A DNA stretch of 64,000 nt from the sequence record NC_054928.1, one strand, 5' to 3'. This document shows, piece by piece, positions 1 through 64,000 of this stretch; the stretch's first letter is position 1, and every line of letters begins with the position of its first letter. The notes under the pieces were generated by a model that saw only the letters and a list, made by a program, of their open reading frames with translations, was not told where the DNA came from and ran no database searches. The translations under genes were made by a program, and so were the position numbers. Origin of the DNA: Escherichia phage vB_vPM_PD112.

Positions 1-44
1 TAAACGCTTTCTTCTTATCTTTATGGACAGAAGCTCTATTAAAA

Positions 45-263
45 TTATGTTTTGCGACTAAATTGTTCATAATGCTGAATTACCTCTCTTAAACATTTGC
101 ATGTGAATGAAAACTTTTTAGCTACACCACATTCAAATATATGTTCTCTTAAATCACGTGTATCAGTATATCCCATCTCAACAATAAAATGCCGTATTAG
201 ATTTTTATCTTTATCATTGAGAGAGTTAAAATAATCGGATTTTGAATTAATTTCCCTGGCCAA
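45..263 (-). CDS. hypothetical small protein (arn-motA interval)
   Basis: Track ORF 72 aa; first codon is TTG, true start may be an internal ATG; position upstream of motA. Confidence 0.35.
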   Translation of the reverse strand: MAREINSKSDYFNSLNDKDKNLIRHFIVEMGYTDTRDLREHIFECGVAKKFSFTCKCLREVIQHYEQFSRKT

Positions 264-543
264 ATTGAATCACCTTCAGTTGACGTTTTAACTCTTTTAT
301 CATTTCTTCGTTCATCGCAATATAAAGATCGCGTAAAGCAGGTTTTAGCATTCCATTTACTGGAGAACTAAATGGACATACATAATCTTTTCCTACGAGC
401 TTTTTAGTGAATTCCATATCGCAGAACTTAAATCCTGGTTCATTGGCATAAATTCCCCAATTAGTTGACATCATTTTATTAGCATATTCCAGTGCCTGGA
501 TTTGATTCATAATTCCATCAATTTGAAACTTTTTAATATTCAT
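247..543 (-). CDS. hypothetical protein, 98 aa
   Basis: Track ORF with ATG start; packed head-to-tail with neighbours. Confidence 0.5.
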   Translation of the reverse strand: MNIKKFQIDGIMNQIQALEYANKMMSTNWGIYANEPGFKFCDMEFTKKLVGKDYVCPFSSPVNGMLKPALRDLYIAMNEEMIKELKRQLKVIQFGQGN

Positions 544-1004
544 TAGTAAAGGTCCTCAGAGTAAAGTTCTTTTTCACTACCACCGCGTTCAATACGTACT
601 TGTCCAGCGTAAGTTGCAATAATCATTGCTTCTTCACGTGTCCAATAATTACTATATTGGTCAATAAACCCTTGATCATCATCACAAACTTGCTGAGTAA
701 CTAATTGAGGTTTAACTACATCTAAAACTTCGGCCATGTCTTTAGAATAATGACGAGCACCCGGAATAATAAGAGTTCGTCCATCTTTTAATTTAAAACG
801 ATTGGCTGCGCAAACAATCCGTCGTTGGTACTTTTGGTTTTCATCCCAGTATGCGGTCTGCCAACAGATTTCAGGAACTTCTTTCAGAATATCTTCTTCT
901 GTACATTTATAACCATGTGCTTTAAATTTTTGAACAAGACTTTCTGGAGTTTCACGAGATAAAGGAACATTCAGCATTTTTAAACGATTAATAAATGGAT
1001 TCAT
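543..1004 (-). CDS. hypothetical protein, 153 aa
   Basis: Track ORF with ATG start; stop overlaps next start. Confidence 0.55.
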
Positions 1005-1330
1005 TTAAACCATCCTTTAATACGTTGCCACAAAGTTTTCTGTTGCGCTTTGTTAACACCAATTGAGCGAATAACTGGTTGAGATTCCTGGAATTCTTTA
1101 TAATCAGCAAGGTAAATTTCGTAAGCTGAATCCGTAAAGGAACTTATAGCTGCCATAAAATTATTGCGAATACCTACTGGAGCATCTTTACTTTCACGAA
1201 TAATCATGTATTTACCAGTCTTAATCTTTACGATAGTTCCAAGATAAGCTCCATGGTACCAGATATCCCACCCCTCTTGAGTGGGTTCTGCACAACGACG
1301 AAGTTCATTGATAATTTCTAACTTGTTCAT
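1001..1330 (-). CDS. hypothetical protein, 109 aa
   Basis: Track ORF with ATG start; ATGA-type overlap with upstream ORF. Confidence 0.55.
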
Positions 1331-1340
1331 TATTTATTCC

Positions 1341-1976
1341 TCACAGTTCAGATGCTACGGTGATTACAGCTTCAATGTTTTCTGCCGAGCGTTTAATGTC
1401 AAGATACACATTACCGTTTTTAGCGATTTTACATGACATTCCGATGTCAGTAAATTTCTGAATATGATGTTCCATCATTTTGTATCCAAAAATTCGCATA
1501 TTTCCATTGTTGTTAATTTCAAAATTACGAATTCCGTGAGTGCGTTTTTCTAAAATAGCGAGATAGTTACTGCGATAAGTTTCAACCTTTTTAAGAACAA
1601 ATCCATTTTCATCTAAAAGTTTTAACATGAAGTCTTTATCTTCTTCCATATCAGAAGTAATCTCGCGAGCTTTACGAGTTGCTCGTTTTTTCAGCAGTTC
1701 CGGAGCATTTTCCTGTGCGTATAAAGTTGCTGCATTTGAAATAATATCCTGAGCTTCACCCGTAATGATTAATCCATCACCAGATTTCTCCACCAGGCCT
1801 TTTTTAATCAATACCCCAATATTACTATTAACTACTGCATTACCTAAATCTGGATGCACCTCACGAACTTCTGCAGCTGTAATGAAATCTTTCTTAGCAA
1901 TGGTAATTAAAATCGCAGCAGTTTTTTCATTCAGAATATCGTTAGAAGCTTTGATGATGTAAGTTACTTTAGACAT
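1341..1976 (-). CDS. motA: MotA, activator of middle transcription
   Basis: 211 aa, the T4 MotA length; N-terminus MSKVTYIIKASNDIL recalled as T4 MotA; own early promoter upstream. Confidence 0.9.
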   Translation of the reverse strand: MSKVTYIIKASNDILNEKTAAILITIAKKDFITAAEVREVHPDLGNAVVNSNIGVLIKKGLVEKSGDGLIITGEAQDIISNAATLYAQENAPELLKKRATRKAREITSDMEEDKDFMLKLLDENGFVLKKVETYRSNYLAILEKRTHGIRNFEINNNGNMRIFGYKMMEHHIQKFTDIGMSCKIAKNGNVYLDIKRSAENIEAVITVASEL

Positions 1977-2010
1977 TTTCTAATCTCCGTAATTCTGTAT
2001 CAGTAGTTGA

Positions 2011-2047
2011 TAGTTGTATAGTACCACAGTATGCTTTGGTTGTAAAC
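2011..2047 (-). promoter_or_regulatory. T4-early-type promoter upstream of motA
   Basis: Minus strand GTTTACA (plus 2041-2047), 17-nt spacer, TACTAT (plus 2018-2023), then SD GGAG and ATG at 1976. Confidence 0.7.
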
Positions 2048-2070
2048 CGTTTTGTGAAAAAATTTTAAAA

Positions 2071-2100
2071 TAAAAAAAGGGAGAGCTTCGGCTCTCCCTA
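2071..2100 (-). terminator. intrinsic terminator (hairpin plus U-run)
   Basis: Minus strand GGGAGAGCCGAAGCUCUCCC followed by UUUUUUUAUUUU, just before the motA promoter. Confidence 0.7.
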
Positions 2101-2103
2101 AAA

Positions 2104-2253
2104 TTACTGCATGACTGTGATAACTGTCATGATAACGCGTTGAATTCCGAACGCAAGAAGACCTCCTGCTACGGCTGGAACAACACCTAAACCCGCCAGT
2201 AAAATGCCGCCAGATACTAACGCCGCGCTTGTAATACCAATGAATGGACTCAT
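2104..2253 (-). CDS. small hydrophobic protein, 49 aa
   Basis: Hand-translated MSPFIGITSAALVSGGILLAGLGVVPAVAGGLLAFGIQRVIMTVITVMQ; ATG overlaps gene 52 stop (ATGA); not in ORF track. Confidence 0.5.
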   Translation of the reverse strand: MSPFIGITSAALVSGGILLAGLGVVPAVAGGLLAFGIQRVIMTVITVMQ

Positions 2254-3578
2254 TTGATTTCCTCTAAATCTTTGGTGTATTCGGTAACTACATCAGTAGT
2301 TTTCCAATATTCGTTTTCTTCTTTTTTAGCTTTAGCTTCTTCAGCAAGTTTCTTCGCTTCATCGGAAGTCATATGAAAAATATTCATTCCAACTAGTTTA
2401 TCAACATAAGAAGAATACATATCGATTTTCGAAAGTTCTTCGGTCAGTTCTTTACGAGTTTTACCTTGTACAACAATTTCACCTGAAATTACTTTCTTAA
2501 TGAAATGTGCCTTGGCAAAGGCTAAACGAAAAGCTGATTCAGTTTCTTTAATTTTGTTATCAATTCGTTTTTGAACATAAGTTTTACGAACTTCAACAAA
2601 GTCTTTAATTAAATCAACTACGTTATCGTAAACTTGCAGCTTTCCTTTCTCATTAATGACTGTAATATTCTGAGAACGACGCTCAATCAATCCAAAGTCT
2701 TTCATAATTTTTGCATGGCGTTCTTCTTCGTTATCGCTCAAAGAATATTCTTTACGGAATTTAACTTTAAAGCCAAAACCATGCTCACCGCAAGCATCAT
2801 CCCATGTAATGAAGCCTTTATCTTCAAGCGGGTCTAAGATTTTACTCACATAAGTTTCACGATCATACTTATACGGAATCTCAGTGATATTCATTTGAGT
2901 TCGTGAAGTAAACTTGTACGTTCCACGAATTTCATATTGACCGTCAATTTCAACGACTTCACCGCGAAATTCTGGGAATTCTACCTTCGGTTTAGTTACT
3001 TTCTTTCCTTGAAGAGCTTGTAGTACAGCTTTCTTGACAGAAGAAACACTATGAGGAAGAATGTAAGTTGCATAACCAGTTGCAATACCGGAAACACCGT
3101 TAAGAAGAACAGTAGGAATAATAGGCAAATAGAAAGCAGGCGGAATGTGTTCTTTATCTTGATGTACCGGAGCATATTCAGTATCTTTATATACGCTATA
3201 GAAATTTTTACTTACACGAGCAAAAATATAACGACTTGCTGCTGCTTTTTGAACGGTACGAGAACCAAAGTTTCCTTGACCATCTAACAAAGGAAAGTTA
3301 TTATTCCAAGTGTTAGCCATCAAAGCCCCCGCATCTTGTGCGGAGTTTTCACCATGATGATATCCAAGGTCAGCTACACCACCTGCAATAGAAGCGAGTT
3401 TGTGAAACTTATCTTTATTTCCTCGCGCCAAATCAAGAGCTCGAGCAATAACAAATCGTTGAACTGGCTTAAATCCATCAATCATATTTGGAATAGCACG
3501 ATTTTCAACCGTGTACATAGCATAAGCCAGTGCTTCATTATCAATGATACTTTTTAAATCGCGATTATTCAGTTGCAT
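2250..3578 (-). CDS. 52: DNA topoisomerase II medium subunit (GyrA-like)
   Basis: 442 aa, the T4 gp52 length; GyrA-like N-terminal region; ATG start. Confidence 0.95.
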   Translation of the reverse strand: MQLNNRDLKSIIDNEALAYAMYTVENRAIPNMIDGFKPVQRFVIARALDLARGNKDKFHKLASIAGGVADLGYHHGENSAQDAGALMANTWNNNFPLLDGQGNFGSRTVQKAAASRYIFARVSKNFYSVYKDTEYAPVHQDKEHIPPAFYLPIIPTVLLNGVSGIATGYATYILPHSVSSVKKAVLQALQGKKVTKPKVEFPEFRGEVVEIDGQYEIRGTYKFTSRTQMNITEIPYKYDRETYVSKILDPLEDKGFITWDDACGEHGFGFKVKFRKEYSLSDNEEERHAKIMKDFGLIERRSQNITVINEKGKLQVYDNVVDLIKDFVEVRKTYVQKRIDNKIKETESAFRLAFAKAHFIKKVISGEIVVQGKTRKELTEELSKIDMYSSYVDKLVGMNIFHMTSDEAKKLAEEAKAKKEENEYWKTTDVVTEYTKDLEEIK

Positions 3579-3582
3579 AAAT

Positions 3583-3723
3583 TTACCATACTAGTGAATG
3601 TAGTGCCATAATAACATCAGAAATGAAAAGCACGACTTGAATTAATCCGAACATTACTCCATAATATAGTGCTACCAGTAAAGCAGCAAGGGCTACTGAG
3701 TAGCCCAAGATTTTCTTAATCAT
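3583..3723 (-). CDS. small hydrophobic protein, 46 aa
   Basis: Hand-translated MIKKILGYSVALAALLVALYYGVMFGLIQVVLFISDVIMALHSLVW; ATG overlaps the ac stop; not in ORF track. Confidence 0.45.
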   Translation of the reverse strand: MIKKILGYSVALAALLVALYYGVMFGLIQVVLFISDVIMALHSLVW

Positions 3724-3871
3724 TAGATAACAACGCAAATGTTAAACATGCACACATACCCTGAGCTAAAGCTTGCGAAAACACGCTGCTGACATCAATA
3801 CAGATAGTTAAAACACATGCTACTATCCAACAAATAAATGAAATAACTCCTAATAATTTTGCAATATTCAT
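3716..3871 (-). CDS. ac: small membrane protein, probably Ac (acriflavine sensitivity)
   Basis: 51 aa hydrophobic ORF MNIAKLLGVISFICWIVACVL; size and position between 52 and stp fit T4 ac as I recall it. Confidence 0.5.
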   Translation of the reverse strand: MNIAKLLGVISFICWIVACVLTICIDVSSVFSQALAQGMCACLTFALLSND

Positions 3872-3878
3872 ATTTTCC

Positions 3879-3959
3879 TCACTGGCGTCCGAAGACGCCT
3901 TTAGTTTTAAGATTGTTACGATAGAACTGCATTACGTGTTCGTTATGGAAATTACTCAT
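3879..3959 (-). CDS. stp: Stp peptide (suppressor of three-prime phosphatase)
   Basis: 26-aa [29 protein letters not shown], recalled as T4 Stp; SD GAGGA; hairpin immediately downstream. Confidence 0.75.
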
Positions 3960-4414
3960 TAATATGCCTGCAAAACAAATTTAAAGTTATCAGCCAACAT
4001 ACGGTTCATTTCTTCAAGTGTTTGATACTCAGAATGATGATTACGAGTAAACGCCAAAGCTAACTGACCTTTTCCAAATCCTGTCGTCAAAGGTTTCATC
4101 TTAGAAGCAGGTAGATAAAATACCGTGTATGGAACATTGTTATTTGCAATAGTACGCGCAAGCTGAGACCGACGCTGACGAATATGACTTAGAACTGCAC
4201 TGAATCCTTGCTTAGAACGCTGATTACCTACATAAAATCGTGCAGATACACACGGACTATCAAATGGACCACCAAATTTGCTCACTAAAAAGTAAAATCC
4301 AGGGTTAGACAAAATGTCTTTATGCGGAGTTCCAAAAACCCATTCACCACCCTTGATTGTACCAATAACAGTAGCGCCTGCATTATTCAGATCAGTAACA
4401 GTCATGTATTTCAT
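3959..4414 (-). CDS. ndd: Ndd nucleoid disruption protein
   Basis: 151 aa, the T4 Ndd length; position downstream of denB and upstream of stp. Confidence 0.85.
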
Positions 4415-4473
4415 ATTAATTTCCTCTAATTATTTTCTACTCCAAGGCCGCATGAATACACACGGCCATTAAA

Positions 4474-4689
4474 TTAATCGTCGCAGTCGACGCTCAATTC
4501 CCAAAACTCTTCTACAGTATAAGTTTCAGTATCATTTTCAATACAGAAACGTTCATTACTGTTATTTGCTAAAGTAGCGTTAACTGTCGGTTTCTCGCTA
4601 GTGCTCTTAAGAGGTGAAATACGAATTAACTGATCACCACTATCTAAACAGAAAATTTCACCAACTTTTACATCTTTAAAAATTTTCAT
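4474..4689 (-). CDS. hypothetical protein, 71 aa
   Basis: Track ORF, ATG start. Confidence 0.5.
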   Translation of the reverse strand: MKIFKDVKVGEIFCLDSGDQLIRISPLKSTSEKPTVNATLANNSNERFCIENDTETYTVEEFWELSVDCDD

Positions 4690-4804
4690 AATTCACCTCA
4701 GGGAGTATAAAATCCGAATGCAGTTGTTGACCATCCCATCCAATATGGGAAATTTGCGCCAATGTAAAACATGAGAATATAAAACCAACCGCTCAGCAAA
4801 TTCA

Positions 4805-5002
4805 TCATTTTACGCCATTCCAAATTGTTTCAACCACGGATTTTAAACCATTTTGATGAATATCAATTCCGACTACTGTCATCAAATAGATTCCAACTAC
4901 AACTGAACCTAAGGCAAAAATCAGCATGAAAATGAATAAAGCCGGAAAAATATTATCGAAAAACCATTCAATAAATGTAAAAGCACTGCGTTTACGCTTC
5001 AT
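4805..5002 (-). CDS. small membrane protein, 65 aa
   Basis: Track ORF starts on TTG; first ATG with SD GAGGAAAAT gives MKRKRSAF..., one hydrophobic span. Confidence 0.5.
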   Translation of the reverse strand: MKRKRSAFTFIEWFFDNIFPALFIFMLIFALGSVVVGIYLMTVVGIDIHQNGLKSVVETIWNGVK

Positions 5003-5009
5003 ATTTTCC

Positions 5010-5123
5010 TCACATAAATCCAAAGTAAGCGTTTAATACATCAATCATTAAAACGATTGGGAATATACTCAAAACTATTAGTATTATAACTACATTCCAT
5101 ATAGCTTTAACAATCTTTTTCAT
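5010..5123 (-). CDS. small membrane peptide, 37 aa
   Basis: Hand-translated MKKIVKAIWNVVIILIVLSIFPIVLMIDVLNAYFGFM; SD GGAGGA; early promoter upstream; not in track. Confidence 0.35.
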   Translation of the reverse strand: MKKIVKAIWNVVIILIVLSIFPIVLMIDVLNAYFGFM

Positions 5124-5287
5124 TTTCTGTTCCTCCGTAGTTGATAGGGTAATAGTACCACGGAAGAACAGTCTTGTAAACAACTTTTTTTAAAAATATT
5201 CGTAATAAATGTGAATACCAACTACTACCGCTGAAACCTGTGCAACCCACCACGCACAAGCAATAAGTACAGAATTCAAAATTTTCA
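5117..5287 (-). CDS. small membrane protein, 56 aa, 3-prime end overlapping a promoter
   Basis: Hand-translated MKILNSVLIACAWWVAQVSAVVVGIHIYYEYFKK...; hydrophobic N-terminus; reading frame runs through promoter 5152-5180. Confidence 0.3.
5152..5180 (-). promoter_or_regulatory. T4-early-type promoter
   Basis: Minus strand TTTACA (plus 5175-5180), 17 nt, TACTAT (plus 5152-5157); followed by conserved leader and SD GGAGGA. Confidence 0.65.
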
Positions 5288-5370
5288 TAATAACCTCATC
5301 ACAAAAGTAAATGTTAAACAAATTACTGGAATACTAATTAACCAAACAAAACACCACCACCACAGTGAAC

Positions 5371-5634
5371 TCATAGTTCAATCTCAACGATTTCCAGGTG
5401 TTTTTGTTTTATTGCCTTTTTAACACAATCATGGACTAAATATGACCATGAATCATTATATTCTCCATTAACTAATCGTTGGAGATCTTCACGTGATGAT
5501 AAGTAAGGTTGATCTGATTCCCATTTTGATAAAAATACTGCAGTAAAAATATCTCCTTCACCTGTAGTTGAAGTCGTAAATGCAATAAATTCACCGGTAA
5601 TTTTATGTTTAGCGTAATAAAATTTAAATTTCAT
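5371..5634 (-). CDS. hypothetical protein, 87 aa
   Basis: Track ORF trimmed to the ATG that lies downstream of promoter 5662-5690 and has SD GGAGGA. Confidence 0.5.
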   Translation of the reverse strand: MKFKFYYAKHKITGEFIAFTTSTTGEGDIFTAVFLSKWESDQPYLSSREDLQRLVNGEYNDSWSYLVHDCVKKAIKQKHLEIVEIEL

Positions 5635-5661
5635 TTTTACTCCTCCGTAGCTGATAGTTGT

Positions 5662-5690
5662 ATAGTACCACAGTCCTTGTGGTATGTAAA
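5662..5690 (-). promoter_or_regulatory. T4-early-type promoter
   Basis: Minus strand TTTACA (plus 5685-5690), 17 nt, TACTAT (plus 5662-5667); spacer has dyad CCACA..TGTGG. Confidence 0.7.
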
Positions 5691-5708
5691 CTGTTTTGTG
5701 AAATTTTT

Positions 5709-6266
5709 TTAAATGGAAAGATACCATCCGTTGTAGTTGCTTTTTCTTACAACCTTACGAAGGTCTTCTCTGTCACCGATGAACTTCGGAGTGTACTGGA
5801 TGACACCTGGATGAATTTCTTTAGTGTTGAATATAATTATACAGTCAGCGACTTGGTGATTTAGAATGGGCCCTAGATTTATTCCAGAACCATATGGATA
5901 CTCTCCGCTGCATCCGGTTGTTACCGAAATCCAACGTGAGTCAGTTTGATGTGTCTTAACTTCTACACGAAGCCCACAGTATTTTGGATGCGCCAATACA
6001 TCCCATGCATATGTGTACGGATCATCGACATCTTCTTGACCTTTGTTAACATACCCGCTCAGCCAATCTGCTACAAAAAATTCTGCGTACACAGCGATAC
6101 GGCATCTTTCGATAACTTCTGCCTTATCTTGATTTGGGTTTTGTTTTAAAGAGTATCTTGCTGTATCAGCAATTTTGGCCTTCATTTCACTAGTCAAGTC
6201 ACTGTTCGATAGGGTAAATGTCGGAATCTGAAACAGTCTCTGTAACCCAGGATTCGTTTTCTGCAT
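5709..6266 (-). CDS. denB: DenB, endonuclease IV
   Basis: 185 aa, the T4 DenB length; position between ndd cluster and rIIB. Confidence 0.7.
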   Translation of the reverse strand: MQKTNPGLQRLFQIPTFTLSNSDLTSEMKAKIADTARYSLKQNPNQDKAEVIERCRIAVYAEFFVADWLSGYVNKGQEDVDDPYTYAWDVLAHPKYCGLRVEVKTHQTDSRWISVTTGCSGEYPYGSGINLGPILNHQVADCIIIFNTKEIHPGVIQYTPKFIGDREDLRKVVRKSNYNGWYLSI

Positions 6267-6528
6267 TTAGACTTTCCTTTTTACCACTGAGATAAGCGTT
6301 ATATACTTTAAGAGTGCCGTAATAAATTCGGTCATTTTCATCTAAAGACTCGCGGTCAAGTTCATCGAGCTCCTTTTTATCCATGACTATAACATCATTA
6401 CAGTAAAGAAACCCAAGTTTTTCGTGACCAAACTCAAATTTATTACAGTACACAATATTAGCGTGATGATTTCCGTGCAGTTTAATCTCTTTTATGTCGG
6501 AATCACCGATATTCATACAATAAATCAT
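6199..6528 (-). CDS. hypothetical protein, 109 aa
   Basis: Track ORF, ATG start, SD AAGGAAAA; 3-prime end overlaps denB start by 68 nt. Confidence 0.45.
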   Translation of the reverse strand: MIYCMNIGDSDIKEIKLHGNHHANIVYCNKFEFGHEKLGFLYCNDVIVMDKKELDELDRESLDENDRIYYGTLKVYNAYLSGKKESLNAENESWVTETVSDSDIYPIEQ

Positions 6529-6540
6529 AATTTTTCCTTA

Positions 6541-6560
6541 AAACAAAAGGGCCGAAGCCC
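6541..6560 (-). other. intercistronic hairpin with UUCG loop
   Basis: Minus strand GGGCUUCGGCCC followed by UUUUGUUUU, between ORF 6567-6761 and ORF 6199-6528. Confidence 0.6.
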
Positions 6561-6566
6561 TTTATT

Positions 6567-6761
6567 TTACTTGAATTGTGCAATTCTTTTCTCTAGACAT
6601 TCAGCATAAGATTTCATTGAGATAAACTGCGAAAGTAGCAGTTCTTGCTCAACTGCGCTAACTGTTAGAAACTTTGCGCTTTCTAAAAATTTGCTCAGTG
6701 CATTAATTTTGAGCATTAATTGATCGTATTCTTCTTTTACTCGTGCTTGATAACCTAACAT
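6567..6761 (-). CDS. hypothetical protein, 64 aa
   Basis: Track ORF, ATG start, directly downstream of rIIB. Confidence 0.5.
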   Translation of the reverse strand: MLGYQARVKEEYDQLMLKINALSKFLESAKFLTVSAVEQELLLSQFISMKSYAECLEKRIAQFK

Positions 6762-6793
6762 AATTTTCCTTAATGTAATAAGGGCCGAAGCCT

Positions 6794-7732
6794 TTATTTG
6801 AATTGTTCAGTAACGTCTTCAACTACTTCGTATTGGCAGGTACGCATTTTAGCATCGTTGTAATCAATCGGAATTGATACTACATCACGCGGATGTACTT
6901 TAACTTTTACAACTCGGCTGGTTGAACTGCCAAAGTGACGAATATAAGATTTAGAACACACATGCAGACCATGAGAACAAGTTTGTGTATCATCGTCATT
7001 CACACGAGTACGTGGCATTTTAACTACTTTACCCGGACTGTTATCAAAGGTGTTTGAGTGACAGTCAAAGTAATTGCTACGAACTACTTTCCAAGCATAG
7101 AAGTAACCATCTTCTGTAATTTCAATATCGTTTGCTACCAAGAAATCAAAGAGTCGAGATACCGCTTTTTGGCTTGGGTTTTCCAACAGATTTTCCAGGA
7201 ACGGAAAATAAAATTCAAAGTTTTCGCCTTTTTCCATCGAATCGAGAATACGATCAACTAAACCAGACCGCAATTCAATGTTTTGATAGAACAAGCTTCC
7301 ACCTTCAATTCGAACATCGCCGGAAATATATTTTTCAACAGCGCGACGAACATTAATTTTTTGTGCCGCTTCTTCCAACTTATCCGCTACAAGCAGATTA
7401 AGAATTTCCTGGAAGTTTGAATGAGTATTAGGAGTTGCGTTATAAGTTACACCGTCAACAGTAATTGAAATGAATTTTTTAGATGCATTCCAAATAATGT
7501 CAGATTTAGCAACTGGAGCAATAGCTACATCGCTCTTAACTTCAACTGTAATGTCACCGCTAATGGTAACTTTAGAGCGTTCAGCTTCTTCAGCATTTTT
7601 CAAAACACGACGGATTGTGTCAACCGATACACCTTGCCAATCAGCCAATTCCTGTTGGGTATAATTACCGCTTGAATACAGTTTGACAATTTCAGCTTGT
7701 TCGTTTTTGGTCAGGCATTTAATATTGTACAT
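6794..7732 (-). CDS. rIIB: rIIB protein
   Basis: 312 aa, the T4 rIIB length; immediately downstream of rIIA. Confidence 0.95.
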   Translation of the reverse strand: MYNIKCLTKNEQAEIVKLYSSGNYTQQELADWQGVSVDTIRRVLKNAEEAERSKVTISGDITVEVKSDVAIAPVAKSDIIWNASKKFISITVDGVTYNATPNTHSNFQEILNLLVADKLEEAAQKINVRRAVEKYISGDVRIEGGSLFYQNIELRSGLVDRILDSMEKGENFEFYFPFLENLLENPSQKAVSRLFDFLVANDIEITEDGYFYAWKVVRSNYFDCHSNTFDNSPGKVVKMPRTRVNDDDTQTCSHGLHVCSKSYIRHFGSSTSRVVKVKVHPRDVVSIPIDYNDAKMRTCQYEVVEDVTEQFK

Positions 7733-7743
7733 AATTTTCCTTA

Positions 7744-9921
7744 TTAGGCCGCAAGGGCCTTCATAGTTTTAGCGATTTGGGAAACTTCATCATCACTTAA
7801 AGAGTTGCGATATCCGATGAAGTCGGAAACAATACGGAATTTCTTGGTAAACTCAGCAACCATTTTATCACTGTTTTTTGAAGCATTATTTGATAATACA
7901 TCAAAAAGATTAGTTACTGTCCAGATGTCATGACCGATGGTATCTCTTCCACCGTTGAAATATACACCCTGTAATGAACTAACCATATTAGCAAGTCGTG
8001 TATATTCTTCAGAAACTTCATCTACACTGAAGTACTTCATCATAAAATCTAGTTCAGGATACTTAATAATTTTATCAATATATCGTTTAGCTGAACTTGA
8101 ATAACCTACATACTTATCATAATCTACAGCATCAAAAGCATCTACATATAAATCACGCAGAGTTTCAAAAATACATTGGCACTGACCAAGTTCTTTTACC
8201 TTTTTCTGCAAAAGCGGACGAATAACATAAAATTCATTAATGCCAATAAGATTCGCCATACGAGTCAAAATATTCGTAGATGGATGACAAAGCGATGTAG
8301 TACCATCCATAGAGAAAATATCAGAACGATGCATGTATGCTACATAACCAGTAATTTCATCTGCTTCTGATGTGAGCGTAAACAGTTCCTCTTTTTCCCA
8401 ACGCCCGTCTTTAATTTCAAACTTAAATGCAGTAGCAGTTTTAGGACGAGGAGCTGTACTTTTTACTGCCTTTGGAATATAACTTTTAACTAAAGCTTCA
8501 ATTTCTGACAAATAATGAATGTTAACTTCATCACTTTCAAACATTGCCATAATATCAGGGAGTAAATCAATCTGCGATTCTACTTCCGGATTAATAAACA
8601 GAAGACGCTCATTGTGATGAATATTCAAAGTGTTATTAAATTCACTATCATCTAATGCACGTGCTAATCCACGGACAATATTAACACGATTTTTAATATT
8701 ATCAATAACGATATTAATTTTTGTTGTGTTAATACCAAACAGACGATAACTTGATGCAACGGCTGAAGTTTCATGGCTTTGCTTAATGCGTTTCAGTCGA
8801 GGGTCAAGATTTACTTCATACACAACTCCTGCATTGCATAACTTACTGTCAGGTTCAAACATGCTCTGCATCTTTTTATATGACAGATTTTTAGTCGTGA
8901 ATTTGACTGAATTACTAATCATATAATCTCGAGCAGAATACCCCATCTTCATCAATTCACGGTATGTGTGACGAGGAGATGTAGATTCTTTAAATCGTTT
9001 TACATCTTCATTAAATGCCTGCTCACTGAGCTCTTTAACTCGTTCAATAATATTTTTACGAGTACGATCATCTAGTGAAAGAGCTTCACGTGATGGAGCA
9101 ATATCAAGTGAACCCATTGGAAACTTAATGTAATTCACTTCATTACGAATGCTTAACCAGTTACGATCTCTAATAACACCTTCGATAGGATAAACAATGC
9201 CGCCATAGATAGCATATAATCCACCACGATCTGGCCAGTATCTTTCTGGATTTACACCGTAATAGTCATCAAAATCCGGAAAATAATCAATTTCGCGATC
9301 AAGACCATTAATGATAGCCAAATCTTTAAATGGTCGCATGATATAAGAAACTTCATAAGCAAAGTTTCTAAAGTCTTTTTCTTCAACTGGAACTACGATT
9401 TCAATACCAGTTTTATCGTTTGGACCCATTTCTTTTACGAATGTAGGTTTAATCTGTGGACCATCACCATCCATGTAAGCTACATAACCACGAATTTCGC
9501 CTTTATGATATGAAGTGATACTAAACGTATCAGTATAACTAAACGGAGATTTAGAACCTAAACCAAATCCACCAATGAAATCATTAGATTCAGCCTTAGA
9601 TGAACTGAAGTATGAATTATACAACCCAGGAGAATTATCATCACCCTGAATATCAAAATCGCTCATACCCGGACCAAAATCTCGACAAACAAATCGCGGA
9701 TCTAATCGTCCTGGAACTTGAATGATAAATTTTTCAGGATTTCCATTAAGAGCATGGGCATCAATCATGTTGGTAATCAATTCACGGACTACTGCGCGAA
9801 TCTTGTTTGTATACAAATCAGATGATAGAATTTTAAATACTTTAGGAGATGCTGTGATGCTAAATGCTTTTGATTTAGAACCATTACCAAGAATTGTTTC
9901 TTTTTCAGTGGTGATAATCAT
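7744..9921 (-). CDS. rIIA: rIIA protein (GHKL-type ATPase domain)
   Basis: 725 aa, the T4 rIIA length; N-terminal histidine-kinase-like ATPase motifs. Confidence 0.95.
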
Positions 9922-9931
9922 AATTTCCTCA

Positions 9932-10135
9932 TTAATTCATATTGCGTTTAATAACTTCAACAACTTCTAGTAGTTCATCTTTAGTTGCGGTGTCGGATTG
10001 AATTTTATCTCTAATATCCTTAAAGCGGTTTTTAAACTCTTCAGCTTCTCCCATATCGAAAAAGCGTTGAATGATTCTATATTCTCGATGAACTGCTTTA
10101 TCAAAAAGTTCTAAATTTACTTTGTATGATTTCAT
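9932..10135 (-). CDS. rIIA.1: hypothetical protein, 67 aa
   Basis: Track ORF between gene 60 and rIIA; own early promoter at 10161-10190. Confidence 0.6.
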
Positions 10136-10160
10136 TTCAATATCCTCATTTGCTCAATTA

Positions 10161-10190
10161 ATTATACCACATCCTTGTGGTAAAGTAAAC
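10161..10190 (-). promoter_or_regulatory. T4-early-type promoter
   Basis: Minus strand GTTTACT (plus 10184-10190), 17 nt, TATAAT (plus 10161-10166); -35 abuts the gene 60 stop codon. Confidence 0.75.
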
Positions 10191-10722
10191 TACTGGCTCA
10201 TCCATTCTTTACGAAGGTCAGCATTATCTCCCATGAGCATTTCAAAAAGCTCTTTCCAATTCTCAGGAAGTTTAACAACATCATATACTGGGTTTTGAAT
10301 CATCTCACGATATTCAGATTTTTCCAAAGAGCCAAGTCCCTTAATATAACGGATGCTATGTTTAGGTAGAGCATCTTTGGCACTCTCATATTCAGCGACT
10401 GTATAAAACCATTCTTGTTTTTTGCCGACCTGAGCGATGATTACAGGAGTTTTGACAAAGCGAATTCTTCCTTGTTCAAACAGTTCTGGCCAATTACTAA
10501 AAAATCCGAGCAGAGAAGGATAAATAGAACCTAATCCAATAATCTCTTAATTATGAGGTATTTCTATAGATAGCCCGAAGGCTATCCATCGTGATCTGCG
10601 TCTGTCATAATAGCGACATTCGCATAGTTCATTGAAGAGGATTTAATAGAACGACGAACATTGTTCTGCAATTTATATTTTTTCATATCAACGCTAGAAG
10701 AATCAATTTTTACAAATTTCAT
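10190..10722 (-). CDS. 60: DNA topoisomerase II subunit gp60, made by 50-nt translational bypass
   Basis: Codons 1-46 at 10722-10585 (MKFVKIDSS...TDADHDG), then UAG; decoding resumes at UUA 10534 (LGSIYPSLLGFFSNWPELFEQGRIRF...MSQ) to stop 10190-10192; 160 aa total as in T4. Confidence 0.95.
10535..10584 (-). other. gene 60 coding gap (ribosome bypass element)
   Basis: Take-off GGA 10585-10587, stop UAG 10582-10584, take-off hairpin UAGCCUUCGGGCUA, landing GGA 10535-10537. Confidence 0.9.
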
Positions 10723-11521
10723 TATACACCTCATAGAACTTTTCATCAGGAATCCAACCGCGTTTAAATTCATTAAATGCTCGGCCGAATAATTTTGAAT
10801 TCACAGTTATATTATTAACTGATTTCCATTTAGCAACTCCTGTTCGTTTATAATGATCGGGGTCATATTTCGTGACGTACCATTCATATAAATTTGGTAT
10901 TAATTTTACAGCCTCTGGATTTGTCGCTGATTTATTATACCATGGTTTCGCTTTTTCAAGTTCAGCTGCTTTTGCAGTAGCAGCAACAGTATTTCCAATA
11001 CCAACTAATTTTTCAGCTTTAATGCGTGGATCATTAACATGAAGACGAAAAACTTCGCCCTTTTCATTTTTAAAGCATGTCATGCCTTTAATTCCAGGAA
11101 GCTTAACACCTTTATTAACACCACACCATTCCTTTGGGTTAAATGATCCTTTAATTAATAAGGCGCATTTACCCGATTTAATACTTCTCATTAAAACTTT
11201 ATCTTTCATAAAGTTTTTTGACCATTCAGATACTGCTCTTTGATGGTAAATTCTAGCAATTTCATATAATTTACTAGAACGTAAATATTTTTCAGTGTTT
11301 AACATTCTATTCATCGCATATGCCATTTCACGATTACGATGAATTTTATATAGTAGAAAATGTGCTAAAAAGTGTTCACGAAAAGTCAGTTTCACCAAAT
11401 TTTCTTTATCATCAGAACCTCCCATTGATCTTGGAAGGATATGATGAATTTCACCCTTAAATTTAGAAACGCGGGTTTTACCCCGCACTATTAAGTCATT
11501 ATAGATTTTTTCGTAATTCAC
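10703..11521 (-). CDS. mobA: MobA, HNH-family homing endonuclease
   Basis: 272 aa ORF with HNH motif EIHHILPRS...N...H near the N-terminus; no ATG before the motif (track start is GTG) and no clear SD. Confidence 0.8.
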   Translation of the reverse strand: MNYEKIYNDLIVRGKTRVSKFKGEIHHILPRSMGGSDDKENLVKLTFREHFLAHFLLYKIHRNREMAYAMNRMLNTEKYLRSSKLYEIARIYHQRAVSEWSKNFMKDKVLMRSIKSGKCALLIKGSFNPKEWCGVNKGVKLPGIKGMTCFKNEKGEVFRLHVNDPRIKAEKLVGIGNTVAATAKAAELEKAKPWYNKSATNPEAVKLIPNLYEWYVTKYDPDHYKRTGVAKWKSVNNITVNSKLFGRAFNEFKRGWIPDEKFYEVYNEICKN

Positions 11522-13049
11522 CTACTGTTATCCATTTACCATTAATCTGTACTTCATCATTTTCATTTACGATAATTGTATCGCCATTTAGTTCGAAAGT
11601 AAACCACTCGCCATCTTCTTTTTCTTCAAACGCCTTTTCACCAAGAACTAATCCAGTGATTGCGCAAATATCAAATAGTTCTTTGTTTTTAAGCATATCG
11701 GCATATGACATACCCCAGCTATTAAGAACTTTACCGCGCAATGGATAACCACCATGAAGTTCTTTATCACGAACATCAATAAGATATCCAATAGCAGAAT
11801 CACCCTCAGTCAAGAAAAGAGTAGTATCAGCATCTTTACCACAAAGATTCGCTTTGATATGTTTATGAACCTTAGCTTTAGAAGCCTTTTTAGCTGCTTT
11901 AGTTTCTGCTGCTTTTTCTGCCGCCAATTTACGAGCCAAAGCAGCTTCGATAATCGGCATTAGAATTGCTTCATTATTTAGAATAGCGCGTGAAATCTTT
12001 TTAGCATCAAGCTGAATATGACTACGAATTTCACCAAAAGGAGAAGTAAGTCGTTCTTTAGTTTGAGAATCAAATCGCATGTTTTTCATATCACGGACAA
12101 ACATAACGATAGTCAAACATTCTTTGACACGTGCTTTAGTTACATCAATTTTGAATTTACGTTTGATTTGTGGAATAAGGTCTTCACAAATATCATCCAT
12201 AACACAATCAATGTGATGGCCACCATTCTTAGTATGAATGTTATTCACATAAGTTAATTGACGAAAACCATCCGGTGAACGACCAACAGCAATAGAACAA
12301 TTTTCTTGTTCTTGAACGATAGCATGTTCATCATACTGTCGTGCATATTTCTTAAAATTACCCTGAACCTTTTTACCATTAAAGGTAAATTGAATATCAG
12401 GATAAACTACTGCAAGTGTCTGGAGACGATCCAGTGTAATGTCAAGATAAACTTGAGATAGCTCATTAGTTTCAAATGACATAAAATCAGGAATGAAAGT
12501 AACGCGAGTTCCTTTCCATTTTCCAGGAATAGTTTCCCAGGATTTATTTTCCATGCCATTTGAACAACGAACTACAATATTATTTTGACCATCGCCGGTT
12601 TCACCGACAAACATCACAGAAAAAATATTAGTTAAACTAGAACCAACACCATTCATACCACCAGTGACGCGTTCTTTATCATCACCGAAGTTACCACCTG
12701 CTTTTGGAATAGTCCATGCAGCAACTGGACCAGGAATTTCTTCACCGGTAGGTGTTTTAACCATCGCCTGTGGAATACCGCGACCGTTATCTTCAACTGT
12801 TACTTGATTGTTTTTAATAGTAACATTAATTTTATTTGCGAATTTAAACTTAGTACGAATACCTTCATCTACTGAGTTATCGATAATTTCATCAATAAGC
12901 TTAACAAGACCAGGTACATACTGAACACTTTCCCATTTACCAAACAGAAAGCGCTCATGCATTTCATTAGCTGAAGAGCCAATGTACATGCCGCTACGCT
13001 TTTTGATATGTTCAATATCGCTCAGAATTTTAATTTCATTCTTAATCAT
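11499..13049 (-). CDS. 39: DNA topoisomerase II large subunit (GyrB-like ATPase)
   Basis: 516 aa from the ATG after SD GAGGA (track adds an upstream GTG); GHKL and TOPRIM motifs. Confidence 0.95.
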   Translation of the reverse strand: MIKNEIKILSDIEHIKKRSGMYIGSSANEMHERFLFGKWESVQYVPGLVKLIDEIIDNSVDEGIRTKFKFANKINVTIKNNQVTVEDNGRGIPQAMVKTPTGEEIPGPVAAWTIPKAGGNFGDDKERVTGGMNGVGSSLTNIFSVMFVGETGDGQNNIVVRCSNGMENKSWETIPGKWKGTRVTFIPDFMSFETNELSQVYLDITLDRLQTLAVVYPDIQFTFNGKKVQGNFKKYARQYDEHAIVQEQENCSIAVGRSPDGFRQLTYVNNIHTKNGGHHIDCVMDDICEDLIPQIKRKFKIDVTKARVKECLTIVMFVRDMKNMRFDSQTKERLTSPFGEIRSHIQLDAKKISRAILNNEAILMPIIEAALARKLAAEKAAETKAAKKASKAKVHKHIKANLCGKDADTTLFLTEGDSAIGYLIDVRDKELHGGYPLRGKVLNSWGMSYADMLKNKELFDICAITGLVLGEKAFEEKEDGEWFTFELNGDTIIVNENDEVQINGKWITVGELRKNL

Positions 13050-13076
13050 CACTTATCCTCGTTTGGTTTCGGGAAT

Positions 13077-13100
13077 ATTATACTCCAATAATCATAAAGC
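13077..13100 (-). promoter_or_regulatory. MotA-dependent middle promoter upstream of gene 39
   Basis: Minus strand MotA box GCTTTA (plus 13095-13100), 12 nt, TATAAT (plus 13077-13082). Confidence 0.65.
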
Positions 13101-13101
13101 T

Positions 13102-13120
13102 AAAGGCCCGAAGGCCTTTT
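13102..13120 (-). other. hairpin with UUCG loop over the stop codon of ORF 13119-13379
   Basis: Minus strand AAAGGCCUUCGGGCCUUU; sits directly upstream of the gene 39 middle promoter. Confidence 0.6.
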
Positions 13121-13379
13121 ATTTAAAACGAATAGTCGAATCCTTGAAGAATAGTCCAGAACATACTGTTCCTTCTACTTTCTGCCCGGTAGGTCCAATA
13201 GCACGAAATCCAGTATGTTGGAAATCATTTTCAGAGCAACCGAACCAATTATATCCAGTGATTTCAATATTAGTAAAACCACTTGAAGACAAAACTTTGG
13301 TTGCATTATCAGCATCAGTACATCCTACTAAAGATACTGCTAATACTAATGCTGCAATAGAACGATTAATATATTTCAT
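13119..13379 (-). CDS. small lipoprotein, 86 aa
   Basis: Signal peptide with lipobox LVGC (MKYINRSIAALVLAVSLVGCTD); ATG start. Confidence 0.6.
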   Translation of the reverse strand: MKYINRSIAALVLAVSLVGCTDADNATKVLSSSGFTNIEITGYNWFGCSENDFQHTGFRAIGPTGQKVEGTVCSGLFFKDSTIRFK

Positions 13380-13382
13380 AAT

Positions 13383-13559
13383 TACCCTTTAAGCAAGTCG
13401 TAAAATCCACCATTCACATGCTTAGGGGCAGAGACTAACCGAATAGCAATCCGATGACAATCAGGACATACATCAGTATCCCTTTCAGAAATTTTCTTGA
13501 TTTTTTCGTATTCTTTTGCACAGTCTTTGGATTGACATTTATAATCATAAAGCGGCATA
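13383..13559 (-). CDS. small zinc-ribbon protein, about 58 aa
   Basis: Hand-translated MPLYDYKCQSKDCAKEYEKIKKISERDTDVCPDCHRIAIRL... with two CxxC pairs; coordinates approximate by 1 nt; not in track. Confidence 0.4.
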
Positions 13560-13560
13560 A

Positions 13561-13974
13561 TTATTCCTTAAAGTGAGCTTTCAACATCTGATACAAGGAC
13601 CATGCTTGTTCATTATTTTCAATAGTAACTTTCATTACCGGGAATTCAGATGGTTCAGTTACTGGTGCAGGGTCTTCCTGCTCTTCAGCTGCCTGGTATG
13701 GATTTTCAACTTCATCAAAGAATTCAGCTTCATTCGATGAAAGCCAAATAAAATCTTCATCCAAAATATCTTTACCGGAGGATAATGCCAATCTTCCAGT
13801 AGATGTCACAATTTTAGTAGGACGACCAAGATAGTCAATATCTATAACTTTAAAAGGTTCCATACCTAAACGTCGTGCATAAATTCCGTTTTCAGTATGA
13901 TATTTAATAAATTTTTCTTGAGCTTGTTTATTTTTAAATTGATACCATTTATTAACTTCAAATTTAATAGCCAT
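13561..13974 (-). CDS. hypothetical protein, about 137 aa (possibly goF by position)
   Basis: Track ORF starts on TTG; first ATG overlaps upstream stop (TAATG); name from T4 gene order only. Confidence 0.45.
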
Positions 13975-14189
13975 TAATAAATTTCCTTCCAATAAGTTGT
14001 GCCATTTTCAGTAATTTCACGAAATACACCATAAATTGGTTGTTTATCACCGACTTTCTCATACACATAAACAGAAGTCAAGTGAGTAAACTTGCTAGTA
14101 TGTTCCTTTTGAACTACTACCAAATTTGGATCAAATAATACATCTTCAAATTCATCATTAGTGCAATTCTGAACAATTTTACGTTTCAT
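13974..14189 (-). CDS. hypothetical protein, 71 aa (possibly cef by position and size)
   Basis: Track ORF, ATG start; name from T4 gene order only. Confidence 0.45.
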
Positions 14190-14360
14190 TACAATTTCCT
14201 CATTAATTGAACATTGGAGCGATGCGTTTCAGAAGAGTAGCAGCACCTTTGGCGAATTTTTCATTTTATTCTCCAAGTTGTTTTCTGTATCAGTAGTTGA
14301 TATTGATATAGTACCATAATCAACTACTGATGTATATAGTTTTATGAAAAATTTTAAACT

Positions 14361-14858
14361 TTATGCGCAGCGAGCGTTGCTGTAGTGTTTAATCCAACTT
14401 TCAGGAATGACTTTGTATGTTCCTAAAAATACCGCGTTGTATAGCTTAACGCCATCTTCTACCCACTGATCGGTAATGTATGCACACATAGCACGAGTAC
14501 GATGTTTTTGAACAACCCCTTCCTCATCTTCAGTAAATTCGAATTCATAAGGAGCAACGAACTTAATAGCCTGACCGAGTTTCCACTTAAAGTCTACACC
14601 TACATGCGAAGTATCAATCGTTTCAATTCCTTTAGCGGGAACAGCTTTCAAAAACGCAGACTCAAGAAATTTCGCACGAACATAGCCAAACTGAGGTTTA
14701 GACTTTCCATCTTTAGGAATGATACGCACTTTTACTTCAGAATCTTCATCTTTAACGCCATGTTTAAGCTGAATGCTTACAATTTCGACCAATTTTCCTG
14801 CTGCTTTAGAACGGGATTTATCAGATACACGAGCAATTTCACCAATATTAATAATCAT
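14361..14858 (-). CDS. motB: MotB-like protein
   Basis: 165 aa; position between cef-like ORF and dexA cluster; shares a C-terminal motif with the next ORF. Confidence 0.55.
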   Translation of the reverse strand: MIINIGEIARVSDKSRSKAAGKLVEIVSIQLKHGVKDEDSEVKVRIIPKDGKSKPQFGYVRAKFLESAFLKAVPAKGIETIDTSHVGVDFKWKLGQAIKFVAPYEFEFTEDEEGVVQKHRTRAMCAYITDQWVEDGVKLYNAVFLGTYKVIPESWIKHYSNARCA

Positions 14859-14902
14859 AGTTATCTCTCACTTGTTAAAAAGATTTTATACTCCACAGGA
14901 CC

Positions 14903-14931
14903 ATTATACTCTGGTCCCAAGAGTTTGTAAA
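14903..14931 (-). promoter_or_regulatory. T4-early-type promoter upstream of motB
   Basis: Minus strand TTTACA (plus 14926-14931), 17 nt, TATAAT (plus 14903-14908); spacer has dyad CTCTTGG..CCAGAG. Confidence 0.7.
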
Positions 14932-14934
14932 CTA

Positions 14935-15480
14935 TTAATTCAAAATAGCTACCACTGCACTACGAGGTACTACGCTAAAATCACCTGCATGAACAACATT
15001 CAGAAGTTCAACACCATCTTCAATCCACTGGTCTGTTACCCAACCACAGATAGGATTATCAAAAGGACGACGGATAGACACAGCAGCACACAACAGGTCT
15101 GTAGGGTCTTGCTCTTCAACTTCTTGGAACAGAATGAACTCTGCTTCATAAACCAGGATTTTCTCTATTTTGTTATTGTCTAAACGACGACCGTGGACAA
15201 TATAAGATTTAGTAAACCATTTACTTTTTTCAAAGTCTTCAACGGTAAATTCGCCTTCGCCAAAAACATCAGTCAAAGTTTTATGGCCGGAAATCAAGGC
15301 ATTAGTTTTAATTTCAGGTTCAACCAGTTTGTAGGTTTTGCCGATTTCAATAGCGATAGTCATAGTAGGTTCCTTAATTTCCAGTGGTTTAACAGGGCAT
15401 ACATAAGTGCTTACAACATCAAAATCAATCAGTTTAGCTACCGGATTTGGCGTGTATTCAGGATTATAATTAAATTTCAT
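14935..15480 (-). CDS. hypothetical protein, 181 aa, paralogue of the motB-like ORF
   Basis: C-terminus GWVTDQWIEDGVELLNVVHAGDFSVVP parallels AYITDQWVEDGVKLYNAVFLGTYKVIP in ORF 14361-14858. Confidence 0.55.
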   Translation of the reverse strand: MKFNYNPEYTPNPVAKLIDFDVVSTYVCPVKPLEIKEPTMTIAIEIGKTYKLVEPEIKTNALISGHKTLTDVFGEGEFTVEDFEKSKWFTKSYIVHGRRLDNNKIEKILVYEAEFILFQEVEEQDPTDLLCAAVSIRRPFDNPICGWVTDQWIEDGVELLNVVHAGDFSVVPRSAVVAILN

Positions 15481-15482
15481 AA

Positions 15483-15983
15483 TTATCTCATTTCAATAAA
15501 ATCTACGAGTTCAGCATGGGATTTACGGAACATTACTTGGTGCCCGCCAATGATAACTTCATCTTCAGGAACTTCATATACAGCGAGATAAAATCCTTTA
15601 GAAGATAATTCTTCGCGTTCTTCTCGTGTGAACCATCTCATCATATCATATTCGCTAGCGAAAGCAAAATGATAAAGAGCTATAAACCATCCTGGAATAT
15701 GATATTCGACTCCAACATAATCTTTCTTGAACTTAGTATTAATTACTATATTAGCGTTTTTAACTAATAGTTTATCTTCGTGTGGTAAAGGAATTCTTTT
15801 ATTATTATCGCTATGATGCATAAAATTAGGTCTATCATAACCTACGTGTAATAACCACTCTTCGCTCCATGAATCTATTATACTCCTGTACGGCGTTATT
15901 TGAACACAAAGATTTCGACGTATTGTTATAGCATCTTCACAATTAAGAATACTAAAAGATGATTCAACACGATAAATTTTCAT
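15483..15983 (-). CDS. hypothetical protein, 166 aa
   Basis: Track ORF trimmed to ATG MKIYRVESS with SD GAGGA, which lies downstream of promoter 16011-16039. Confidence 0.5.
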   Translation of the reverse strand: MKIYRVESSFSILNCEDAITIRRNLCVQITPYRSIIDSWSEEWLLHVGYDRPNFMHHSDNNKRIPLPHEDKLLVKNANIVINTKFKKDYVGVEYHIPGWFIALYHFAFASEYDMMRWFTREEREELSSKGFYLAVYEVPEDEVIIGGHQVMFRKSHAELVDFIEMR

Positions 15984-16010
15984 TTTATTATCCTCAGTAG
16001 CTATGGTGTT

Positions 16011-16039
16011 ATAATACCACAACTAACCGAGGAAGTAAA
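16011..16039 (-). promoter_or_regulatory. T4-early-type promoter
   Basis: Minus strand TTTACT (plus 16034-16039), 17 nt, TATTAT (plus 16011-16016). Confidence 0.6.
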
Positions 16040-16046
16040 CAACTTT

Positions 16047-16730
16047 TTATCGTTTTGTTGGAAGAGATAGAGGATCGCACTCTTCCTCTGACGGAGCATC
16101 TTCAAGACCCATAGCATATCGCAAAGCATACTTCATCATCAGGATGTCTTTCGCACAGTCATGAATAGAATTATGCGCAACAAATCCATCTAAAGTTCCC
16201 TTTGGAAGGGGACACGTTGTCATATCACGAACAAGTAGAAGTGCTTCAATTCTGGTACGAATATCACGCTGATTCCAGAATTTACATGGTTCTAACTTAA
16301 ATGTGTCAAGCTCATTCTCAGATACACCATTAAGGCGTTGAATATCACGAATGAGATCGACTAAAATTGGAAAATCAAACGACATTCCACGGCACCAGCC
16401 TTGAGATTTCCAAGGATCGATATTGTGTGCATTGATGTAATCATTAAATTTTGCAATACCATCGATAGTGCTTACATCTTCATCTGATGGTGCAATATTT
16501 TTTCTAGCTTCAGGAGATTGATTCTTCCACCATTCGATAGTGCTTTTAGTAAAAAGACGATGTCCTTTTTGGCTTTTTAAATCAAATTTGATTTTAATGC
16601 CACGTGAAACTAATTCATCGAATGTTTCAACGACTTCTGGATTAGGATCAAAAGCAATTACAGCCAAATCAATAACAGCTGCTTTTTCACCACTTCCCAT
16701 TGTTTCAAAATCTATAATAAAATCAAACAT
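16047..16730 (-). CDS. dexA: DexA, 3-prime to 5-prime exonuclease (DnaQ-like)
   Basis: 227 aa, the T4 DexA length; N-terminal DFETMG exonuclease motif. Confidence 0.85.
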   Translation of the reverse strand: MFDFIIDFETMGSGEKAAVIDLAVIAFDPNPEVVETFDELVSRGIKIKFDLKSQKGHRLFTKSTIEWWKNQSPEARKNIAPSDEDVSTIDGIAKFNDYINAHNIDPWKSQGWCRGMSFDFPILVDLIRDIQRLNGVSENELDTFKLEPCKFWNQRDIRTRIEALLLVRDMTTCPLPKGTLDGFVAHNSIHDCAKDILMMKYALRYAMGLEDAPSEEECDPLSLPTKR

Positions 16731-16987
16731 TAAATTTTCCTTGCTAAATCGCGAATTTGACCTACAGTATAGTCTTGAATATAAACTTTATTAATGGGCT
16801 CATCAATAAATTTTGCCACAGATTCAATGTCTTTTTGTATCTCTTCAAGACTGTATACTATCTTTGAAGCTTTTTCGCGAATAGTAATATTTTCAGGACC
16901 TGGATTTTCTTCAATGACATCTTTAACACTTGTCATAAGAGATTTAAACTGCCACCAACTTAATTCAATCATTAATAATCGCCTCAT
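16730..16987 (-). CDS. hypothetical protein, 85 aa
   Basis: Track ORF, ATG start; resembles the next ORF. Confidence 0.5.
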   Translation of the reverse strand: MRRLLMIELSWWQFKSLMTSVKDVIEENPGPENITIREKASKIVYSLEEIQKDIESVAKFIDEPINKVYIQDYTVGQIRDLARKI

Positions 16988-17225
16988 AAAGATAGCTAAT
17001 TTCGCCTAAAACGTAATCATTGATTGTAACAGTTTTCACTTCACCGCAAAAGAATTCTAACGCAATTAAATCTCGTTCAATTTCTTCTAATTGAAGCCTC
17101 AACTTACTAGATTCTATTTTTACAGTTTCACGATTTTTGCCATAAGCAATTTCATAAATTTCGCTTACTTTATCTTGAAGAAGATAAAACTGATCTTTAG
17201 TTATTTCCACGAATAGCTTCCTCAA
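16965..17225 (-). CDS. hypothetical protein, 86 aa, apparent TTG start
   Basis: No in-frame ATG; begins MRKLF like its neighbour MRRLL; both carry an EEI..D..I and INDY/IQDY pattern. Confidence 0.4.
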   Translation of the reverse strand: MRKLFVEITKDQFYLLQDKVSEIYEIAYGKNRETVKIESSKLRLQLEEIERDLIALEFFCGEVKTVTINDYVLGEISYLYEAIIND

Positions 17226-17231
17226 ATTTAA

Positions 17232-18551
17232 TCATACATAAAACACATCATAACGACCACGGGTAACACCAACATAAAGAAGTTGTTGAGCCAATTCAGC
17301 ATCTGCATAATGAATACAAGGCGTATAGATGAAAGCACGGTCTACAGACATGCCCTGAGCTTTGTGGAATGTTGATGCAGGAAGTGCTTTCACTTTACTG
17401 AACTGTGATTTAGCATCCCAAAAATCACTCCATGGAGCTTTTCCACCTTTATTCCAATTTTTATAAGTTTCTGCCGTTTTACCTAAAAATAGGTTAAACT
17501 TATATAGCTCTTCATCAGATGAAATTATTTTAATCTTTTCACGATAATATTCATCATCGCCATAAGTTTCTACTGTTAAATCCCAATGACGAATTAAGTA
17601 TTCTCCAGAAACACCACGAGCTTTAACAAACGTCGATGTATACTCTGCTTCTATAATACGAACTAATTGTCCGTTATTAAAAATAATTTCTGACACAGGC
17701 TTTCCATCAATTTTATATGTTTTAATTAACGGTTCCTGCATTACAATAATTTCACCGACAATAAAATCTTTATCAGTTTCAAAAATCTTTTTACGAATAA
17801 TGCTATTTAACTTGTCAACAGATTTATTCGTAAATGCCATTACACGATTTTCAAACAAATCATCTAGTGATTTGACGATTGAAAAATAATTTACCATAAA
17901 ATCGCGTAAAGCGGTATCACCTGTAAATCCACGTACTCCATGCCCGTCAACAATTTTATCATAAATCCACTTACCGTTACGAACGTCAGTAGCTACATCA
18001 ATAATAGGAGCATTACTGCGTTTAACTTCAGTGAGTTCACACTGATAAAAGTCTTTGTGTGTAAAGAATGGACTGATATAAGCAGTGTTTTCTCCTGGGT
18101 CAACAGGTCTAATTTGCTTATTATCCCCTATTCCAATTATAGTACACCAAGGTGGAATAGTTGAAAGCAGAATTTTAAATAGCTTTCTATCATACATTGA
18201 CACTTCGTCGCAGATTAATACCCTGCATTTAGCTAAATCCGGTACTTCTTTTTGTTCAAAAAGAACGTTTTCTTCGTATGTTACTGGGTTAATTTTAAGA
18301 ATACTGTGAATAGTACTCGCTTCTTTCCCTGACAGTTTTGAAAGAATCTTTTTGGCTGCATGTGTAGGAGCTGCTAAAATAATTCCAGTTTCGCCTGTAG
18401 ATATTAAAGCTTCAATGATGAACTTAGTAAGAGTAGTCTTACCAGTACCAGCAGGTCCATTAATAGTTACATGATGTTTCTTTTCTTTGATAGCCCTCAT
18501 AACGATGTTAAAGGCGTTTTTCTGGCCTTCGGTCAAATCATCAAATGTCAT
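17232..18551 (-). CDS. dda: Dda DNA helicase (SF1B)
   Basis: 439 aa, the T4 Dda length; Walker A GPAGTGKT. Confidence 0.95.
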   Translation of the reverse strand: MTFDDLTEGQKNAFNIVMRAIKEKKHHVTINGPAGTGKTTLTKFIIEALISTGETGIILAAPTHAAKKILSKLSGKEASTIHSILKINPVTYEENVLFEQKEVPDLAKCRVLICDEVSMYDRKLFKILLSTIPPWCTIIGIGDNKQIRPVDPGENTAYISPFFTHKDFYQCELTEVKRSNAPIIDVATDVRNGKWIYDKIVDGHGVRGFTGDTALRDFMVNYFSIVKSLDDLFENRVMAFTNKSVDKLNSIIRKKIFETDKDFIVGEIIVMQEPLIKTYKIDGKPVSEIIFNNGQLVRIIEAEYTSTFVKARGVSGEYLIRHWDLTVETYGDDEYYREKIKIISSDEELYKFNLFLGKTAETYKNWNKGGKAPWSDFWDAKSQFSKVKALPASTFHKAQGMSVDRAFIYTPCIHYADAELAQQLLYVGVTRGRYDVFYV

Positions 18552-18859
18552 CGTAAATTCCCTGCAATTGGTATACTAACAATACGCCCAGTATCTAAAA
18601 TTCGCCGATATAATCTTTGTGTGTCTACATCAGGCTTAACATGTTTAACTTCTATTTTATTAAACCAAAACTTGCGTGGAGTCTCAACTAATCTCGGAAT
18701 TCCCATACCTAAAGCTAGTCGATACTGCTCTTTAAGAGTTGTAAATACTTTATCAGCAATCTCCCTTTCAAAAAATACAGCAGGACGATGTTCATCAAGA
18801 GGAACAGGCACCGCAAATCCATCTTTATCTCTATACACTATCGCATATACATAAAACAT
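18548..18859 (-). CDS. hypothetical protein, 103 aa
   Basis: Track ORF, ATG start, overlaps dda stop by 4 nt. Confidence 0.5.
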   Translation of the reverse strand: MFYVYAIVYRDKDGFAVPVPLDEHRPAVFFEREIADKVFTTLKEQYRLALGMGIPRLVETPRKFWFNKIEVKHVKPDVDTQRLYRRILDTGRIVSIPIAGNLR

Positions 18860-18860
18860 A

Positions 18861-19607
18861 TTATCCTCGGATAAGTTTAAAAATTGAACAATTTAGCGGG
18901 TATCCTCTTTTCAGTTTAAGTTTATCAATAAAAGACAAGTTTTGATACCGCTCTACACCTTGAATAATTTTATCACACATATCATATTGCATTTCTGCTT
19001 CTGACAACTTTTTCACGGTTTTCCAATCCGAGCCTTTAAGAAGAACGTTCAATTTAACAACTTCAGCGCCTTCTGCTATACGAGAACCATCAATACGAGC
19101 TTTGAGTGCTACAATCGTTAGCTTAATATCAGAGGTTTGTTTTGATTTAGAAAGCTGAGAAATGTGTTCAATTCGGTTTTCGCGTTTTTTCTGTATAGCT
19201 TTAATTTGATTATAAGTCTTTTTGATTTTAGCCCATTTCTTTTCATCTAAATTTAGTTTATGAACTTTTTTCGCAGATGAACGACCAATTCGCAAAGCAA
19301 ATAAATCACGCTTTTCAATCAACTCTTCTAAAGTATAATCAGAACGAAATGTATTATACTTTTTCTTTACTGCAATAACATTCCCTTTAATGTATCCAAC
19401 GTTATTATCAAAACGTTCTAACGATAATTTCTCTCCTTCAATACGATTATCAAAAGGTTCTCCTGAGTAAGCGCAAACTTTCTGATCTAAAATGTTCTTA
19501 ATGTAATTGAAGTCTAAGTTAAAATCTTTAGAACGTCTTTTAGCTGATGCCTGAGTGTGCTCTAAACGACGTGTAATTTTACGAATTTGATTTTTAGACA
19601 GTTTCAT
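18861..19607 (-). CDS. srd: basic 248-aa protein, probably Srd
   Basis: Position between dda and modA as in T4; Lys/Arg-rich; identity is from gene order and size only. Confidence 0.5.
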   Translation of the reverse strand: MKLSKNQIRKITRRLEHTQASAKRRSKDFNLDFNYIKNILDQKVCAYSGEPFDNRIEGEKLSLERFDNNVGYIKGNVIAVKKKYNTFRSDYTLEELIEKRDLFALRIGRSSAKKVHKLNLDEKKWAKIKKTYNQIKAIQKKRENRIEHISQLSKSKQTSDIKLTIVALKARIDGSRIAEGAEVVKLNVLLKGSDWKTVKKLSEAEMQYDMCDKIIQGVERYQNLSFIDKLKLKRGYPLNCSIFKLIRG

Positions 19608-19637
19608 ATTTTTCTCACGGACGGGTTAACTACTTAT

Positions 19638-19666
19638 ACTATAACATTTTTACTTCAGCTTGTAAA
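19638..19666 (-). promoter_or_regulatory. T4-early-type promoter upstream of the srd-like gene
   Basis: Minus strand TTTACA (plus 19661-19666), 17 nt, TATAGT (plus 19638-19643). Confidence 0.6.
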
Positions 19667-19679
19667 CAACTTTATGAAA

Positions 19680-19706
19680 AATGCTTTAAAACTTTCATGG
19701 TATAAT
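19680..19706 (+). promoter_or_regulatory. plus-strand promoter-like element (MotA box plus extended -10)
   Basis: Plus strand aaTGCTTTA, 12 nt, TGgTATAAT; points into modA in antisense. Confidence 0.35.
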
Positions 19707-19723
19707 GAATCTAAGTCCTTCCA

Positions 19724-20326
19724 TTATAGATTAAATCCTTCAAAATCAAGAGTATAGATAGTGTATGTTGAATACTTTTTATACTCGTATCTATCCGCAA
19801 TTCTAAATACACTTCCAGCTGGTATCATTACTTCTTGTTCATCTGAAACTAATTCCATATTACGATAACGATGGCTATCTGGAAACTTAAAACTCGGACT
19901 ATATTCTTTACAACGTAAAGCTTTTATAGCATACTCCTGGAAATTAAATACCATAGGAGCTTTGAATTCAAAAATAACTTGTGTATTGTATTCTAATCCA
20001 GAAGCAAAATGTAGAGCTATATTTTTATCATATGAAGCTGATACTACTTTATCAAATGTAATAATATCAATTCCTTGATTTAATACTTGTTTAGTCTCAG
20101 CTGGAACACCTCTCCAAAGAGGTTTATCGTTTGGAACCAAACGAGATTTGATTATTTCATTTAACCAAGAGTGGTCGTCTGGCTTATTAGTAATACAATG
20201 AATTAAAAGTTCAATTTCGGATAAATTAAATCCTTCAGAAAGTAATTCTTCACGAATAGAAGCACGAACCGATGTATCCATTGATTTTATTTTAAAATCT
20301 TTTAGTTGCATTACTGAGTATTTCAT
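19724..20326 (-). CDS. modA: ModA ADP-ribosyltransferase
   Basis: 200 aa; R-S-E toxin-type motifs (WRGV, SAS, EQEVMIP). Confidence 0.85.
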   Translation of the reverse strand: MKYSVMQLKDFKIKSMDTSVRASIREELLSEGFNLSEIELLIHCITNKPDDHSWLNEIIKSRLVPNDKPLWRGVPAETKQVLNQGIDIITFDKVVSASYDKNIALHFASGLEYNTQVIFEFKAPMVFNFQEYAIKALRCKEYSPSFKFPDSHRYRNMELVSDEQEVMIPAGSVFRIADRYEYKKYSTYTIYTLDFEGFNL

Positions 20327-20958
20327 TCAACTACCTCAATATCATAAACTTTAAATGTTCCAAATGAATCGTGTAATTTTTCTTTTGAAATAGAAGTTAT
20401 TTTATACTTTCCAATTGGAATCATCCATTCTTGTTCACGCACAATCATCATTAAGTTATCAGTACGTTCTGAATCTAATCCATCAGTATCTTCATATGTA
20501 TACTTAAACTCAGTATTAGGAGAAGAAAGTATAATATCGCTGATATGGTCAGAATAATTAAAAGCTTTATCAGTTTTTAAGCGAAATATTATTTCAGTGA
20601 AATACTCAACATAAGAAAAACCACATGCTGTGTGCAAACTAGTAGTAAATGAATCTACTCTGTTCGTTGAAAACACTTCTCCAACTTGTAAATCTTTAAT
20701 GAGCTCTTTTGTCGATTTTGATATACCACGATATAGCTGATAAGGTGATTCAGTTAAATGCTTTTTAATGATTTTATTCAACTGCCGATGAAGAGCTTCA
20801 TTCTTTTTGGCTTCCATACATTGCCAAAGAACTGATTGTTCAAAGTCAGTAAATTTTTCACAGACCTTTTTATACATATCATATTGAAAATCAACGCTTT
20901 CAGCTTTTATAGATAACTGTTCAACATCTGCAAGATTAATAATCATGATAGCCTCCAT
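20323..20958 (-). CDS. modB: ModB ADP-ribosyltransferase
   Basis: 211 aa paralogue of ModA with LYRGIS, STN, EQEWMIP motifs. Confidence 0.85.
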   Translation of the reverse strand: MEAIMIINLADVEQLSIKAESVDFQYDMYKKVCEKFTDFEQSVLWQCMEAKKNEALHRQLNKIIKKHLTESPYQLYRGISKSTKELIKDLQVGEVFSTNRVDSFTTSLHTACGFSYVEYFTEIIFRLKTDKAFNYSDHISDIILSSPNTEFKYTYEDTDGLDSERTDNLMMIVREQEWMIPIGKYKITSISKEKLHDSFGTFKVYDIEVVE

Positions 20959-21013
20959 ATACTTCAGAAGCTATCATATCATCGTTAGGAAGGAAAGTAA
21001 ACAACTTTTTGAA

Positions 21014-21196
21014 TTATTTTACCCAGGGAGCCCAGGGCGGAGGGTCAAGATGGTATGAAGCTAGTTCTTCTAGAAGAGCATCTGGGGCTTCAATTCCATA
21101 ATTCTGTAATACTATACGGTATTCTTTCTTATAATCACTAGAATCATTCTGGATATTCGTAGAATGATTATCTTCTAACATCTCAAATAAATCCAT
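21014..21196 (-). CDS. hypothetical protein, 60 aa
   Basis: Track ORF, ATG start. Confidence 0.45.
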   Translation of the reverse strand: MDLFEMLEDNHSTNIQNDSSDYKKEYRIVLQNYGIEAPDALLEELASYHLDPPPWAPWVK

Positions 21197-21204
21197 ATTA
21201 ATTC

Positions 21205-21675
21205 CTAGCGATAAAAACCAAAATAACGATTAGCTTCAATAATCTTTCTTTCTTCTTCGGACATTCTCCAGCGTAGTCCAACGTCAAAATGAGCCCAGAC
21301 CATCTTAACAAATGCATGTATATCTTTAATATCTTCAATAATGAATGTTTTACTTTTAAAAGGTTGACTCGCTAATTTAACTTTATCATCTTCAAACAGG
21401 TCAAAAAGACCATATTCATGAGCTCTTTTATAGCCTTTAATAGTTAAAGCTTCAGAAGAAGAAAACGGTGAATCAGTATTCTGCAAAATATCTTCAGTAT
21501 GCTTTATAATTAGAATAACATTTTCTGGATATTTTCTTTCTTTTATATCTTTAATTAAAATATCCGGATTTTCTGCTAAAGGAATAATCAATGAGCACTT
21601 TTTATCAAGTGTATTTACTGATTTACCTTCTTTAGACATAAATTCTATTGAATAATGTTTTGCTACTTCAATCAT
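21205..21675 (-). CDS. hypothetical protein, 156 aa
   Basis: Track ORF, ATG start. Confidence 0.5.
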
Positions 21676-21832
21676 GTGATTTCCTCTTGCCTACTAACGG
21701 GCCGTCAGGAATTTTGTTTTCCTGGATATATTTCTCATTTTCTTCCATCATTTTACTACCGATTTTAAGAAGCAAATCCAATGCTTCATTTGCTTTAGCC
21801 TTGGCCTCTTCTAACGTCATATCTCTGTTCAT
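21668..21832 (-). CDS. small protein, 54 aa
   Basis: Hand-translated [31 protein letters not shown]...; fills gap between track ORFs. Confidence 0.35.
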
Positions 21833-22032
21833 GATTTATCCCCATAGATGTCTCTCATCAATTTAAGAGCTGAGCGTTCTAGTTTCTTTTCTTTCTCAGC
21901 ACTAATCATTGATTTCATCCATTCTTCTGATTCGTTCTGCATTTCTTTATTTGCTTGTTCAACCCAACCATCGTCAATGTACATTGAGTTTGGTCTATTG
22001 AACCATTCAAACATTTTCTTCAGAACTTTCAT
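21829..22032 (-). CDS. hypothetical protein, 67 aa
   Basis: Track ORF, ATG start. Confidence 0.45.
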
Positions 22033-22492
22033 TTGTTTTACCTAAAACAACAGTAGGAGCATCATCAAATTCATGAATTTTTAGCAAATTTGGATGTAAA
22101 CTATTCCATACAGAAGAAATAAAGTATGATAACGCATCTTCACTCGCAATTATAAATTTATTTCCTTTATCTATTTTCCAACTATATAATGAATCATACG
22201 AATAGAAAGATAAAGGTTTATCATTATATTGTTCTGCGCTAACATTAATGTATTCGGATTTAGTAAATGCTTCAATTGCTCTAAATGGAATATTTGGTAC
22301 AGTTTCAATAATTCCGATCTTTTTAAGTTTTATTTCAGCATCTTCTGGAACTGGCATTGAAACGAAATTTTCTACGAGATACATTGGGTCACAATAACCC
22401 TTATCAATCATTACTGCTACGGTAATTGGAACATCTTTAGCAAATGACATGCTATTACTGCTAATATACATTTCAAACAAAATCGCTTCCAT
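22007..22492 (-). CDS. hypothetical protein, 161 aa (possibly mrh by size and position)
   Basis: Track ORF starts on TTG; first ATG gives 161 aa. Confidence 0.45.
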
Positions 22493-22500
22493 AATTTTCC

Positions 22501-22839
22501 TCAATCACAAGATGTAGATGAACAACTAGAATCACAAGAACTTCCACATGAATCGCCCGTCCACACATGAACAGGAACATTAGTATCATATGAATCAGAA
22601 CTAGACTGTGTATTCTGCGTATTAGATGATGTAGGTGTTGACCAGCGCCAAGGATTTTTATAATATTCTTGGGCTTCTTCATAAGTCATAATAACTGCTT
22701 CTACTGTTCCATCTCCCATATAAACATACTCAACTACATTTAAAGGAAGGTAGTCATTTGAAATAGGAACTACACCTTCTCCAGGAGTCGTAGAGAAAAA
22801 ATCCGTAAAGAAACTTTTAAACCAATTAAAGATAAACAT
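22501..22839 (-). CDS. hypothetical protein with Cys/Ser-rich C-terminal tail
   Basis: Track ORF trimmed to first ATG; tail [17 protein letters not shown]. Confidence 0.45.
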
Positions 22840-23051
22840 TACAAAAAGCCTCTTTGAAATTCGACTCTTTGAAATCCACCCCAATCAGTGTATCGCATTT
22901 CAGCATTGAACTCGACTGAACCATCTGCATGCATCATGAATGAATGCGTGACGACATCACAATCCCAGCTTTTCATACCCCATTTATCAGAGATAGCTTT
23001 ATCAAGAACCTTCTGAAGGTCTTCATTTGGTTTAATCCAACGATTTAACAT
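22839..23051 (-). CDS. hypothetical protein, 70 aa
   Basis: Track ORF, ATG start, SD AGAGGAG, own early promoter. Confidence 0.5.
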   Translation of the reverse strand: MLNRWIKPNEDLQKVLDKAISDKWGMKSWDCDVVTHSFMMHADGSVEFNAEMRYTDWGGFQRVEFQRGFL

Positions 23052-23077
23052 AGTGCTCTCCTCTATAAGATAATTCT

Positions 23078-23106
23078 ATTATACCATACTCATTTTGGAA
23101 AGTAAA
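23078..23106 (-). promoter_or_regulatory. T4-early-type promoter
   Basis: Minus strand TTTACT (plus 23101-23106), 17 nt, TATAAT (plus 23078-23083). Confidence 0.7.
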
Positions 23107-23115
23107 CCGGTAAAA

Positions 23116-23141
23116 TGAAAAAAGGACTCCCGAAGGAGTCC
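23116..23141 (-). terminator. intrinsic terminator downstream of soc
   Basis: Minus strand GGACUCCUUCGGGAGUCC followed by UUUUUUCAUUUU. Confidence 0.7.
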
Positions 23142-23149
23142 TTAAATTA

Positions 23150-23386
23150 TTAACCACCTATTGTTGTAGGCGTAAACATTGCAGCATTCTTAGTTTTCCA
23201 AGTTGCTGCATCGGAAACTACATCAGAATAAGCTGCTTTTTCTGACGGAAAGATTTGATAATGAGAATCTGCAATACGGTGTTCATTTGAATATACATCA
23301 AATGCTACAGAAACTTCCATACCTTTAACTTCTTTGCCTTCACCCGCTGGATGAGTAAAGGTCTTGATGTTAACGAAACCACCCAT
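23150..23386 (-). CDS. soc: Soc small outer capsid protein
   Basis: 78 aa; motifs FVNIKTF, VSVAF, HYQIFPSEKAAYS resemble T4 Soc as I recall it. Confidence 0.75.
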   Translation of the reverse strand: MGGFVNIKTFTHPAGEGKEVKGMEVSVAFDVYSNEHRIADSHYQIFPSEKAAYSDVVSDAATWKTKNAAMFTPTTIGG

Positions 23387-23425
23387 AATAAACTCCTTTA
23401 TTGTTTAATTACAAGTGTATTTATA

Positions 23426-23599
23426 TCAATCTTCAATGAAAACTTGTGCCAGGAATTCATGCTCATCTTGAATTTGTTTATATAAAGCCATTACAGCATT
23501 TATGTTAGAGCTATCTACTTTAAGTTGATAAGCATACCACTCATGTAAATTAATTAAAGCTTTTTGACGTCTAATAAATTCTTCTTTGGATATTTTCAT
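23426..23599 (-). CDS. small protein, 57 aa
   Basis: Hand-translated MKISKEEFIRRQKALINLHEWYAYQLKV...; ATGA overlap with upstream ORF. Confidence 0.4.
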   Translation of the reverse strand: MKISKEEFIRRQKALINLHEWYAYQLKVDSSNINAVMALYKQIQDEHEFLAQVFIED

Positions 23600-23796
23600 T
23601 TTGAATGCTCTATAATTAATTTTAAGGCTTCTTCACTTACAAAAATTTCGTCAGGGCTTTCTTCTGCAACCCAATCAACCGCACGAAGCTGATTAGATAA
23701 GAGCTCGTATGTGAGCTCCTTGTCATAATTTTTAAATAGCTGGTCAATACGTTTCTTGTGGGCTTTCTTAAGTTGACGTTTATTTAAACGAGCCAT
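23596..23796 (-). CDS. hypothetical protein, 66 aa
   Basis: Track ORF, ATG start. Confidence 0.5.
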   Translation of the reverse strand: MARLNKRQLKKAHKKRIDQLFKNYDKELTYELLSNQLRAVDWVAEESPDEIFVSEEALKLIIEHSK

Positions 23797-24311
23797 TAAT
23801 AACCTCGGTCTTGACGTTCAAAATTATGTTTATTTTTCAAATAATAAAGTTTAAAGATTTCTTCCGCATTCATTCCAAGGCCAGCAAACATATTTAATAC
23901 GAAATGAAATATATCCACAAGCTCAAATTTAATTTCGAGCTGATCTTCTGGGGACATTTCATCAATGCGTTTTTCTTGCGCTTCAATATAACGTGCTTTC
24001 CATTTTTTCCAAACTGCCGATGCATCTTTTTCACCACGTGACATTTCACCAAGAGAAGTCAGAAGTTCGCGGAATTCATCGTCAATGCAGTCTTTTTGTT
24101 CACGCATCCAAGAAACAACATCACCGGCAGTTTCTAATTTATCTGGATGATAGCAGTATTCGCGGTCATTTGCTAAACGAACCTGTAAAGATTTCTGCAT
24201 ATCAAGCATAACTTGCAGAGGGTCTTTTTCATCACCGAGAATATCCCAGTATTCATTTTGAGCTTTATCAGCGCCTTCGATCAGATGACTACATTCGTTG
24301 AAATGTGGCAT
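23796..24311 (-). CDS. 56: dCTPase-dUTPase (MazG-like pyrophosphatase)
   Basis: 171 aa from first ATG (track adds a TTG extension); T4 gp56 length; position next to soc and dam. Confidence 0.8.
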   Translation of the reverse strand: MPHFNECSHLIEGADKAQNEYWDILGDEKDPLQVMLDMQKSLQVRLANDREYCYHPDKLETAGDVVSWMREQKDCIDDEFRELLTSLGEMSRGEKDASAVWKKWKARYIEAQEKRIDEMSPEDQLEIKFELVDIFHFVLNMFAGLGMNAEEIFKLYYLKNKHNFERQDRGY

Positions 24312-24374
24312 GTTATTTTTTCCTTTCAATTCATTAATAAGTTAAATAATTATATCATTTGAGTATGTAAGCAA

Positions 24375-25163
<789 letters not shown>

Positions 25164-25262
25164 TCATTTATTGCAGCAAAAAATGAATTATACAATTCAT
25201 CATATGTATTTGATAATAATACTAACACGTTTTGCGATAAATATTAATTTAAAGGAGGACAT

Positions 25263-25463
25263 ATGGTACAAAAATTAATGACACTTGTTAATGCCATCAA
25301 AGGTAATAAGAAACGTATAGCTTTTACTATTTCTGCTATGATAGGAATTTTACTTTGGAATTTTGTTTTATCGCCAGTTGCTATTGCTCATGGCGTTAGT
25401 ATTCCAGTAATTACTCTTGATACATTCGTAGATTTAGCGTTTGCTTTAGTTGGGTTAATTTAA
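25263..25463 (+). CDS. small hydrophobic protein on the plus strand, 66 aa
   Basis: Fills the only sizeable gap between dam and 61; strong SD AAAGGAGGA 5 nt before ATG; two hydrophobic spans. Confidence 0.45.
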   Translation: MVQKLMTLVNAIKGNKKRIAFTISAMIGILLWNFVLSPVAIAHGVSIPVITLDTFVDLAFALVGLI

Positions 25464-26488
25464 ATCTTAGCATATTTAGATAGCCGCATTTTAGCCATCA
25501 ACCCCTGGGCAATATTATTTTTCATATATTCCATAATTTGTTCAGGGGTTGCACCTTCCTTTCTAATCATATCATTGACATCTTTTGATTTCCAGGGAGA
25601 TTTATCCCAAAACATAACCCTTTCTCCTGCATCAACTAATTTAGTCATTCGTTTAATAGTGTCAGGGTGACGAGGTTCATTATCTAAAACCCATACACGC
25701 CTATCTTTAAATGGAACAATTTCTAGGTCTAATTGACCACCCGTAATAGCTATACCATTTTCAATAAAAAGTGAATCTATAGGTCCTTCTAGAACATATA
25801 CATCACCATCTTTAACCCGTTCAACACCATAGATTTTTGTTGCCTCAGGATAAGCTTTGATGGTGATATATTTTTGAGGAGCATCTTTCTTTAATGCGCG
25901 TCCTTGAAAAGACTCAGCTTTTCCATTAGCGTTATAAATTGGAATAACAAGACGAGGCTCAGGTATTTCCTTTTTATATGTTCCTGGCGCTATACTATTA
26001 ACTAATTTAGGCCATTCAGTTGTAAACCAAAGATATTTCCATTTATCCTTTGGAATACAACGAGCTTTTACGTATTTTATAATTGGATGGTCTTCCGCCA
26101 GTTTATCTAATCTAACACATGACGGAAGAGATTTAATTATTTTCTTCTCAGGTTGTTTAGGAAGTTCTTTAGGTTTTTCTACTGGACGACTTTTACCTTT
26201 TTCTTTTCTTATTTCAAAGATATACTCACGATATAAATCGGGTTCAAACTCCTTTAAATATATTCCGATTGGTGCATGATAGTTACAGTTATAACAATGA
26301 ATATTTCCTTCATTATTATCACCATAATACCATCCACGGGCTTTATTTTGGTCGGTTTTTGAATCTCCACAAACAGGGCATCTAAACCGTAATTTAAAAG
26401 TTGAACTATTATTTACTTGTGTGAATTTAGGTAAATGAGCCAATGCACGATATGCAAACTCATTATCAATCCAAGGTATTGATGACAT
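25460..26488 (-). CDS. 61: DNA primase
   Basis: 342 aa, the T4 gp61 length; zinc ribbon CPVCGDS...CYNC and TOPRIM region. Confidence 0.95.
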   Translation of the reverse strand: MSSIPWIDNEFAYRALAHLPKFTQVNNSSTFKLRFRCPVCGDSKTDQNKARGWYYGDNNEGNIHCYNCNYHAPIGIYLKEFEPDLYREYIFEIRKEKGKSRPVEKPKELPKQPEKKIIKSLPSCVRLDKLAEDHPIIKYVKARCIPKDKWKYLWFTTEWPKLVNSIAPGTYKKEIPEPRLVIPIYNANGKAESFQGRALKKDAPQKYITIKAYPEATKIYGVERVKDGDVYVLEGPIDSLFIENGIAITGGQLDLEIVPFKDRRVWVLDNEPRHPDTIKRMTKLVDAGERVMFWDKSPWKSKDVNDMIRKEGATPEQIMEYMKNNIAQGLMAKMRLSKYAKI

Positions 26489-26490
26489 TT

Positions 26491-26655
26491 TTACTCTTCT
26501 TTTTCTTTAGATTCCTCTTTTTTCTTTTTAGGAATCTGTTCAGGACCTTTATTTACTACAGCGCCTGACGTTGTTCCAGTGGAGATATTTTCAGGATTAC
26601 CACCTGAATCTCCAGCTACCATATCTTCTTTAATAAATTCTTTATATGTTTTCAT
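26491..26655 (-). CDS. small acidic protein, 54 aa
   Basis: Hand-translated MKTYKEFIKEDMVAGDSGGNPENISTG...; not in track. Confidence 0.4.
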   Translation of the reverse strand: MKTYKEFIKEDMVAGDSGGNPENISTGTTSGAVVNKGPEQIPKKKKEESKEKEE

Positions 26656-26656
26656 A

Positions 26657-27013
26657 TTAACCTCTATTCATAAAAGCATTAAAAATTTGGTCATCAATCG
26701 ACGGAATAGCAACCTTTTCTGCATCATTTAACAAATCATTAATTTCATCAGATAGCATAACACATGTACCTTTATTTCCTGTAATTGTTACTGCACAATT
26801 ACGAACGTTTTCTTTATCAAATTTTAGGTTAATATTTTCGTAGTGAAAATCCTTTAATGCCGAATATATTTTTAAAATGAAATTGTCTTTTACTACAATA
26901 AACCCAACCTCGCTATTAAAACGTGGTTCATGGAAACTGTAATAAACCTTTTCATCTATAAAATCGTATGAAATTTTTTCCATTTTTAAATATGAAAATT
27001 CAGAACTATACAT
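26657..27013 (-). CDS. hypothetical protein, 118 aa
   Basis: Track ORF, ATG start. Confidence 0.5.
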   Translation of the reverse strand: MYSSEFSYLKMEKISYDFIDEKVYYSFHEPRFNSEVGFIVVKDNFILKIYSALKDFHYENINLKFDKENVRNCAVTITGNKGTCVMLSDEINDLLNDAEKVAIPSIDDQIFNAFMNRG

Positions 27014-27025
27014 ATTAACCTCTAA

Positions 27026-27319
27026 TTACTCACCTACCACTTCAGCGATGATATTTTTATTATTGAAGTTTTTATCGCAATACAGAATATAATTATACTG
27101 CATTACACCACCAGACTTAAGCTGTTTTTGCACTTCAGCTTTCATTTCAGGACGATCACGCTTAACGATATTCATAATATCTGCTTCAATTTGAGTTTCA
27201 ACCTCAGTCTGATCTGCAGTCATAGACCATTCGCACAAATCTTTATCATAACCTGCCATAGCAGGCTGAGCAGCACAAGAAGCTAAAGCAAAAATTGCAG
27301 CAAAAACAAATTTTTTCAT
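27026..27319 (-). CDS. sp: periplasmic protein, probably Sp (spackle, superinfection exclusion)
   Basis: 97 aa with cleavable signal peptide MKKFVFAAIFALASCAAQPAMA; size and place in the 61-41 interval fit T4 Sp. Confidence 0.55.
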   Translation of the reverse strand: MKKFVFAAIFALASCAAQPAMAGYDKDLCEWSMTADQTEVETQIEADIMNIVKRDRPEMKAEVQKQLKSGGVMQYNYILYCDKNFNNKNIIAEVVGE

Positions 27320-27347
27320 GATAATCTCCTCAGTAGTTTATGTTTAT

Positions 27348-27376
27348 ATAGTATCTCAATTTCCAACAAAAGTAAA
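27348..27376 (-). promoter_or_regulatory. T4-early-type promoter upstream of the sp-like gene
   Basis: Minus strand TTTACT (plus 27371-27376), 17 nt, TACTAT (plus 27348-27353). Confidence 0.65.
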
Positions 27377-27631
27377 CTATTTTATTTCCTCAAGTTCGTT
27401 AATCAATAAAAGTTCTCTGACGCTAAAAACAAAGAAAAATGTGTTCCCATCAACCAGAGCATGACCGCTAATAGAACACCCTCTGCGGAATTTAGAAACT
27501 TCACAATCTAGAACTGTAAAGGGTTTTAATCCTATGACTTTAGCTGTGCGTCTATTCAGTTCACAACCACTTGCGAATTTTTCCAAATCTTCTTCTGATT
27601 TAAACTGATATTCTCTATTAACTAGCATCAT
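27377..27631 (-). CDS. hypothetical protein, 84 aa
   Basis: Track ORF, ATG start; early promoter upstream. Confidence 0.5.
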   Translation of the reverse strand: MMLVNREYQFKSEEDLEKFASGCELNRRTAKVIGLKPFTVLDCEVSKFRRGCSISGHALVDGNTFFFVFSVRELLLINELEEIK

Positions 27632-27662
27632 TTTCTTTTCTCCGCGATTAGCTGATAGAATT

Positions 27663-27691
27663 ACTATAACACAACTCTATCAGCTTGTAAA
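27663..27691 (-). promoter_or_regulatory. T4-early-type promoter
   Basis: Minus strand TTTACA (plus 27686-27691), 17 nt, TATAGT (plus 27663-27668). Confidence 0.65.
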
Positions 27692-27715
27692 CTACTATTT
27701 TACTAGCATCAATAA

Positions 27716-27976
27716 CTATTTCTCTAACTTGACGATTTTACGAAAGTATCTTTTGCATTGACGAATCTGTCGCTTCGTAGGGCGCACAGCAAACTTAATA
27801 AATTCCACTCGACCAAATGGAGGACTTTCTTCTGCTGGAATATCTAACACCAATTCCCACGTATCGGCAATAAGTGCTTTGAATTGCGTATTTTTCCTGA
27901 CGTTATACGGAGTAGGTTTAAATAAAACGATATGCATATTATCCTCGGCAATCCACTTCGCATACTTTCTTATCAT
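27716..27976 (-). CDS. hypothetical protein, 86 aa
   Basis: Track ORF trimmed from TTG to the adjacent ATG. Confidence 0.5.
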   Translation of the reverse strand: MIRKYAKWIAEDNMHIVLFKPTPYNVRKNTQFKALIADTWELVLDIPAEESPPFGRVEFIKFAVRPTKRQIRQCKRYFRKIVKLEK

Positions 27977-28121
27977 CAATGAAAGCTTTAACTAAAGCTT
28001 TATTAACTTCAGCATATTGAGTAGTAGCCCATTGAACGTCATCTTTCATCATTGCGGTTTCTTTAGTAAACATGCTTTCATTCTTAAACCACCCCATAAA
28101 AACTACCTTTACCAATTCCAT
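27939..28121 (-). CDS. dmd: Dmd-like antitoxin (inhibitor of RnlA/LsoA RNases)
   Basis: 60 aa, the T4 Dmd length; sits immediately downstream of helicase 41 with its own early promoter. Confidence 0.55.
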   Translation of the reverse strand: MELVKVVFMGWFKNESMFTKETAMMKDDVQWATTQYAEVNKALVKAFIDDKKVCEVDCRG

Positions 28122-28150
28122 AACAATCTCCTCATTTAACCAACAAGACT

Positions 28151-28179
28151 ACTATACCATAGTCTTGTCAGCTTGTAAA
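28151..28179 (-). promoter_or_regulatory. T4-early-type promoter upstream of dmd
   Basis: Minus strand TTTACA (plus 28174-28179), 17 nt, TATAGT (plus 28151-28156); palindrome CAAGACT..AGTCTTG spans the -10. Confidence 0.65.
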
Positions 28180-29607
28180 CTAAAATTTTAATTCATTTGC
28201 CAAAGCATCTAACTGAGCTCGAGTCGATTCGTTTCTTTGATAGCGATTCTGTTCAGCCTGAATCTGTTGTGAACCTGCTACTTCACTCACTTCAGTTGGA
28301 GTAGAATCTTGTTCAATTTCTACCCATTTCTGATTTCCTTTTTGAACACCCATCAAAAACTTATTCCATTTATTCTTATCACCATATCGTGATTTGATTT
28401 GCTTAATGAGTTGTTGTTCAGCAGCTGCTAGCTCCTCGGTTTCAATGACCGCAAGCATAAAATCAGCTGTCGCTGGAAGACCAGCAGATTCTGCAATATC
28501 GCTCATGTTAACATCAGAAGAATCCCAAGCTTGTTTACCAACCTGTGCTGCAGTCCAAAGAACAGTTTCGGTTTCAACAGCCAGAGCACGCAATTCTTCT
28601 GCAATAGCTTTAACAGTTGTGTAACTATTTTCTGAATAAACTCTAATGCGGCAAGATTTACAAATACCTAGATAGTCGACAATAATGATTGTTGGAACAA
28701 AATTCTTCTTGAGCTTCAATTCATTCAAGAGAGACCTGAATGTGTTAGCATCTGCTCCACCAGTAGGATACTGTTTAACGATTAAACGACCAAGAGTAGA
28801 TTTCTCACGCCATTTTTCCATTTTTCCTTTATACTCAGCGTAAGAAATATGCCCATCATCAATGTCATCAAGAGAAACATCGAGCATATTAGCGTCAATA
28901 CGTTTAGCACAGACTTCTTCTGCCATTTCCATGGAAATGTAAAGAACATTATGACCGAGCTGTAAATAATCTGCTGCCAATGAACACAATCCTAATGACT
29001 TACCAACGTTAACACCAGCCATTAAAACGTTCAGTGTTCCAGTCTCAGCTCCGCCTTTAGTAATTTTGTTTAGAATTCTGAGTTTAAATGGAACCTTACG
29101 AGCTTTATTCATATAAGATAGCCAACGTGCTTCGTAGTCATCCATCCAATCATGACCAACGTAACTATCAAATGAAATTGATAATGCTTGACGCATAATG
29201 TCAGGAATAGCACCAACATCCGGCATTTTCTTATTTCGTTTTTCCGGAGGAAGCTCAGCATTAGTTTGAATTTCGATTATTTTAGACGTAGCATTAAACA
29301 TCGCCCTTTGCTGAACATATTTTTCTGTTTCTTTTACTAACCAGCTGTGGTCTTCCGGAGAATCAGCTAGTTTTGAAATAAGTGTTTTTACACCAGAATA
29401 TTCTGTTTCAGTAAATGAACTATTTTCTAATGCAACATTTAACGCATTAATAGATGGAACGCTATGGTACTCATTAACATGAGATTTAATTAATTTGAAT
29501 GTATTTTTAGCTGGACCACTTTCAAAATATTCTGAATCCATATATGGCCAAACTTTTGAAAAATAAGCTTGATCAAATATGAGATGAGAAAGAATAATTT
29601 CTACCAC
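28180..29607 (-). CDS. 41: replicative DNA helicase (DnaB-like)
   Basis: 475 aa, the T4 gp41 length; start codon is GTG with SD AAGGAG 6 nt upstream. Confidence 0.95.
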   Translation of the reverse strand: MVEIILSHLIFDQAYFSKVWPYMDSEYFESGPAKNTFKLIKSHVNEYHSVPSINALNVALENSSFTETEYSGVKTLISKLADSPEDHSWLVKETEKYVQQRAMFNATSKIIEIQTNAELPPEKRNKKMPDVGAIPDIMRQALSISFDSYVGHDWMDDYEARWLSYMNKARKVPFKLRILNKITKGGAETGTLNVLMAGVNVGKSLGLCSLAADYLQLGHNVLYISMEMAEEVCAKRIDANMLDVSLDDIDDGHISYAEYKGKMEKWREKSTLGRLIVKQYPTGGADANTFRSLLNELKLKKNFVPTIIIVDYLGICKSCRIRVYSENSYTTVKAIAEELRALAVETETVLWTAAQVGKQAWDSSDVNMSDIAESAGLPATADFMLAVIETEELAAAEQQLIKQIKSRYGDKNKWNKFLMGVQKGNQKWVEIEQDSTPTEVSEVAGSQQIQAEQNRYQRNESTRAQLDALANELKF

Positions 29608-29616
29608 ACTTACTCC

Positions 29617-29961
29617 TTAAAAGAATTTAAATTTTTTCTTTGACCTTTTATTAAATGCATCTTGTAGTTGCATTGTAATACATTTTTCTACATGAGGAGC
29701 TAACTCAGCTTTTCTTTCTTGGTCAAGAACAGCAAAGTCCATTACGACTTTTCCATCAACCCAATCTAATTTTGTCACATACACAATGTGTGTAGAACCA
29801 TCTTCTAGTTTAATGACAATCTCCTGGATAACATTTTCCATGGCAGATTTAATTATCTTAAGAGATTCATTAAAAAGACGTTCTTTTCTTTCTTCTTCCC
29901 CCTCCGAAGAGGGGGATTCATCGATAATTTCTAGATCTAAATCTAAATCATCTTTATTCAT
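29617..29961 (-). CDS. 40: acidic protein, about 114 aa, probably gp40
   Basis: Position between uvsX and 41 as on the T4 map; track start is GTG, first ATG used. Confidence 0.45.
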   Translation of the reverse strand: MNKDDLDLDLEIIDESPSSEGEEERKERLFNESLKIIKSAMENVIQEIVIKLEDGSTHIVYVTKLDWVDGKVVMDFAVLDQERKAELAPHVEKCITMQLQDAFNKRSKKKFKFF

Positions 29962-31129
29962 TAAATTCTTCCATATCACTTAACTGTTCGAGGTCAGTTT
30001 CTAAATCAGCAGCTGATTTACTTTTACTTTCTGGAGATTTAAATTTTTCAACCTTTGAGTTAATCAATTCATCAACTTCAGCTTCAACAATTTCATTACT
30101 ATCAATAGCACCTAACTGATAAGCACGTTTAATAGCATCTCGGAATGGTTGATGCTTAAATAAAGGACCCCAGAATGTAGTGCAGTTGGTATCTTTTGCA
30201 CGCCAAGATTTTTCTTCGCGAATCATCTCACCGGTTTCTTCATCAAGAAATTCACGAGCATACCAGCCATTTTTAGGTTTTACCACGAATCCTAATTCTA
30301 GAGCCATATCTAACAATCCAGAATAAGGATCGATACCACCATCAAATTTAACATCAATAAAGAATTTACTTTTTTCTTTAACGGTACGAGATTTTTCTAC
30401 ATTTAGAACAAATTGATACCCCTGAAGATCAGAACCATCTTTAATCTGACGCTTACCGATAATGAATACAGTATCAGCCGAATACATCGGTCCAGTCCCG
30501 CCTCCCATAACGGTTTTACTAAACATTTCTTGTGTTTCGTATGTATGGTTAATAGCAATACATGGAATATTTTTAGTACTAAAATAGGGAGTTACGATAC
30601 GAAATAAGCTTTTCATTGTTTTAGCTCTAGTCATATCACTAACAACTTTTTCATTTAAAGCATCTTCAGTTTCTTTCTTAGAAGCTAAGTTACCAAGCGA
30701 ATCAATAAAAACGACTACCTTTTCACCACGTTCAATTGCATCCAATTGATTAACCATATCAATACGTAATTGCTCAAGTGATTGAACCGGAGTATGAATT
30801 ACTCGTTCTGGATCAACCCCCATGGATCGCAAATAAGCTGGAGTGATACCAAATTCGCTGTCATAAAACAAACATACTGCGTCAGGATATTGCCGCATGT
30901 AAGATGACACCATTGTTAATCCAAAGTTTGATTTAAATGATTTTGATGGACCTGCCAAAATTAACAGACCAGATTGCATACCACCAGTAATTTCACCAGA
31001 AAGCGCAATATTCATCATAGGAATTTTTGTTCGAACTACATCTTTTTCATTAAAGAATTTAGATGTAGTCAGTTCAGCGGTCAATTTAGAAGTAGAAGCT
31101 TTAATCAAACGAGATTTTAAATCAGACAT
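29954..31129 (-). CDS. uvsX: UvsX recombinase (RecA-like)
   Basis: 391 aa, the T4 UvsX length; Walker A GPSKSFKS. Confidence 0.95.
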   Translation of the reverse strand: MSDLKSRLIKASTSKLTAELTTSKFFNEKDVVRTKIPMMNIALSGEITGGMQSGLLILAGPSKSFKSNFGLTMVSSYMRQYPDAVCLFYDSEFGITPAYLRSMGVDPERVIHTPVQSLEQLRIDMVNQLDAIERGEKVVVFIDSLGNLASKKETEDALNEKVVSDMTRAKTMKSLFRIVTPYFSTKNIPCIAINHTYETQEMFSKTVMGGGTGPMYSADTVFIIGKRQIKDGSDLQGYQFVLNVEKSRTVKEKSKFFIDVKFDGGIDPYSGLLDMALELGFVVKPKNGWYAREFLDEETGEMIREEKSWRAKDTNCTTFWGPLFKHQPFRDAIKRAYQLGAIDSNEIVEAEVDELINSKVEKFKSPESKSKSAADLETDLEQLSDMEEFNE

Positions 31130-31137
31130 ATAATACC

Positions 31138-31803
31138 TTATAATAGTGTTCTTGTTCCACGAAATACTTCGAGCATTCTTGCATAAGATTTATTTGGAAA
31201 TCCAGCCTCAATTGCTAATTTTTTAAGCTTAATAGCACCGGGTTTTCCAGAGTTTTCCCATATTTCTTTAATCTTTTCAATGTTACCCCACATTATTGGG
31301 TCACGTTTATGTGATGGTTTATTTCTATTATAACCATATGGATTATTAAGCAAAGCTTCTTTTCGTCTTGCTTTAGTTTCTTCTGACTGCTTTTTGCCTA
31401 GCTGGACTTTCCGGCAAACATCACTAAATCCAAGATGTTTTGGTTTTCCTTTTTGAGCTTTCGAAATTTTTTCTTTAGTTTCTGATGAAACTCTATAACC
31501 AATTCTTCTACCACCCTCTCCGCCAATTTTTAAATTATAGGTCATAGGATCATTTACAACATCTATTGTTACTAATTCTCTTTCAGCATCCCGGGCTGAT
31601 TTAAAATCTTTATAAAACCCAAGAATGCTTAAATTAAAATTTTTCTTACCATACTTTTTCTTGGCTTGTGCTAATAAAGTTCCTGACCCCAGATAACCAT
31701 CATTTAAGTCATCGGTTGAATGAGTTCCGTAGTAAATTTTATTATTAACTAAATTAGTTATAACATAAGTATAATTATATTTCTTTTCTTTGTGTCTTTT
31801 CAT
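31138..31803 (-). CDS. segA: SegA, GIY-YIG homing endonuclease
   Basis: 221 aa from first ATG; GIY-YIG motif YVITN...KIYYGTHS and NUMOD-like repeats; position after uvsX as in T4. Confidence 0.9.
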   Translation of the reverse strand: MKRHKEKKYNYTYVITNLVNNKIYYGTHSTDDLNDGYLGSGTLLAQAKKKYGKKNFNLSILGFYKDFKSARDAERELVTIDVVNDPMTYNLKIGGEGGRRIGYRVSSETKEKISKAQKGKPKHLGFSDVCRKVQLGKKQSEETKARRKEALLNNPYGYNRNKPSHKRDPIMWGNIEKIKEIWENSGKPGAIKLKKLAIEAGFPNKSYARMLEVFRGTRTLL

Positions 31804-31807
31804 GTCA

Positions 31808-32650
31808 TTAATCAACTGCTATTGGATGAATAGCATTAAACTTATGAAACGCTTCTGATTTTTCTTTGCGCGAAACACACATGCGAAGAACCTTTAATGG
31901 CTCGTCTTCTTCACCCAACGATTTTCGTTTTTCAATATTAGAAGTTTTCCAACGAGCTTGCTCTGGAAATTCTCTATTGATTTGCTCGAGAGCTCTATTA
32001 TGTTTTGAATTACTACGAATTGAACTACATCCGCCAGGAGCTTGTGCTTTTCCGGATACAACCAGATATTTGAACAAGGCCAAATGCGGATAACCTTGAT
32101 TAATTAAATTGAGAAATGCATACATATCTTCGCATAAATCAATTTTTCCATACCCAATTTGTTCTGTTGTAAGTTTTCCAAGGTCATACCATGTATTCGT
32201 GAATCCATATGAATTTTCACGATAATTACCCCAAGATGAAGTAATTTTAAAAATAGGTAGACGAGCATGGCCATGATAATACCCGCAATCCATGGCATCT
32301 TCAACGTATTGAATCAATTCATAGAACTGTTCACGAGTTAATTGATTAATTTTATCTACGCAGCGACGATCATCTTTCTTTCGCATTGAACTCATACGAA
32401 TAGTAGTATCATCATCGATCATCCAAATTCGTTGACCTGCATACATATCAGTAATTGCTTTACGAGTTCCAGCAATTCCATTAACATCATCAGGAATAGT
32501 TACAATTTTAGCTCTAGACCCGTAAGCGTCATAATAAGCTTTTTCTTCATGTTCACGTACTACAATATGAGGTTCATAATCAGTCGGAAACATATCAAGG
32601 GCAGAAACTGCCCCTACACGTTGATAGCTTGGAATTACGAATTGAATCAT
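31808..32650 (-). CDS. GT-A fold (family 2-like) glycosyltransferase in the T4 beta-gt slot
   Basis: 280 aa; FVIPSYQR N-terminus and DxD-like WMIDDDTT; too short for T4 beta-gt (351 aa). Confidence 0.7.
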   Translation of the reverse strand: MIQFVIPSYQRVGAVSALDMFPTDYEPHIVVREHEEKAYYDAYGSRAKIVTIPDDVNGIAGTRKAITDMYAGQRIWMIDDDTTIRMSSMRKKDDRRCVDKINQLTREQFYELIQYVEDAMDCGYYHGHARLPIFKITSSWGNYRENSYGFTNTWYDLGKLTTEQIGYGKIDLCEDMYAFLNLINQGYPHLALFKYLVVSGKAQAPGGCSSIRSNSKHNRALEQINREFPEQARWKTSNIEKRKSLGEEDEPLKVLRMCVSRKEKSEAFHKFNAIHPIAVD

Positions 32651-33387
32651 TTCCACTCACCGTTATAATCTTTTTTCGCAATATGAGTTTCACCAGTTTT
32701 CCACCAATGGTCAACTAAATAAAACTGATTTTCGTAAACATGAAGACTTCCAACGTTCCATATAATAGAACCTGCTTTATATTGCCGCGATGGGTCGCCT
32801 GCATTCAAATCAGATACTAATTTATCTAGTACGTATTTTTGCCATGCATAATCATTACGATAGCCTGCCCAGCAATCATTGCTTCTCATGTTAACAACCG
32901 CATTGATTTTCTTGTCACGAATCAGGTACTGTACTGTATTCGTACACATGAAATCTGACATGCCATCTTTATTGTAGTCAAACTGCATGGATGGACGAGT
33001 ATAAATCATGATACCACGTCGAGAATCAGGATTTTGACCAAGTTCAGCTAAACACATGTCATACTGAGCATAGTTATCTTCTGACCAGATAGCCCAACCA
33101 TAATTCGAGTTAATTTCACCTTTAGAAGATGCTACCTGCTGCCAAATCTTTGGTGTTTCACCTGGAATATCTTTAACAAACAGACTTTGAGACTTATACC
33201 ATTCAAGTTCACGCTGAATGTATTCATCATTAAGAGCGCCAAAAATAAACGGTTCATCTGCTACAAATGATGCGCCAATAATTTCAATAGTTTTAACGCC
33301 AGTTTTATCAACTACGAAATCTTTTTCCTTTAATGCAAGCCCCAAATGAAGACGGATTTCTTCAACTGTCATAGAGTCACTAATCAT
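32647..33387 (-). CDS. 42: dCMP hydroxymethylase
   Basis: 246 aa, the T4 gp42 length; thymidylate-synthase-like fold; N-terminus MISDSMTVEEIRLHL. Confidence 0.95.
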   Translation of the reverse strand: MISDSMTVEEIRLHLGLALKEKDFVVDKTGVKTIEIIGASFVADEPFIFGALNDEYIQRELEWYKSQSLFVKDIPGETPKIWQQVASSKGEINSNYGWAIWSEDNYAQYDMCLAELGQNPDSRRGIMIYTRPSMQFDYNKDGMSDFMCTNTVQYLIRDKKINAVVNMRSNDCWAGYRNDYAWQKYVLDKLVSDLNAGDPSRQYKAGSIIWNVGSLHVYENQFYLVDHWWKTGETHIAKKDYNGEWK

Positions 33388-33394
33388 TTAAACC

Positions 33395-33544
33395 TCAATT
33401 GATACATTCATATTTAACTTGTAACAGTAATAAACTCCAACCTAAAACAATAGTTGGAATCATAAGAGGAACCGTTACACTATAGTATATACTTATTATA
33501 ACCATCAAGATTAAAAGCAACACTGCTATAATTTTGCTTTTCAT
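33395..33544 (-). CDS. small membrane protein, 49 aa
   Basis: Hand-translated MKSKIIAVLLLILMVIISIYYSVTVPLMIPTIVLGWSLLLLQVKYECIN; ATGA overlap with imm stop. Confidence 0.4.
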   Translation of the reverse strand: MKSKIIAVLLLILMVIISIYYSVTVPLMIPTIVLGWSLLLLQVKYECIN

Positions 33545-33792
33545 TCCTTCTCTCTGATGATAATTACCTGATTTGGCTGCGCAGACTTTTTAGTTTCACC
33601 TGCAATTGACCAAATAAATGTAATAAACCAACCAATAATTGACCAGTTAAACAGTAAAGATGTGAAAAAGATTCCTACTGTCGATTTTGACCCACGCATC
33701 AAGGCGATAAACCATGGAAGCATGTATATAATAATAGCCAACACGCCTGAAACTAAAACCATAAAAATTGAACCTGCTACTAAAGTTTCCAT
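33541..33792 (-). CDS. imm: Imm, membrane immunity protein
   Basis: 83 aa, the T4 Imm length; two hydrophobic spans; position between 42 and 43. Confidence 0.6.
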   Translation of the reverse strand: METLVAGSIFMVLVSGVLAIIIYMLPWFIALMRGSKSTVGIFFTSLLFNWSIIGWFITFIWSIAGETKKSAQPNQVIIIREKE

Positions 33793-33799
33793 GTTTTCC

Positions 33800-34180
33800 T
33801 CACTTAGTCAAATTTTTTACACATGAATTATAAGAATTTACTACATACTCCATCGGAGCATTTTTACCAGTACGCCATTGGTAATTATTAGCCCAATTAG
33901 CCCAAAGCTCGGCGCAGTAGTTTTCAATTTTTTCTTCGCGTGTAATTACATCCGAATTACGATATGCTTGAGCAGATTCATCTGGACGAATAGCTTCGTC
34001 AAAATTCGCCTGCATTTGTTCTACTGTCTGTTTTGGAGCTTCTTTATAACACTTGACGTTAGGATTATAAAATTTGCTTGAACAGTTTACAATTTTTCCT
34101 ACATCAGACTGATTTACTACCGGTCCTTGAGCTACACAACCAGTAAGACCCAATGCAATAACCAAAATAGCGATTTTCAT
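33800..34180 (-). CDS. lipoprotein, about 126 aa
   Basis: Track start is TTG; first ATG gives MKIAILVIALGLTGC with lipobox; early promoter upstream. Confidence 0.55.
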   Translation of the reverse strand: MKIAILVIALGLTGCVAQGPVVNQSDVGKIVNCSSKFYNPNVKCYKEAPKQTVEQMQANFDEAIRPDESAQAYRNSDVITREEKIENYCAELWANWANNYQWRTGKNAPMEYVVNSYNSCVKNLTK

Positions 34181-34217
34181 TTCATTCTCCAAATCCGTAT
34201 CAGTAGTTGATAGTTGT

Positions 34218-34246
34218 ATAGTACCATGGAATAACAGGGATGTAAA
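34218..34246 (-). promoter_or_regulatory. T4-early-type promoter
   Basis: Minus strand TTTACA (plus 34241-34246), 17 nt, TACTAT (plus 34218-34223). Confidence 0.7.
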
Positions 34247-34330
34247 CAGTTTTGTGAAAAAATTTTTAGGGAATCCAAAGGGTCCAGAATCATCTCTTTT
34301 TCATAAGTATAGATTTATATTACTTGTATG

Positions 34331-34351
34331 AAAAAGGGACCTGGAGGTCCC
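34331..34351 (-). terminator. intrinsic terminator after gene 43
   Basis: Minus strand GGGACCUCCAGGUCCC followed by UUUUU, 14 nt past the polymerase stop. Confidence 0.7.
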
Positions 34352-34364
34352 TAGATTTATTCTA

Positions 34365-37061
34365 TCAGCCAAACAGGAAGTCTAACGAAGCTTTTTCTTC
34401 ATAGTCCATGCCAGCCGATTCACACATACCCGCAAGCGGTTTAACAAACGATTTTTGGAACAAAGTTGAGTGGTCAATCCAAGATAGCACATCAGAACGA
34501 ATTTCTTTTGGAAGTTCTGTACCCGATGGCCAAGCAATGCACTTGTCACCAAATGGATTTCCCTCACGTAATGGAAGAACCATTACCTTATTTCCATCCA
34601 AAATTGGAGCTACACCTAGACCACTAACAGCTCGACGATAAGTTAGCACCCCACGAATATGGAACGGGCATTTAAATCCTGGCCAACCTTTATCATCATA
34701 TTTCGCTATATCATTCGCAGTTTTTACTTCAGCAATAACTTTATAGTCAAGTTGACGATATTCTTTCTCGAAGTTCTTGTAATATTCTTGGACAGACTCT
34801 TCACCTTCCTGAAGAATACGACGAATACTTTCTTCGAGAGCTTCTTGCACTGCTTTTGGTGTTGAACTCTGCTGAGTTTCCATACCCATGATTTTTAGAT
34901 GTGGTTCAGCAAATCGCTTATCTTCCATATCATAAACGTTCAGAGCATAACGTTTTTTCGCTTTCCAAAATCCACCGACACCCTTTGAACCAAGCGGAGG
35001 ACAAGAAATAGCTTCACGGTCCATATGCATCAGATGCTCGCGATTATTCATATAATCACATAACTCACGATATGCAACATCAATCATAGGTTCCATCTTT
35101 TTCTTACCGAACTGATTCATGAATTCAACTAAATCATTTTGTTCTTTAAAGCGGTCAAGACCTACTTTTTCAATAACTTTATCTACACAAACATATACCG
35201 AATCAGTATCACCCGCGGCGATGAAATCTTCATCATTAGTTCCGCATACTTTATTCAGATATTCGTTAATTTTACGAGCAATCCACTGAATACCAACTTG
35301 ACCAAAAATTGTGATAGCAGTAGCATTTCGCAAATCATAGTAACGGAAATGAATGTTACCAAGAGCACCATAAAGACTGTTAATAAGAATTTTACGGTTC
35401 AGCTGATTTGTGTTAGCAAGTGTAGCTGCTTTTTCACATTCTTCAATCAGACTATTGAGAACGGATTCGGTGTAATTCGATAGTTCATTTAAGAAATCAT
35501 CATTGAACTTAACATATCGTTCAACTTCTGGTTTAGTTGAACAAGACCCTGCGCCTTTCATAATAATCTTTTTAATAGCTTCGGCATTCATTTCTTCAGC
35601 GAACATTTTCTTTTTCCAATCTTTACGCTGGAAAAATACTTTAGCGATTTCCTTTGGAATGATACCTTCTTGATGCTTATCATACATCCATCCATTCGGA
35701 GAACAAGAATATTCATCACTCGGTTTAGGAGCTGTTCCTGCAATATATTCATGAATTGGATGAACTTTAAACTGCCCACGAATAGTCTCAGGACTAATGT
35801 TAACCTGACGAATAATGCTAGGATACAGAGACGTCAAGTCAAAACTCATAATATATCGACGAGCAATTGGTTTAGGTTCAAACACAAATGCACCCGGAAA
35901 ACTTTGTTTAACGTGCGAACCCTGTTGAGGAATAACCTTATGTTCACCTTTCAGTGAGTTAAAAATAATAGCGTCCCAAGTTTTAATAGGACTCATTACG
36001 CCAGAAAAAGGCATTTTAGCGTAATAAGACATACTTAAAACTAGATCGATAAACCCACGAATTTTATCAATTGCTTGAACTGATTCTACGTCAATGATGT
36101 TATAACTAATGTATCGTTGATGATTAGTCTCACGAAGTTTATTAATAGGACCATCATACGGTAATTTACCTTTTTTGGTTTCATGCTGAGCAACTGATTC
36201 CAAAGAGAATGACGGCAAATTAGTAAATGCGAATTTCTTATACAAATCTAAATAATCAAGAATAGATACGCCATCAATAGAATAAATTTCTTTGCTACCG
36301 TACACATTTTGAATTAGTTTAGATTTTACCCGACCGATTGGAGAGAAGCGTTTCATACTACGTTCGCCAAGAACCATTTTAACACGATTCATGATATACG
36401 GAACGTCAAATCCCTCAATATTCCAACCAGTAAAAATAGCAGGTCGTTTCTGTTCCCAGAGATTAATATATTCCATGAGCATATCACGCTCATTATCAAA
36501 TGGCATATAAATTACTCGGTCAAGAATTTCTTGAGGAACTTCATCACCACCTTCACAGTCAAGCTTAGCAGCTAACTTTGCATCCCATTTTGATACTGAA
36601 CCGTACATTGAATTCAAAAGGTCGAAAACATAAAAACGGTCATCAATTGAATCGTAATGAGTGATAGCATCAATTTCATATTCTGCTTTCATTGGGTCAG
36701 GAAATTTATCACCAGTAACCTCAATGTCACAGTTAGCTACACGAACAAATTTTCGGTCATAAACAATTTCTGAACCATATGTATCACTGATATAAGCGAG
36801 TTTAAAATCGTTCATACCGAGAGCTTCGAGACCGATGTCTTCCATTCGTTTCATCCAATCTCGTGCATCTTTCATTGATGGAAATTTTTGAGGAGCGCAA
36901 TTTTTACCATAAATGTCTTTGTATTTTGATTCTTCCTTACAGTGTCTAAACATAGTCGGAATATATTCTACTTCACGAGTACGTTCCTTTCCGTTTTCAT
37001 CAATATAACGTTCAACAATGTTATTTCCGACTGTTTCAATAGAGATATAAAATTCTTTCAT
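34365..37061 (-). CDS. 43: DNA polymerase (family B) with 3-prime exonuclease
   Basis: 898 aa, the T4 gp43 length; N-terminus MKEFYISIETVGNNIVERYIDENGKERTREVEY; exo and pol motifs. Confidence 0.98.
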   Translation of the reverse strand: MKEFYISIETVGNNIVERYIDENGKERTREVEYIPTMFRHCKEESKYKDIYGKNCAPQKFPSMKDARDWMKRMEDIGLEALGMNDFKLAYISDTYGSEIVYDRKFVRVANCDIEVTGDKFPDPMKAEYEIDAITHYDSIDDRFYVFDLLNSMYGSVSKWDAKLAAKLDCEGGDEVPQEILDRVIYMPFDNERDMLMEYINLWEQKRPAIFTGWNIEGFDVPYIMNRVKMVLGERSMKRFSPIGRVKSKLIQNVYGSKEIYSIDGVSILDYLDLYKKFAFTNLPSFSLESVAQHETKKGKLPYDGPINKLRETNHQRYISYNIIDVESVQAIDKIRGFIDLVLSMSYYAKMPFSGVMSPIKTWDAIIFNSLKGEHKVIPQQGSHVKQSFPGAFVFEPKPIARRYIMSFDLTSLYPSIIRQVNISPETIRGQFKVHPIHEYIAGTAPKPSDEYSCSPNGWMYDKHQEGIIPKEIAKVFFQRKDWKKKMFAEEMNAEAIKKIIMKGAGSCSTKPEVERYVKFNDDFLNELSNYTESVLNSLIEECEKAATLANTNQLNRKILINSLYGALGNIHFRYYDLRNATAITIFGQVGIQWIARKINEYLNKVCGTNDEDFIAAGDTDSVYVCVDKVIEKVGLDRFKEQNDLVEFMNQFGKKKMEPMIDVAYRELCDYMNNREHLMHMDREAISCPPLGSKGVGGFWKAKKRYALNVYDMEDKRFAEPHLKIMGMETQQSSTPKAVQEALEESIRRILQEGEESVQEYYKNFEKEYRQLDYKVIAEVKTANDIAKYDDKGWPGFKCPFHIRGVLTYRRAVSGLGVAPILDGNKVMVLPLREGNPFGDKCIAWPSGTELPKEIRSDVLSWIDHSTLFQKSFVKPLAGMCESAGMDYEEKASLDFLFG

Positions 37062-37100
37062 AGATATTCCTTAGTTTATAGCCCGAGTTATTAGGCTCTT
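37062..37100 (-). promoter_or_regulatory. gp43 translational operator
   Basis: mRNA GAGCCUAAUAACUCGGGCU hairpin then SD AAGGA and AUG; the loop matches the classic T4 gp43 binding site. Confidence 0.75.
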
Positions 37101-37105
37101 GATAT

Positions 37106-37137
37106 ATTATACTCCAATTAAGGGGCCGAAGCCCCTT
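37106..37137 (-). promoter_or_regulatory. -10 element and UUCG hairpin between regA and 43
   Basis: Minus strand GGGGCUUCGGCCCC (plus 37120-37137) then TATAAT (plus 37106-37111). Confidence 0.5.
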
Positions 37138-37139
37138 GC

Positions 37140-37508
37140 TTAATTACCAATCGTATATTTAGGAACGAGTTTCCATTCATGTTTTTGTTTAAAAGAAATA
37201 ACTCGGAAGTTATTAGTTAAATCTTTCATAAAAGTTCTTTGACCAGGAACGATTTCAATTAGTCCCCAATCTTCTAATAGCCATGCAATCGAATCACGAC
37301 GAACTTCATCTTCTTCTGTCATTTCAACCTGGCGACCATCCATACGAAGCATTTCTTTAAAATGAACGATATAGTATAGTCCTTTTTTCTGGAGAATATG
37401 ACAGGATTGATACAGAACTTTATCTTTATTATTAGCAATTCCCATACGAGTCAGAGTTTCTTTAACTTTCAGAAAATCTTCAGGTTTTTTAAGAGTAATT
37501 TCAATCAT
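37140..37508 (-). CDS. regA: RegA translational repressor
   Basis: 122 aa, the T4 RegA length; N-terminus MIEITLKKPEDFLKVKETL. Confidence 0.9.
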   Translation of the reverse strand: MIEITLKKPEDFLKVKETLTRMGIANNKDKVLYQSCHILQKKGLYYIVHFKEMLRMDGRQVEMTEEDEVRRDSIAWLLEDWGLIEIVPGQRTFMKDLTNNFRVISFKQKHEWKLVPKYTIGN

Positions 37509-37509
37509 T

Positions 37510-38073
37510 TTACCATTCCAATGCTAGTTTTTTGAGTTGTTTCTGTTCTTTTACATTCTTAGTCACTTCTTTCAAAAAATCATCCGTGACTAAACCTTTT
37601 AGTTCTTTTAATACTAAAGGAAGTTTTCCATTTTTAGTAAGAATTGATTTATAGTTAATTGCATCGTTTGTATTAACTTGATACCGCTTAGCAAGTAACT
37701 TAATAATCAATACTTCAGTAGAATCTTCGACCAGTTTTGCCCATTTACCATATCTTTTACCCCGAGGAACAGCAGCCATCAGATAATTAAAATGGGCTTC
37801 ATCGCTTAAACCTGATCCAATTAAATTCATAGCATATACAGCTGGCATGCACTCAGGAAATTGTGATAATGCATTCTCAACCATGTATTTTGAATAATCT
37901 TTTTGAGCAATAGAGCATTTAGTTTTATTATTAATAGCTCCAATTATTTCAAAAAACTCATTTTCAGCTTTTTCCTTAAAAGAATCAGCAGCAGATTGGA
38001 CAGCTGTCCAATCTTTTGAATACCAAGCAACTTGATGCTCGTTTAATTGAATATCATCTTCAAATAAGCTCAT
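37510..38073 (-). CDS. 62: clamp loader small subunit
   Basis: 187 aa, the T4 gp62 length; between regA and 44. Confidence 0.9.
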
Positions 38074-38074
38074 A

Positions 38075-39034
38075 TCACTTCCACTGCATTTCGCATGCCA
38101 ATTGAATGAAAAGATATGCTAAATGTAATTCCGTATTAGCCGCAATTCCATGATACTGGTTATTTTCACCAACAATTTCATACATACGAATAATACTTTG
38201 CGGAGTTACGCGTGTATAAATTTCTTCGGCAAGTTTACCAACGAACCACGAATAATCAGCCGCATATTTTGGTGCTAAAGCTCTGAGTTGTTTAACATCT
38301 TTATTTTTGAGAGACTCAAGAACATCATCAATAGCACCACGATCGTTAGTAACCAGTGATAAAATACCAGCATCCAAAACACCTTTAGATGAATAACTAT
38401 CGAGCTCACCAATAGTTTTACGAAAATCAGGAAAATTCTTTTTAACCAAAGCTGCTACAACTTTCATATCAGCTATAGCAATTCCTTCACGCTTGCAGAT
38501 TTCAGTCAATCGACGAATCATCTGCTTCATCATTTCAATTTTATCTTCATCGGTCGGTTGACCGAATGTGATAACTCGACAGCGTGACTGAAGCGGTTTA
38601 ATAATACCATCAATATTGTTAGCAGTAATAATAATACTACAGTTTGAACTATAAGCTTCCATAAAGGAACGAAGATGTCGCTGAGATTCTGCTAACCCTG
38701 AACGGTCAAATTCATCAATAACGATTACTTTTTGACGACCATCAAATGAAGCGGCGCTGGCAAAATTAGTCAAAGGACCACGAACGAAATCAATTTTACA
38801 ATCTGATCCATTCACAAACATCATATCAGCATTTACATCATGACACAATGCTTTTGCTACAGTTGTTTTACCTGTTCCTGGAGAAGGAGAATGAAGAATA
38901 ATATGTGGAATCTTACCTTTACTTGTAATAGATTTAAAGGTTTCTTTATCAAAGGCGGGAAGAATACATTCATCGATAGTAGATGGACGATATTTCTGTT
39001 CAAGAATGTGTTCTTTTTCATTTACGGTAATCAT
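38075..39034 (-). CDS. 44: clamp loader large subunit (AAA+ ATPase)
   Basis: 319 aa from ATG MITVNEK (track adds a TTG extension); Walker [10 protein letters not shown]. Confidence 0.95.
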
Positions 39035-39069
39035 AATTTCCTCATTCAAGTTTTAGTGTAAATTATAAA

Positions 39070-39081
39070 GGGCCGAAGCCC
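39070..39081 (-). other. intercistronic UUCG hairpin between 45 and 44
   Basis: Minus strand GGGCUUCGGCCC; 4 nt past the gene 45 stop. Confidence 0.6.
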
Positions 39082-39085
39082 TTTA

Positions 39086-39772
39086 TTAAAAATCGTGGGT
39101 AGAATCAGCTTCAAGAGCTACCACATAATTCGCGTGTTCACCTTCAAATTTAGCAGCACCTTGTTTACCTTTTGCCCAGAGCAGAAGTTTATAATTTCCT
39201 GGTTGCATTTTCATATTTGCCATATTGATAATGAAATTAAATGTATTTTCACCATCATAATCGCCAAGAGTCAAAGAATATTTAACACGAGTCAAAGCAG
39301 AATCTTCTACTTTATTAAAACCGTTAATTACGATTTTACCTTCTTTTACCGTGATAGCAATTGTATCAATTTGCAGACCACGAGATACACGCAACAGTTG
39401 TTGAAGGTCTTCAGCTTTAATTTCAGTAACAACAGATGCTACCGGGAATGGAATTGGTTTATTAGGAGCAACTACTGTACTCGGATCGGCTGCTGGCCAA
39501 AAAATTGTTGAGCGAGCATCAGCAATTTTAATATTACCATCTTCTGACTGGGAAATTTCTGCATCATCATTAACTAGAGACAGAATACCGAGAAAACCGT
39601 TCAAATCGTAAATTGCTACATCAAAATCAATAACGTCAGAAATATTTGCTTCAGCATAAGTTGTACCATTAACTGCACGAGTCATAATAAATTGACCAGA
39701 TTTAAGCATAATACCGGAGTTAATAGTAGCGAAATTTTTCAAAATATTCAGTGTATCTTTAGACAGTTTCAT
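39086..39772 (-). CDS. 45: sliding clamp
   Basis: 228 aa, the T4 gp45 length; N-terminus MKLSKDTLNILKNFATINSGIML. Confidence 0.95.
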   Translation of the reverse strand: MKLSKDTLNILKNFATINSGIMLKSGQFIMTRAVNGTTYAEANISDVIDFDVAIYDLNGFLGILSLVNDDAEISQSEDGNIKIADARSTIFWPAADPSTVVAPNKPIPFPVASVVTEIKAEDLQQLLRVSRGLQIDTIAITVKEGKIVINGFNKVEDSALTRVKYSLTLGDYDGENTFNFIINMANMKMQPGNYKLLLWAKGKQGAAKFEGEHANYVVALEADSTHDF

Positions 39773-39801
39773 GTAATTTCCTTCAATTCAAATGAGATTT
39801 A

Positions 39802-39825
39802 ATTTTATAACTAATTTAATAAAGC
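39802..39825 (-). promoter_or_regulatory. MotA-box middle promoter upstream of gene 45
   Basis: Minus strand TTGCTTTA (plus 39820-39827), 12 nt, TAAAAT (plus 39802-39807). Confidence 0.5.
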
Positions 39826-39827
39826 AA

Positions 39828-40217
39828 TTAACGATTAAAATCAGCAGCAATTGTTTCCGCAACAATTTGAGCAGCAACAATTAGACGTTCATCTGCATTA
39901 CCGCAATAACCATCTTCAAGGCGTTCACCACATGAAGTCATAATAAATTTGGCACCAGCGTTTAGGGATTCTGTAGTATGTTTGCGCATTAGTTCAATCC
40001 ATTTATCACTCACTTCACGATCGATAGCTTCATAATACGCATGACGAGCAGGTGCAGATTTAATTTTGTTCTGAATAACTTCCATTGCGTTATCAGAAAG
40101 AGACAAAACCCATGCTCGACGAATTTTATTTTGGTTTTGTGGATTTGAATCAGAACGCACGTGTTTTGGCTGAATATCTTTTACATCAACAGTATAATTC
40201 ACAGTAATTTTAGTCAT
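39828..40217 (-). CDS. rpbA: RpbA, RNA polymerase binding protein
   Basis: 129 aa; position between 45 and 46 as in T4. Confidence 0.75.
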
Positions 40218-40226
40218 AATACACCT

Positions 40227-40415
40227 TTAGTCATAATAATCAGTAACAGTCCAAGCTTCATTTCTATTGGACATTATTTTTGTATATTCTGATTTAAATG
40301 CATTCCTAAGCATAGATTCAGTAACTATATGCTCTTCATTAGAAAAATTATTTCTCAGAATATATCGTTTTATTTCAGGAATAGTTAATAGATGCTGTCC
40401 AGTTGAATATTCCAT
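40227..40415 (-). CDS. hypothetical protein, 62 aa
   Basis: Track ORF, ATG start; middle promoter upstream. Confidence 0.5.
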   Translation of the reverse strand: MEYSTGQHLLTIPEIKRYILRNNFSNEEHIVTESMLRNAFKSEYTKIMSNRNEAWTVTDYYD

Positions 40416-40432
40416 GTTTTTCCTCCATAGAG

Positions 40433-40456
40433 ATTATACTCTAATAAATTAAAGCA
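40433..40456 (-). promoter_or_regulatory. MotA-box middle promoter
   Basis: Minus strand TGCTTTA (plus 40450-40456), 11 nt, TATAAT (plus 40433-40438). Confidence 0.6.
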
Positions 40457-40470
40457 TAATCTCTTATAAA

Positions 40471-42153
40471 TTAAACCATTACAGTAAATCGACCAACTTT
40501 CTTCATTTGAAGATGCTGACCATATTCTTGCGGGTCATGGTCTTTATGCGAAATTATAAAGACATTAGTGTTTTTCATTGAATTTATAATATTAGCTACA
40601 CCTTTAATACCTTCGGCATCAAATGACCCATCAAACACTTCATCAAGAATTAATGTACTAATACTAACACCAGATACGATAGAAGCAATATCACGCCAAG
40701 TAAATAAAAGAGCAATATCAATTCGTGCCTTTTCGCCTTCACTAAATGAAGCATAACTAAAATCTTCACGACCACGGGATTTAATTGTCTCATTAAATTC
40801 TTCATCTAATGTAAACACATAATCCGCTTCCATTATTTTAAGATAATGGTTAATCTGCTTATTAAATAATGGAATGTACTTTTTAATAATAGCACCTTTA
40901 ATACCAGAATCTTTGAGCATATCAGTCAAAATTCCTCGGTGGTATTTTTCCATTACTAAATTAGTTTTTGTCTTAACAATTTTATCAAGTTCTTCTTGAA
41001 GCAGTGCTATTTCATCAGCATGGTCAATAAACTCAGAAGATGCTTTTTCTATAGCCGCTTTAACCTTTTTGGCTTTATCTACCGTCGTGATTAGAGATTG
41101 CTTTTTATTGCGAATATCATTTGCCAACGTCTGCTGGGTTTTAATATTATCTCGGTATTCATCAACAAGAACTTTTAAATTATCACGATGCGTTGAAAGC
41201 TGTTCAAATGAATGCGTACATTCAGAAACTTTATCTTTAATTTTAGAAACAACTTTATCACCGGAACTTAATTGTGACAAACAGGTTGGACATAATCCAC
41301 CTTCGTGATACATATTAATGACTTTATTATACGAATCAATTTTTGATTTAATTAAAAATGCTTCTTGACCAATTTTATTAAATGCATCAGTCGGGTCTTC
41401 ATCTAAAACAATATTAACTAATCTTTCGTTAGCTTCTTCTATTTCCGATTTTAGTGTTCTAGCTTCTTTTGCCAAATCATCATACATATTTTGCAGACGA
41501 GTAAGGTTTTCACCAGACAATTTTTTCTGGCGTTCAACATTATCGTTATATATTTTAATTTGTTGGATAATACTATCTTTTTTAACATCAAGCACTTGGT
41601 TTTGTGAATTTAATTCACGTATTAGTGCTTTATTAAGCTTATCCATTTCAGCTAATGTTCCTACTTCGAGCAGGTCTTCGACGAGTTTTCTTCTTGCAGG
41701 AGTGGATAGGCCCATAAAAGGGGTATATCCAGCCGTGCCGAGTACGACGATCTGTTTGAAACTGGCGTATGACATTCCGATAAGCTGTTCAAATTCTGCT
41801 TGGAAATCTTTACTGCTGGCAGATTCATTAAGACGTGTACCGTTAACGGTGATTTCGAAAACATTTGGTTTTTGTCCTCTTTTGATATAGTACTTTTTCT
41901 CATCATATTCCATCCACAGTTCAACTAAAAGTTCTTTCTTATTTGTGCTGTTTATTAATTGGCCTTTCTTTACATCACGAAATGGCTTGCCAAAAAGCCC
42001 AAATGTGATGGCTTCTAACATAGTAGACTTACCACCGCCATTTCGTCCAGTAATAAGAGTTTTTTGAACCTTATCTAGTTGAATGTCAATCCCATTTTGA
42101 CCAACTGACATTATATTTTTATATTTTACTCTATTAAGTTTAAAATTCTTCAC
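40471..42153 (-). CDS. 46: recombination nuclease ATPase subunit (Rad50/SbcC-like)
   Basis: 560 aa, the T4 gp46 length; Walker A GRNGGGKST and C-terminal signature; GTG start with SD AAAGGAA. Confidence 0.95.
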   Translation of the reverse strand: MKNFKLNRVKYKNIMSVGQNGIDIQLDKVQKTLITGRNGGGKSTMLEAITFGLFGKPFRDVKKGQLINSTNKKELLVELWMEYDEKKYYIKRGQKPNVFEITVNGTRLNESASSKDFQAEFEQLIGMSYASFKQIVVLGTAGYTPFMGLSTPARRKLVEDLLEVGTLAEMDKLNKALIRELNSQNQVLDVKKDSIIQQIKIYNDNVERQKKLSGENLTRLQNMYDDLAKEARTLKSEIEEANERLVNIVLDEDPTDAFNKIGQEAFLIKSKIDSYNKVINMYHEGGLCPTCLSQLSSGDKVVSKIKDKVSECTHSFEQLSTHRDNLKVLVDEYRDNIKTQQTLANDIRNKKQSLITTVDKAKKVKAAIEKASSEFIDHADEIALLQEELDKIVKTKTNLVMEKYHRGILTDMLKDSGIKGAIIKKYIPLFNKQINHYLKIMEADYVFTLDEEFNETIKSRGREDFSYASFSEGEKARIDIALLFTWRDIASIVSGVSISTLILDEVFDGSFDAEGIKGVANIINSMKNTNVFIISHKDHDPQEYGQHLQMKKVGRFTVMV

Positions 42154-42413
42154 AAAAGATTCCTTTTAATGTATCTTTTAGACCATTCTATCATATCATC
42201 ATAATCTAAAAAGTATTCATCAAATTCAGCCATGCAAACAACACCTTGTGCTGCTTTTGATGTGATATAAATTATTCCAACATATCTAGAATCTTCTTCG
42301 GTGTAATCAATATTTGCTATGAATTCATCGTTAATGTCAAATGTCGAAAACTTCACAGTATGCATCCTTAATACAAGATACAGCCATATCTCGTAATGAT
42401 TTAGGTGTGTCAT
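42150..42413 (-). CDS. hypothetical protein, 87 aa
   Basis: Track ORF, ATG start; overlaps next ORF by 77 nt, so one of the two starts is uncertain. Confidence 0.4.
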   Translation of the reverse strand: MTHLNHYEIWLYLVLRMHTVKFSTFDINDEFIANIDYTEEDSRYVGIIYITSKAAQGVVCMAEFDEYFLDYDDMIEWSKRYIKRNLL

Positions 42414-42600
42414 TATCTAAAATGTTGAAGTTAAAAGATACAGCCCAGTCAGTGCATACCGTAACCTTTTTAATACAATTATCTTCAACCTCTAGCGGTT
42501 CAAACCAATATTCAATAATTTCTTTATGCCCAATATCATCTTTTACTTCGCATTCAAAATGCTGACTCATCATAACATTTTTAAATTCATCAAAAGTCAT
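42337..42600 (-). CDS. hypothetical protein, 87 aa
   Basis: Track ORF, ATG start, overlaps gene 47 stop by 4 nt. Confidence 0.45.
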   Translation of the reverse strand: MTFDEFKNVMMSQHFECEVKDDIGHKEIIEYWFEPLEVEDNCIKKVTVCTDWAVSFNFNILDNDTPKSLRDMAVSCIKDAYCEVFDI

Positions 42601-43616
42601 TGTGTTGCCTCTACATATAACTGATTTGCATATTGAATAAGTGCTTCGCGGTCAGAATCAGTGATGTCTGGAATTGCATTAATGTATTCTTCCATCAACG
42701 TCTGAAGAGATTGAACTTCTACTTCTTCGCTATCATCTGACTCGACAGAGTTATCAATCTTTGACACAACTCGTAATGAATGCACAACTTTTTCTAGTTC
42801 AGATTCGAACTTCGTTAGATTTTTGTCTACTTCAGTTACTATAACACGTACTGATAGATTTGTAAAATCTTTATAGTCAATTTTTCCTTTAAATGGATAA
42901 TGAATTCTACGATGCCAGGTAGTATTGTTTGGAATAAATTCCATTCGTTCTGTTTCTGTATCAAACATCCAGAACCCACGAGGGTCATTCTCGTCACCTG
43001 CAGTTAGTGTCCATGGTGTCCCAATATATCTGACGTTAGCAGCCTCAGAGATAGTATGGAAGTGACCAGACCACACTTCTTTATAAGTCTTAAGGAAATC
43101 AGGTTCAAGACCGTGAGATTTCATTCCTTTATAAAAATAAAATCCATTCAGTTCCCAGTGACCAACACAAAAGGAAGCAGATGAAGTTTTAATATGTTCA
43201 AGAATTTCACCGGTATTTTCTTCACACATCCAAGGAATTAAATCAATCAAACACCCGTCAAAATCTACTGTAGTAGGCTTATCATATACTTTAACATTAG
43301 GATATTTAGCCAAAAGCTCAGTAGAAGCATTTGGATGCATTACATTTTTATAGTGGAGATCGTGATTTCCTACAATAGTATGTAATGTGATTCCAGCGTC
43401 ATCAAGCATTTGAACTATTTCACGGGCAAACTCCATAGTTTTATGCGTGATCGCTTTTCGTACATCAAAAATATCACCGTATTGAATCCAGGTAGTAATT
43501 CCATTTTTCTTAGAATATTCTATTGCTTGTTTAATTCCATCAATTTGAATACCGCGAATCCATTCATCATCAGCTTTAACGCCTAAATGCCAATCACCTA
43601 AATTTAAAATTTTCAT
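42597..43616 (-). CDS. 47: recombination nuclease subunit (Mre11/SbcD-like)
   Basis: 339 aa, the T4 gp47 length; phosphoesterase motifs GDWH, GNHD. Confidence 0.95.
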   Translation of the reverse strand: MKILNLGDWHLGVKADDEWIRGIQIDGIKQAIEYSKKNGITTWIQYGDIFDVRKAITHKTMEFAREIVQMLDDAGITLHTIVGNHDLHYKNVMHPNASTELLAKYPNVKVYDKPTTVDFDGCLIDLIPWMCEENTGEILEHIKTSSASFCVGHWELNGFYFYKGMKSHGLEPDFLKTYKEVWSGHFHTISEAANVRYIGTPWTLTAGDENDPRGFWMFDTETERMEFIPNNTTWHRRIHYPFKGKIDYKDFTNLSVRVIVTEVDKNLTKFESELEKVVHSLRVVSKIDNSVESDDSEEVEVQSLQTLMEEYINAIPDITDSDREALIQYANQLYVEATQ

Positions 43617-43751
43617 ATATCAAGAACCGTCATTGAAATGCAAAATAAAATTATTGAAATAAACCCATCTGGTGTGCTAAAGAACCCAATCCAACACGCT
43701 CTGGTGAACAAATAAAACGCGAGAAAAAGTATCACATATCCAAGAAATATC

Positions 43752-43775
43752 ATTATATCAAACTCCGTATAAAGC
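43752..43775 (-). promoter_or_regulatory. MotA-box middle promoter upstream of gene 47
   Basis: Minus strand GCTTTA (plus 43770-43775), 12 nt, TATAAT (plus 43752-43757). Confidence 0.6.
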
Positions 43776-43779
43776 TAAA

Positions 43780-43791
43780 GGGCCGAAGCCC
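43780..43791 (-). other. UUCG hairpin abutting the alpha-gt stop codon
   Basis: Minus strand GGGCUUCGGCCC directly after the stop at 43793-43795. Confidence 0.6.
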
Positions 43792-43792
43792 T

Positions 43793-44995
43793 TTATTTTG
43801 TAATAATGTCAAACTGCTCTTTAAAGCAGAAGCTTGAATCTTGGTGCTGATACAAAAATTCATAAGCTTTTTCGCGTTCACGGTCATAAAGAGCTCGGTC
43901 AGATGACAGTTCTTTAATACGTTCAAATGTTGATTCCATGTCATTTTCATCAAACCAAACGATACCGCTATCGTGCGAAATTAATGGAGTATTATCAACA
44001 CGGAATTTTAAATTTTCGCCAGTAGATTTCCAAAATACTGGAATTGTTCCACATGCACCAAGCTCGAGATGAGTATATTCTAAAGAACGCTGTAGATATT
44101 TTTTATCTAATTTACTCAGCTGATAACCAAATCCGGATTTACTCATGCGTTCAAGCATTTCGCTATTTACATAACGGTCGAGAATTTGCGTCGGCAAATT
44201 AGGAGCAATTTTAATTTGGTCTACTTGATGAAGACGATAATACTCGTATGGAATTCCTTTTTCTTTAATAGGAATGAAAGCTGGAGAACGTTCCAGACCT
44301 TCCATAATAGTACTTAGTCCTGCAGGTTTAAGATGTTTTTCGTGAAAATCAAACATCTGATAAAAGCCTTTCCATGTAGTAGTACGACCAATCCAACGGT
44401 TGATATTCATGTTAATTTCAGAAACATCTTTCCAGTAGGTTGATCGAACCTTCGCAATATCCATAGGAGGCTGAAAGTTATATACGGTCGGTGCTTCTTC
44501 AATATCATCAAACAGAGAAACAGTTTCCGGATACCATTCTTTCATCAAAACTTTATTAAAGTCACCATTATCAGAATGGCTAAAAATAACATCAGCTCGA
44601 CGAACAGTTTCTTCTAATCCCAAATTTCGGCGTAAAGAAAGAGAAGAATGGTCATGCTGATAAACTACAACACGAACCGAAGGTTTAATGTTATCAATAA
44701 TTTTTTTATAGTTATTAATAGTGTCTTCTTCTACTGAAGTAGCAGGAACTGAATTGATAATTAGAATATCACAATCATTTACCAACTTAAGTGTTTTATC
44801 GTATTCTTTTGCCAATAAAACCGGAATTGAAAATGACTTATAATCATGCGCGCAATTACGAGTAAATGATTTATCTTTAGCATAAACCAAAGTTACTTCA
44901 TGACCATTTTTAATAAACCAATCACGCTGCTCAAGAGAAAATTTAGTTACACCGCAACCTTCAAGACCTCGAGCCATAAAAATACATGCTTTCAT
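43793..44995 (-). CDS. agt: alpha-glucosyltransferase
   Basis: 400 aa, the T4 alpha-gt length; N-terminus ...CIFMARGLEGCGVTKF. Confidence 0.9.
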   Translation of the reverse strand: MKACIFMARGLEGCGVTKFSLEQRDWFIKNGHEVTLVYAKDKSFTRNCAHDYKSFSIPVLLAKEYDKTLKLVNDCDILIINSVPATSVEEDTINNYKKIIDNIKPSVRVVVYQHDHSSLSLRRNLGLEETVRRADVIFSHSDNGDFNKVLMKEWYPETVSLFDDIEEAPTVYNFQPPMDIAKVRSTYWKDVSEINMNINRWIGRTTTWKGFYQMFDFHEKHLKPAGLSTIMEGLERSPAFIPIKEKGIPYEYYRLHQVDQIKIAPNLPTQILDRYVNSEMLERMSKSGFGYQLSKLDKKYLQRSLEYTHLELGACGTIPVFWKSTGENLKFRVDNTPLISHDSGIVWFDENDMESTFERIKELSSDRALYDREREKAYEFLYQHQDSSFCFKEQFDIITK

Positions 44996-45019
44996 TTAAT
45001 ATCCTCATTGTTTTGGTTT

Positions 45020-45043
45020 ATTTTACCAAAAATTTATAAAGCA
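45020..45043 (-). promoter_or_regulatory. MotA-box middle promoter-like element upstream of alpha-gt
   Basis: Minus strand TGCTTTA (plus 45037-45043), 11 nt, TAAAAT (plus 45020-45025). Confidence 0.45.
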
Positions 45044-45061
45044 ATATAGGAGCCGAAGCTC

Positions 45062-45235
45062 CTATCCACATAATACACCATACAGAGGCTCATTAGAGCT
45101 TCTAAATTTTATACGTTTATATGTTATAGTTCCTTCTGCTTTAGCTTTATCATGAGACTCTTTAAAGCGCCTCATCATTTCTACTTTAGAGGAACGAATT
45201 TTATTATAATCTATTTCAGAAGTCTGGGTGTTCAT
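45062..45235 (-). CDS. small basic protein, 57 aa
   Basis: Hand-translated MNTQTSEIDYNKIRSSKVEMMRRFKESHDKAKAEG...; stop lies in a UUCG hairpin; not in track. Confidence 0.3.
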   Translation of the reverse strand: MNTQTSEIDYNKIRSSKVEMMRRFKESHDKAKAEGTITYKRIKFRSSNEPLYGVLCG

Positions 45236-45238
45236 CTT

Positions 45239-45442
45239 TCACAGTTGCCACCATTTTTTGACTTGATAAGAATCAACCCACACTTTCATATTAGGGTCTG
45301 CTCTTACAATAGGAGGATTAACTTCTTTAATTGAACTATCATGGTATTCTTTTTCAGAAATTTTCACGCAAAGATGACCATTCAAAGATTCAGTAAATCC
45401 TGCATTAATTTTAAGACGCTTGAATTTTACGTGTGTAAGCAT
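45239..45442 (-). CDS. hypothetical protein, 67 aa
   Basis: Track ORF trimmed from TTG to the adjacent ATG. Confidence 0.45.
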   Translation of the reverse strand: MLTHVKFKRLKINAGFTESLNGHLCVKISEKEYHDSSIKEVNPPIVRADPNMKVWVDSYQVKKWWQL

Positions 45443-45728
45443 CAATCATATCCTCAATCTGCGATCTAGTAGTCTTCCAAAGAATACTGATGAGTTCATC
45501 GTTATATGGCTGTTTTAGAATATCCCGACTTTTCTTGATAGCATATTCGTATTGAGCAAAATTATTATTTTCAGCTGCAATCTGAGCGTGCTTATAAAGA
45601 CGATTCAGTTCGCGTTTGTTTTTAGACAATAACTTATTTGCTTTTCTTTCTGCTTCAAGACGGTTCTTTTCTTCAATAGAAGAAATAAGCTTTTCCACTT
45701 CATCATTAATTTCGGGTTTATCAGTCAT
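45411..45728 (-). CDS. hypothetical protein, 105 aa
   Basis: Track ORF, ATG start. Confidence 0.5.
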   Translation of the reverse strand: MTDKPEINDEVEKLISSIEEKNRLEAERKANKLLSKNKRELNRLYKHAQIAAENNNFAQYEYAIKKSRDILKQPYNDELISILWKTTRSQIEDMIDAYTRKIQAS

Positions 45729-45729
45729 A

Positions 45730-45948
45730 TTATTTCTCTAATATAAAATAAAAATCATCATCTGTTAAATGATACCGATAGTTTAATTCTACACCATTAG
45801 ATTTAAAAGCGGTATCATACGGATTTTCTGGATCAATATCAATGTCAAGAGCTAAAACTTCCCTGAGATACATTTTAAGTAAATAGGGAATAGCTTCAAC
45901 TTCAGGTATTTCTTCCAAGAATCCGGAGAGGTTAATCGTTAGCCTCAT
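45730..45948 (-). CDS. hypothetical protein, 72 aa
   Basis: Track ORF, ATG start. Confidence 0.5.
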
Positions 45949-46489
45949 ATAAAAAATCCAAACTAGGAGAATCGTCTACAACACTTTTCTTTTCAGCCCC
46001 CGGTGTTCTATAGGTTGATTCTTCGTAATGCGTCATTTTATCGTAGATGTCTTGAATAAAAGTTTCATCTACTAACGCAACCATATCGTCGTCACGACTG
46101 TCATAGACATTGTGAACGAAGTAACTATATTTCTTTGCAACTTCCTTACGTTCTTTTTTAATACGCTGGACGAATGCATTAAAACAAGCTTGAGTTATAT
46201 ATGCATGTGGGTTTTTATATTTCGTTTCATCAAAATTATGAAGCCCCTTAATAGAAGCTTCTATACCATCTGCAATCATTTCTTGTTTCCAAGATTGGGT
46301 GTATCCTGAAAAGTTGAAACGTTTAGATAAGCCTTCTGCAATAAGCATAATGGCTAATCCGATAGTATCATTCTGACGAACTACTTTATTTGGGTCTTTA
46401 TTATTTGCTAATTCTGTTTTCCAATCAATAATAGCTTGTAAAAGCTCTTTATTGTTTACGTAATTATATTTAGGCTTAGTTTCTGACAT
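45932..46489 (-). CDS. 55: gp55, sigma factor for late transcription
   Basis: 185 aa from [20 protein letters not shown] (track adds a GTG extension); T4 gp55 length. Confidence 0.9.
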
Positions 46490-46567
46490 TTTCACCTCTT
46501 AGCTCAATTCATAGATCTATTATATCATAATATTTTAAGATCTATCTTAAAGCATAGAGGATATCAG

Positions 46568-46837
46568 TTATCTAAGTAAACAGTATGCTTGGAACACTTT
46601 CTCCATCATCTTTTTAAATTCATGAATATCTATGTAATGATCATTAATATCAGCACGATATAAAAAGTCTAAAAACTTTTCATGTGTGCTAACATATTCA
46701 CTTTCATTTAATTCAGAAACATGGCTTTCCCAATATCCAACACCAGTCTTATTTGGGAAAAATGAAATTTTCATATATTGGTCAACATAGAAAATTCCAT
46801 AATTTTCAATAGTAATAGAAATATTAATAAATTTCAT
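46568..46837 (-). CDS. hypothetical protein, 89 aa
   Basis: Track ORF, ATG start. Confidence 0.5.
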   Translation of the reverse strand: MKFINISITIENYGIFYVDQYMKISFFPNKTGVGYWESHVSELNESEYVSTHEKFLDFLYRADINDHYIDIHEFKKMMEKVFQAYCLLR

Positions 46838-47055
46838 GTATTCATCAACTTAGCCGCTTCAAGAGCTGCATCTAGTGAATCAAATTGATCGACATATTCA
46901 ATCAATTCGCCGTAATTAGCGTATAACCACCATTGGCTAAATTCATACTCAAGGATGAATCCATTTCCTTCAATTTGAGTTAAACCAATGCCGTTTGTAT
47001 TTACTTCATATCCGGCAAGACGCAAATCGTTAATAAGAGCTTCGTTCATATTCAT
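46834..47055 (-). CDS. hypothetical protein, 73 aa
   Basis: Track ORF, ATG start. Confidence 0.5.
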   Translation of the reverse strand: MNMNEALINDLRLAGYEVNTNGIGLTQIEGNGFILEYEFSQWWLYANYGELIEYVDQFDSLDAALEAAKLMNT

Positions 47056-47378
47056 ACCTTAGCAATTTTCAGGTCAGCAAATTTTTTCTTGCGTTGATTT
47101 TTCATACGACGAATAGTTTTATCAGAAATTTCATGCTTTTGATAAGCTTTAGATTCTACGCCAAAAGCTTTAACATCAAATTCTGACAAGATATATTGAA
47201 CCAACAATTCACGAATAGTATTTCGTCCAATTTTCTGATCATTCTGTTTCATCATCTGATGAAGCTCTTTTTCCCATTTATCCAAAATTTGAGGAGTTAC
47301 AATATCGCCTTTTTCTAGCAGAGAAACTACTTTATCATATGCATAAGAATTGATGGCGTTTTTAATTTGAATAGTCAT
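47052..47378 (-). CDS. hypothetical protein, 108 aa
   Basis: Track ORF, ATG start. Confidence 0.5.
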   Translation of the reverse strand: MTIQIKNAINSYAYDKVVSLLEKGDIVTPQILDKWEKELHQMMKQNDQKIGRNTIRELLVQYILSEFDVKAFGVESKAYQKHEISDKTIRRMKNQRKKKFADLKIAKV

Positions 47379-47410
47379 ACATTATCCTCAATTGCGTTAA
47401 AATTTTATTA

Positions 47411-47430
47411 TCCAAAAAGGGCCGAAGCCC
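47411..47430 (-). terminator. UUCG hairpin with U-run (terminator-like)
   Basis: Minus strand GGGCUUCGGCCC followed by UUUUUGG, directly after the stop of ORF 47431-47631. Confidence 0.55.
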
Positions 47431-47631
47431 TTAGCTAAACTGTTTGGCGCCCTTCCAGCCTTCGTACATCATTGCGGCTGATATTAATATTGCCCCTGAA
47501 CAGCTTGAATATTTGTGATTCCAAAACCAGTTCAGAAAAACTTCGTCATCAATACCTTGGGCTATCATATTTTCAAAGAACTGACGACGAGCTTCGGCAA
47601 TTCGTTGCGATAATTTAGATTCAGGATTCAT
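47431..47631 (-). CDS. hypothetical protein, 66 aa
   Basis: Track ORF, ATG start. Confidence 0.5.
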   Translation of the reverse strand: MNPESKLSQRIAEARRQFFENMIAQGIDDEVFLNWFWNHKYSSCSGAILISAAMMYEGWKGAKQFS

Positions 47632-47844
47632 TTAAATTTTCCAATTGCCGTTTTCATCAATGAATTTAATCCAGTCATTTACTGACCACTTGGTCGTATC
47701 ACCTTTTGGAGCAACATTTAAAGTGTATAATCCTTGTTTAAAAAGCATACGTTTGATATTCATATTTTCCTCAGCTGTAACGATAGCACTCGTTTGATTT
47801 ACGTTTAGCAACTCGTTGAGAAGTATTATAATCAAAATCGTCAT
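47632..47844 (-). CDS. small membrane protein, start uncertain
   Basis: Track first codon is TTG; ATG at 47844 or internal ATG at 47763; hydrophobic N-terminus. Confidence 0.4.
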   Translation of the reverse strand: MTILIIILLNELLNVNQTSAIVTAEENMNIKRMLFKQGLYTLNVAPKGDTTKWSVNDWIKFIDENGNWKI

Positions 47845-48064
47845 CAATGTAAACTGATTTTTTCAACTTTCTTACTTCACTACGTAATTGACGATTTAAC
47901 TCATCTTTAACTTCTGAATCAATGCCTTTCATTCTACGCCATTTATCTGAGCGAAAAATGTTTTCAACCATATCTTTATGACTTACGCCATCAGGAGCTT
48001 TGCGCTTTCCAAAATAGTCATAATCACGTACTTTTAAATCTTTACGACGATATGTTTTACCCAT
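47771..48064 (-). CDS. basic protein, about 97 aa
   Basis: Track start is GTG; first ATG gives MGKTYRRKDLK... Confidence 0.45.
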   Translation of the reverse strand: MGKTYRRKDLKVRDYDYFGKRKAPDGVSHKDMVENIFRSDKWRRMKGIDSEVKDELNRQLRSEVRKLKKSVYIDDDFDYNTSQRVAKRKSNECYRYS

Positions 48065-48239
48065 GGAGTTTAATTTCCTTAGCAACTGAACTAAATACAG
48101 CACGATCACAAATCATCTGTTTATGTAACTTAAGTATAAGATAATAAACTTCAAAACCGTTTACATAAGTAACACGAACAACATTACCATTAATAAAATA
48201 ATATTGTCCCTTTTTAATTTCTTTATCAACCACAACCAT
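48057..48239 (-). CDS. hypothetical protein, 60 aa
   Basis: Track ORF, ATG start; early promoter upstream. Confidence 0.5.
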   Translation of the reverse strand: MVVVDKEIKKGQYYFINGNVVRVTYVNGFEVYYLILKLHKQMICDRAVFSSVAKEIKLHG

Positions 48240-48269
48240 ATCAATTCCTCAAAGGTAATTCATATGTTA

Positions 48270-48298
48270 ATAATACCACAGTTTGAACTTGTTGTAAA
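48270..48298 (-). promoter_or_regulatory. T4-early-type promoter
   Basis: Minus strand TTTACA (plus 48293-48298), 17 nt, TATTAT (plus 48270-48275). Confidence 0.65.
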
Positions 48299-48370
48299 CA
48301 ACTTTGTGAAAAATATTTTAGGGAATGATAAGAAAGGAACGATAGCTTAGAATGGTAATATACAGAATGT

Positions 48371-48393
48371 GAAAAAGAAAGGCCCAGAGGGCC
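48371..48393 (-). terminator. intrinsic terminator after the nrdH-like gene
   Basis: Minus strand GGCCCUCUGGGCC followed by UUUCUUUUUC. Confidence 0.6.
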
Positions 48394-48397
48394 CGTC

Positions 48398-48721
48398 TTA
48401 ATCTTCTATGATATCTCTATCATATCCAAGTGAAATGAGAGTTTCTTTGAAGTGTTTAATGTTCTTTTGTCTAGAATCATTAATGAAAATGACTGGATAA
48501 CGAATGTTAAGAGATGTGAATCCAGCGCGTTTAGCAAGAGATACAATCAGTGGACGATCATACTCAATCTTACCATTATTTGTAAGAACTTTATAGAAAG
48601 TAAAAGGAGCATTGAGCTCCTTTAGAAGTTTTGTAACTGATTGACATCCAGGACAACGACCTACTTCATCTGGAATTCCATAGACTTCAATCTTATTCTT
48701 TGAGTTCGAGTTTTGTTCCAC
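48398..48721 (-). CDS. nrdH: glutaredoxin-like redoxin, NrdH-type
   Basis: Thioredoxin fold starting KIEVYG with CPGC active site; no ATG near the fold start; best candidate start is GTG at 48719-48721 with SD AAGGA. Confidence 0.55.
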   Translation of the reverse strand: MEQNSNSKNKIEVYGIPDEVGRCPGCQSVTKLLKELNAPFTFYKVLTNNGKIEYDRPLIVSLAKRAGFTSLNIRYPVIFINDSRQKNIKHFKETLISLGYDRDIIED

Positions 48722-49004
48722 GAGAAATAATTCCTTGATAAGCCCAGTATGGCGGGTTAACAGAATCATCGCCAGAATTTTCTTCAGGAAAATAAACCTG
48801 GATAACAAATCCAGATGCATCAAAGGTAAAATAAACCGTAGGCAGTTCACCTAACAATTCAGCACGAGCATTAATTTCTTCGAGATCTCGTTCACGTCCA
48901 GCCCAAAAACTAGGATTTAGACTACATTCATAGAAATAATAGTCATTACCGAACATATCAAAACCCTTCCAACTCTCTACCACATATCGCTCAAAACTAA
49001 TCAT
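48693..49004 (-). CDS. hypothetical protein, 103 aa
   Basis: Track ORF, ATG start; its 3-prime end overlaps the redoxin ORF. Confidence 0.5.
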   Translation of the reverse strand: MISFERYVVESWKGFDMFGNDYYFYECSLNPSFWAGRERDLEEINARAELLGELPTVYFTFDASGFVIQVYFPEENSGDDSVNPPYWAYQGIISRGTKLELKE

Positions 49005-49006
49005 AA

Positions 49007-49222
49007 TTAGGCCTTTTTATCAAGAACAGCATTTAGTTTGTTAGTAATTTTATCCAGACGCTCATTGAACTCGCTAGAAGATAGTCCTTTTTCTGGAGAA
49101 ATTAAGCTAATCACGAAAAATATAGCAATAAAAGGAATAAGAAAAATAGCACCAACTGCCATAAACAAAAAGAACGTTACAGTTGTAAGAAAATCAGCTA
49201 AACCTTTACGAAATTTATACAT
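49007..49222 (-). CDS. small membrane protein, 71 aa
   Basis: Track ORF, ATG start; one long hydrophobic span. Confidence 0.5.
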   Translation of the reverse strand: MYKFRKGLADFLTTVTFFLFMAVGAIFLIPFIAIFFVISLISPEKGLSSSEFNERLDKITNKLNAVLDKKA

Positions 49223-49337
49223 ATTTTACCCTTAATTGATTAACCAAGCATTGATAAGCACTAAACTATACTGTGAATAAAATTCTGGACCAAAATGAAA
49301 AATCATATCATTTATAGTATCCATAATGTAATTCAAT

Positions 49338-49808
49338 TTAATCATGTTTCCACACCCCATCGGTATTTGACCAAAGTCGCTGATTATCTGATCCTCGCCA
49401 CAGCTTTTTGGTCGGAAGATTTTTCTCATACTTCCCATCAATAATAACATCAACATATTTAAGCATTTCTAGTTGTTTAATATCTTCAAACTTATATCCT
49501 GTCCACAACCAAATGCTTTTATTGGGATAAAGATTTTTTACTGTTTGAACAATGCAATGAACATCATCTCGGTTATCAGGATAAAGAGGGTCTCCTCCAG
49601 TTATAGTTAATCCTTCTATATAATCATTATTCAAACATTCAATTAATTGTTCTAGTGTTTCACCAGTGAATGGAACGCCATTTCTAGCATTCCATGTTGA
49701 TTTATTATAACACCCTTCACATTTATGCAAACACCCCGTAACGAAAAGAACGACCCTGCATCCAGGGCCATTTACAAAGCAGCACGGGTATATTCTGTCA
49801 TAATTCAT
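49338..49808 (-). CDS. nrdG: anaerobic ribonucleotide reductase activase (radical SAM)
   Basis: 156 aa from ATG (track adds a TTG extension); CxxxCxxC in GCLHKCEGCYN. Confidence 0.9.
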   Translation of the reverse strand: MNYDRIYPCCFVNGPGCRVVLFVTGCLHKCEGCYNKSTWNARNGVPFTGETLEQLIECLNNDYIEGLTITGGDPLYPDNRDDVHCIVQTVKNLYPNKSIWLWTGYKFEDIKQLEMLKYVDVIIDGKYEKNLPTKKLWRGSDNQRLWSNTDGVWKHD

Positions 49809-50047
49809 AATAATATCCAATTTTTCCAAGCTTCATCAGTAGAATTACAGCGTTTTAGTATAAGATGTCTAGAAACTTTTATGGCATTTGAGCACTTTTT
49901 AATTGAATCATATTTTAATAAAGCGGCACGAATCAATGTTCCTGACCCCATATAACCGTCATTTATGTTATCGGTGCTATGCGCACCGATATATTCCTTT
50001 GAATTAATTATATTTGTTATTTTATAAATTATATAATACCTATGCAT
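49805..50047 (-). pseudogene. truncated GIY-YIG homing endonuclease remnant, 80 aa
   Basis: YYIIYKITN...KEYIGAHSTDNINDGYMGSGTLI parallels the SegA N-terminus, then ends with no DNA-binding domain. Confidence 0.6.
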
Positions 50048-51857
50048 GTTTTACTCGTTTTACCATTTCTTTCATTTTACCTAAATTCCATGGAACAACG
50101 CTAGGAGTTCCAAGATATCCGCATGTTCTTCTTATGGTGTTCATCTTTTTAGGATCAGTTTCTCCACAAATAGAACAAACAAATCCGTTCTCGGTTGGAG
50201 TCATTTCATGGGTACTTCCACACGTAAAACATTTATCTACTGGCATATTAACGCCAAAATAATCTAAATGTTGTGCAGCATAATCCCATACAGCCTCAAG
50301 GCCTTTTAGGTTATTTTTCATATCAGGAAGTTCAACATAAGAAATGTGACCGCCTGTCGCGATGAAATGATATGGGGCTTCGCGAGAAATCTTTTCAAAT
50401 GGAGTAATATTTTCTTCTACTGAAACGTGGAAACTGTTAGTGTACCAGCCTTTATCAGTAACATCTTTTACACTTCCATATTTTTCGGTATCAAGTTTAC
50501 AGAAGCGATAGCACAGGTTTTCAGCAGGAGTAGAATACAAGCTAAAAGCAAATCCGGTTCTTTCAGTCCACTGCTTAAGATGAGTATTCATTTTAGTTAA
50601 AATTTCTTGTCCAATATCACGACCGACAAGAATATTCAATTCGTGAATACCAATGTATCCTAGGGACACTGAACTTCTACCATTTTTAAATAACTCAATT
50701 ATATCGTCATCAGGTTTAAGACGAACCCCGAATGCACCTTCCTGGTAAAGAATAGGAGCAACAGTAGCTTTAACTCCTTTTAAGGAACTAATTCTACACA
50801 TCAATGCTTCAAAACATAAATCCATTCGTTCATTGAACAATTCGGCAAATTTCTGTTCATTGAACTGTGTTCCAATATAAGAATCTAATGCAATACGAGG
50901 AAGATTCAGTGTTACAACACCAAGATTATTACGTCCATCAAGAATTTCATTACCAGTCGAATCTTTCCATACGCCCAAGAAACTACGGCAACCCATTGGA
51001 GAAACAGGAATAGATGAACCGGTGATAGCTTTATTGTTCTTAGCCGAAATGATGTCAGGATACATTCTTTTGCTTGCGCACTCTAAAGCAAGCTGCTTAA
51101 TATCATAGTTCGGATCGTCTTTATAAAGATTAACACCTTCTTCAACGAACATAACAAGTTTAGGGAAAATAGGAGTTATCCCATCACGACCGAGACCTTT
51201 AATACGATTTTTCAGAATTGCTTTCTGAATCATTCGTTCAGTCCAGTCAGTTCCCGTACCAAATGTAATTGTTACAAAAGGAGTTTGTCCGTTTGAACTA
51301 AAGAGAGTATTTACTTCATATTCATAAGCTTGGAACGCATCGTATACGTCTTTTTCTGTTTTAGATTGGGCATAATTCAACGCATCAGTGATTTGCCATT
51401 TTTCCGCGTCCTCAATATGTTTCGCATAGGTGCGTTTAACATAAGGAGAAAGTACTTTATCTACATTCGCAAAAGTCGTTCCGCCATATTGATGAGAAGC
51501 AACCTGTGCAGTAATTTGTGCCATAATTGCAGTAGCAACGCCAATTGATTTAGGAGTTTCAATCTGTGCATTACCGAGCTTAAATCCGTTCTCAAGCATT
51601 CCTTTTAAATCTACTAAACAGCAATTAGTAAAAGGCAATGATATACTGTAATCTAAATCATGAAAATGAATTAACCCGGCATTATGAGCATTTACAATAT
51701 GGCTTGGAAGAATACTGCAAGCGATATGTTTAGAAACAATACCGGCCATTAAATCTCTTTTTGTTGGAAAGACACGAGAATCTTTGTTGGCGTTTTCGGT
51801 ATTTAATTCTTTATCTTTATTTGAAATAAAATTTAAAACATCTTTCTCTAAAGACAT
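50040..51857 (-). CDS. nrdD: anaerobic ribonucleotide reductase, glycyl-radical enzyme
   Basis: 605 aa uninterrupted ORF; C-terminal glycyl-radical motif RRTCGYLG and zinc ribbon. Confidence 0.95.
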   Translation of the reverse strand: MSLEKDVLNFISNKDKELNTENANKDSRVFPTKRDLMAGIVSKHIACSILPSHIVNAHNAGLIHFHDLDYSISLPFTNCCLVDLKGMLENGFKLGNAQIETPKSIGVATAIMAQITAQVASHQYGGTTFANVDKVLSPYVKRTYAKHIEDAEKWQITDALNYAQSKTEKDVYDAFQAYEYEVNTLFSSNGQTPFVTITFGTGTDWTERMIQKAILKNRIKGLGRDGITPIFPKLVMFVEEGVNLYKDDPNYDIKQLALECASKRMYPDIISAKNNKAITGSSIPVSPMGCRSFLGVWKDSTGNEILDGRNNLGVVTLNLPRIALDSYIGTQFNEQKFAELFNERMDLCFEALMCRISSLKGVKATVAPILYQEGAFGVRLKPDDDIIELFKNGRSSVSLGYIGIHELNILVGRDIGQEILTKMNTHLKQWTERTGFAFSLYSTPAENLCYRFCKLDTEKYGSVKDVTDKGWYTNSFHVSVEENITPFEKISREAPYHFIATGGHISYVELPDMKNNLKGLEAVWDYAAQHLDYFGVNMPVDKCFTCGSTHEMTPTENGFVCSICGETDPKKMNTIRRTCGYLGTPSVVPWNLGKMKEMVKRVKHA

Positions 51858-52669
51858 AATTCTAATTTATCCTTTTGAAATTCTTCGTCTAAATATGGGT
51901 TCCAACCCATTTTAAACCTTTTGATGAAATTATCAATTCTAAATTTCGGTAAGTTTAAATCCGCAAAAATAGATGATTTACTTTTAAAATCTGGACCTAA
52001 ATAATCATATAAAATTTCTGCGTATTTTAACCATAATATATAAGTACCAGATTTAATTGCTCTCGGAGTTTTCCAAGGTTTTACACCATACATCGGATTT
52101 CCACTTCCTTTATGCCTGATAGAAGATGAAATTCCAATTTTAATTTTAGCTTCCTCTGTATGCGAAAATCCATGATGTGGATTTTCTTTCCAGTATTTTT
52201 TAGAAGCTTCTGATATTTTCTTTCTGGCTAAATTAGTATGATGCTTTCCATAAAATCCATGATTTTTACCTTTATTACGATTTCTTTTAATCATGGTTAT
52301 TGATTGCTTTTTTCTAGTTTCTTTAGAAGGAGAAACACCGTATGTTGTAAATTGACCATTAGCATATGCTAAATTAAAATACTCTTTATTCCATATATCT
52401 TTTTCTATATTCTTTTGAAATTCAGCTTCAATGCTAGTTATTTGCTCATCTCCGACTAATTGAAAATATAATATTTCAACTTTCGGCGTTTCTTTCAACA
52501 GGGCTTTTTGAAATTCGGAAGATGACGAAGACGAATAATAAAATTTACCATTTTTATCAATAATATTCGTTCCGTCAAAAGTGCAATTGGTTTTACTTCC
52601 AATATAATAATACGGCGGGGTTTTAGCATTAATTCTACTAATAAATGATAGTTTATATACTACATTCAT
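51848..52669 (-). CDS. Seg-like GIY-YIG homing endonuclease
   Basis: 273 aa; divergent GIY-YIG (VYKLSFI...PYYYIGSK) and two NUMOD-like repeats (GKNHGFYGKHHT, GSGNPMYG); free-standing between nrdD and 49. Confidence 0.65.
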   Translation of the reverse strand: MNVVYKLSFISRINAKTPPYYYIGSKTNCTFDGTNIIDKNGKFYYSSSSSSEFQKALLKETPKVEILYFQLVGDEQITSIEAEFQKNIEKDIWNKEYFNLAYANGQFTTYGVSPSKETRKKQSITMIKRNRNKGKNHGFYGKHHTNLARKKISEASKKYWKENPHHGFSHTEEAKIKIGISSSIRHKGSGNPMYGVKPWKTPRAIKSGTYILWLKYAEILYDYLGPDFKSKSSIFADLNLPKFRIDNFIKRFKMGWNPYLDEEFQKDKLELCL

Positions 52670-53139
52670 TTTAAACTCTTTCTAAGCTGCTTCTTAAATG
52701 AAGCTATTAATTGTGTTTTGGTGTCAGATTCATTATATTCAAATCCTCTTTGAAGCATCTCAGCCATCATTTCCTCTTTTCCTAAACGAGAAAATTCCTT
52801 TGATTTATCTCCAACGAAGTTAGGGTGAATATTATTTTGGGTGTAATCGGATTTTAAATAAGTAAGTAAATTTTCTAACCATTCAAGATAATCAACGCCT
52901 TGTCCCTTTAAGCCAGAACGATTAAATTTGTGTTTCATTTGACCTTCTGCAGCATTACACAGATTACAAAGCAATCCACGTACCTTTCCAGCTTTCGGTC
53001 CATTTAATTCATGGTCATGGTCAAGGTGATTAGCTTGAACATCAGGATTTAGTTCTCGTTGGCAAATTAAGCATTTACCGTTTTGTGCATTATAAAATTT
53101 TTGTTTTTCTTCTTTGTATAATTTGCCAGTCAATAACAT
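52666..53139 (-). CDS. 49: endonuclease VII (Holliday junction resolvase)
   Basis: 157 aa, the T4 gp49 length; zinc-binding CLIC...C...C and His motif. Confidence 0.9.
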   Translation of the reverse strand: MLLTGKLYKEEKQKFYNAQNGKCLICQRELNPDVQANHLDHDHELNGPKAGKVRGLLCNLCNAAEGQMKHKFNRSGLKGQGVDYLEWLENLLTYLKSDYTQNNIHPNFVGDKSKEFSRLGKEEMMAEMLQRGFEYNESDTKTQLIASFKKQLRKSLK

Positions 53140-53181
53140 AATAAAACCCTTACCTTGAATAGATAAGGGTATTTATTATTT

Positions 53182-53358
53182 TCAAGTATTGTAAAACATT
53201 CGATGCAATCGCTTATATTGTCGAATCATCTTTTTAGTAGGACGAGAATAAGTTCCTACACAAGTGGTCATATTAGGGTCAGTAGGACTTCCTTTAATAA
53301 AAAGTTTCCAGACTTTACCACCATTTAACTTTTCAGTATAAATCAATTCAGTTTTCAT
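53182..53358 (-). CDS. small protein, 58 aa
   Basis: Hand-translated MKTELIYTEKLNGGKVWKLFIKGSPTDPNM...; not in track. Confidence 0.3.
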   Translation of the reverse strand: MKTELIYTEKLNGGKVWKLFIKGSPTDPNMTTCVGTYSRPTKKMIRQYKRLHRMFYNT

Positions 53359-53804
53359 TAAAATGCTCGGTCAGAAAAAGAAATTTGAGTTTCAAGCCAT
53401 TCAATATATTCTGCCGCAGCTTGCATCAAATTTCCTTCATAACCATCGTTATTTTCTTGTGCAGCTAATTTAGCTAATGCATATGAAATACGTTCACCCT
53501 GAAAAGCGGCTTTAGGTTTATGAATAGCTTGATCAACTCGTTCTACGACTTCTTCAATTTCGCCATTTTCTACTGATTCAGTGTTCCACAAGCACCAATA
53601 GGCAGTTGGCTTATCGTAGATGTTAATAATCTTTCCATCAGAAAGTTCAATTTCAATAATTCCAATATCAGGTTCTATATCATCTTCACATTCTTTTACA
53701 AGTTCACGAACTTTAAAGACAGTACCTGCACTAAGTTCCGGCCAGTAATTACACAGCTCTTTATCAGCACGATTAATTCTAAACCACTTATCTACTGCAA
53801 TCAT
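53358..53804 (-). CDS. acidic protein, about 148 aa (possibly pin by position)
   Basis: Track start is TTG, first ATG used; name is from T4 gene order only. Confidence 0.4.
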   Translation of the reverse strand: MIAVDKWFRINRADKELCNYWPELSAGTVFKVRELVKECEDDIEPDIGIIEIELSDGKIINIYDKPTAYWCLWNTESVENGEIEEVVERVDQAIHKPKAAFQGERISYALAKLAAQENNDGYEGNLMQAAAEYIEWLETQISFSDRAF

Positions 53805-53926
53805 GTCCCATCTCCATATCAATTATGTCATTTATTGTAGGTTCATTATATACTGTTTCTTCATCAGTGTAAACCGGTTCTTCCGGCTCTGGCTCTACAG
53901 TTTCCCATCTAACCGCCCACCAAGGT

Positions 53927-54097
53927 TTAACCCCGAAGCTTATTAAGTTCTTCATAATCAATCCAGGATTCTAGTCCTGATGGCAAATCATATTCAATTT
54001 CCCAAAGAAGTTCTTCAATTTTCTGAAGACGATCTAATTCTTCAGCTGGAATAGTAACCATTGACGGAGCTCTTGCTACATTAATATCGTAAATCAT
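53927..54097 (-). CDS. hypothetical protein, about 56 aa
   Basis: Track ORF trimmed from GTG to first ATG, which removes the overlap with the upstream ORF. Confidence 0.4.
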   Translation of the reverse strand: MIYDINVARAPSMVTIPAEELDRLQKIEELLWEIEYDLPSGLESWIDYEELNKLRG

Positions 54098-54099
54098 AT

Positions 54100-54315
54100 T
54101 TACCCCAGTTTGACCATACAATCGCCGTATTTCCACTTAGAAATAGACTTTTCACCGTTAGAATAATAAACTTCGAGTTTAGCACGGTTATTTTTAATTT
54201 GAATAATCTTTGCTGTCATCAAAGTTCCATACCCATAATAAACTGCAACTTCATCACCTACATATACCGCGCTTCCGCGGTAGTCATGGATATAATCAGT
54301 TCCTTCGAGCATCAT
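54100..54315 (-). CDS. hypothetical protein, 71 aa
   Basis: Track ORF, ATG start. Confidence 0.5.
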   Translation of the reverse strand: MMLEGTDYIHDYRGSAVYVGDEVAVYYGYGTLMTAKIIQIKNNRAKLEVYYSNGEKSISKWKYGDCMVKLG

Positions 54316-54575
54316 TTAAAGTATTCCCGCAATTGGTCAAATCCACCAATATGACTTCCATCAGGAGCAAATACTTGTGGCATTGTCAAACCAATTTGAG
54401 TATCACGACCTAGTTTCGTCAGAAGCTCAGCGATTTTCTCATCATCAAAAACACCTTTTTCCGGCATAATATTGATAAATTCAAACGGCTGTTTCTTCAC
54501 AGTCAAAAGACGTTTTGCATTATCGCAATACACACATTTGTGTATGTTGCTATCATAACCATATACTTTAAACAT
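54312..54575 (-). CDS. nrdC: thioredoxin (NrdC)
   Basis: 87 aa with CVYC active site; T4 NrdC length. Confidence 0.85.
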   Translation of the reverse strand: MFKVYGYDSNIHKCVYCDNAKRLLTVKKQPFEFINIMPEKGVFDDEKIAELLTKLGRDTQIGLTMPQVFAPDGSHIGGFDQLREYFK

Positions 54576-54643
54576 ATTATTCCTTAATTCCTAATACTTG
54601 TTTAAAAGTCTCGTCGTAATCAAGACTTTGGCCCGTTTGTTCT

Positions 54644-54817
54644 TTATGTTTGTATAATATCACTTACTTCTGATAGCATATTTTTATATGAACGAGTTAA
54701 AGCTGATTTAAGCACGCTGTATCTATCAGGAAATTTACCATGTTCATTATAATAAGCTATTGCTAATTCACGGACTGCCTTTTCAGCAGTCTCCATATAT
54801 TCTTTACGCTTGGTCAT
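54644..54817 (-). CDS. hypothetical protein, about 57 aa
   Basis: Track ORF trimmed from TTG to first ATG. Confidence 0.4.
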
Positions 54818-55121
54818 TTTCTTCTCGGTTAAATCGGTGTTTGCAATGACGACATTTATATTCAAGCTCTGGTTTACGCCAGTTAATCAATTGGACCTGT
54901 TCAGTACCACATTTTGGGCAGTTCGGAACATTCTTAGAAGCCCTTTCGCGGCGTTCAACCATAACCATAATGGCATCCCAAGCAGGAGGTTTAAAGTCTA
55001 GATCGTCACAGCCATGAATCTTTCCACGCATTTCCAGATCGTCTTCTTCACCAGCCATAATGATTTTAATTAGACTGGAATTACTTGAAGCTGCAATATC
55101 TTCTAATAGACGCTTTTTCAT
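54804..55121 (-). CDS. zinc-finger protein, 105 aa
   Basis: Two CxxC pairs (CPKCGTE, CRHCKH); ATG start. Confidence 0.5.
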
Positions 55122-56044
55122 TTCAATACCTCAATAGCATTACGTAAACCATTTGCTTTTGCATTAAGAGCTTTTAACAATTTGGTATGTTCGGCAATCT
55201 GGACTTCAACTTCAATCAAACGAGCATTGAGATATTCGCGTTCTTCGCTCAAGTTATCAATCTTTTCTACTTTAGGTTCTTTTACAACTGGCTTATATGT
55301 ATTAGGGTTCTTCAGTTTAATTAGAATGCGTGAACTGTATAACATTGAACCATTATCTTCGGTTTCATCATACATTTCCACTACGTCCATCATCTCCACC
55401 ATCGTGCAGAGTTTATAAGACAGCGAACGAATAGTTTTGTTATGCTTATTAATTTCTCTAGCTGTCATGGTGCCGAGATTACGTGAGTAATAATAAGGAA
55501 CCTGGATATTAATTAATACTGATGAACCACCTGGCTTGTGTGTTACTTCATCAGCAATAACCCAGTCCTTAACATGAACTGTATTTGTACGGTCATCGCC
55601 CGCGGTAAATAGTTTACGAGCATGCTTAAAAAGCATATTCACTTGGTCATTGAATTGACAAGCGAATTTATCAGCAAATTTAGTTTCAGGAATGGTAGAT
55701 AACCAATCAGCTAAATGGGTCTTTTTAACATCGTTAACAATAGTAAATTCAACCAAATCGGTTATAGATGTCGCAGTTTTAATGAATCTCGGCTTCATAA
55801 AGTTTTTAATGTTATCGCGAGCTACAGTAGAAGATAACAGACGAGAACGTTTAAACCATTGAAGCAAATTGCCTAACGAATGAGAATAAGCGTTTTGAGT
55901 ATCTTTACAGATATGATTTTCCTGGCCAACATATTGAAGGAAATCACGAAGAATATTATTGATTACTGCTCTGTGCCCAATCTGATAATTACGGTGTTTA
56001 GTAATAAGACTGTCAAAATAATCAATATAATGTTTACGAGTCAT
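55118..56044 (-). CDS. hypothetical protein, about 308 aa, C-terminal coiled coil
   Basis: Track ORF trimmed to ATG MTRKHYID with SD GGAG, downstream of promoter 56073-56101. Confidence 0.5.
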   Translation of the reverse strand: MTRKHYIDYFDSLITKHRNYQIGHRAVINNILRDFLQYVGQENHICKDTQNAYSHSLGNLLQWFKRSRLLSSTVARDNIKNFMKPRFIKTATSITDLVEFTIVNDVKKTHLADWLSTIPETKFADKFACQFNDQVNMLFKHARKLFTAGDDRTNTVHVKDWVIADEVTHKPGGSSVLINIQVPYYYSRNLGTMTAREINKHNKTIRSLSYKLCTMVEMMDVVEMYDETEDNGSMLYSSRILIKLKNPNTYKPVVKEPKVEKIDNLSEEREYLNARLIEVEVQIAEHTKLLKALNAKANGLRNAIEVLK

Positions 56045-56072
56045 ATTAATCTCCTCAGTAGAAAGTAAGAAC

Positions 56073-56101
56073 ATTATACCACATCCTTGCGGCAAAGTAA
56101 A
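56073..56101 (-). promoter_or_regulatory. T4-early-type promoter, near-copy of the one at 10161-10190
   Basis: Minus strand TTTACT (plus 56096-56101), 17 nt, TATAAT (plus 56073-56078); 28 of 30 nt identical to 10161-10190. Confidence 0.7.
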
Positions 56102-57115
56102 CTAGTTCAGTGCATTTAGTGCATTGTTCAGTTTAGAACGTTGCTTCGTGAGATTTTTGACTTTTTCTTGAGCTTTTTCTAACATCTTTTCAGCTTCTAA
56201 CACTTCATTAGTTGCTTTAACGAGTTCATCATCTACTGCCTTAAGAGACTTCTCAATCGCGTCAGCGTGCCATTTTTCTACAGGTTTAAAATTTGAATTT
56301 TCAGTAGGAAGAAAATTCACTTTATTGAATTTCCATGCATTTTTATTACCTGAACTATACATCCAAAATTTAGGATCGTTTGATAAGTAATTGGATAAAT
56401 TTAAATTTAAGTTATCTTGCACTTCCTGCTTTTTCTCTTGCGTGACTTCGTCCTTTCTCAAAAAATCGTATTTAAATGAAACGATCATATCAAGTTCATA
56501 TGTTGTGTCTAAGAAATGCTGTGAAATCTTAGACTGAACAGCGGCAACAACATCCATATACTTAAATGCTTCTGTCAACTGCGATTTAAGGCATTCACAA
56601 ATTGAAAGAGAATTTTTTGTATTAGGTTTAAAGCTAATTCGTGCAGTTCTATTATTTTCTTTTAATGGTCTTACTTCCATCTGAAGAGTATAACCATCAA
56701 ATTTCAGATTCTTTAAGTTAATATCAGAACCTTTCAATCGACTCGCAGTTGATAAAATTTGTTTTAATTGTTTACGGAATAGAGCAATAAATCTCCATTC
56801 AAGACGATAATGATTTGGATTAAAAAATCCTGTTGATAAATCGACCTTACTTTGACCAACGCCTTGAACAAATAGAGGATTTTTATAATCAATAGTTTTA
56901 CAGAAATCGGTGAGCTGCTCACGAGCCGTCATTTGCGTAATATACCCTGCTTCGCTAAAATTACGCACCCATTCACTGCTATTCGTATACTTAAAGTGAT
57001 GAATAACACGATTAACTTTATCAGGGTCTAAATTATTTTCACACAAAAATGTCATAACATCACGAGTATAACTGGCATTACGAACCATATCTTCAATTTG
57101 AGAACGAGTTTTCAT
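56102..57115 (-). CDS. hypothetical protein, 337 aa, C-terminal coiled coil
   Basis: Track ORF, ATG start. Confidence 0.55.
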   Translation of the reverse strand: MKTRSQIEDMVRNASYTRDVMTFLCENNLDPDKVNRVIHHFKYTNSSEWVRNFSEAGYITQMTAREQLTDFCKTIDYKNPLFVQGVGQSKVDLSTGFFNPNHYRLEWRFIALFRKQLKQILSTASRLKGSDINLKNLKFDGYTLQMEVRPLKENNRTARISFKPNTKNSLSICECLKSQLTEAFKYMDVVAAVQSKISQHFLDTTYELDMIVSFKYDFLRKDEVTQEKKQEVQDNLNLNLSNYLSNDPKFWMYSSGNKNAWKFNKVNFLPTENSNFKPVEKWHADAIEKSLKAVDDELVKATNEVLEAEKMLEKAQEKVKNLTKQRSKLNNALNALN

Positions 57116-57123
57116 GGTGTTCC

Positions 57124-58014
57124 TTAAGATTTAAGTAAATCAACAATTTTAATTAACTTTTCACGCTCAGATTTAGCTTTACTACTCAATCCAGATAGTC
57201 TGAAAATTTCATCGTCATATTGTTGAATAGAAATATTCAGCTCTTCAATTTGCTTATTAAAATAATCAATTTGTTCAGAATGTTTTTCGTTACTACGAAC
57301 TGGTACAGGTTTTGTAGGCAATTTAGTTGAACTGGATTCATCCGGGCGATAAATTAAAATACAACTTGAACCAATCGGACATTTAGCACCAGACACATAT
57401 TCTAATGTTCCGGCTTCTTTTAAAACTTCAAAAGCTAAACAGAGATGATGACCCATATTGGCATAATCTGTAGAGTGAGCTCTGATGTAATAATCATCTC
57501 CACGAGTACTAAATTTAAAGCATTTAAGGTCTTCTGTATTATTGGTCTTAAAAATCATTTGTTTATCTAGACCTTTAGCTAATCGAGCGCCTAATGCTAA
57601 TAATCGTCGTTGATTTTCCCACAAATCCGCAATCATTTGGTCAAATGATAATTTCGGCATTAGTCGACCATAAAGGTCATATCCTTTATTATAATTACGA
57701 AGGATTTCACTCGCATTAATACGAGACAACGCTCCAATTTTATTAAGGGCTTTCATAATGCGATTAGATAAACTCATTCCAGACCCGTTTGGTCGCTGTA
57801 AATGTTTTTCTAATCCAAATCCAATATCAACTTTAAACTTATCTAAAATTTCGGCATGAACATCTTTATCAATAACATTCAAATCCAAAGTTGGGTTAAA
57901 TCTATGAAAAAATTTATCTGGCTCTCCACGACGAAATACAGTCCATTCATTCATCATTTTTTTATTAACTAAAGATTTAATTACTGTATTGACATTATTA
58001 ATTACTACTGACAT
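57124..58014 (-). CDS. hypothetical protein, about 296 aa
   Basis: Track start is GTG; first ATG gives MSVVINNV... Confidence 0.5.
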   Translation of the reverse strand: MSVVINNVNTVIKSLVNKKMMNEWTVFRRGEPDKFFHRFNPTLDLNVIDKDVHAEILDKFKVDIGFGLEKHLQRPNGSGMSLSNRIMKALNKIGALSRINASEILRNYNKGYDLYGRLMPKLSFDQMIADLWENQRRLLALGARLAKGLDKQMIFKTNNTEDLKCFKFSTRGDDYYIRAHSTDYANMGHHLCLAFEVLKEAGTLEYVSGAKCPIGSSCILIYRPDESSSTKLPTKPVPVRSNEKHSEQIDYFNKQIEELNISIQQYDDEIFRLSGLSSKAKSEREKLIKIVDLLKS

Positions 58015-58021
58015 ATTTTCC

Positions 58022-58429
58022 TCACTCAATTTCAATTTTACTAAATACACAGAATATGATTGAACAGACTACATAAGCACCACACACAGATTGAACTAAT
58101 ACCATCCCAAAGAACCAAACAATATTATCAAACAGTGTCTGTTTTACGTCGAAAGGACGTAAACTTACAGTAATATTATCACCTTTTTCTATTGAAGAAT
58201 ACATCTCTGGGGAAATATATTCACTAAATCTATAACCGTCTTTGAGTTCATATACAGCAATAAACGATAAACTAGACCCCTTTCCTTGTGTTCCTGTAAT
58301 GGTATTAACTACAGTAACATCATAATCTTTATAATGCATATAATCATTAATTGCGTAATAACCGTATGCAACTACTACACATAAACAACATATCAATAAA
58401 TTCAATCTTTTAATTATCAACTGTTTCAT
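58022..58429 (-). CDS. membrane protein, 135 aa
   Basis: N- and C-terminal hydrophobic spans; ATG start; middle promoter upstream. Confidence 0.5.
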   Translation of the reverse strand: MKQLIIKRLNLLICCLCVVVAYGYYAINDYMHYKDYDVTVVNTITGTQGKGSSLSFIAVYELKDGYRFSEYISPEMYSSIEKGDNITVSLRPFDVKQTLFDNIVWFFGMVLVQSVCGAYVVCSIIFCVFSKIEIE

Positions 58430-58458
58430 AATAATCTCAATTAAAAGGGCTTAGAACC

Positions 58459-58482
58459 ATTATACCATCCTTGGTATAAAGC
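58459..58482 (-). promoter_or_regulatory. MotA-box middle promoter
   Basis: Minus strand GCTTTA (plus 58477-58482), 12 nt, TATAAT (plus 58459-58464). Confidence 0.55.
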
Positions 58483-58484
58483 GG

Positions 58485-59012
58485 TTATGCGAGTACCGTC
58501 TTTAACCGTTCTTCAAACTTCCGAAGAGTATTTTGGCGTTCAGCTCTTTGCTTTTTGTAAGTTTCAATACGCTCTGAAATGAGAGTGTATCGTTCATTTA
58601 CTGATTCTTTCATAAAATCAGGAATTTCACGAGAAGCTTTAATCTCATCAAATTTATCAATAACAGCTTGCTCTTCAGCAATTAAGTTATCATACATTAA
58701 AATATCTTTCTTGATGAACTCAATATCTTCTTGAGTTACACGAGATAATTTAGATGCTTTATCCTTTTTGTACTGTTCGTTAGTATCACGAGACCAGTGT
58801 AATGTACGATTTTTATTCGTATTCTTATAAATTTCTACAATACCAATCTCATCGATAATAACGATCCAATTCCAATGGGATTTGTAAATTTGTCCTCCAT
58901 CAACCGTGATTTCACCTCCAATTGAGATGTCATTAAAGAACTTGCTTTGTGCTTCAGATTTAAATTTACCATCGTTATAATTTACCAAGTTGAAAATATC
59001 TTTAGCGTTCAT
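58485..59012 (-). CDS. hypothetical protein, 175 aa
   Basis: Track ORF, ATG start, SD GGAGGA. Confidence 0.55.
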   Translation of the reverse strand: MNAKDIFNLVNYNDGKFKSEAQSKFFNDISIGGEITVDGGQIYKSHWNWIVIIDEIGIVEIYKNTNKNRTLHWSRDTNEQYKKDKASKLSRVTQEDIEFIKKDILMYDNLIAEEQAVIDKFDEIKASREIPDFMKESVNERYTLISERIETYKKQRAERQNTLRKFEERLKTVLA

Positions 59013-59040
59013 TTTCTGTTCCTCCGTAGTTGATAGTTGT

Positions 59041-59070
59041 ATAGTACCACAGAGGAACAGTCTTGTAAAC
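59041..59070 (-). promoter_or_regulatory. T4-early-type promoter
   Basis: Minus strand TTTACA (plus 59065-59070), 18 nt, TACTAT (plus 59041-59046); leader nearly identical to the motA promoter. Confidence 0.65.
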
Positions 59071-59072
59071 CA

Positions 59073-59387
59073 CTAAAAGAAACTTCTTTCACAATTTTTT
59101 CCACTAAACCATGCGCTCACTGCTTTCTTAGTCTCAGGAGCAGTGTTATCCATAAACCATTCAAAGGCAGCCTTTTTATGATTCTGGAGGGCTTCTCGGG
59201 CTTTAATCTGCTCACGGTCTATTAACACTAACATATGAGCCTTTCTTGTCACCATGGGCTTCTTATGATTTTTTGAATACTCCCAGTCATTTGTCCATCG
59301 CATTGTCGTTGCGAACTGAAATACAGCTTCTTTAATCTTAGTTTCGTAAATTTCACGAGCCTTTGAGTATAACATCACTACCTCCAT
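59073..59387 (-). CDS. hypothetical protein, 104 aa
   Basis: Track ORF, ATG start. Confidence 0.5.
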   Translation of the reverse strand: MEVVMLYSKAREIYETKIKEAVFQFATTMRWTNDWEYSKNHKKPMVTRKAHMLVLIDREQIKAREALQNHKKAAFEWFMDNTAPETKKAVSAWFSGKNCERSFF

Positions 59388-59477
59388 TCACCAGTTTAAT
59401 TCTAGTCATCTTTTTAATGGCAGTCCATATAATCTATTTCTGAACTGCCTTTTTGTCTTAGAAGGCCTCTTATGAAT

Positions 59478-60446
59478 TTATTTCAGAAGAGTAACCTCAG
59501 CAATTTCTTGCCAACCGTTTTTGTCGGTCATAATAAAGTCAGCAAGATAAAGTGCAGTACGCAGTGAAACATTGCGTAAACGGTTAACATTGACTTTCAT
59601 CCATGATAATGCTTTATAAGTTTCTTCATCAGAAAGACCGCGCTTTTGCATCATGTCGGTTGAAAGAATAACATCTTCAACCCTGACCATAATTTCTTCA
59701 TTAGTGTGAACACCCAAATCCAAATAAACTGAGCGGGATACTAATGCTTGTAAATGTGGAGCAAGTTTAGTACCACGGTCTAATTCGCGGTCAATGTCAA
59801 CGTTTGTGATAAAAACAATCGTTCCTTTAAATTCAAACTCACGCTCAATGCCTTTTTCTTCTAAGTAAGAAGATGCAGTGCTCCAGCAGACTTTACGGGT
59901 CTCTCCAGTGTCCAGAGCGGCTTTTAGAAGATTAAGAATGTCCATATCAGAGAAAACATCCACATCATCAATCAAAAGGACAGAATTCTCTTCACGATTA
60001 TTCCAAAGTTGTTCATAAAGACCGATACCGGAGATTTTACCGTTAATGCTTTTATATTCAATGTATCCATTATCATTTGCTTTATTCAAAGCTTTATCTA
60101 AAGAATACGTTTTACCAATACCTGCTGCACCAGAGATAATTAATGAACGAATGTTTCCGTTAATAATACCATTCGTCATCATTCCCATAACATTAAATCT
60201 TTTATTAATGCGGGTTTTCATATCTTCATACGATTCTTTAACTTCTTCAACTTTTACACCATCATATGAAATGTCTGATTTGTAAACCCAAACACCGCGA
60301 CGTTTACCGTCAATTTCAACAAAAACTTTACCATCTCCTTGTGCATCTACCGGAGCATTATCTGGGAACCATTCACCTAAGAGCTCAAAAGTTCCAGAGA
60401 TTTCTTTACCGAAGTAGATACCCTTATTGATAGTTACAGTTTTCAT
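59478..60446 (-). CDS. P-loop ATPase (AAA-like), function unknown
   Basis: Walker A GAAGIGKTY and Walker B VLLIDDVD; track start is TTG, first ATG used. Confidence 0.6.
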   Translation of the reverse strand: MKTVTINKGIYFGKEISGTFELLGEWFPDNAPVDAQGDGKVFVEIDGKRRGVWVYKSDISYDGVKVEEVKESYEDMKTRINKRFNVMGMMTNGIINGNIRSLIISGAAGIGKTYSLDKALNKANDNGYIEYKSINGKISGIGLYEQLWNNREENSVLLIDDVDVFSDMDILNLLKAALDTGETRKVCWSTASSYLEEKGIEREFEFKGTIVFITNVDIDRELDRGTKLAPHLQALVSRSVYLDLGVHTNEEIMVRVEDVILSTDMMQKRGLSDEETYKALSWMKVNVNRLRNVSLRTALYLADFIMTDKNGWQEIAEVTLLK

Positions 60447-60482
60447 TTTATTCTCCAATTTTACATTTGTTTTGATAGGGTA

Positions 60483-60511
60483 ATAGTATCACACTACTAC
60501 CCTGCTGTAAA
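60483..60511 (-). promoter_or_regulatory. T4-early-type promoter
   Basis: Minus strand TTTACA (plus 60506-60511), 17 nt, TACTAT (plus 60483-60488). Confidence 0.65.
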
Positions 60512-60515
60512 CAAT

Positions 60516-60779
60516 TTATTTTAATGTTCGCCAAATTTTTACTGCTTCGCGACGAGATACTTCTACAGCTCCAAGTTCTACAGCTTTTTGGCGTCGCCGA
60601 GCGTGTAAGTCATAATGTTTAATGCGTTTATCTTGAAACCAAGAACGTTTCATTCCTATTGCTTCTGCCATTTCGTGAAGCTCTTCAATATCTCCATCAG
60701 TGAACATATGACAATTTTTAGTTGGATGACCGCGAAGTTTCCATCCATGATTCATTAAAACATCTACGTAAACTGTCAT
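60516..60779 (-). CDS. hypothetical protein, 87 aa
   Basis: Track ORF, ATG start. Confidence 0.5.
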   Translation of the reverse strand: MTVYVDVLMNHGWKLRGHPTKNCHMFTDGDIEELHEMAEAIGMKRSWFQDKRIKHYDLHARRRQKAVELGAVEVSRREAVKIWRTLK

Positions 60780-60925
60780 TGATTCTTCTCCAAATAAGTT
60801 TCGATAATTTTCTGAGCGAGATAAACTGCATTATCTTCAGTTGCATCTTCTAAGAAACTTTCAAAACACTCTGAAATTTCTTCTGTGTCAATCAACTTTT
60901 TTACTTCAATTGGTGTAATTTTCAT
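60776..60925 (-). CDS. small acidic protein, 49 aa
   Basis: Hand-translated MKITPIEVKKLIDTEEISECFESFLEDATEDNAVYLAQK...; ATGA overlap; not in track. Confidence 0.35.
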   Translation of the reverse strand: MKITPIEVKKLIDTEEISECFESFLEDATEDNAVYLAQKIIETYLEKNQ

Positions 60926-60963
60926 TTTGTTTTTCCGTTTAAGTGTTTGTTTTGATAGTTGTA

Positions 60964-60991
60964 TAGTACCATAAAGCTTTATGCTTGTAAA
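60964..60991 (-). promoter_or_regulatory. T4-early-type promoter
   Basis: Minus strand TTTACA (plus 60986-60991), 16 nt, TACTAT (plus 60964-60969). Confidence 0.65.
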
Positions 60992-60999
60992 CCGTTTTG

Positions 61000-61040
61000 T
61001 GAAAAATTTTTGAAATAAAAAAGGGAGCCCGAAGGCTCCC
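61000..61040 (-). terminator. intrinsic terminator
   Basis: Minus strand GGGAGCCUUCGGGCUCCC followed by UUUUUUAUUUC, just past the stop of ORF 61043-62056. Confidence 0.7.
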
Positions 61041-61042
61041 TA

Positions 61043-62056
61043 TCATTTATAATAACTTCGGTGGTTTTCAAGATAGACCTTCTCAAGGAAGTCATCCCAG
61101 AAACTCATGTCTACTGTTTTAGGCATACCGTTCTTAGAAGCTTCAGTAGATGCTGCTTCTACTTGATCGACCACATCTTCCAAAAACTCTTGAACCGTTT
61201 TAAATGGATGTTTACCCAACTTCACGTCAAGAATAAATGGAGCGTCTTGAAGTGGATAAACCAAGTCACCAGTTTTGTAAATTTCCAATAGTTGAAGTCC
61301 ACCACGACAAGCATGGCTCAGAGCTTTCCAGTCAATACCTTCGTTGGCTTTGGCCTTACGGGCACGTTCACCATATTCAGCATCTAATTTGTTCAGTGAC
61401 TGCTTAAGCTCAATAAGAGAAAGCGTTGTCTGATATTTACGACCCAACACAGTGTAGAACATTTGCGGGCCTGTTTTCTCATAATTATGGAACACCCATT
61501 CACAGAACTCGTTTTCTGGAAGACGATGCTTAATATCTTCAACTTTAGTGCGACGAAGTCTATCAGGGATTCCTTCTTGATAGTCGACCCACTGGTCAGG
61601 GATTTGATTAACTACTTTCAATACATCACGTAATGCGGCCAAACGAGAACCCTTGACACCGTATTTAGAAGCTTGCTTACGGACATATCCTAAATAGGAT
61701 TTCATGTTAGTCGTATAAAAACGAGAACGGTTGTCTTGAATAAACTTCCACACATCAGGCAAATCAGATTTAACCACTAGCTCAGGTGGAGTGTGAAGCA
61801 TATCTAATGCTACAGTTTCACCATCTGCTGCTAATTTAAAGAAATACTTAAGACTGTATAGTTCATGGTCAATATCATCTTTAGTGTTTTTAGATGATGT
61901 GTTGTTAGTGTTTTTACTCATGTGCTCTTTAACGTTTCCAATAAGAATATCACGAGCAGGAGGAACAAAGATTTCTTTAAAATCTACATCAGATTCTGGA
62001 GTAGAAGTTCCATAAAGATGACTACCAAAATAACTTTTCATTACTGTTTTCATCAT
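61043..62056 (-). CDS. nucleotidyltransferase-like protein (Pol-beta superfamily motif)
   Basis: 337 aa; N-terminal GSHLYGTSTPESDVDF fits the GS...DxD nucleotidyltransferase signature. Confidence 0.55.
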   Translation of the reverse strand: MMKTVMKSYFGSHLYGTSTPESDVDFKEIFVPPARDILIGNVKEHMSKNTNNTSSKNTKDDIDHELYSLKYFFKLAADGETVALDMLHTPPELVVKSDLPDVWKFIQDNRSRFYTTNMKSYLGYVRKQASKYGVKGSRLAALRDVLKVVNQIPDQWVDYQEGIPDRLRRTKVEDIKHRLPENEFCEWVFHNYEKTGPQMFYTVLGRKYQTTLSLIELKQSLNKLDAEYGERARKAKANEGIDWKALSHACRGGLQLLEIYKTGDLVYPLQDAPFILDVKLGKHPFKTVQEFLEDVVDQVEAASTEASKNGMPKTVDMSFWDDFLEKVYLENHRSYYK

Positions 62057-62062
62057 TCAGCC

Positions 62063-62515
62063 TTATATTCCAATAACAGGACACACTTTAGCTTTACGAG
62101 CTTTTAAAAATTCAACGATAATCGATTTCTTGGGTTGAATAGGAGGTAAACCTTTATACGCCCTATCAATGTTTTCTACGTGTAAAGCATAATCCTTTTT
62201 CCATTTATAATCTTTATATTTTTCACGCAAATGTGCAGGAATAACAAATGAACCGATAATAAGTAAAACAACAAAAAGCGCAAGTATAAATGCCGATGGA
62301 AGAAGAATCCATAAACTACCGAAAATAAGCCAACGTTGTAGGCTTTCTGCACAAATAATTGTTAGCCCTACGAGTATAGCACATCCAAAAATAGAAACGA
62401 AAAATGTAGGAATGGCAATAGACCAAAAATATGCGCATAGTGTCTTAGGTCGTTGCCATTCATCGTTAAACAATTTGAATAATTTATAGTGCCAAGAGTT
62501 TTCATTAATAATCAT
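62063..62515 (-). CDS. membrane protein, 150 aa
   Basis: Two to three hydrophobic spans; ATG start. Confidence 0.55.
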   Translation of the reverse strand: MIINENSWHYKLFKLFNDEWQRPKTLCAYFWSIAIPTFFVSIFGCAILVGLTIICAESLQRWLIFGSLWILLPSAFILALFVVLLIIGSFVIPAHLREKYKDYKWKKDYALHVENIDRAYKGLPPIQPKKSIIVEFLKARKAKVCPVIGI

Positions 62516-62517
62516 AA

Positions 62518-63039
62518 TTATCCTTTCATTGAAGGTGTAACAGTTGTTAAATACTTAATCATAGCCTCAGCTTCTGATTTTGATAATGAAATTTCTCCAT
62601 TGTTTTGACGAATAGAAATAAAATCCGGATGACGGTCACCACCAGCTTTTAAAACACACATATAAGTATCAGTTTCATCTTCAATATTTGAAATGATTGA
62701 AGCAGTTCCACATGAATGCGGTTTTTGATAAATCAATACAGCTTTTCTTCCGCCATTTGACTGTTCATAAACTTTTAATACATCAAACAAATCACTTCTT
62801 TTATCAATAGCTAAAATGTTATTTTCATCTTCAATGTTAAATCCTTCGGATACTTCATAAAGTGTCACCCATAAATCGCCAATATCAATAACAGCGTTCA
62901 CTTTTCCATGACTTTCAAGAGCATGACAAATTTTCTTGATTTCGTCATAACTCATTTTAATAATATCATCTCCTTGACTAAGAAAGATGTCATTTTTAAA
63001 TTCAACACGAATTAAACCGCTTCCACTTGAAATAAACAT
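62518..63039 (-). CDS. hypothetical protein, 173 aa
   Basis: Track ORF, ATG start; paralogue of the next ORF. Confidence 0.55.
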   Translation of the reverse strand: MFISSGSGLIRVEFKNDIFLSQGDDIIKMSYDEIKKICHALESHGKVNAVIDIGDLWVTLYEVSEGFNIEDENNILAIDKRSDLFDVLKVYEQSNGGRKAVLIYQKPHSCGTASIISNIEDETDTYMCVLKAGGDRHPDFISIRQNNGEISLSKSEAEAMIKYLTTVTPSMKG

Positions 63040-63045
63040 ATTTCC

Positions 63046-63588
63046 TCACTTTGAAATCATAGTTGGAATAACAGAATCAAGATAAGTCTTTAGCGCAATA
63101 GCTTCGTCTTTGGTAAATGTGACAATATGTGCTCGAGAATCATCAATTTGACGAATAGTTAAGACATCTCCTTCTTCATAGCATTTTGATACATTTAAAA
63201 CAGTTTCATCATTCTGATCGCACTGATCGCAAGCGTTAGTAATAATAGCATTGCAATTTTTAAGCCATTTTAAACTATGTTTTCTTTCATTAGAATAATA
63301 AAAATATTTAATGTAAGTTATAAAATTATCCCAATTATTAATTGATAAGCATATTGACTCGCTTTCAATGTTAAATCCTGGGCATAAAGAATAGAAATGA
63401 ATTTTATGCTCATCATTAATGCTTACAATTTTATCAGTATAAGGATATTCAATTTGGGTTAAATGAATGATTTCACTAGGCGTAAAATATAGCATATCGT
63501 CTTCTTGCGTCAAACGATACATGTTATTTACTTTTTCTATAGCCAATTCACCAAAAAGCGGACTAACTTCTAGTACTAATCGTTTCAT
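63046..63588 (-). CDS. hypothetical protein, about 180 aa
   Basis: Track start is GTG, first ATG used; shares GFNIE and C-terminal YL..V.P.M motifs with ORF 62518-63039. Confidence 0.5.
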   Translation of the reverse strand: MKRLVLEVSPLFGELAIEKVNNMYRLTQEDDMLYFTPSEIIHLTQIEYPYTDKIVSINDEHKIHFYSLCPGFNIESESICLSINNWDNFITYIKYFYYSNERKHSLKWLKNCNAIITNACDQCDQNDETVLNVSKCYEEGDVLTIRQIDDSRAHIVTFTKDEAIALKTYLDSVIPTMISK

Positions 63589-63589
63589 A

Positions 63590-63856
63590 TTAATCCTTTT
63601 TATTGGCACGAATTTGTTCTAAAATTTTAGAATATTCCTTTGTATCAGATTTACGTACAATTGATACACTATAAGGCATACTATCGGTGTCTTTTATAAA
63701 GCGTTCCAAATGACACTCTAACAAAATTTCTGGATTATAAATCGTGTACATCAAATTACCTGTTGCTCCACGATATTGGCAGATTTCTACTGATTGAACA
63801 CCATTCCATAATTTTGTTAAAACTAAATCACCTACTTCTAATTTAGGAAAGCCCAT
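63590..63856 (-). CDS. hypothetical protein, about 88 aa
   Basis: Track start is TTG; first ATG gives MGFPKLEVGDLV... Confidence 0.45.
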   Translation of the reverse strand: MGFPKLEVGDLVLTKLWNGVQSVEICQYRGATGNLMYTIYNPEILLECHLERFIKDTDSMPYSVSIVRKSDTKEYSKILEQIRANKKD

Positions 63857-63857
63857 G

Positions 63858-64000
63858 TTATTCACCAATTAAAGTTTCAATATAAGAATCAAGATTTACT
63901 TTAGCTTCTTCCATAAGAGTTTTGTATTTAATCTTGTTAGCATGTCCGGAGAAAGCTGATTCATCAATAATTGTTGATGTATGAACAGCTTTACTATACG
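63858..64000 (-). CDS. partial ORF (C-terminal end only)
   Basis: Open frame ending ...YIETLIGE then TAA at 63858-63860; 5-prime end lies beyond the window. Confidence 0.35.
   Translation of the reverse strand, partial: YSKAVHTSTIIDESAFSGHANKIKYKTLMEEAKVNLDSYIETLIGE

Follow-up and report, generated by a model that had tools for sequence, protein, structure and literature searches.

PeSL (promoter-early stem-loop) cassettes have been described in T4-like phages (Arbiol 2010, PMC2839356; Comeau 2014, PMC4122927). In phages PST and T4, their promoter has the form TTTACW-N17-TAYWAT and is preceded, just upstream of the -35 element, by a stem-loop that is often G/C-rich and has been shown to terminate transcription (PMC2839356, PMC4122927). 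The cassettes are linked to indels in hyperplastic regions and have been proposed to spread and recombine via short homology (PMC2839356, PMC4122927). Recombination between copies of such a cassette would yield indels or mini-circles. T4 early promoters in general are characterised by a -35 element GTTTAC and a -10 element TAnnnT placed 18 bases apart (TTTACW-N17), a GT-rich or TGn element (gtgg) upstream of position -12, an A/T-rich UP element between -40 and -60, and a correctly oriented early gene, whose Shine-Dalgarno sequence and ATG follow within about 30 bases; unmodified host RNA polymerase initiates the primary transcript at once after infection. Operators can also be accommodated within phage promoters, as in the case of OL1 in the PL promoter of lambda, which has a half-site TACCAC, and MerR-type operators are placed in promoter spacers. 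Here, two nearly identical early promoters of a T4-like phage were compared with these systems.

The window (a stretch of 64,000 nucleotides from Escherichia phage vB_vPM_PD112, NC_054928.1) belongs, by its sequence, to a Tequatrovirus, with the genes at both loci of interest on the minus strand. The closest record was that of Escherichia phage vB_EcoM_CE1, with 99.7-100 % identity in the segments sampled. A preceding sequence-only reading had reported a promoter 30-mer that recurs in the window with 28 of 30 positions identical, and self-comparison of the window confirmed this value for the two sites, hereafter copy A (ATTATACCACATCCTTGTGGTAAAGTAAAC) and copy B (ATTATACCACATCCTTGCGGCAAAGTAAAC; Table 1). 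The reading had assigned copy B to the gene 60 - rIIA.1 junction in its title; this junction holds copy A, and copy B is located in the nrdC cluster. The match extends by two further bases (the TA of the TAG stop codon) to 30 of 32 positions, beyond which the flanks are unrelated, with background identity on both sides. Because identity ends in this way, the copies represent a short shared element, so that the description as 'duplicated' holds for the repeat itself but not in the sense of a segmental duplication, which was ruled out as their source. The window contained only these two sites when searched with up to three mismatches, and no such match was obtained in 100 dinucleotide-preserving shuffles of the window, indicating that the repeat did not arise by chance. 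The copies are separated by 46 kb, with essential genes in between. In T4 itself, they agree at 29 of 30 positions.

Table 1. Features of the two promoter loci and further junctions carrying the subfamily core (positions refer to the window unless another source is named).
Feature	Position	Strand	Correspondence or remark
Copy A, early promoter before rIIA.1	10161-10190	-	T4 2429-2458
Copy A -35 element, GTTTAC	10185-10190	-	sequence
Copy A -10 element, TATAAT	10161-10166	-	sequence
Copy A extended -10 element, TGG	10167-10169	-	sequence
Copy A dyad, TACCACA-AGGA-TGTGGTA	10165-10182	-	7 perfect pairs, within spacer, overlapping -12/-11
Gene 60 TAG stop codon	10190-10192	-	T4 2458; its G begins the -35 element GTTTAC
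rIIA.1 (67 aa), first gene downstream of copy A	9932-10135	-	ATG at T4 2403; GAGGA Shine-Dalgarno sequence at 10143-10147
rIIA, next gene after rIIA.1	7744-9921	-	
Copy B, early promoter (T4 nrdC.4 promoter, 'early promoter 50.0')	56073-56102	-	NC_000866 50944-50973
Copy B -35 element	56097-56102	-	sequence
Copy B -10 element	56073-56078	-	sequence
Copy B dyad, TGCCGCA-AGGA-TGTGGTA	56077-56094	-	2 pairs G.T (G.U in sense RNA) from A-to-G at 56093 and 56090
nrdC.5 homologue	56102-57115	-	TAG stop codon 56102-56104 overlaps -35 just as at copy A
nrdC.3 homologue fused to first nrdC.4 codons, gene behind copy B	55118-56044	-	ATG 56042-56044, GAGGAG 56051-56056
nrdC.4 deletion junction, in ACTCGTAA microhomology	56034-56041	-	
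Junction after DNA polymerase gene 43			Jiaodavirus KPV15; Winklervirus Vettismorki; Serratia phage 92A1
Junction after helicase gene 41, before sp			IMG/VR contigs
Junction before cef			IMG/VR contigs
Junction after alt, before alt.-3			Dhakavirus IME281
Before DEAD-box helicase gene	2502-2531 of contig L016		Salmonella phage rivia, Rosemountvirus, 52.6 kb, unrelated; 27/30; GTATACTTTACCACAAGGAAGTGGTATAAT

Both copies show the features of T4 early promoters. They share the arrangement GTTTAC-N18-TATAAT with a TGn extended -10 element, reading TGTGG immediately before TATAAT. On the sense strand, copy A reads cagTAG·TTTAC·TTT·ACCACAAGGATGTGG·TATAAT, followed by 25 bases that include GAGGA and then by an ATG (rIIA.1, ATG at 10135), and copy B reads aacTAG·TTTAC·TTT·GCCGCAAGGATGTGG·TATAAT, followed by 28 bases that include GAGGAG and then by an ATG (nrdC.3/4, ATG at 56044). 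A sigma-70 consensus scan called both as TTTACT-17-TATAAT with TG before the -10 element and a score of 10/12. The sequence-only reading had considered both to be perfect -10/-35 early promoters. They do fit the T4 early consensus, and both are annotated, but their -35 element is perfect only against that consensus and matches TTGACA at 4 of 6 positions. An A/T-rich UP element or A-tract was not obvious between -40 and -60 at either copy, because the coding sequence of gene 60 or nrdC.5 extends to the -35 element; other early promoters in the window have aaaaagtt upstream.

Public annotations agree with this assignment. The T4 record U76612 gives -35 and -10 signals at the site of copy B under the name 'early promoter 50.0', and the record of phage SA21RB lists the same site as 'promoter', similar to the T4 early promoter GTTTAC(N14)gtggTAttaT, with reference to Miller 2003. 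The site of copy A (2429-2458) is annotated as 'predicted early promoter' in the record of Yersinia phage fPS-65, where the preceding gene is an unsplit topoisomerase. The interpretation as early promoters is supported in this way, with the predicted promoter activity being based on consensus and public annotation, and as two annotated T4 early promoters, copies A and B are already known in kind and in instance. They resemble other T4 early promoters in their GTTTAC -35 element, their spacing, the GT-rich TGn element, the -10 element and the orientation before early genes. The difference lies in the spacer, which is outside the consensus and over nearly the whole of which the two copies agree.

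The surroundings of copy B differ from those in T4 by the deletion of nrdC.4, a gene of about 1 kb in T4. The deletion begins 30 bases downstream of copy B, and its junction (ATGACTCGTAA followed by ACATTAT) falls into an 8-base coding microhomology that is common to the 5' ends of nrdC.4 and nrdC.3, two distant paralogues with 24 % identity (E = 0.001). Because nrdC.4 is deleted, copy B now drives nrdC.3 instead. This arrangement was found in about 25 of 642 matching phage records. Although the deletion is close to the promoter, the position of its junction in coding microhomology indicates that it was not made through the promoter. Over 3.3 kb around this site (54418-57708), the window differs from CE1 at three positions (56090, 56093 and 56429), two of which (56090 and 56093) correspond to the 5'-arm A-to-G changes of the copy B dyad; these two arm changes could be due to selection, to a hot spot or to short-patch conversion. 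The copy B allele of the window (TTTGCCGCA) had no match among 50,697 phage records.

The gene behind copy B is annotated differently in the CE1 record (ON229909), which labels the entire nrdC.x series 'thioredoxin' and puts the gene start at the ATG in TATAATG (window positions 56072-56074), that is, within the -10 element itself. The mechanical open reading frame of this gene stays open across the promoter as far as 56095. As a lesson for annotation, the CE1-type start codon inside TATAATG is an error; the credible start is the ATG at 56042-56044 with its preceding GAGGAG. On the other side of copy B, the 3' end of nrdC.5 (56106-56126) contains a tandem 9-base repeat (AATGCACTA AATGCACTG, sense strand) that encodes NAL-NAL just before the stop codon and the -35 element. 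A terminator scan flagged a G.T-dependent stem at this 3' end, on the plus (antisense) strand only (56108-56126).

The agreement of the two spacers was compared with that of other promoters by aligning the spacers of the 15 early-promoter-like sites that the window has on its minus strand (105 pairs). Mean identity was 6.1 of 18 positions (sd 2.45), the next best pair shared 11 positions, and copies A and B shared 16, which places them 4 sd above the other promoter pairs. The core of the subfamily that they represent reads GTTTAC-N3-RCCAC-AAGGAN-GTGGTA and is present two to three times per genome. In 308 phage records, copy B had the T4-type G allele (TTTGCCACA). About 54 records appear to carry the A form at both sites, and thus identical copies, as estimated from 481 records with 535 places and from individual records such as RB51 and AR1. 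A second spacer subfamily in the window (GTTTAC-aagctga...-TATAGT) comprises minus-strand sites at 28151-28180, 27663-27692 and 19638-19667, which agree with one another at 11 of 18 spacer bases. The junction after gene 41 has an ACCAC-type promoter in other genera, where the window has one of the GTTTAC-aagctga...-TATAGT subfamily.

A BLAST search with the 32-base sequence matched 785 phage records, mostly at two places each. At least five genera of Straboviridae carry the subfamily core at junctions that are not orthologous, and a single occurrence was detected in a Rosemountvirus (Table 1); one further contig carried the core form with a slightly altered loop. In KPV15, two copies agree also in the upstream A-tract and the leader. 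The orthologous gene 43 junction of the window contains a terminator and then an early promoter with an unrelated spacer; spacers are therefore exchanged between junctions and not conserved by position. At this junction, the downstream side of gene 43 has a G/C-rich hairpin with a T run (GGGACCTCCAGGTCCCTTTTT; 34331-34351, minus strand), and the early promoter GTTTAC-N18-TACTAT lies about 85 bases after the hairpin (34218-34247, minus strand), before a lipoprotein-like open reading frame. This terminator-then-promoter layout is far closer to a PeSL than copies A and B are.

Among 24 distinct variants of the subfamily, positions -27 to -11 were nearly invariant and positions -30 to -28 and -10 to -8 varied. 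This conservation partly reflects ascertainment bias, because the core served as seed for the searches; at the positions left free by the search pattern, A was present in 24 of 24 variants at -22 and in 22 of 24 at -21. Conservation from -27 to -11 exceeds the normal need of a promoter spacer, which leaves room for an additional function. An A/G dimorphism at -27 is common to Tequatrovirus and Jiaodavirus. A broader pattern (GTTTACTT-N16-TATAAT) mostly matched unrelated contigs and was uninformative. In the marine IMG/VR contigs L330, L337, L338 and L340, which derive from uncultured T4-like phages, TTTAC-N3-ACCAC-aata(a/g)t-GTGGTATAAT precedes gp32-like genes; these promoters have the same arms and register as copies A and B and a different loop. 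The mildly new point is that, judging by these comparisons, copies A and B belong to a spacer-conserved promoter subtype common to several genera.

The subfamily motif was found neither in E. coli chromosomes nor in 185,579 bacterial and archaeal genomes. The only E. coli matches were in two 'plasmids' of about 53 kb each (NZ_CP067310 and NZ_JBVNBN010000003), covering query bases 2-32 at 93.5 %, the same coverage and identity as the Rosemountvirus matches; both may be Rosemountvirus-type phage genomes. With 0 matches in the bacterial and archaeal genomes, a host promoter or a site of a host regulon was ruled out.

The spacers of both copies had been reported to carry a CCACA..TG(T/C)GG dyad. 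This dyad is present and longer than claimed, forming 7 pairs on the sense strand (TACCACA-AGGA-TGTGGTA), and it overlaps the TGn element and positions -12/-11. The two differences between the copies are both A-to-G changes in the 5' arm of copy B, so that the symmetry of the DNA is perfect in copy A and reduced to 5 of 7 pairs in copy B. Folding of the sense RNA gave -8.2 kcal/mol for copy A (z -2.4) and -7.8 kcal/mol for copy B. The antisense RNA of copy B reached only -2.5 kcal/mol, because the sense strand alone turns both changes into G.U pairs. For the most part, the dyad is probably a by-product. The 3' arm GTGGTA coincides with the T4 early consensus in general, which leaves the 5' arm RCCAC as the part peculiar to the subfamily. 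Pattern scans in which either the arms or the loop were left free detected no compensatory changes, and when the loop was fixed and both arms were free, or the 5' arm alone was left free, every match in a promoter context was ACCAC or GCCAC. The outer and inner pairs of the dyad are lost in other genera, where the stem is down to 5 pairs.

Spacer dyads were also counted in a sample of 129 unselected TTTAC-N14-GTGGTATAAT promoters from viral contigs, scoring stems of at least 5 pairs with GTGGTA against column-preserving shuffles. The sample contained 6 such dyads, compared with 2.15 ± 1.4 in the shuffles (8 of 500 shuffles reached 6). As this enrichment is weak, a general rule that phage promoters of this type carry a spacer dyad was dropped. 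With 3 G-C pairs, the dyad is not an intrinsic terminator in the sense of a G/C-rich hairpin followed by a U tract. A simple terminator scan left copy A unflagged and flagged copy B by its lax rule only (tail TAATGTTCTT). One IMG/VR contig (641509422, L176; 170,523 bp) contains the 17-mer ACCACAAGGATGTGGTA about 517 bases from its reverse-complement start, between a TAA stop codon and GGAGG-N5-ATG, without a usable -35 or -10 element; this occurrence could represent a cassette that has been truncated or a case in which the hairpin is used independently of a promoter.

Compared with PeSL cassettes, copies A and B are similar in that an early promoter repeated in the genome fills the space from stop codon to ATG, and copy B adjoins an indel, the nrdC.4 deletion. 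They differ in that their dyad is weak, lies inside the spacer and lacks a U tract, and no terminator stem-loop is found upstream of their -35 element. The deletion junction, too, lies in the coding microhomology and not in the promoter. The position and type of the stem-loop ruled out a canonical PeSL. As in lambda OL1 and MerR-type promoters, the dyad is placed between the -35 and -10 elements, and its half-site TACCAC recurs in lambda OL1; it is unlike lambda operators in spacing and register, and the spacer has the optimal length of 17 bp, in contrast to the 19-20 bp of MerR-type promoters. To our knowledge, none of the E. coli regulator sites of the DnaA, NrdR, CRP, GalR and FadR types fits the dyad in spacing or orientation.

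We consider it likely that copies A and B are two sigma-70-dependent, T4-type early promoters of one conserved subtype, whose near identity reflects subfamily membership brought about by cassette spread and selection. Each copy fills a minimal intergenic cassette composed of an upstream TAG overlapping GTTTAC, an 18-base spacer ending in TGG, a perfect TATAAT element, a Shine-Dalgarno leader of about 20-25 bases and an ATG. Unmodified host RNA polymerase would presumably start about 7 bases beyond the -10 element, right after infection, and the re-initiated transcription would enter rIIA.1-rIIA and nrdC.4 (here nrdC.3). The near identity would then be that of a subfamily, GTTTAC-N3-RCCAC-AAGGAN-GTGG-TAnnAT, at varied gene junctions across Straboviridae genera. 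Its most likely reason would be that short promoter cassettes are spread and homogenised by short-homology recombination of the phages, and selection for a strong promoter may keep them in place. Independent convergence on an optimal early-promoter sequence, without common origin or exchange, would account for GTTTAC, the TT that follows, the CC near -26/-25 and gtggTATAAT, all of which are common to other early promoters in the window. It is nevertheless very unlikely, given that the non-consensus spacer positions are identical as well, that the pair stands 4 sd apart from the others, that the same 17-mer and loop are found again at no fewer than eight unrelated junctions as well as in an unrelated genus of phages, and that the agreement of the two KPV15 copies continues into the upstream A-tract and the leader.

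Two further explanations attribute a role of its own to the dyad, for which the evidence is weak. On read-through transcripts from gene 60 or nrdC.5, it could act as an RNA hairpin 6 bases past the stop codon, serving as a 3'-end barrier, a processing mark or a weak attenuator, in effect a compacted PeSL. The contrast between the sense folds and the antisense fold of copy B, the fact that all arm substitutions seen are A-to-G changes giving G.U on the sense strand, the flagging of copy B by the simple terminator scan and the promoterless 17-mer between a stop codon and a Shine-Dalgarno sequence are consistent with such a hairpin. Any transition in the 5' arm is wobble-compatible, however, which makes the substitution pattern weak evidence, and the short, A/U-rich stem, the lack of a U tract and of a flag at copy A, the lack of compensatory changes, the 5-pair stems of other genera and the weak enrichment of dyads in generic promoters render this role quite improbable. 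Alternatively, the palindrome (T)ACCAC-N6-GTGGT(A) could be an operator bound by a dimeric phage or host protein that switches a few early promoters on or off, perhaps as part of the T4 early shut-off, for which PMC2988021 leaves the strategies unexplained. A core that is nearly invariant between genera while adjoining promoter positions vary, a dyad of 16-18 bp placed where repressors occlude RNA polymerase and the presence of only two to three copies per genome argue for this function. The 3' arm, however, is plain early-promoter consensus, the arms do not covary and are always ACCAC or GCCAC with GTGG, the symmetry of the DNA is broken by the T4 allele that is common at copy B, and more so by that of the window (5 of 7 pairs), and other genera have not retained the outer and inner pairs. 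The motif is also carried by an unrelated Rosemountvirus, in which a T4 regulator would be missing, the absence of the motif from bacterial genomes excludes a host regulon using the same form, and there is no known candidate protein; an operator is thus highly unlikely.

As early promoters of a conserved subtype, copies A and B mainly confirm textbook biology, in which strong early promoters re-initiate transcription inside the long T4 early units. It is unlikely that the 17-base block from -27 to -11 (RCCACAAGGATGTGGTA) is functional in its own right, be it as an operator for a regulator or as an RNA hairpin by which the upstream message is marked at its 3' end. If it were, it would define a small, separately controlled set of two to three early promoters per genome, conserved over five or more genera of Straboviridae and borrowed by a Rosemountvirus, and could be relevant to the way in which T4 early transcription is shut off. 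With the subfamily core, a defined motif is available with which individual regulation of early promoters can be tested. The finding that T4-type early promoters form spacer subfamilies, and that one of these has been carried almost unchanged to other junctions, other genera and an unrelated phage supports the view that short promoter cassettes are units of exchange.

Follow-up and report, generated by a model that had tools for sequence, protein, structure and literature searches.

Why do two intergenic sites 59 kb apart in one phage genome carry almost the same sequence, and what does the resemblance mean for regulation and for recombination? We address this question for a stretch of 64,000 nucleotides from Escherichia phage vB_vPM_PD112 (NC_054928.1), referred to here as the window. 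An earlier note on this DNA had described a near-identical terminator-plus-promoter cassette at two positions, each followed by a conserved leader, and had proposed that such dispersed direct repeats could be substrates for recombination-mediated deletion or duplication as well as regulatory elements. We refer to the repeats as copies A and B, and to the loci that hold them as sites A and B.

The window belongs to a Tequatrovirus (T4-like) genome whose best match is Escherichia phage vB_EcoM_CE1 (99.9% over 60000–62000), and the 2-kb stretches round copies A and B match hundreds of Tequatrovirus genomes. BLAST aligned the whole window collinearly with the T4 composite sequence (NC_000866), from T4 position 161,630 through the rIIB/rIIA numbering origin to about 57,800, that is, from the arn/motA region to the mobD region. 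All annotated T4 genes across this interval lie on the strand corresponding to the window minus strand. Both copies lie on that strand as well, and both are adjoined by small ORFs: copy A is located between motA.1 and motA, and copy B has its first base one past the nrdC.11 stop codon and is followed by a 49-aa ORF and an 87-aa DUF4031 ORF. The features described below are on the minus strand unless stated otherwise.

Each copy joins a predicted terminator to a predicted early promoter

Copy A spans 1977–2099, from its hairpin to the start of the next gene. The gene upstream, motA.1 (2104–2253), is a 49-aa ORF assigned from the ORF list and the T4 annotation. Downstream lies motA (1341–1976), the gene placed under copy A, which aligns to T4 motA and matches the Pfam families MotA_activ (1.2e-60) and MotCF (9e-67). 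A terminator scan, folding and comparison with T4 identify an intrinsic terminator hairpin, AGGGAGAGC-CGAA-GCTCTCCCT (2078–2099), that is predicted to end motA.1 transcription. A run of seven T (2071–2077) follows and forms, together with an A/T-rich UP-element tract, the block TTTTTTTATTTTAAAATTTTTTCACAAAACGG (2047–2077), which matches the corresponding block of copy B at 92% identity; the A/T-rich tract after the T-run reads ATTTTAAAATTTTTTCACAAAACGG. The core early promoter (2018–2046), recovered by the pattern scan, the promoter scan and nhmmer (E 3.5e-20), consists of the -35 element TTTACA (2046–2041), a 17-nt spacer, and TGG with the -10 element TACTAT (2026–2018). The start region and leader, ACAACTATCAACTACTGATACAGAATTACGGAGATTAGAAA (1977–2017), extend to the motA ATG. 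The motA.1/motA intergenic region of T4 differs from copy A in a loop base and in the T/A count, and the hairpin is otherwise the same.

Copy B spans 60926–61041 and lies downstream of nrdC.11 (61043–62056), which encodes a nucleotidyltransferase of the RlaP family (Pfam RlaP, 3.4e-11; T4 annotation). The terminator scan and folding place an intrinsic terminator hairpin, AGGGAGCC-UUCG-GGCTCCCT (61022–61041), directly after the nrdC.11 stop; this hairpin is identical in T4, T6 and G29. Next come a run of six T (61016–61021), which with the UP-element tract forms TTTTTTATTTCAAAAATTTTTCACAAAACGG (60992–61021; tract after the T-run, ATTTCAAAAATTTTTCACAAAACGG), and the core early promoter (60963–60991; pattern and promoter scans, nhmmer E 7.8e-16). 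The promoter consists of the -35 element TTTACA (60991–60986), a 17-nt spacer that contains the palindrome CATAAAGCTTTATG, and TGG with the -10 element TACTAT (60971–60963). It is followed by the start region and leader, ACAACTATCAAAACAAACACTTAAACGGAAAAACAAA (60926–60962), in which the motif CTATCAA marks the junction of an inserted module relative to T4, as judged from alignment with T4, T6 and G29. The parts common to both copies are, in order, the hairpin, the T-run, the UP tract, the -35 element in the context GTTTACA, the 17-nt spacer, the extended -10 element TGGTACTAT and the start region ACAACTATCAA; in both, a leader with a Shine-Dalgarno sequence and then an ATG follow the start region. 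TGG immediately precedes TACTAT in both copies, and the sequence upstream of the -35 element is TTTTAAAATTTTTTCACAAAAC or TTTCAAAAATTTTTCACAAAAC. The T4 nrdC.11/nrdC.10 region is the same as copy B as far as ACAACTATCAA.

The description of these elements as terminator-plus-promoter cassettes is borne out at the level of prediction, with top-ranking terminator matches and, after each hairpin, a complete putative UP/-35/TGn/-10 early promoter. When the DNA was scanned in 20-kb sections, the copy A hairpin was the best minus-strand terminator match in 1–20000 and the copy B hairpin the best in 44001–64000. The hairpins fold at -18.3 kcal/mol (A; z -5.45) and -17.7 kcal/mol (B; z -4.0), with no shuffled sequence as stable; their stems of 9 bp (A) and 8 bp (B) contain six GC pairs each and are followed by T7 and T6, respectively. 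Read on the plus strand, the copy A hairpin has no T-run after it, and the copy B hairpin has just the T-poor tail ATCATTTATA. Because the plus strand lacks a proper T-run, the hairpins look like terminators mainly for minus-strand transcripts. The promoter and terminator activities of both copies are predictions from consensus and from homology to T4. Rfam gave no matches for the whole window at gathering thresholds. We also considered an RNA structure in the promoter-to-leader region of either copy, as occurs at 59069 and 5180, but the folds equalled those of shuffled sequences (z -0.12 and -0.17). A mobile element of MITE or REP-like type was likewise rejected, since the only inverted repeat is the terminator stem and the only flank duplications are the promoter/leader repeats.

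The two copies are alike in functional blocks

The repeated segments are present at 2041–2100 and 60986–61040, where the earlier note had placed them. Global alignment of these segments gave 48 identical columns out of 60 (80.0%), which is exactly the identity of about 80 percent below which that note would have given up the repeat; the entire cassettes (2007–2100 and 60952–61042) are 82.3% identical. The -35 plus UP block is identical at 34/36 positions (94%) and the -10/start block at 21/22 (95%). The longest exact runs are 22 nt (from 2040 and 60985) and 20 nt (from 2007 and 60952). A dot plot with 25-nt words, the check proposed earlier, is therefore blind to this pair.

The term "near-identical" applies to the functional blocks only. 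Identity between copies A and B is 92% in the UP element (family mean 45%), 100% in the -35 element, 90% in TGG/-10 and 92% in the start region. By contrast, the 17-nt promoter spacer is 38% identical, which is family background (mean 31%), and the hairpin interiors and loops (CGAA versus UUCG) differ with pairing kept, both stems starting with GGGAG and ending with CTCCC. Similarity is thus confined to the polymerase-contact blocks and the outer hairpin pairs. Judged from the alignment, this block pattern is the one expected from selection on the predicted RNA-polymerase contacts, rather than from recent duplication.

The conserved leader described for both sites does follow the segment in the direction of minus-strand transcription; on the plus strand, the 15-mer in question precedes the segment. 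This 15-mer, tagttgtatagtacc (minus strand GGTACTATACAACTA), consists for the most part of the extended -10 element and the start region rather than of a leader. It is exact in copies A and B and also at 5655, 34211 and 59034. With up to three mismatches it has eight matches, compared with 1.6 expected, and none of 100 shuffles reached eight; a 17-mer spanning the -35 element has five matches, compared with 0.28 expected, and again no shuffle reached the observed count. Since both counts exceed expectation, the similarity of the repeats is far above chance.

Copies A and B belong to a family of early promoters

The pattern TTTAC-N16-19-TAHWAT has 19 matches on the minus strand of the window and none on the plus strand. 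Similarly, an nhmmer profile built from eight copies found about a dozen strong matches, all on the minus strand. Copies A and B form the top-scoring pair among the 153 pairs of 18 strong promoters, with 82% identity over positions -25 to +12, only narrowly ahead of A with the copy at 34246 (79%) and A with that at 5690 (77%). Within this family of about 18 strong early promoters they resemble each other most, but the pair is not unique.

A strong terminator 15–31 nt upstream was found for only 3 of the 18 promoters: copy A, copy B and a promoter at 23106. The distance from the stem to the -35 element is 31 nt in A and 30 nt in B. The scans found the element at 23106 (approximately 23078–23143), the third and last strong composite of terminator and early promoter in the window, with the hairpin AAGGACTCC-UUCG-GGAGTCCTT 15 nt upstream of its -35 element. 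Other family members detected with nhmmer include one at 34194–34269, which is 79% identical to A over -25 to +12 and has a 30-nt exact repeat in common with it by alignment; one at 5637–5713, which is 77% identical to A and borders a replacement in the ndd region that distinguishes the window from T4; one at 14283–14358 (E 1.6e-14); and one at 48245–48322 with a weaker hairpin 81 nt upstream. In the member upstream of nrdC.8 (59015–59092), folding paired the promoter spacer with the Shine-Dalgarno region in a stem of 15 bp, and the member at 5127–5201 has the same spacer-to-Shine-Dalgarno stem. A second early promoter at site B (60472–60521; nhmmer E 3.3e-07), which has no terminator, closes the inserted module and is predicted to drive nrdC.10 (59478–60446).

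Relatives differ by small gene modules at both sites

Relatives fall into discrete occupancy classes at site B, with zero, one, two or three extra small ORFs between nrdC.11 and nrdC.10. A single cassette without an extra ORF is present in T4 and T6; MLF4 carries orf66 (66 aa); the window and CE1 carry orf49 and orf87; and G29 carries orf161, orf49 and orf87, with orf161 (161 aa) having its own terminator. The two-ORF cargo module of the window (60516–60925) consists of orf49 (60776–60925) and orf87 (60516–60779, DUF4031) and is absent from T4 and T6: the T4 alignment runs to 60458 and resumes at 60952, an 82%-coverage class of relatives shows the same difference, and the ORFs have Pfam and PHROG matches. 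In G29, a 36-nt T-run/UP/-35 block, TTTTTTATTTCAAAAATTTTTCACAAAGTTGTTTAC, lies on both sides of orf161. In CrRp10, 53 bp of the site B cassette itself have been lost in a deletion at a GCT microhomology.

CTATCAAAACAAA occurs in the window after the copy B promoter, as part of its leader, and again after the second promoter at 60472–60521. We considered whether the T4 allele could have arisen by simple excision between these two promoters; the T4 leader from CTATCAA to the Shine-Dalgarno sequence is unlike both window leaders. At both sites, filled and empty alleles differ in the 13–25 nt between CTATCAA and the Shine-Dalgarno sequence, and because the leaders differ there, one-step excision between the window repeats does not recreate the T4 allele exactly. 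A search for orf87 (DUF4031) at other loci gave no case of relocation, the distance estimated between sibling Jiaodavirus records being consistent with a syntenic position.

Site A holds no or one extra small ORF in relatives. AV119 has an extra ORF, orf75 (75 aa), and a second promoter between the copy A orthologue and motA, and this insertion is flanked by a 23-nt direct repeat, CTATCAAATAAATGAACTGAAAC, beginning with CTATCAA. Site A of Mizar is laid out in a similar way, with two cassettes and one ORF; AV119 orf75 did not align with this ORF, orf71, and was rejected as its homologue. Upstream of motA in a Jiaodavirus, a hairpin that lacks a clear U-run is retained and precedes TTTTCACAAAGTTGTTTACAAG.

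Cargo from site B was also found at other loci. The MLF4 gene orf66 recurs in the nudE/lysozyme region of Mosigvirus SHSML-52-1 with 98.5% protein identity and four mismatches in the 201 nt of the ORF. Homology of the module runs from CTATCAAAACAAATGAGT, at CTATCAA just after the -10 element, to GTAGTCCTAT in the next promoter-like element; the upstream promoter spacer and the downstream genes are unrelated in the two phages. Klebsiella phage Marfa has a 73%-identical copy of orf66 between denB and ndd, and a 36%-identical paralogue (pairwise E 2e-08) lies at site A of Mizar. Movement of the orf66 cargo between loci is a prediction of the PeSL (promoter-early stem-loop) model discussed below. 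These comparisons indicate that relatives have swapped small genes at both sites A and B, and we infer that recombination was the mechanism at each.

Across the whole window, 4 of the 18 structural differences from T4 abut an early promoter, where 1.4 would be expected (P about 0.04); the null model is lenient, as it disregards the preference of both indels and promoters for intergenic DNA. We rejected this enrichment as a main argument, as it is too weak alone. One of the four promoter-abutting differences, the absence of nrdC.4, was considered as a promoter-bounded deletion and set aside: its joint lies in the first codons (ATGACTCGTAA) of the neighbouring genes and is a gene-start microhomology. 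Homing-endonuclease genes or an intron, unrelated to promoters, account for many of the remaining differences from T4.

Recombination between copies A and B

The proposal that the repeats are recombination substrates is supported locally, at each site, where the junctions of the small ORFs of relatives lie in the promoter/leader repeat. It is not supported between A and B. For a deletion or duplication of the 59 kb between them, we constructed synthetic 1-kb A/B chimeras, one for the deletion junction and one for the reciprocal junction, as queries against a set of 50,697 phage records. Partial matches came from 765 and 524 records for the two junction types, and none of these records had the deletion junction nrdC.11-cassette-motA or the reciprocal junction motA.1-cassette-orf49 in one place.

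These results bear on the possibility that A and B act as a pair whose recombination yields deletions, duplications or circles of 59 kb with consequences for the phage. The copies repeat each other in direct orientation on one strand, no other pair in their family is as similar, and the literature on PeSLs shows that such cassettes can recombine when close together. By contrast, exact homology amounts to only 22 and 20 nt with an unrelated spacer between, which makes the pair an implausible source of viable rearrangements. The A-to-B interval of 58,945 bp contains genes 52, 39, 60, 56, 61, 41, 42, 43, 62, 44, 45, 46, 47 and 55. Classical T4 genetics counts these genes among the essential ones, and their deletion would therefore be lethal; the T4 headful is roughly 172 kb, and a 59-kb duplication would exceed it. 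We regard a role for A and B as a recombining pair as extremely improbable. The 59-kb spacing has no biological meaning.

Discussion

We are confident that the loci are best explained as a whole by composite regulatory cassettes whose family likeness comes from a shared polymerase optimum and whose local surroundings exchange gene modules. This explanation draws on the anatomy, strand bias, family membership and conservation in T4 described above, together with the occupancy and junctions of the two sites. At each copy, a rho-independent terminator, formed by a GC-rich hairpin with a tetraloop and a U-run, would end the upstream early transcript (motA.1 at A, nrdC.11 at B). Some 30 nt beyond this, transcription of motA (at A) or of the two-ORF module (at B) would restart from a strong T4 early promoter that depends on sigma70. 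The two copies would be alike mainly because both come close to the host RNA polymerase optimum that all T4 early promoters share. As a side effect, conservation of the cassettes would provide short, portable homology for the gain, loss and exchange of small gene modules; the cassettes may be preferred joints for such events, or simply the only homology between unrelated small genes.

Selection for polymerase binding may not account for all of the similarity. The 22-nt exact identity of the UP/-35 region exceeds what the family consensus requires, leaving room for shared ancestry or gene conversion. Under that alternative, the similarity would reflect common descent or ongoing ectopic gene conversion (concerted evolution) in addition to selection. 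Copies A and B share AAAACGG before the -35 element, where other members have AAAACAG, AAAACTG or AAAGTTG, and the flank of copy B orthologues takes three forms, each of which also occurs in other family members: ACGG (the window, T4), GTTG (T6, G29) and ACTG (MLF4). Clustering of the changes in this way hints that promoter copies have undergone patchy gene conversion. The nearly equal stem-to-(-35) geometry and the shared GGGAG and CTCCC ends of the stems would also fit. However, the spacer is at family background and the hairpin interiors and loops differ, and each copy is stably orthologous in T4 with its private spacer, so that the whole cassette has undergone no recent conversion. In addition, the UP/-35 motif is conserved as far as Jiaodavirus, as functional constraint predicts. 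We consider a contribution of descent or conversion beyond selection unlikely.

It is also doubtful, in our judgement, that the cassettes are purely regulatory, with indels found there only because intergenic DNA between dispensable early genes tolerates insertion and homology of the flanking genes recombines. The modest breakpoint enrichment at promoters under a lenient null, the many T4 differences due to homing-endonuclease genes or an intron, and the microhomology joints at nrdC.4 (gene starts) and in CrRp10 (GCT) are all consistent with such a reading. It is contradicted by the junctions of four independent modules, orf161, orf49-orf87, orf66 and orf75, which lie in the promoter/leader repeat with direct repeats of 13–36 nt on both sides. 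Moreover, the orf66 module is found at another locus in another genus with its homology bounded by promoter elements, and homology of flanking genes cannot explain this placement in Mosigvirus. A bolder extension is that early promoters are interchangeable docking sites, with CTATCAA (and the UP/-35 block) as the preferred joint for ORF modules, the same cargo family at A, B and other loci, and promoters homogenised in patches by ectopic gene conversion. The leads towards it are orf66 at MLF4 site B, in Mosigvirus and in Marfa, its paralogue in Mizar, and the polymorphisms of the copy B UP flank; we advance it tentatively, as a possibility that is more apt to fail than to hold. The reading that we prefer remains that of regulatory cassettes with local module exchange.

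The outcome is useful mainly as a correct annotation of two intergenic regions, and little as a discovery. The motA.1/motA and nrdC.11/nrdC.10 regions are two well-documented docking sites in natural Tequatrovirus isolates, with zero to three alternative small ORFs. Both may be tolerated insertion points for phage engineering, and both are easy test loci for the PeSL recombination model.

Relation to known systems

T4 early promoters have been described as "uber" promoters with UP, -35, TGn and -10 elements that capture host sigma70 RNA polymerase right after infection and are modulated by Alt and ModA through ADP-ribosylation of the alpha subunit (Hinton, 2010; PMC2988021). The elements described here agree with them in the UP, -35, TGn and -10 elements, the extra conserved positions, the orientation of early transcription and the early gene downstream. 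T4 itself has both cassettes in almost identical form, the orthologues being the T4 promoters upstream of motA and nrdC.10. A difference lies at site B, where the T4 promoter drives nrdC.10 and the promoter of this phage would instead drive the inserted two-ORF module.

T4 early promoters with upstream terminators are an element type already known and published, the PeSL. The name was given by Arbiol et al. (2010; PMC2839356) to a sigma70-like early promoter with a stem-loop terminator, and promoter and terminator activity was shown there for examples from RB49/phi1. Comeau et al. (2014; PMC4122927) give the T4/PST consensus TTTACW-N17-TAYWAT with a stem-loop just upstream of the promoter, and both sources associate PeSLs with indels and mini-circles. 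The role of such cassettes as recombination substrates is itself already published as the PeSL model; the searchable text of the two papers mentions neither motA nor nrdC.

Copies A and B share the layout of PeSLs, namely an intergenic stem-loop terminator, an A/T-rich tract, a sigma70-type early promoter, a Shine-Dalgarno sequence and the start of the next gene. Each is one intergenic element of about 70–100 bp with a Shine-Dalgarno sequence and the next gene start, and both fit the T4/PST consensus with the stem-loop just upstream of the promoter. As with PeSLs, variable small ORFs lie next to both, and the modules that distinguish relatives have the repeats at their borders. The element is repeated among small ORFs, with 18 strong promoter copies in the window but a strong terminator at only three of them. 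Indels and replacements among close relatives have their junctions in the repeats at sites A and B, and the enrichment across the window is modest. The stems differ from those described: here they are GGGAG...CTCCC with CGAA or UUCG loops, whereas AGNA-loop-TCNT is described as a frequent form in PST, with high variability.

Conserved intergenic boundary sequences have been proposed to guide modular exchange in lambdoid phages. Like these sequences, and like REP/BIME and MITE elements, the repeats described here are short, dispersed and intergenic and could be homology patches for rearrangement. Unlike them, they are primarily transcriptional and strictly strand-biased, and they are neither autonomous nor transposase-dependent; terminal inverted repeats and target-site duplications of MITE/REP type are absent. 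The hairpins also resemble intrinsic terminators with stable tetraloops, with which they share a GC-rich stem of 8–9 bp, a UUCG or CGAA loop, six to seven U and a position directly after a stop codon. They differ from such terminators in that the U-run passes directly into the UP element of the promoter that follows; a single A/T tract would thus serve both terminator and promoter.

Variation at cassette B and a second hairpin family

We observed a natural lesion in cassette B, the minus-strand terminator and early promoter 3' of nrdC.11. In Citrobacter phage CrRp10, the orthologue (2047–2108) of window 60952–61042 carries a 53-bp deletion, bounded by GCT microhomologies, that extends from the 3' half of the terminator stem through the T-run, UP tract and -35 into the spacer, most of which is also lost. 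At least one natural isolate therefore does not require cassette B. In the window, promoter B has a perfect palindrome of 14 nt, CATAAAGCTTTATG, in its spacer (60972–60985), centred on a HindIII site. This palindrome is kept in T4, T6, MLF4 and G29; its RNA fold is not significant.

A repeat search of the window also revealed a second repeat family, consisting of hairpins of type AAAGGGCCGAAGCCCTTT at 6546–6563, 13103–13116, 39068–39081, 43778–43791 and 47417–47430. These hairpins are unrelated to the GGGAG stems of cassettes A and B, and are probably further terminators, able to form on either strand.

Differences from T4 and a small-ORF family at four loci

The window lacks T4 segF, mobB, mobC, the nrdD group I intron with I-TevII, and mobD (window coordinates 23331–23796, 44986–45011, 49816–50065, 51319–51322 and 62057–63021), and two other ORFs, 62063–62515 and 62518–63039, occupy the mobD position. 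From the 5' part of nrdD to gene 49, the window has ~870 bp (51798–52666), as compared with ~55 bp in T4. T4 nrdC.4 is also absent (window 56025–56041 versus T4 49853–50896); the joint falls within the first codons (ATGACTCGTAA...) common to neighbouring genes, with an early promoter directly upstream at 56073–56101. A promoter-plus-ORF module in the 61.4–sp region (27385–27713) is extra relative to T4. Early promoters at 27348–27376 and 27662–27691 bound this module, and the -10 of the inserted promoter is flanked by a perfect 9-bp inverted repeat, GCTGATAGA...TCTATCAGC.

One family of small ORFs (66–71 aa, motif RFGKxKxG) occurs at four different early-region loci across four phage genera: nrdC.11–nrdC.10 in MLF4 (2104–2304), the nudE/e region in SHSML-52-1 (2501–2701), denB-ndd in Marfa (1998–2198) and motA.1–motA in Mizar (743–958).

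Spacer-leader stems at two further early promoters

RNA folding identified minus-strand stems at two early promoters other than those of cassettes A and B, at 59005–59072 (-25.4 kcal/mol, z -6.65) and 5116–5183 (-22.7 kcal/mol, z -4.75). At each, the promoter spacer, CUGUUCCUCUGUGGU or CUGUUCUUCCGUGGU, is complementary to the leader sequence ACUACGGAGGAACAG, forming a stem of 15 bp whose loop holds the -10 and whose leader arm includes the Shine-Dalgarno sequence. Judged from this arrangement, both arms would be present only in RNA reading through from upstream, and the stem could therefore act on that RNA selectively, blocking its translation and leaving promoter-started RNA translatable. Both stems match the subclass of promoter-early stem-loops (PeSLs) in which the stem-loop overlaps the -10.
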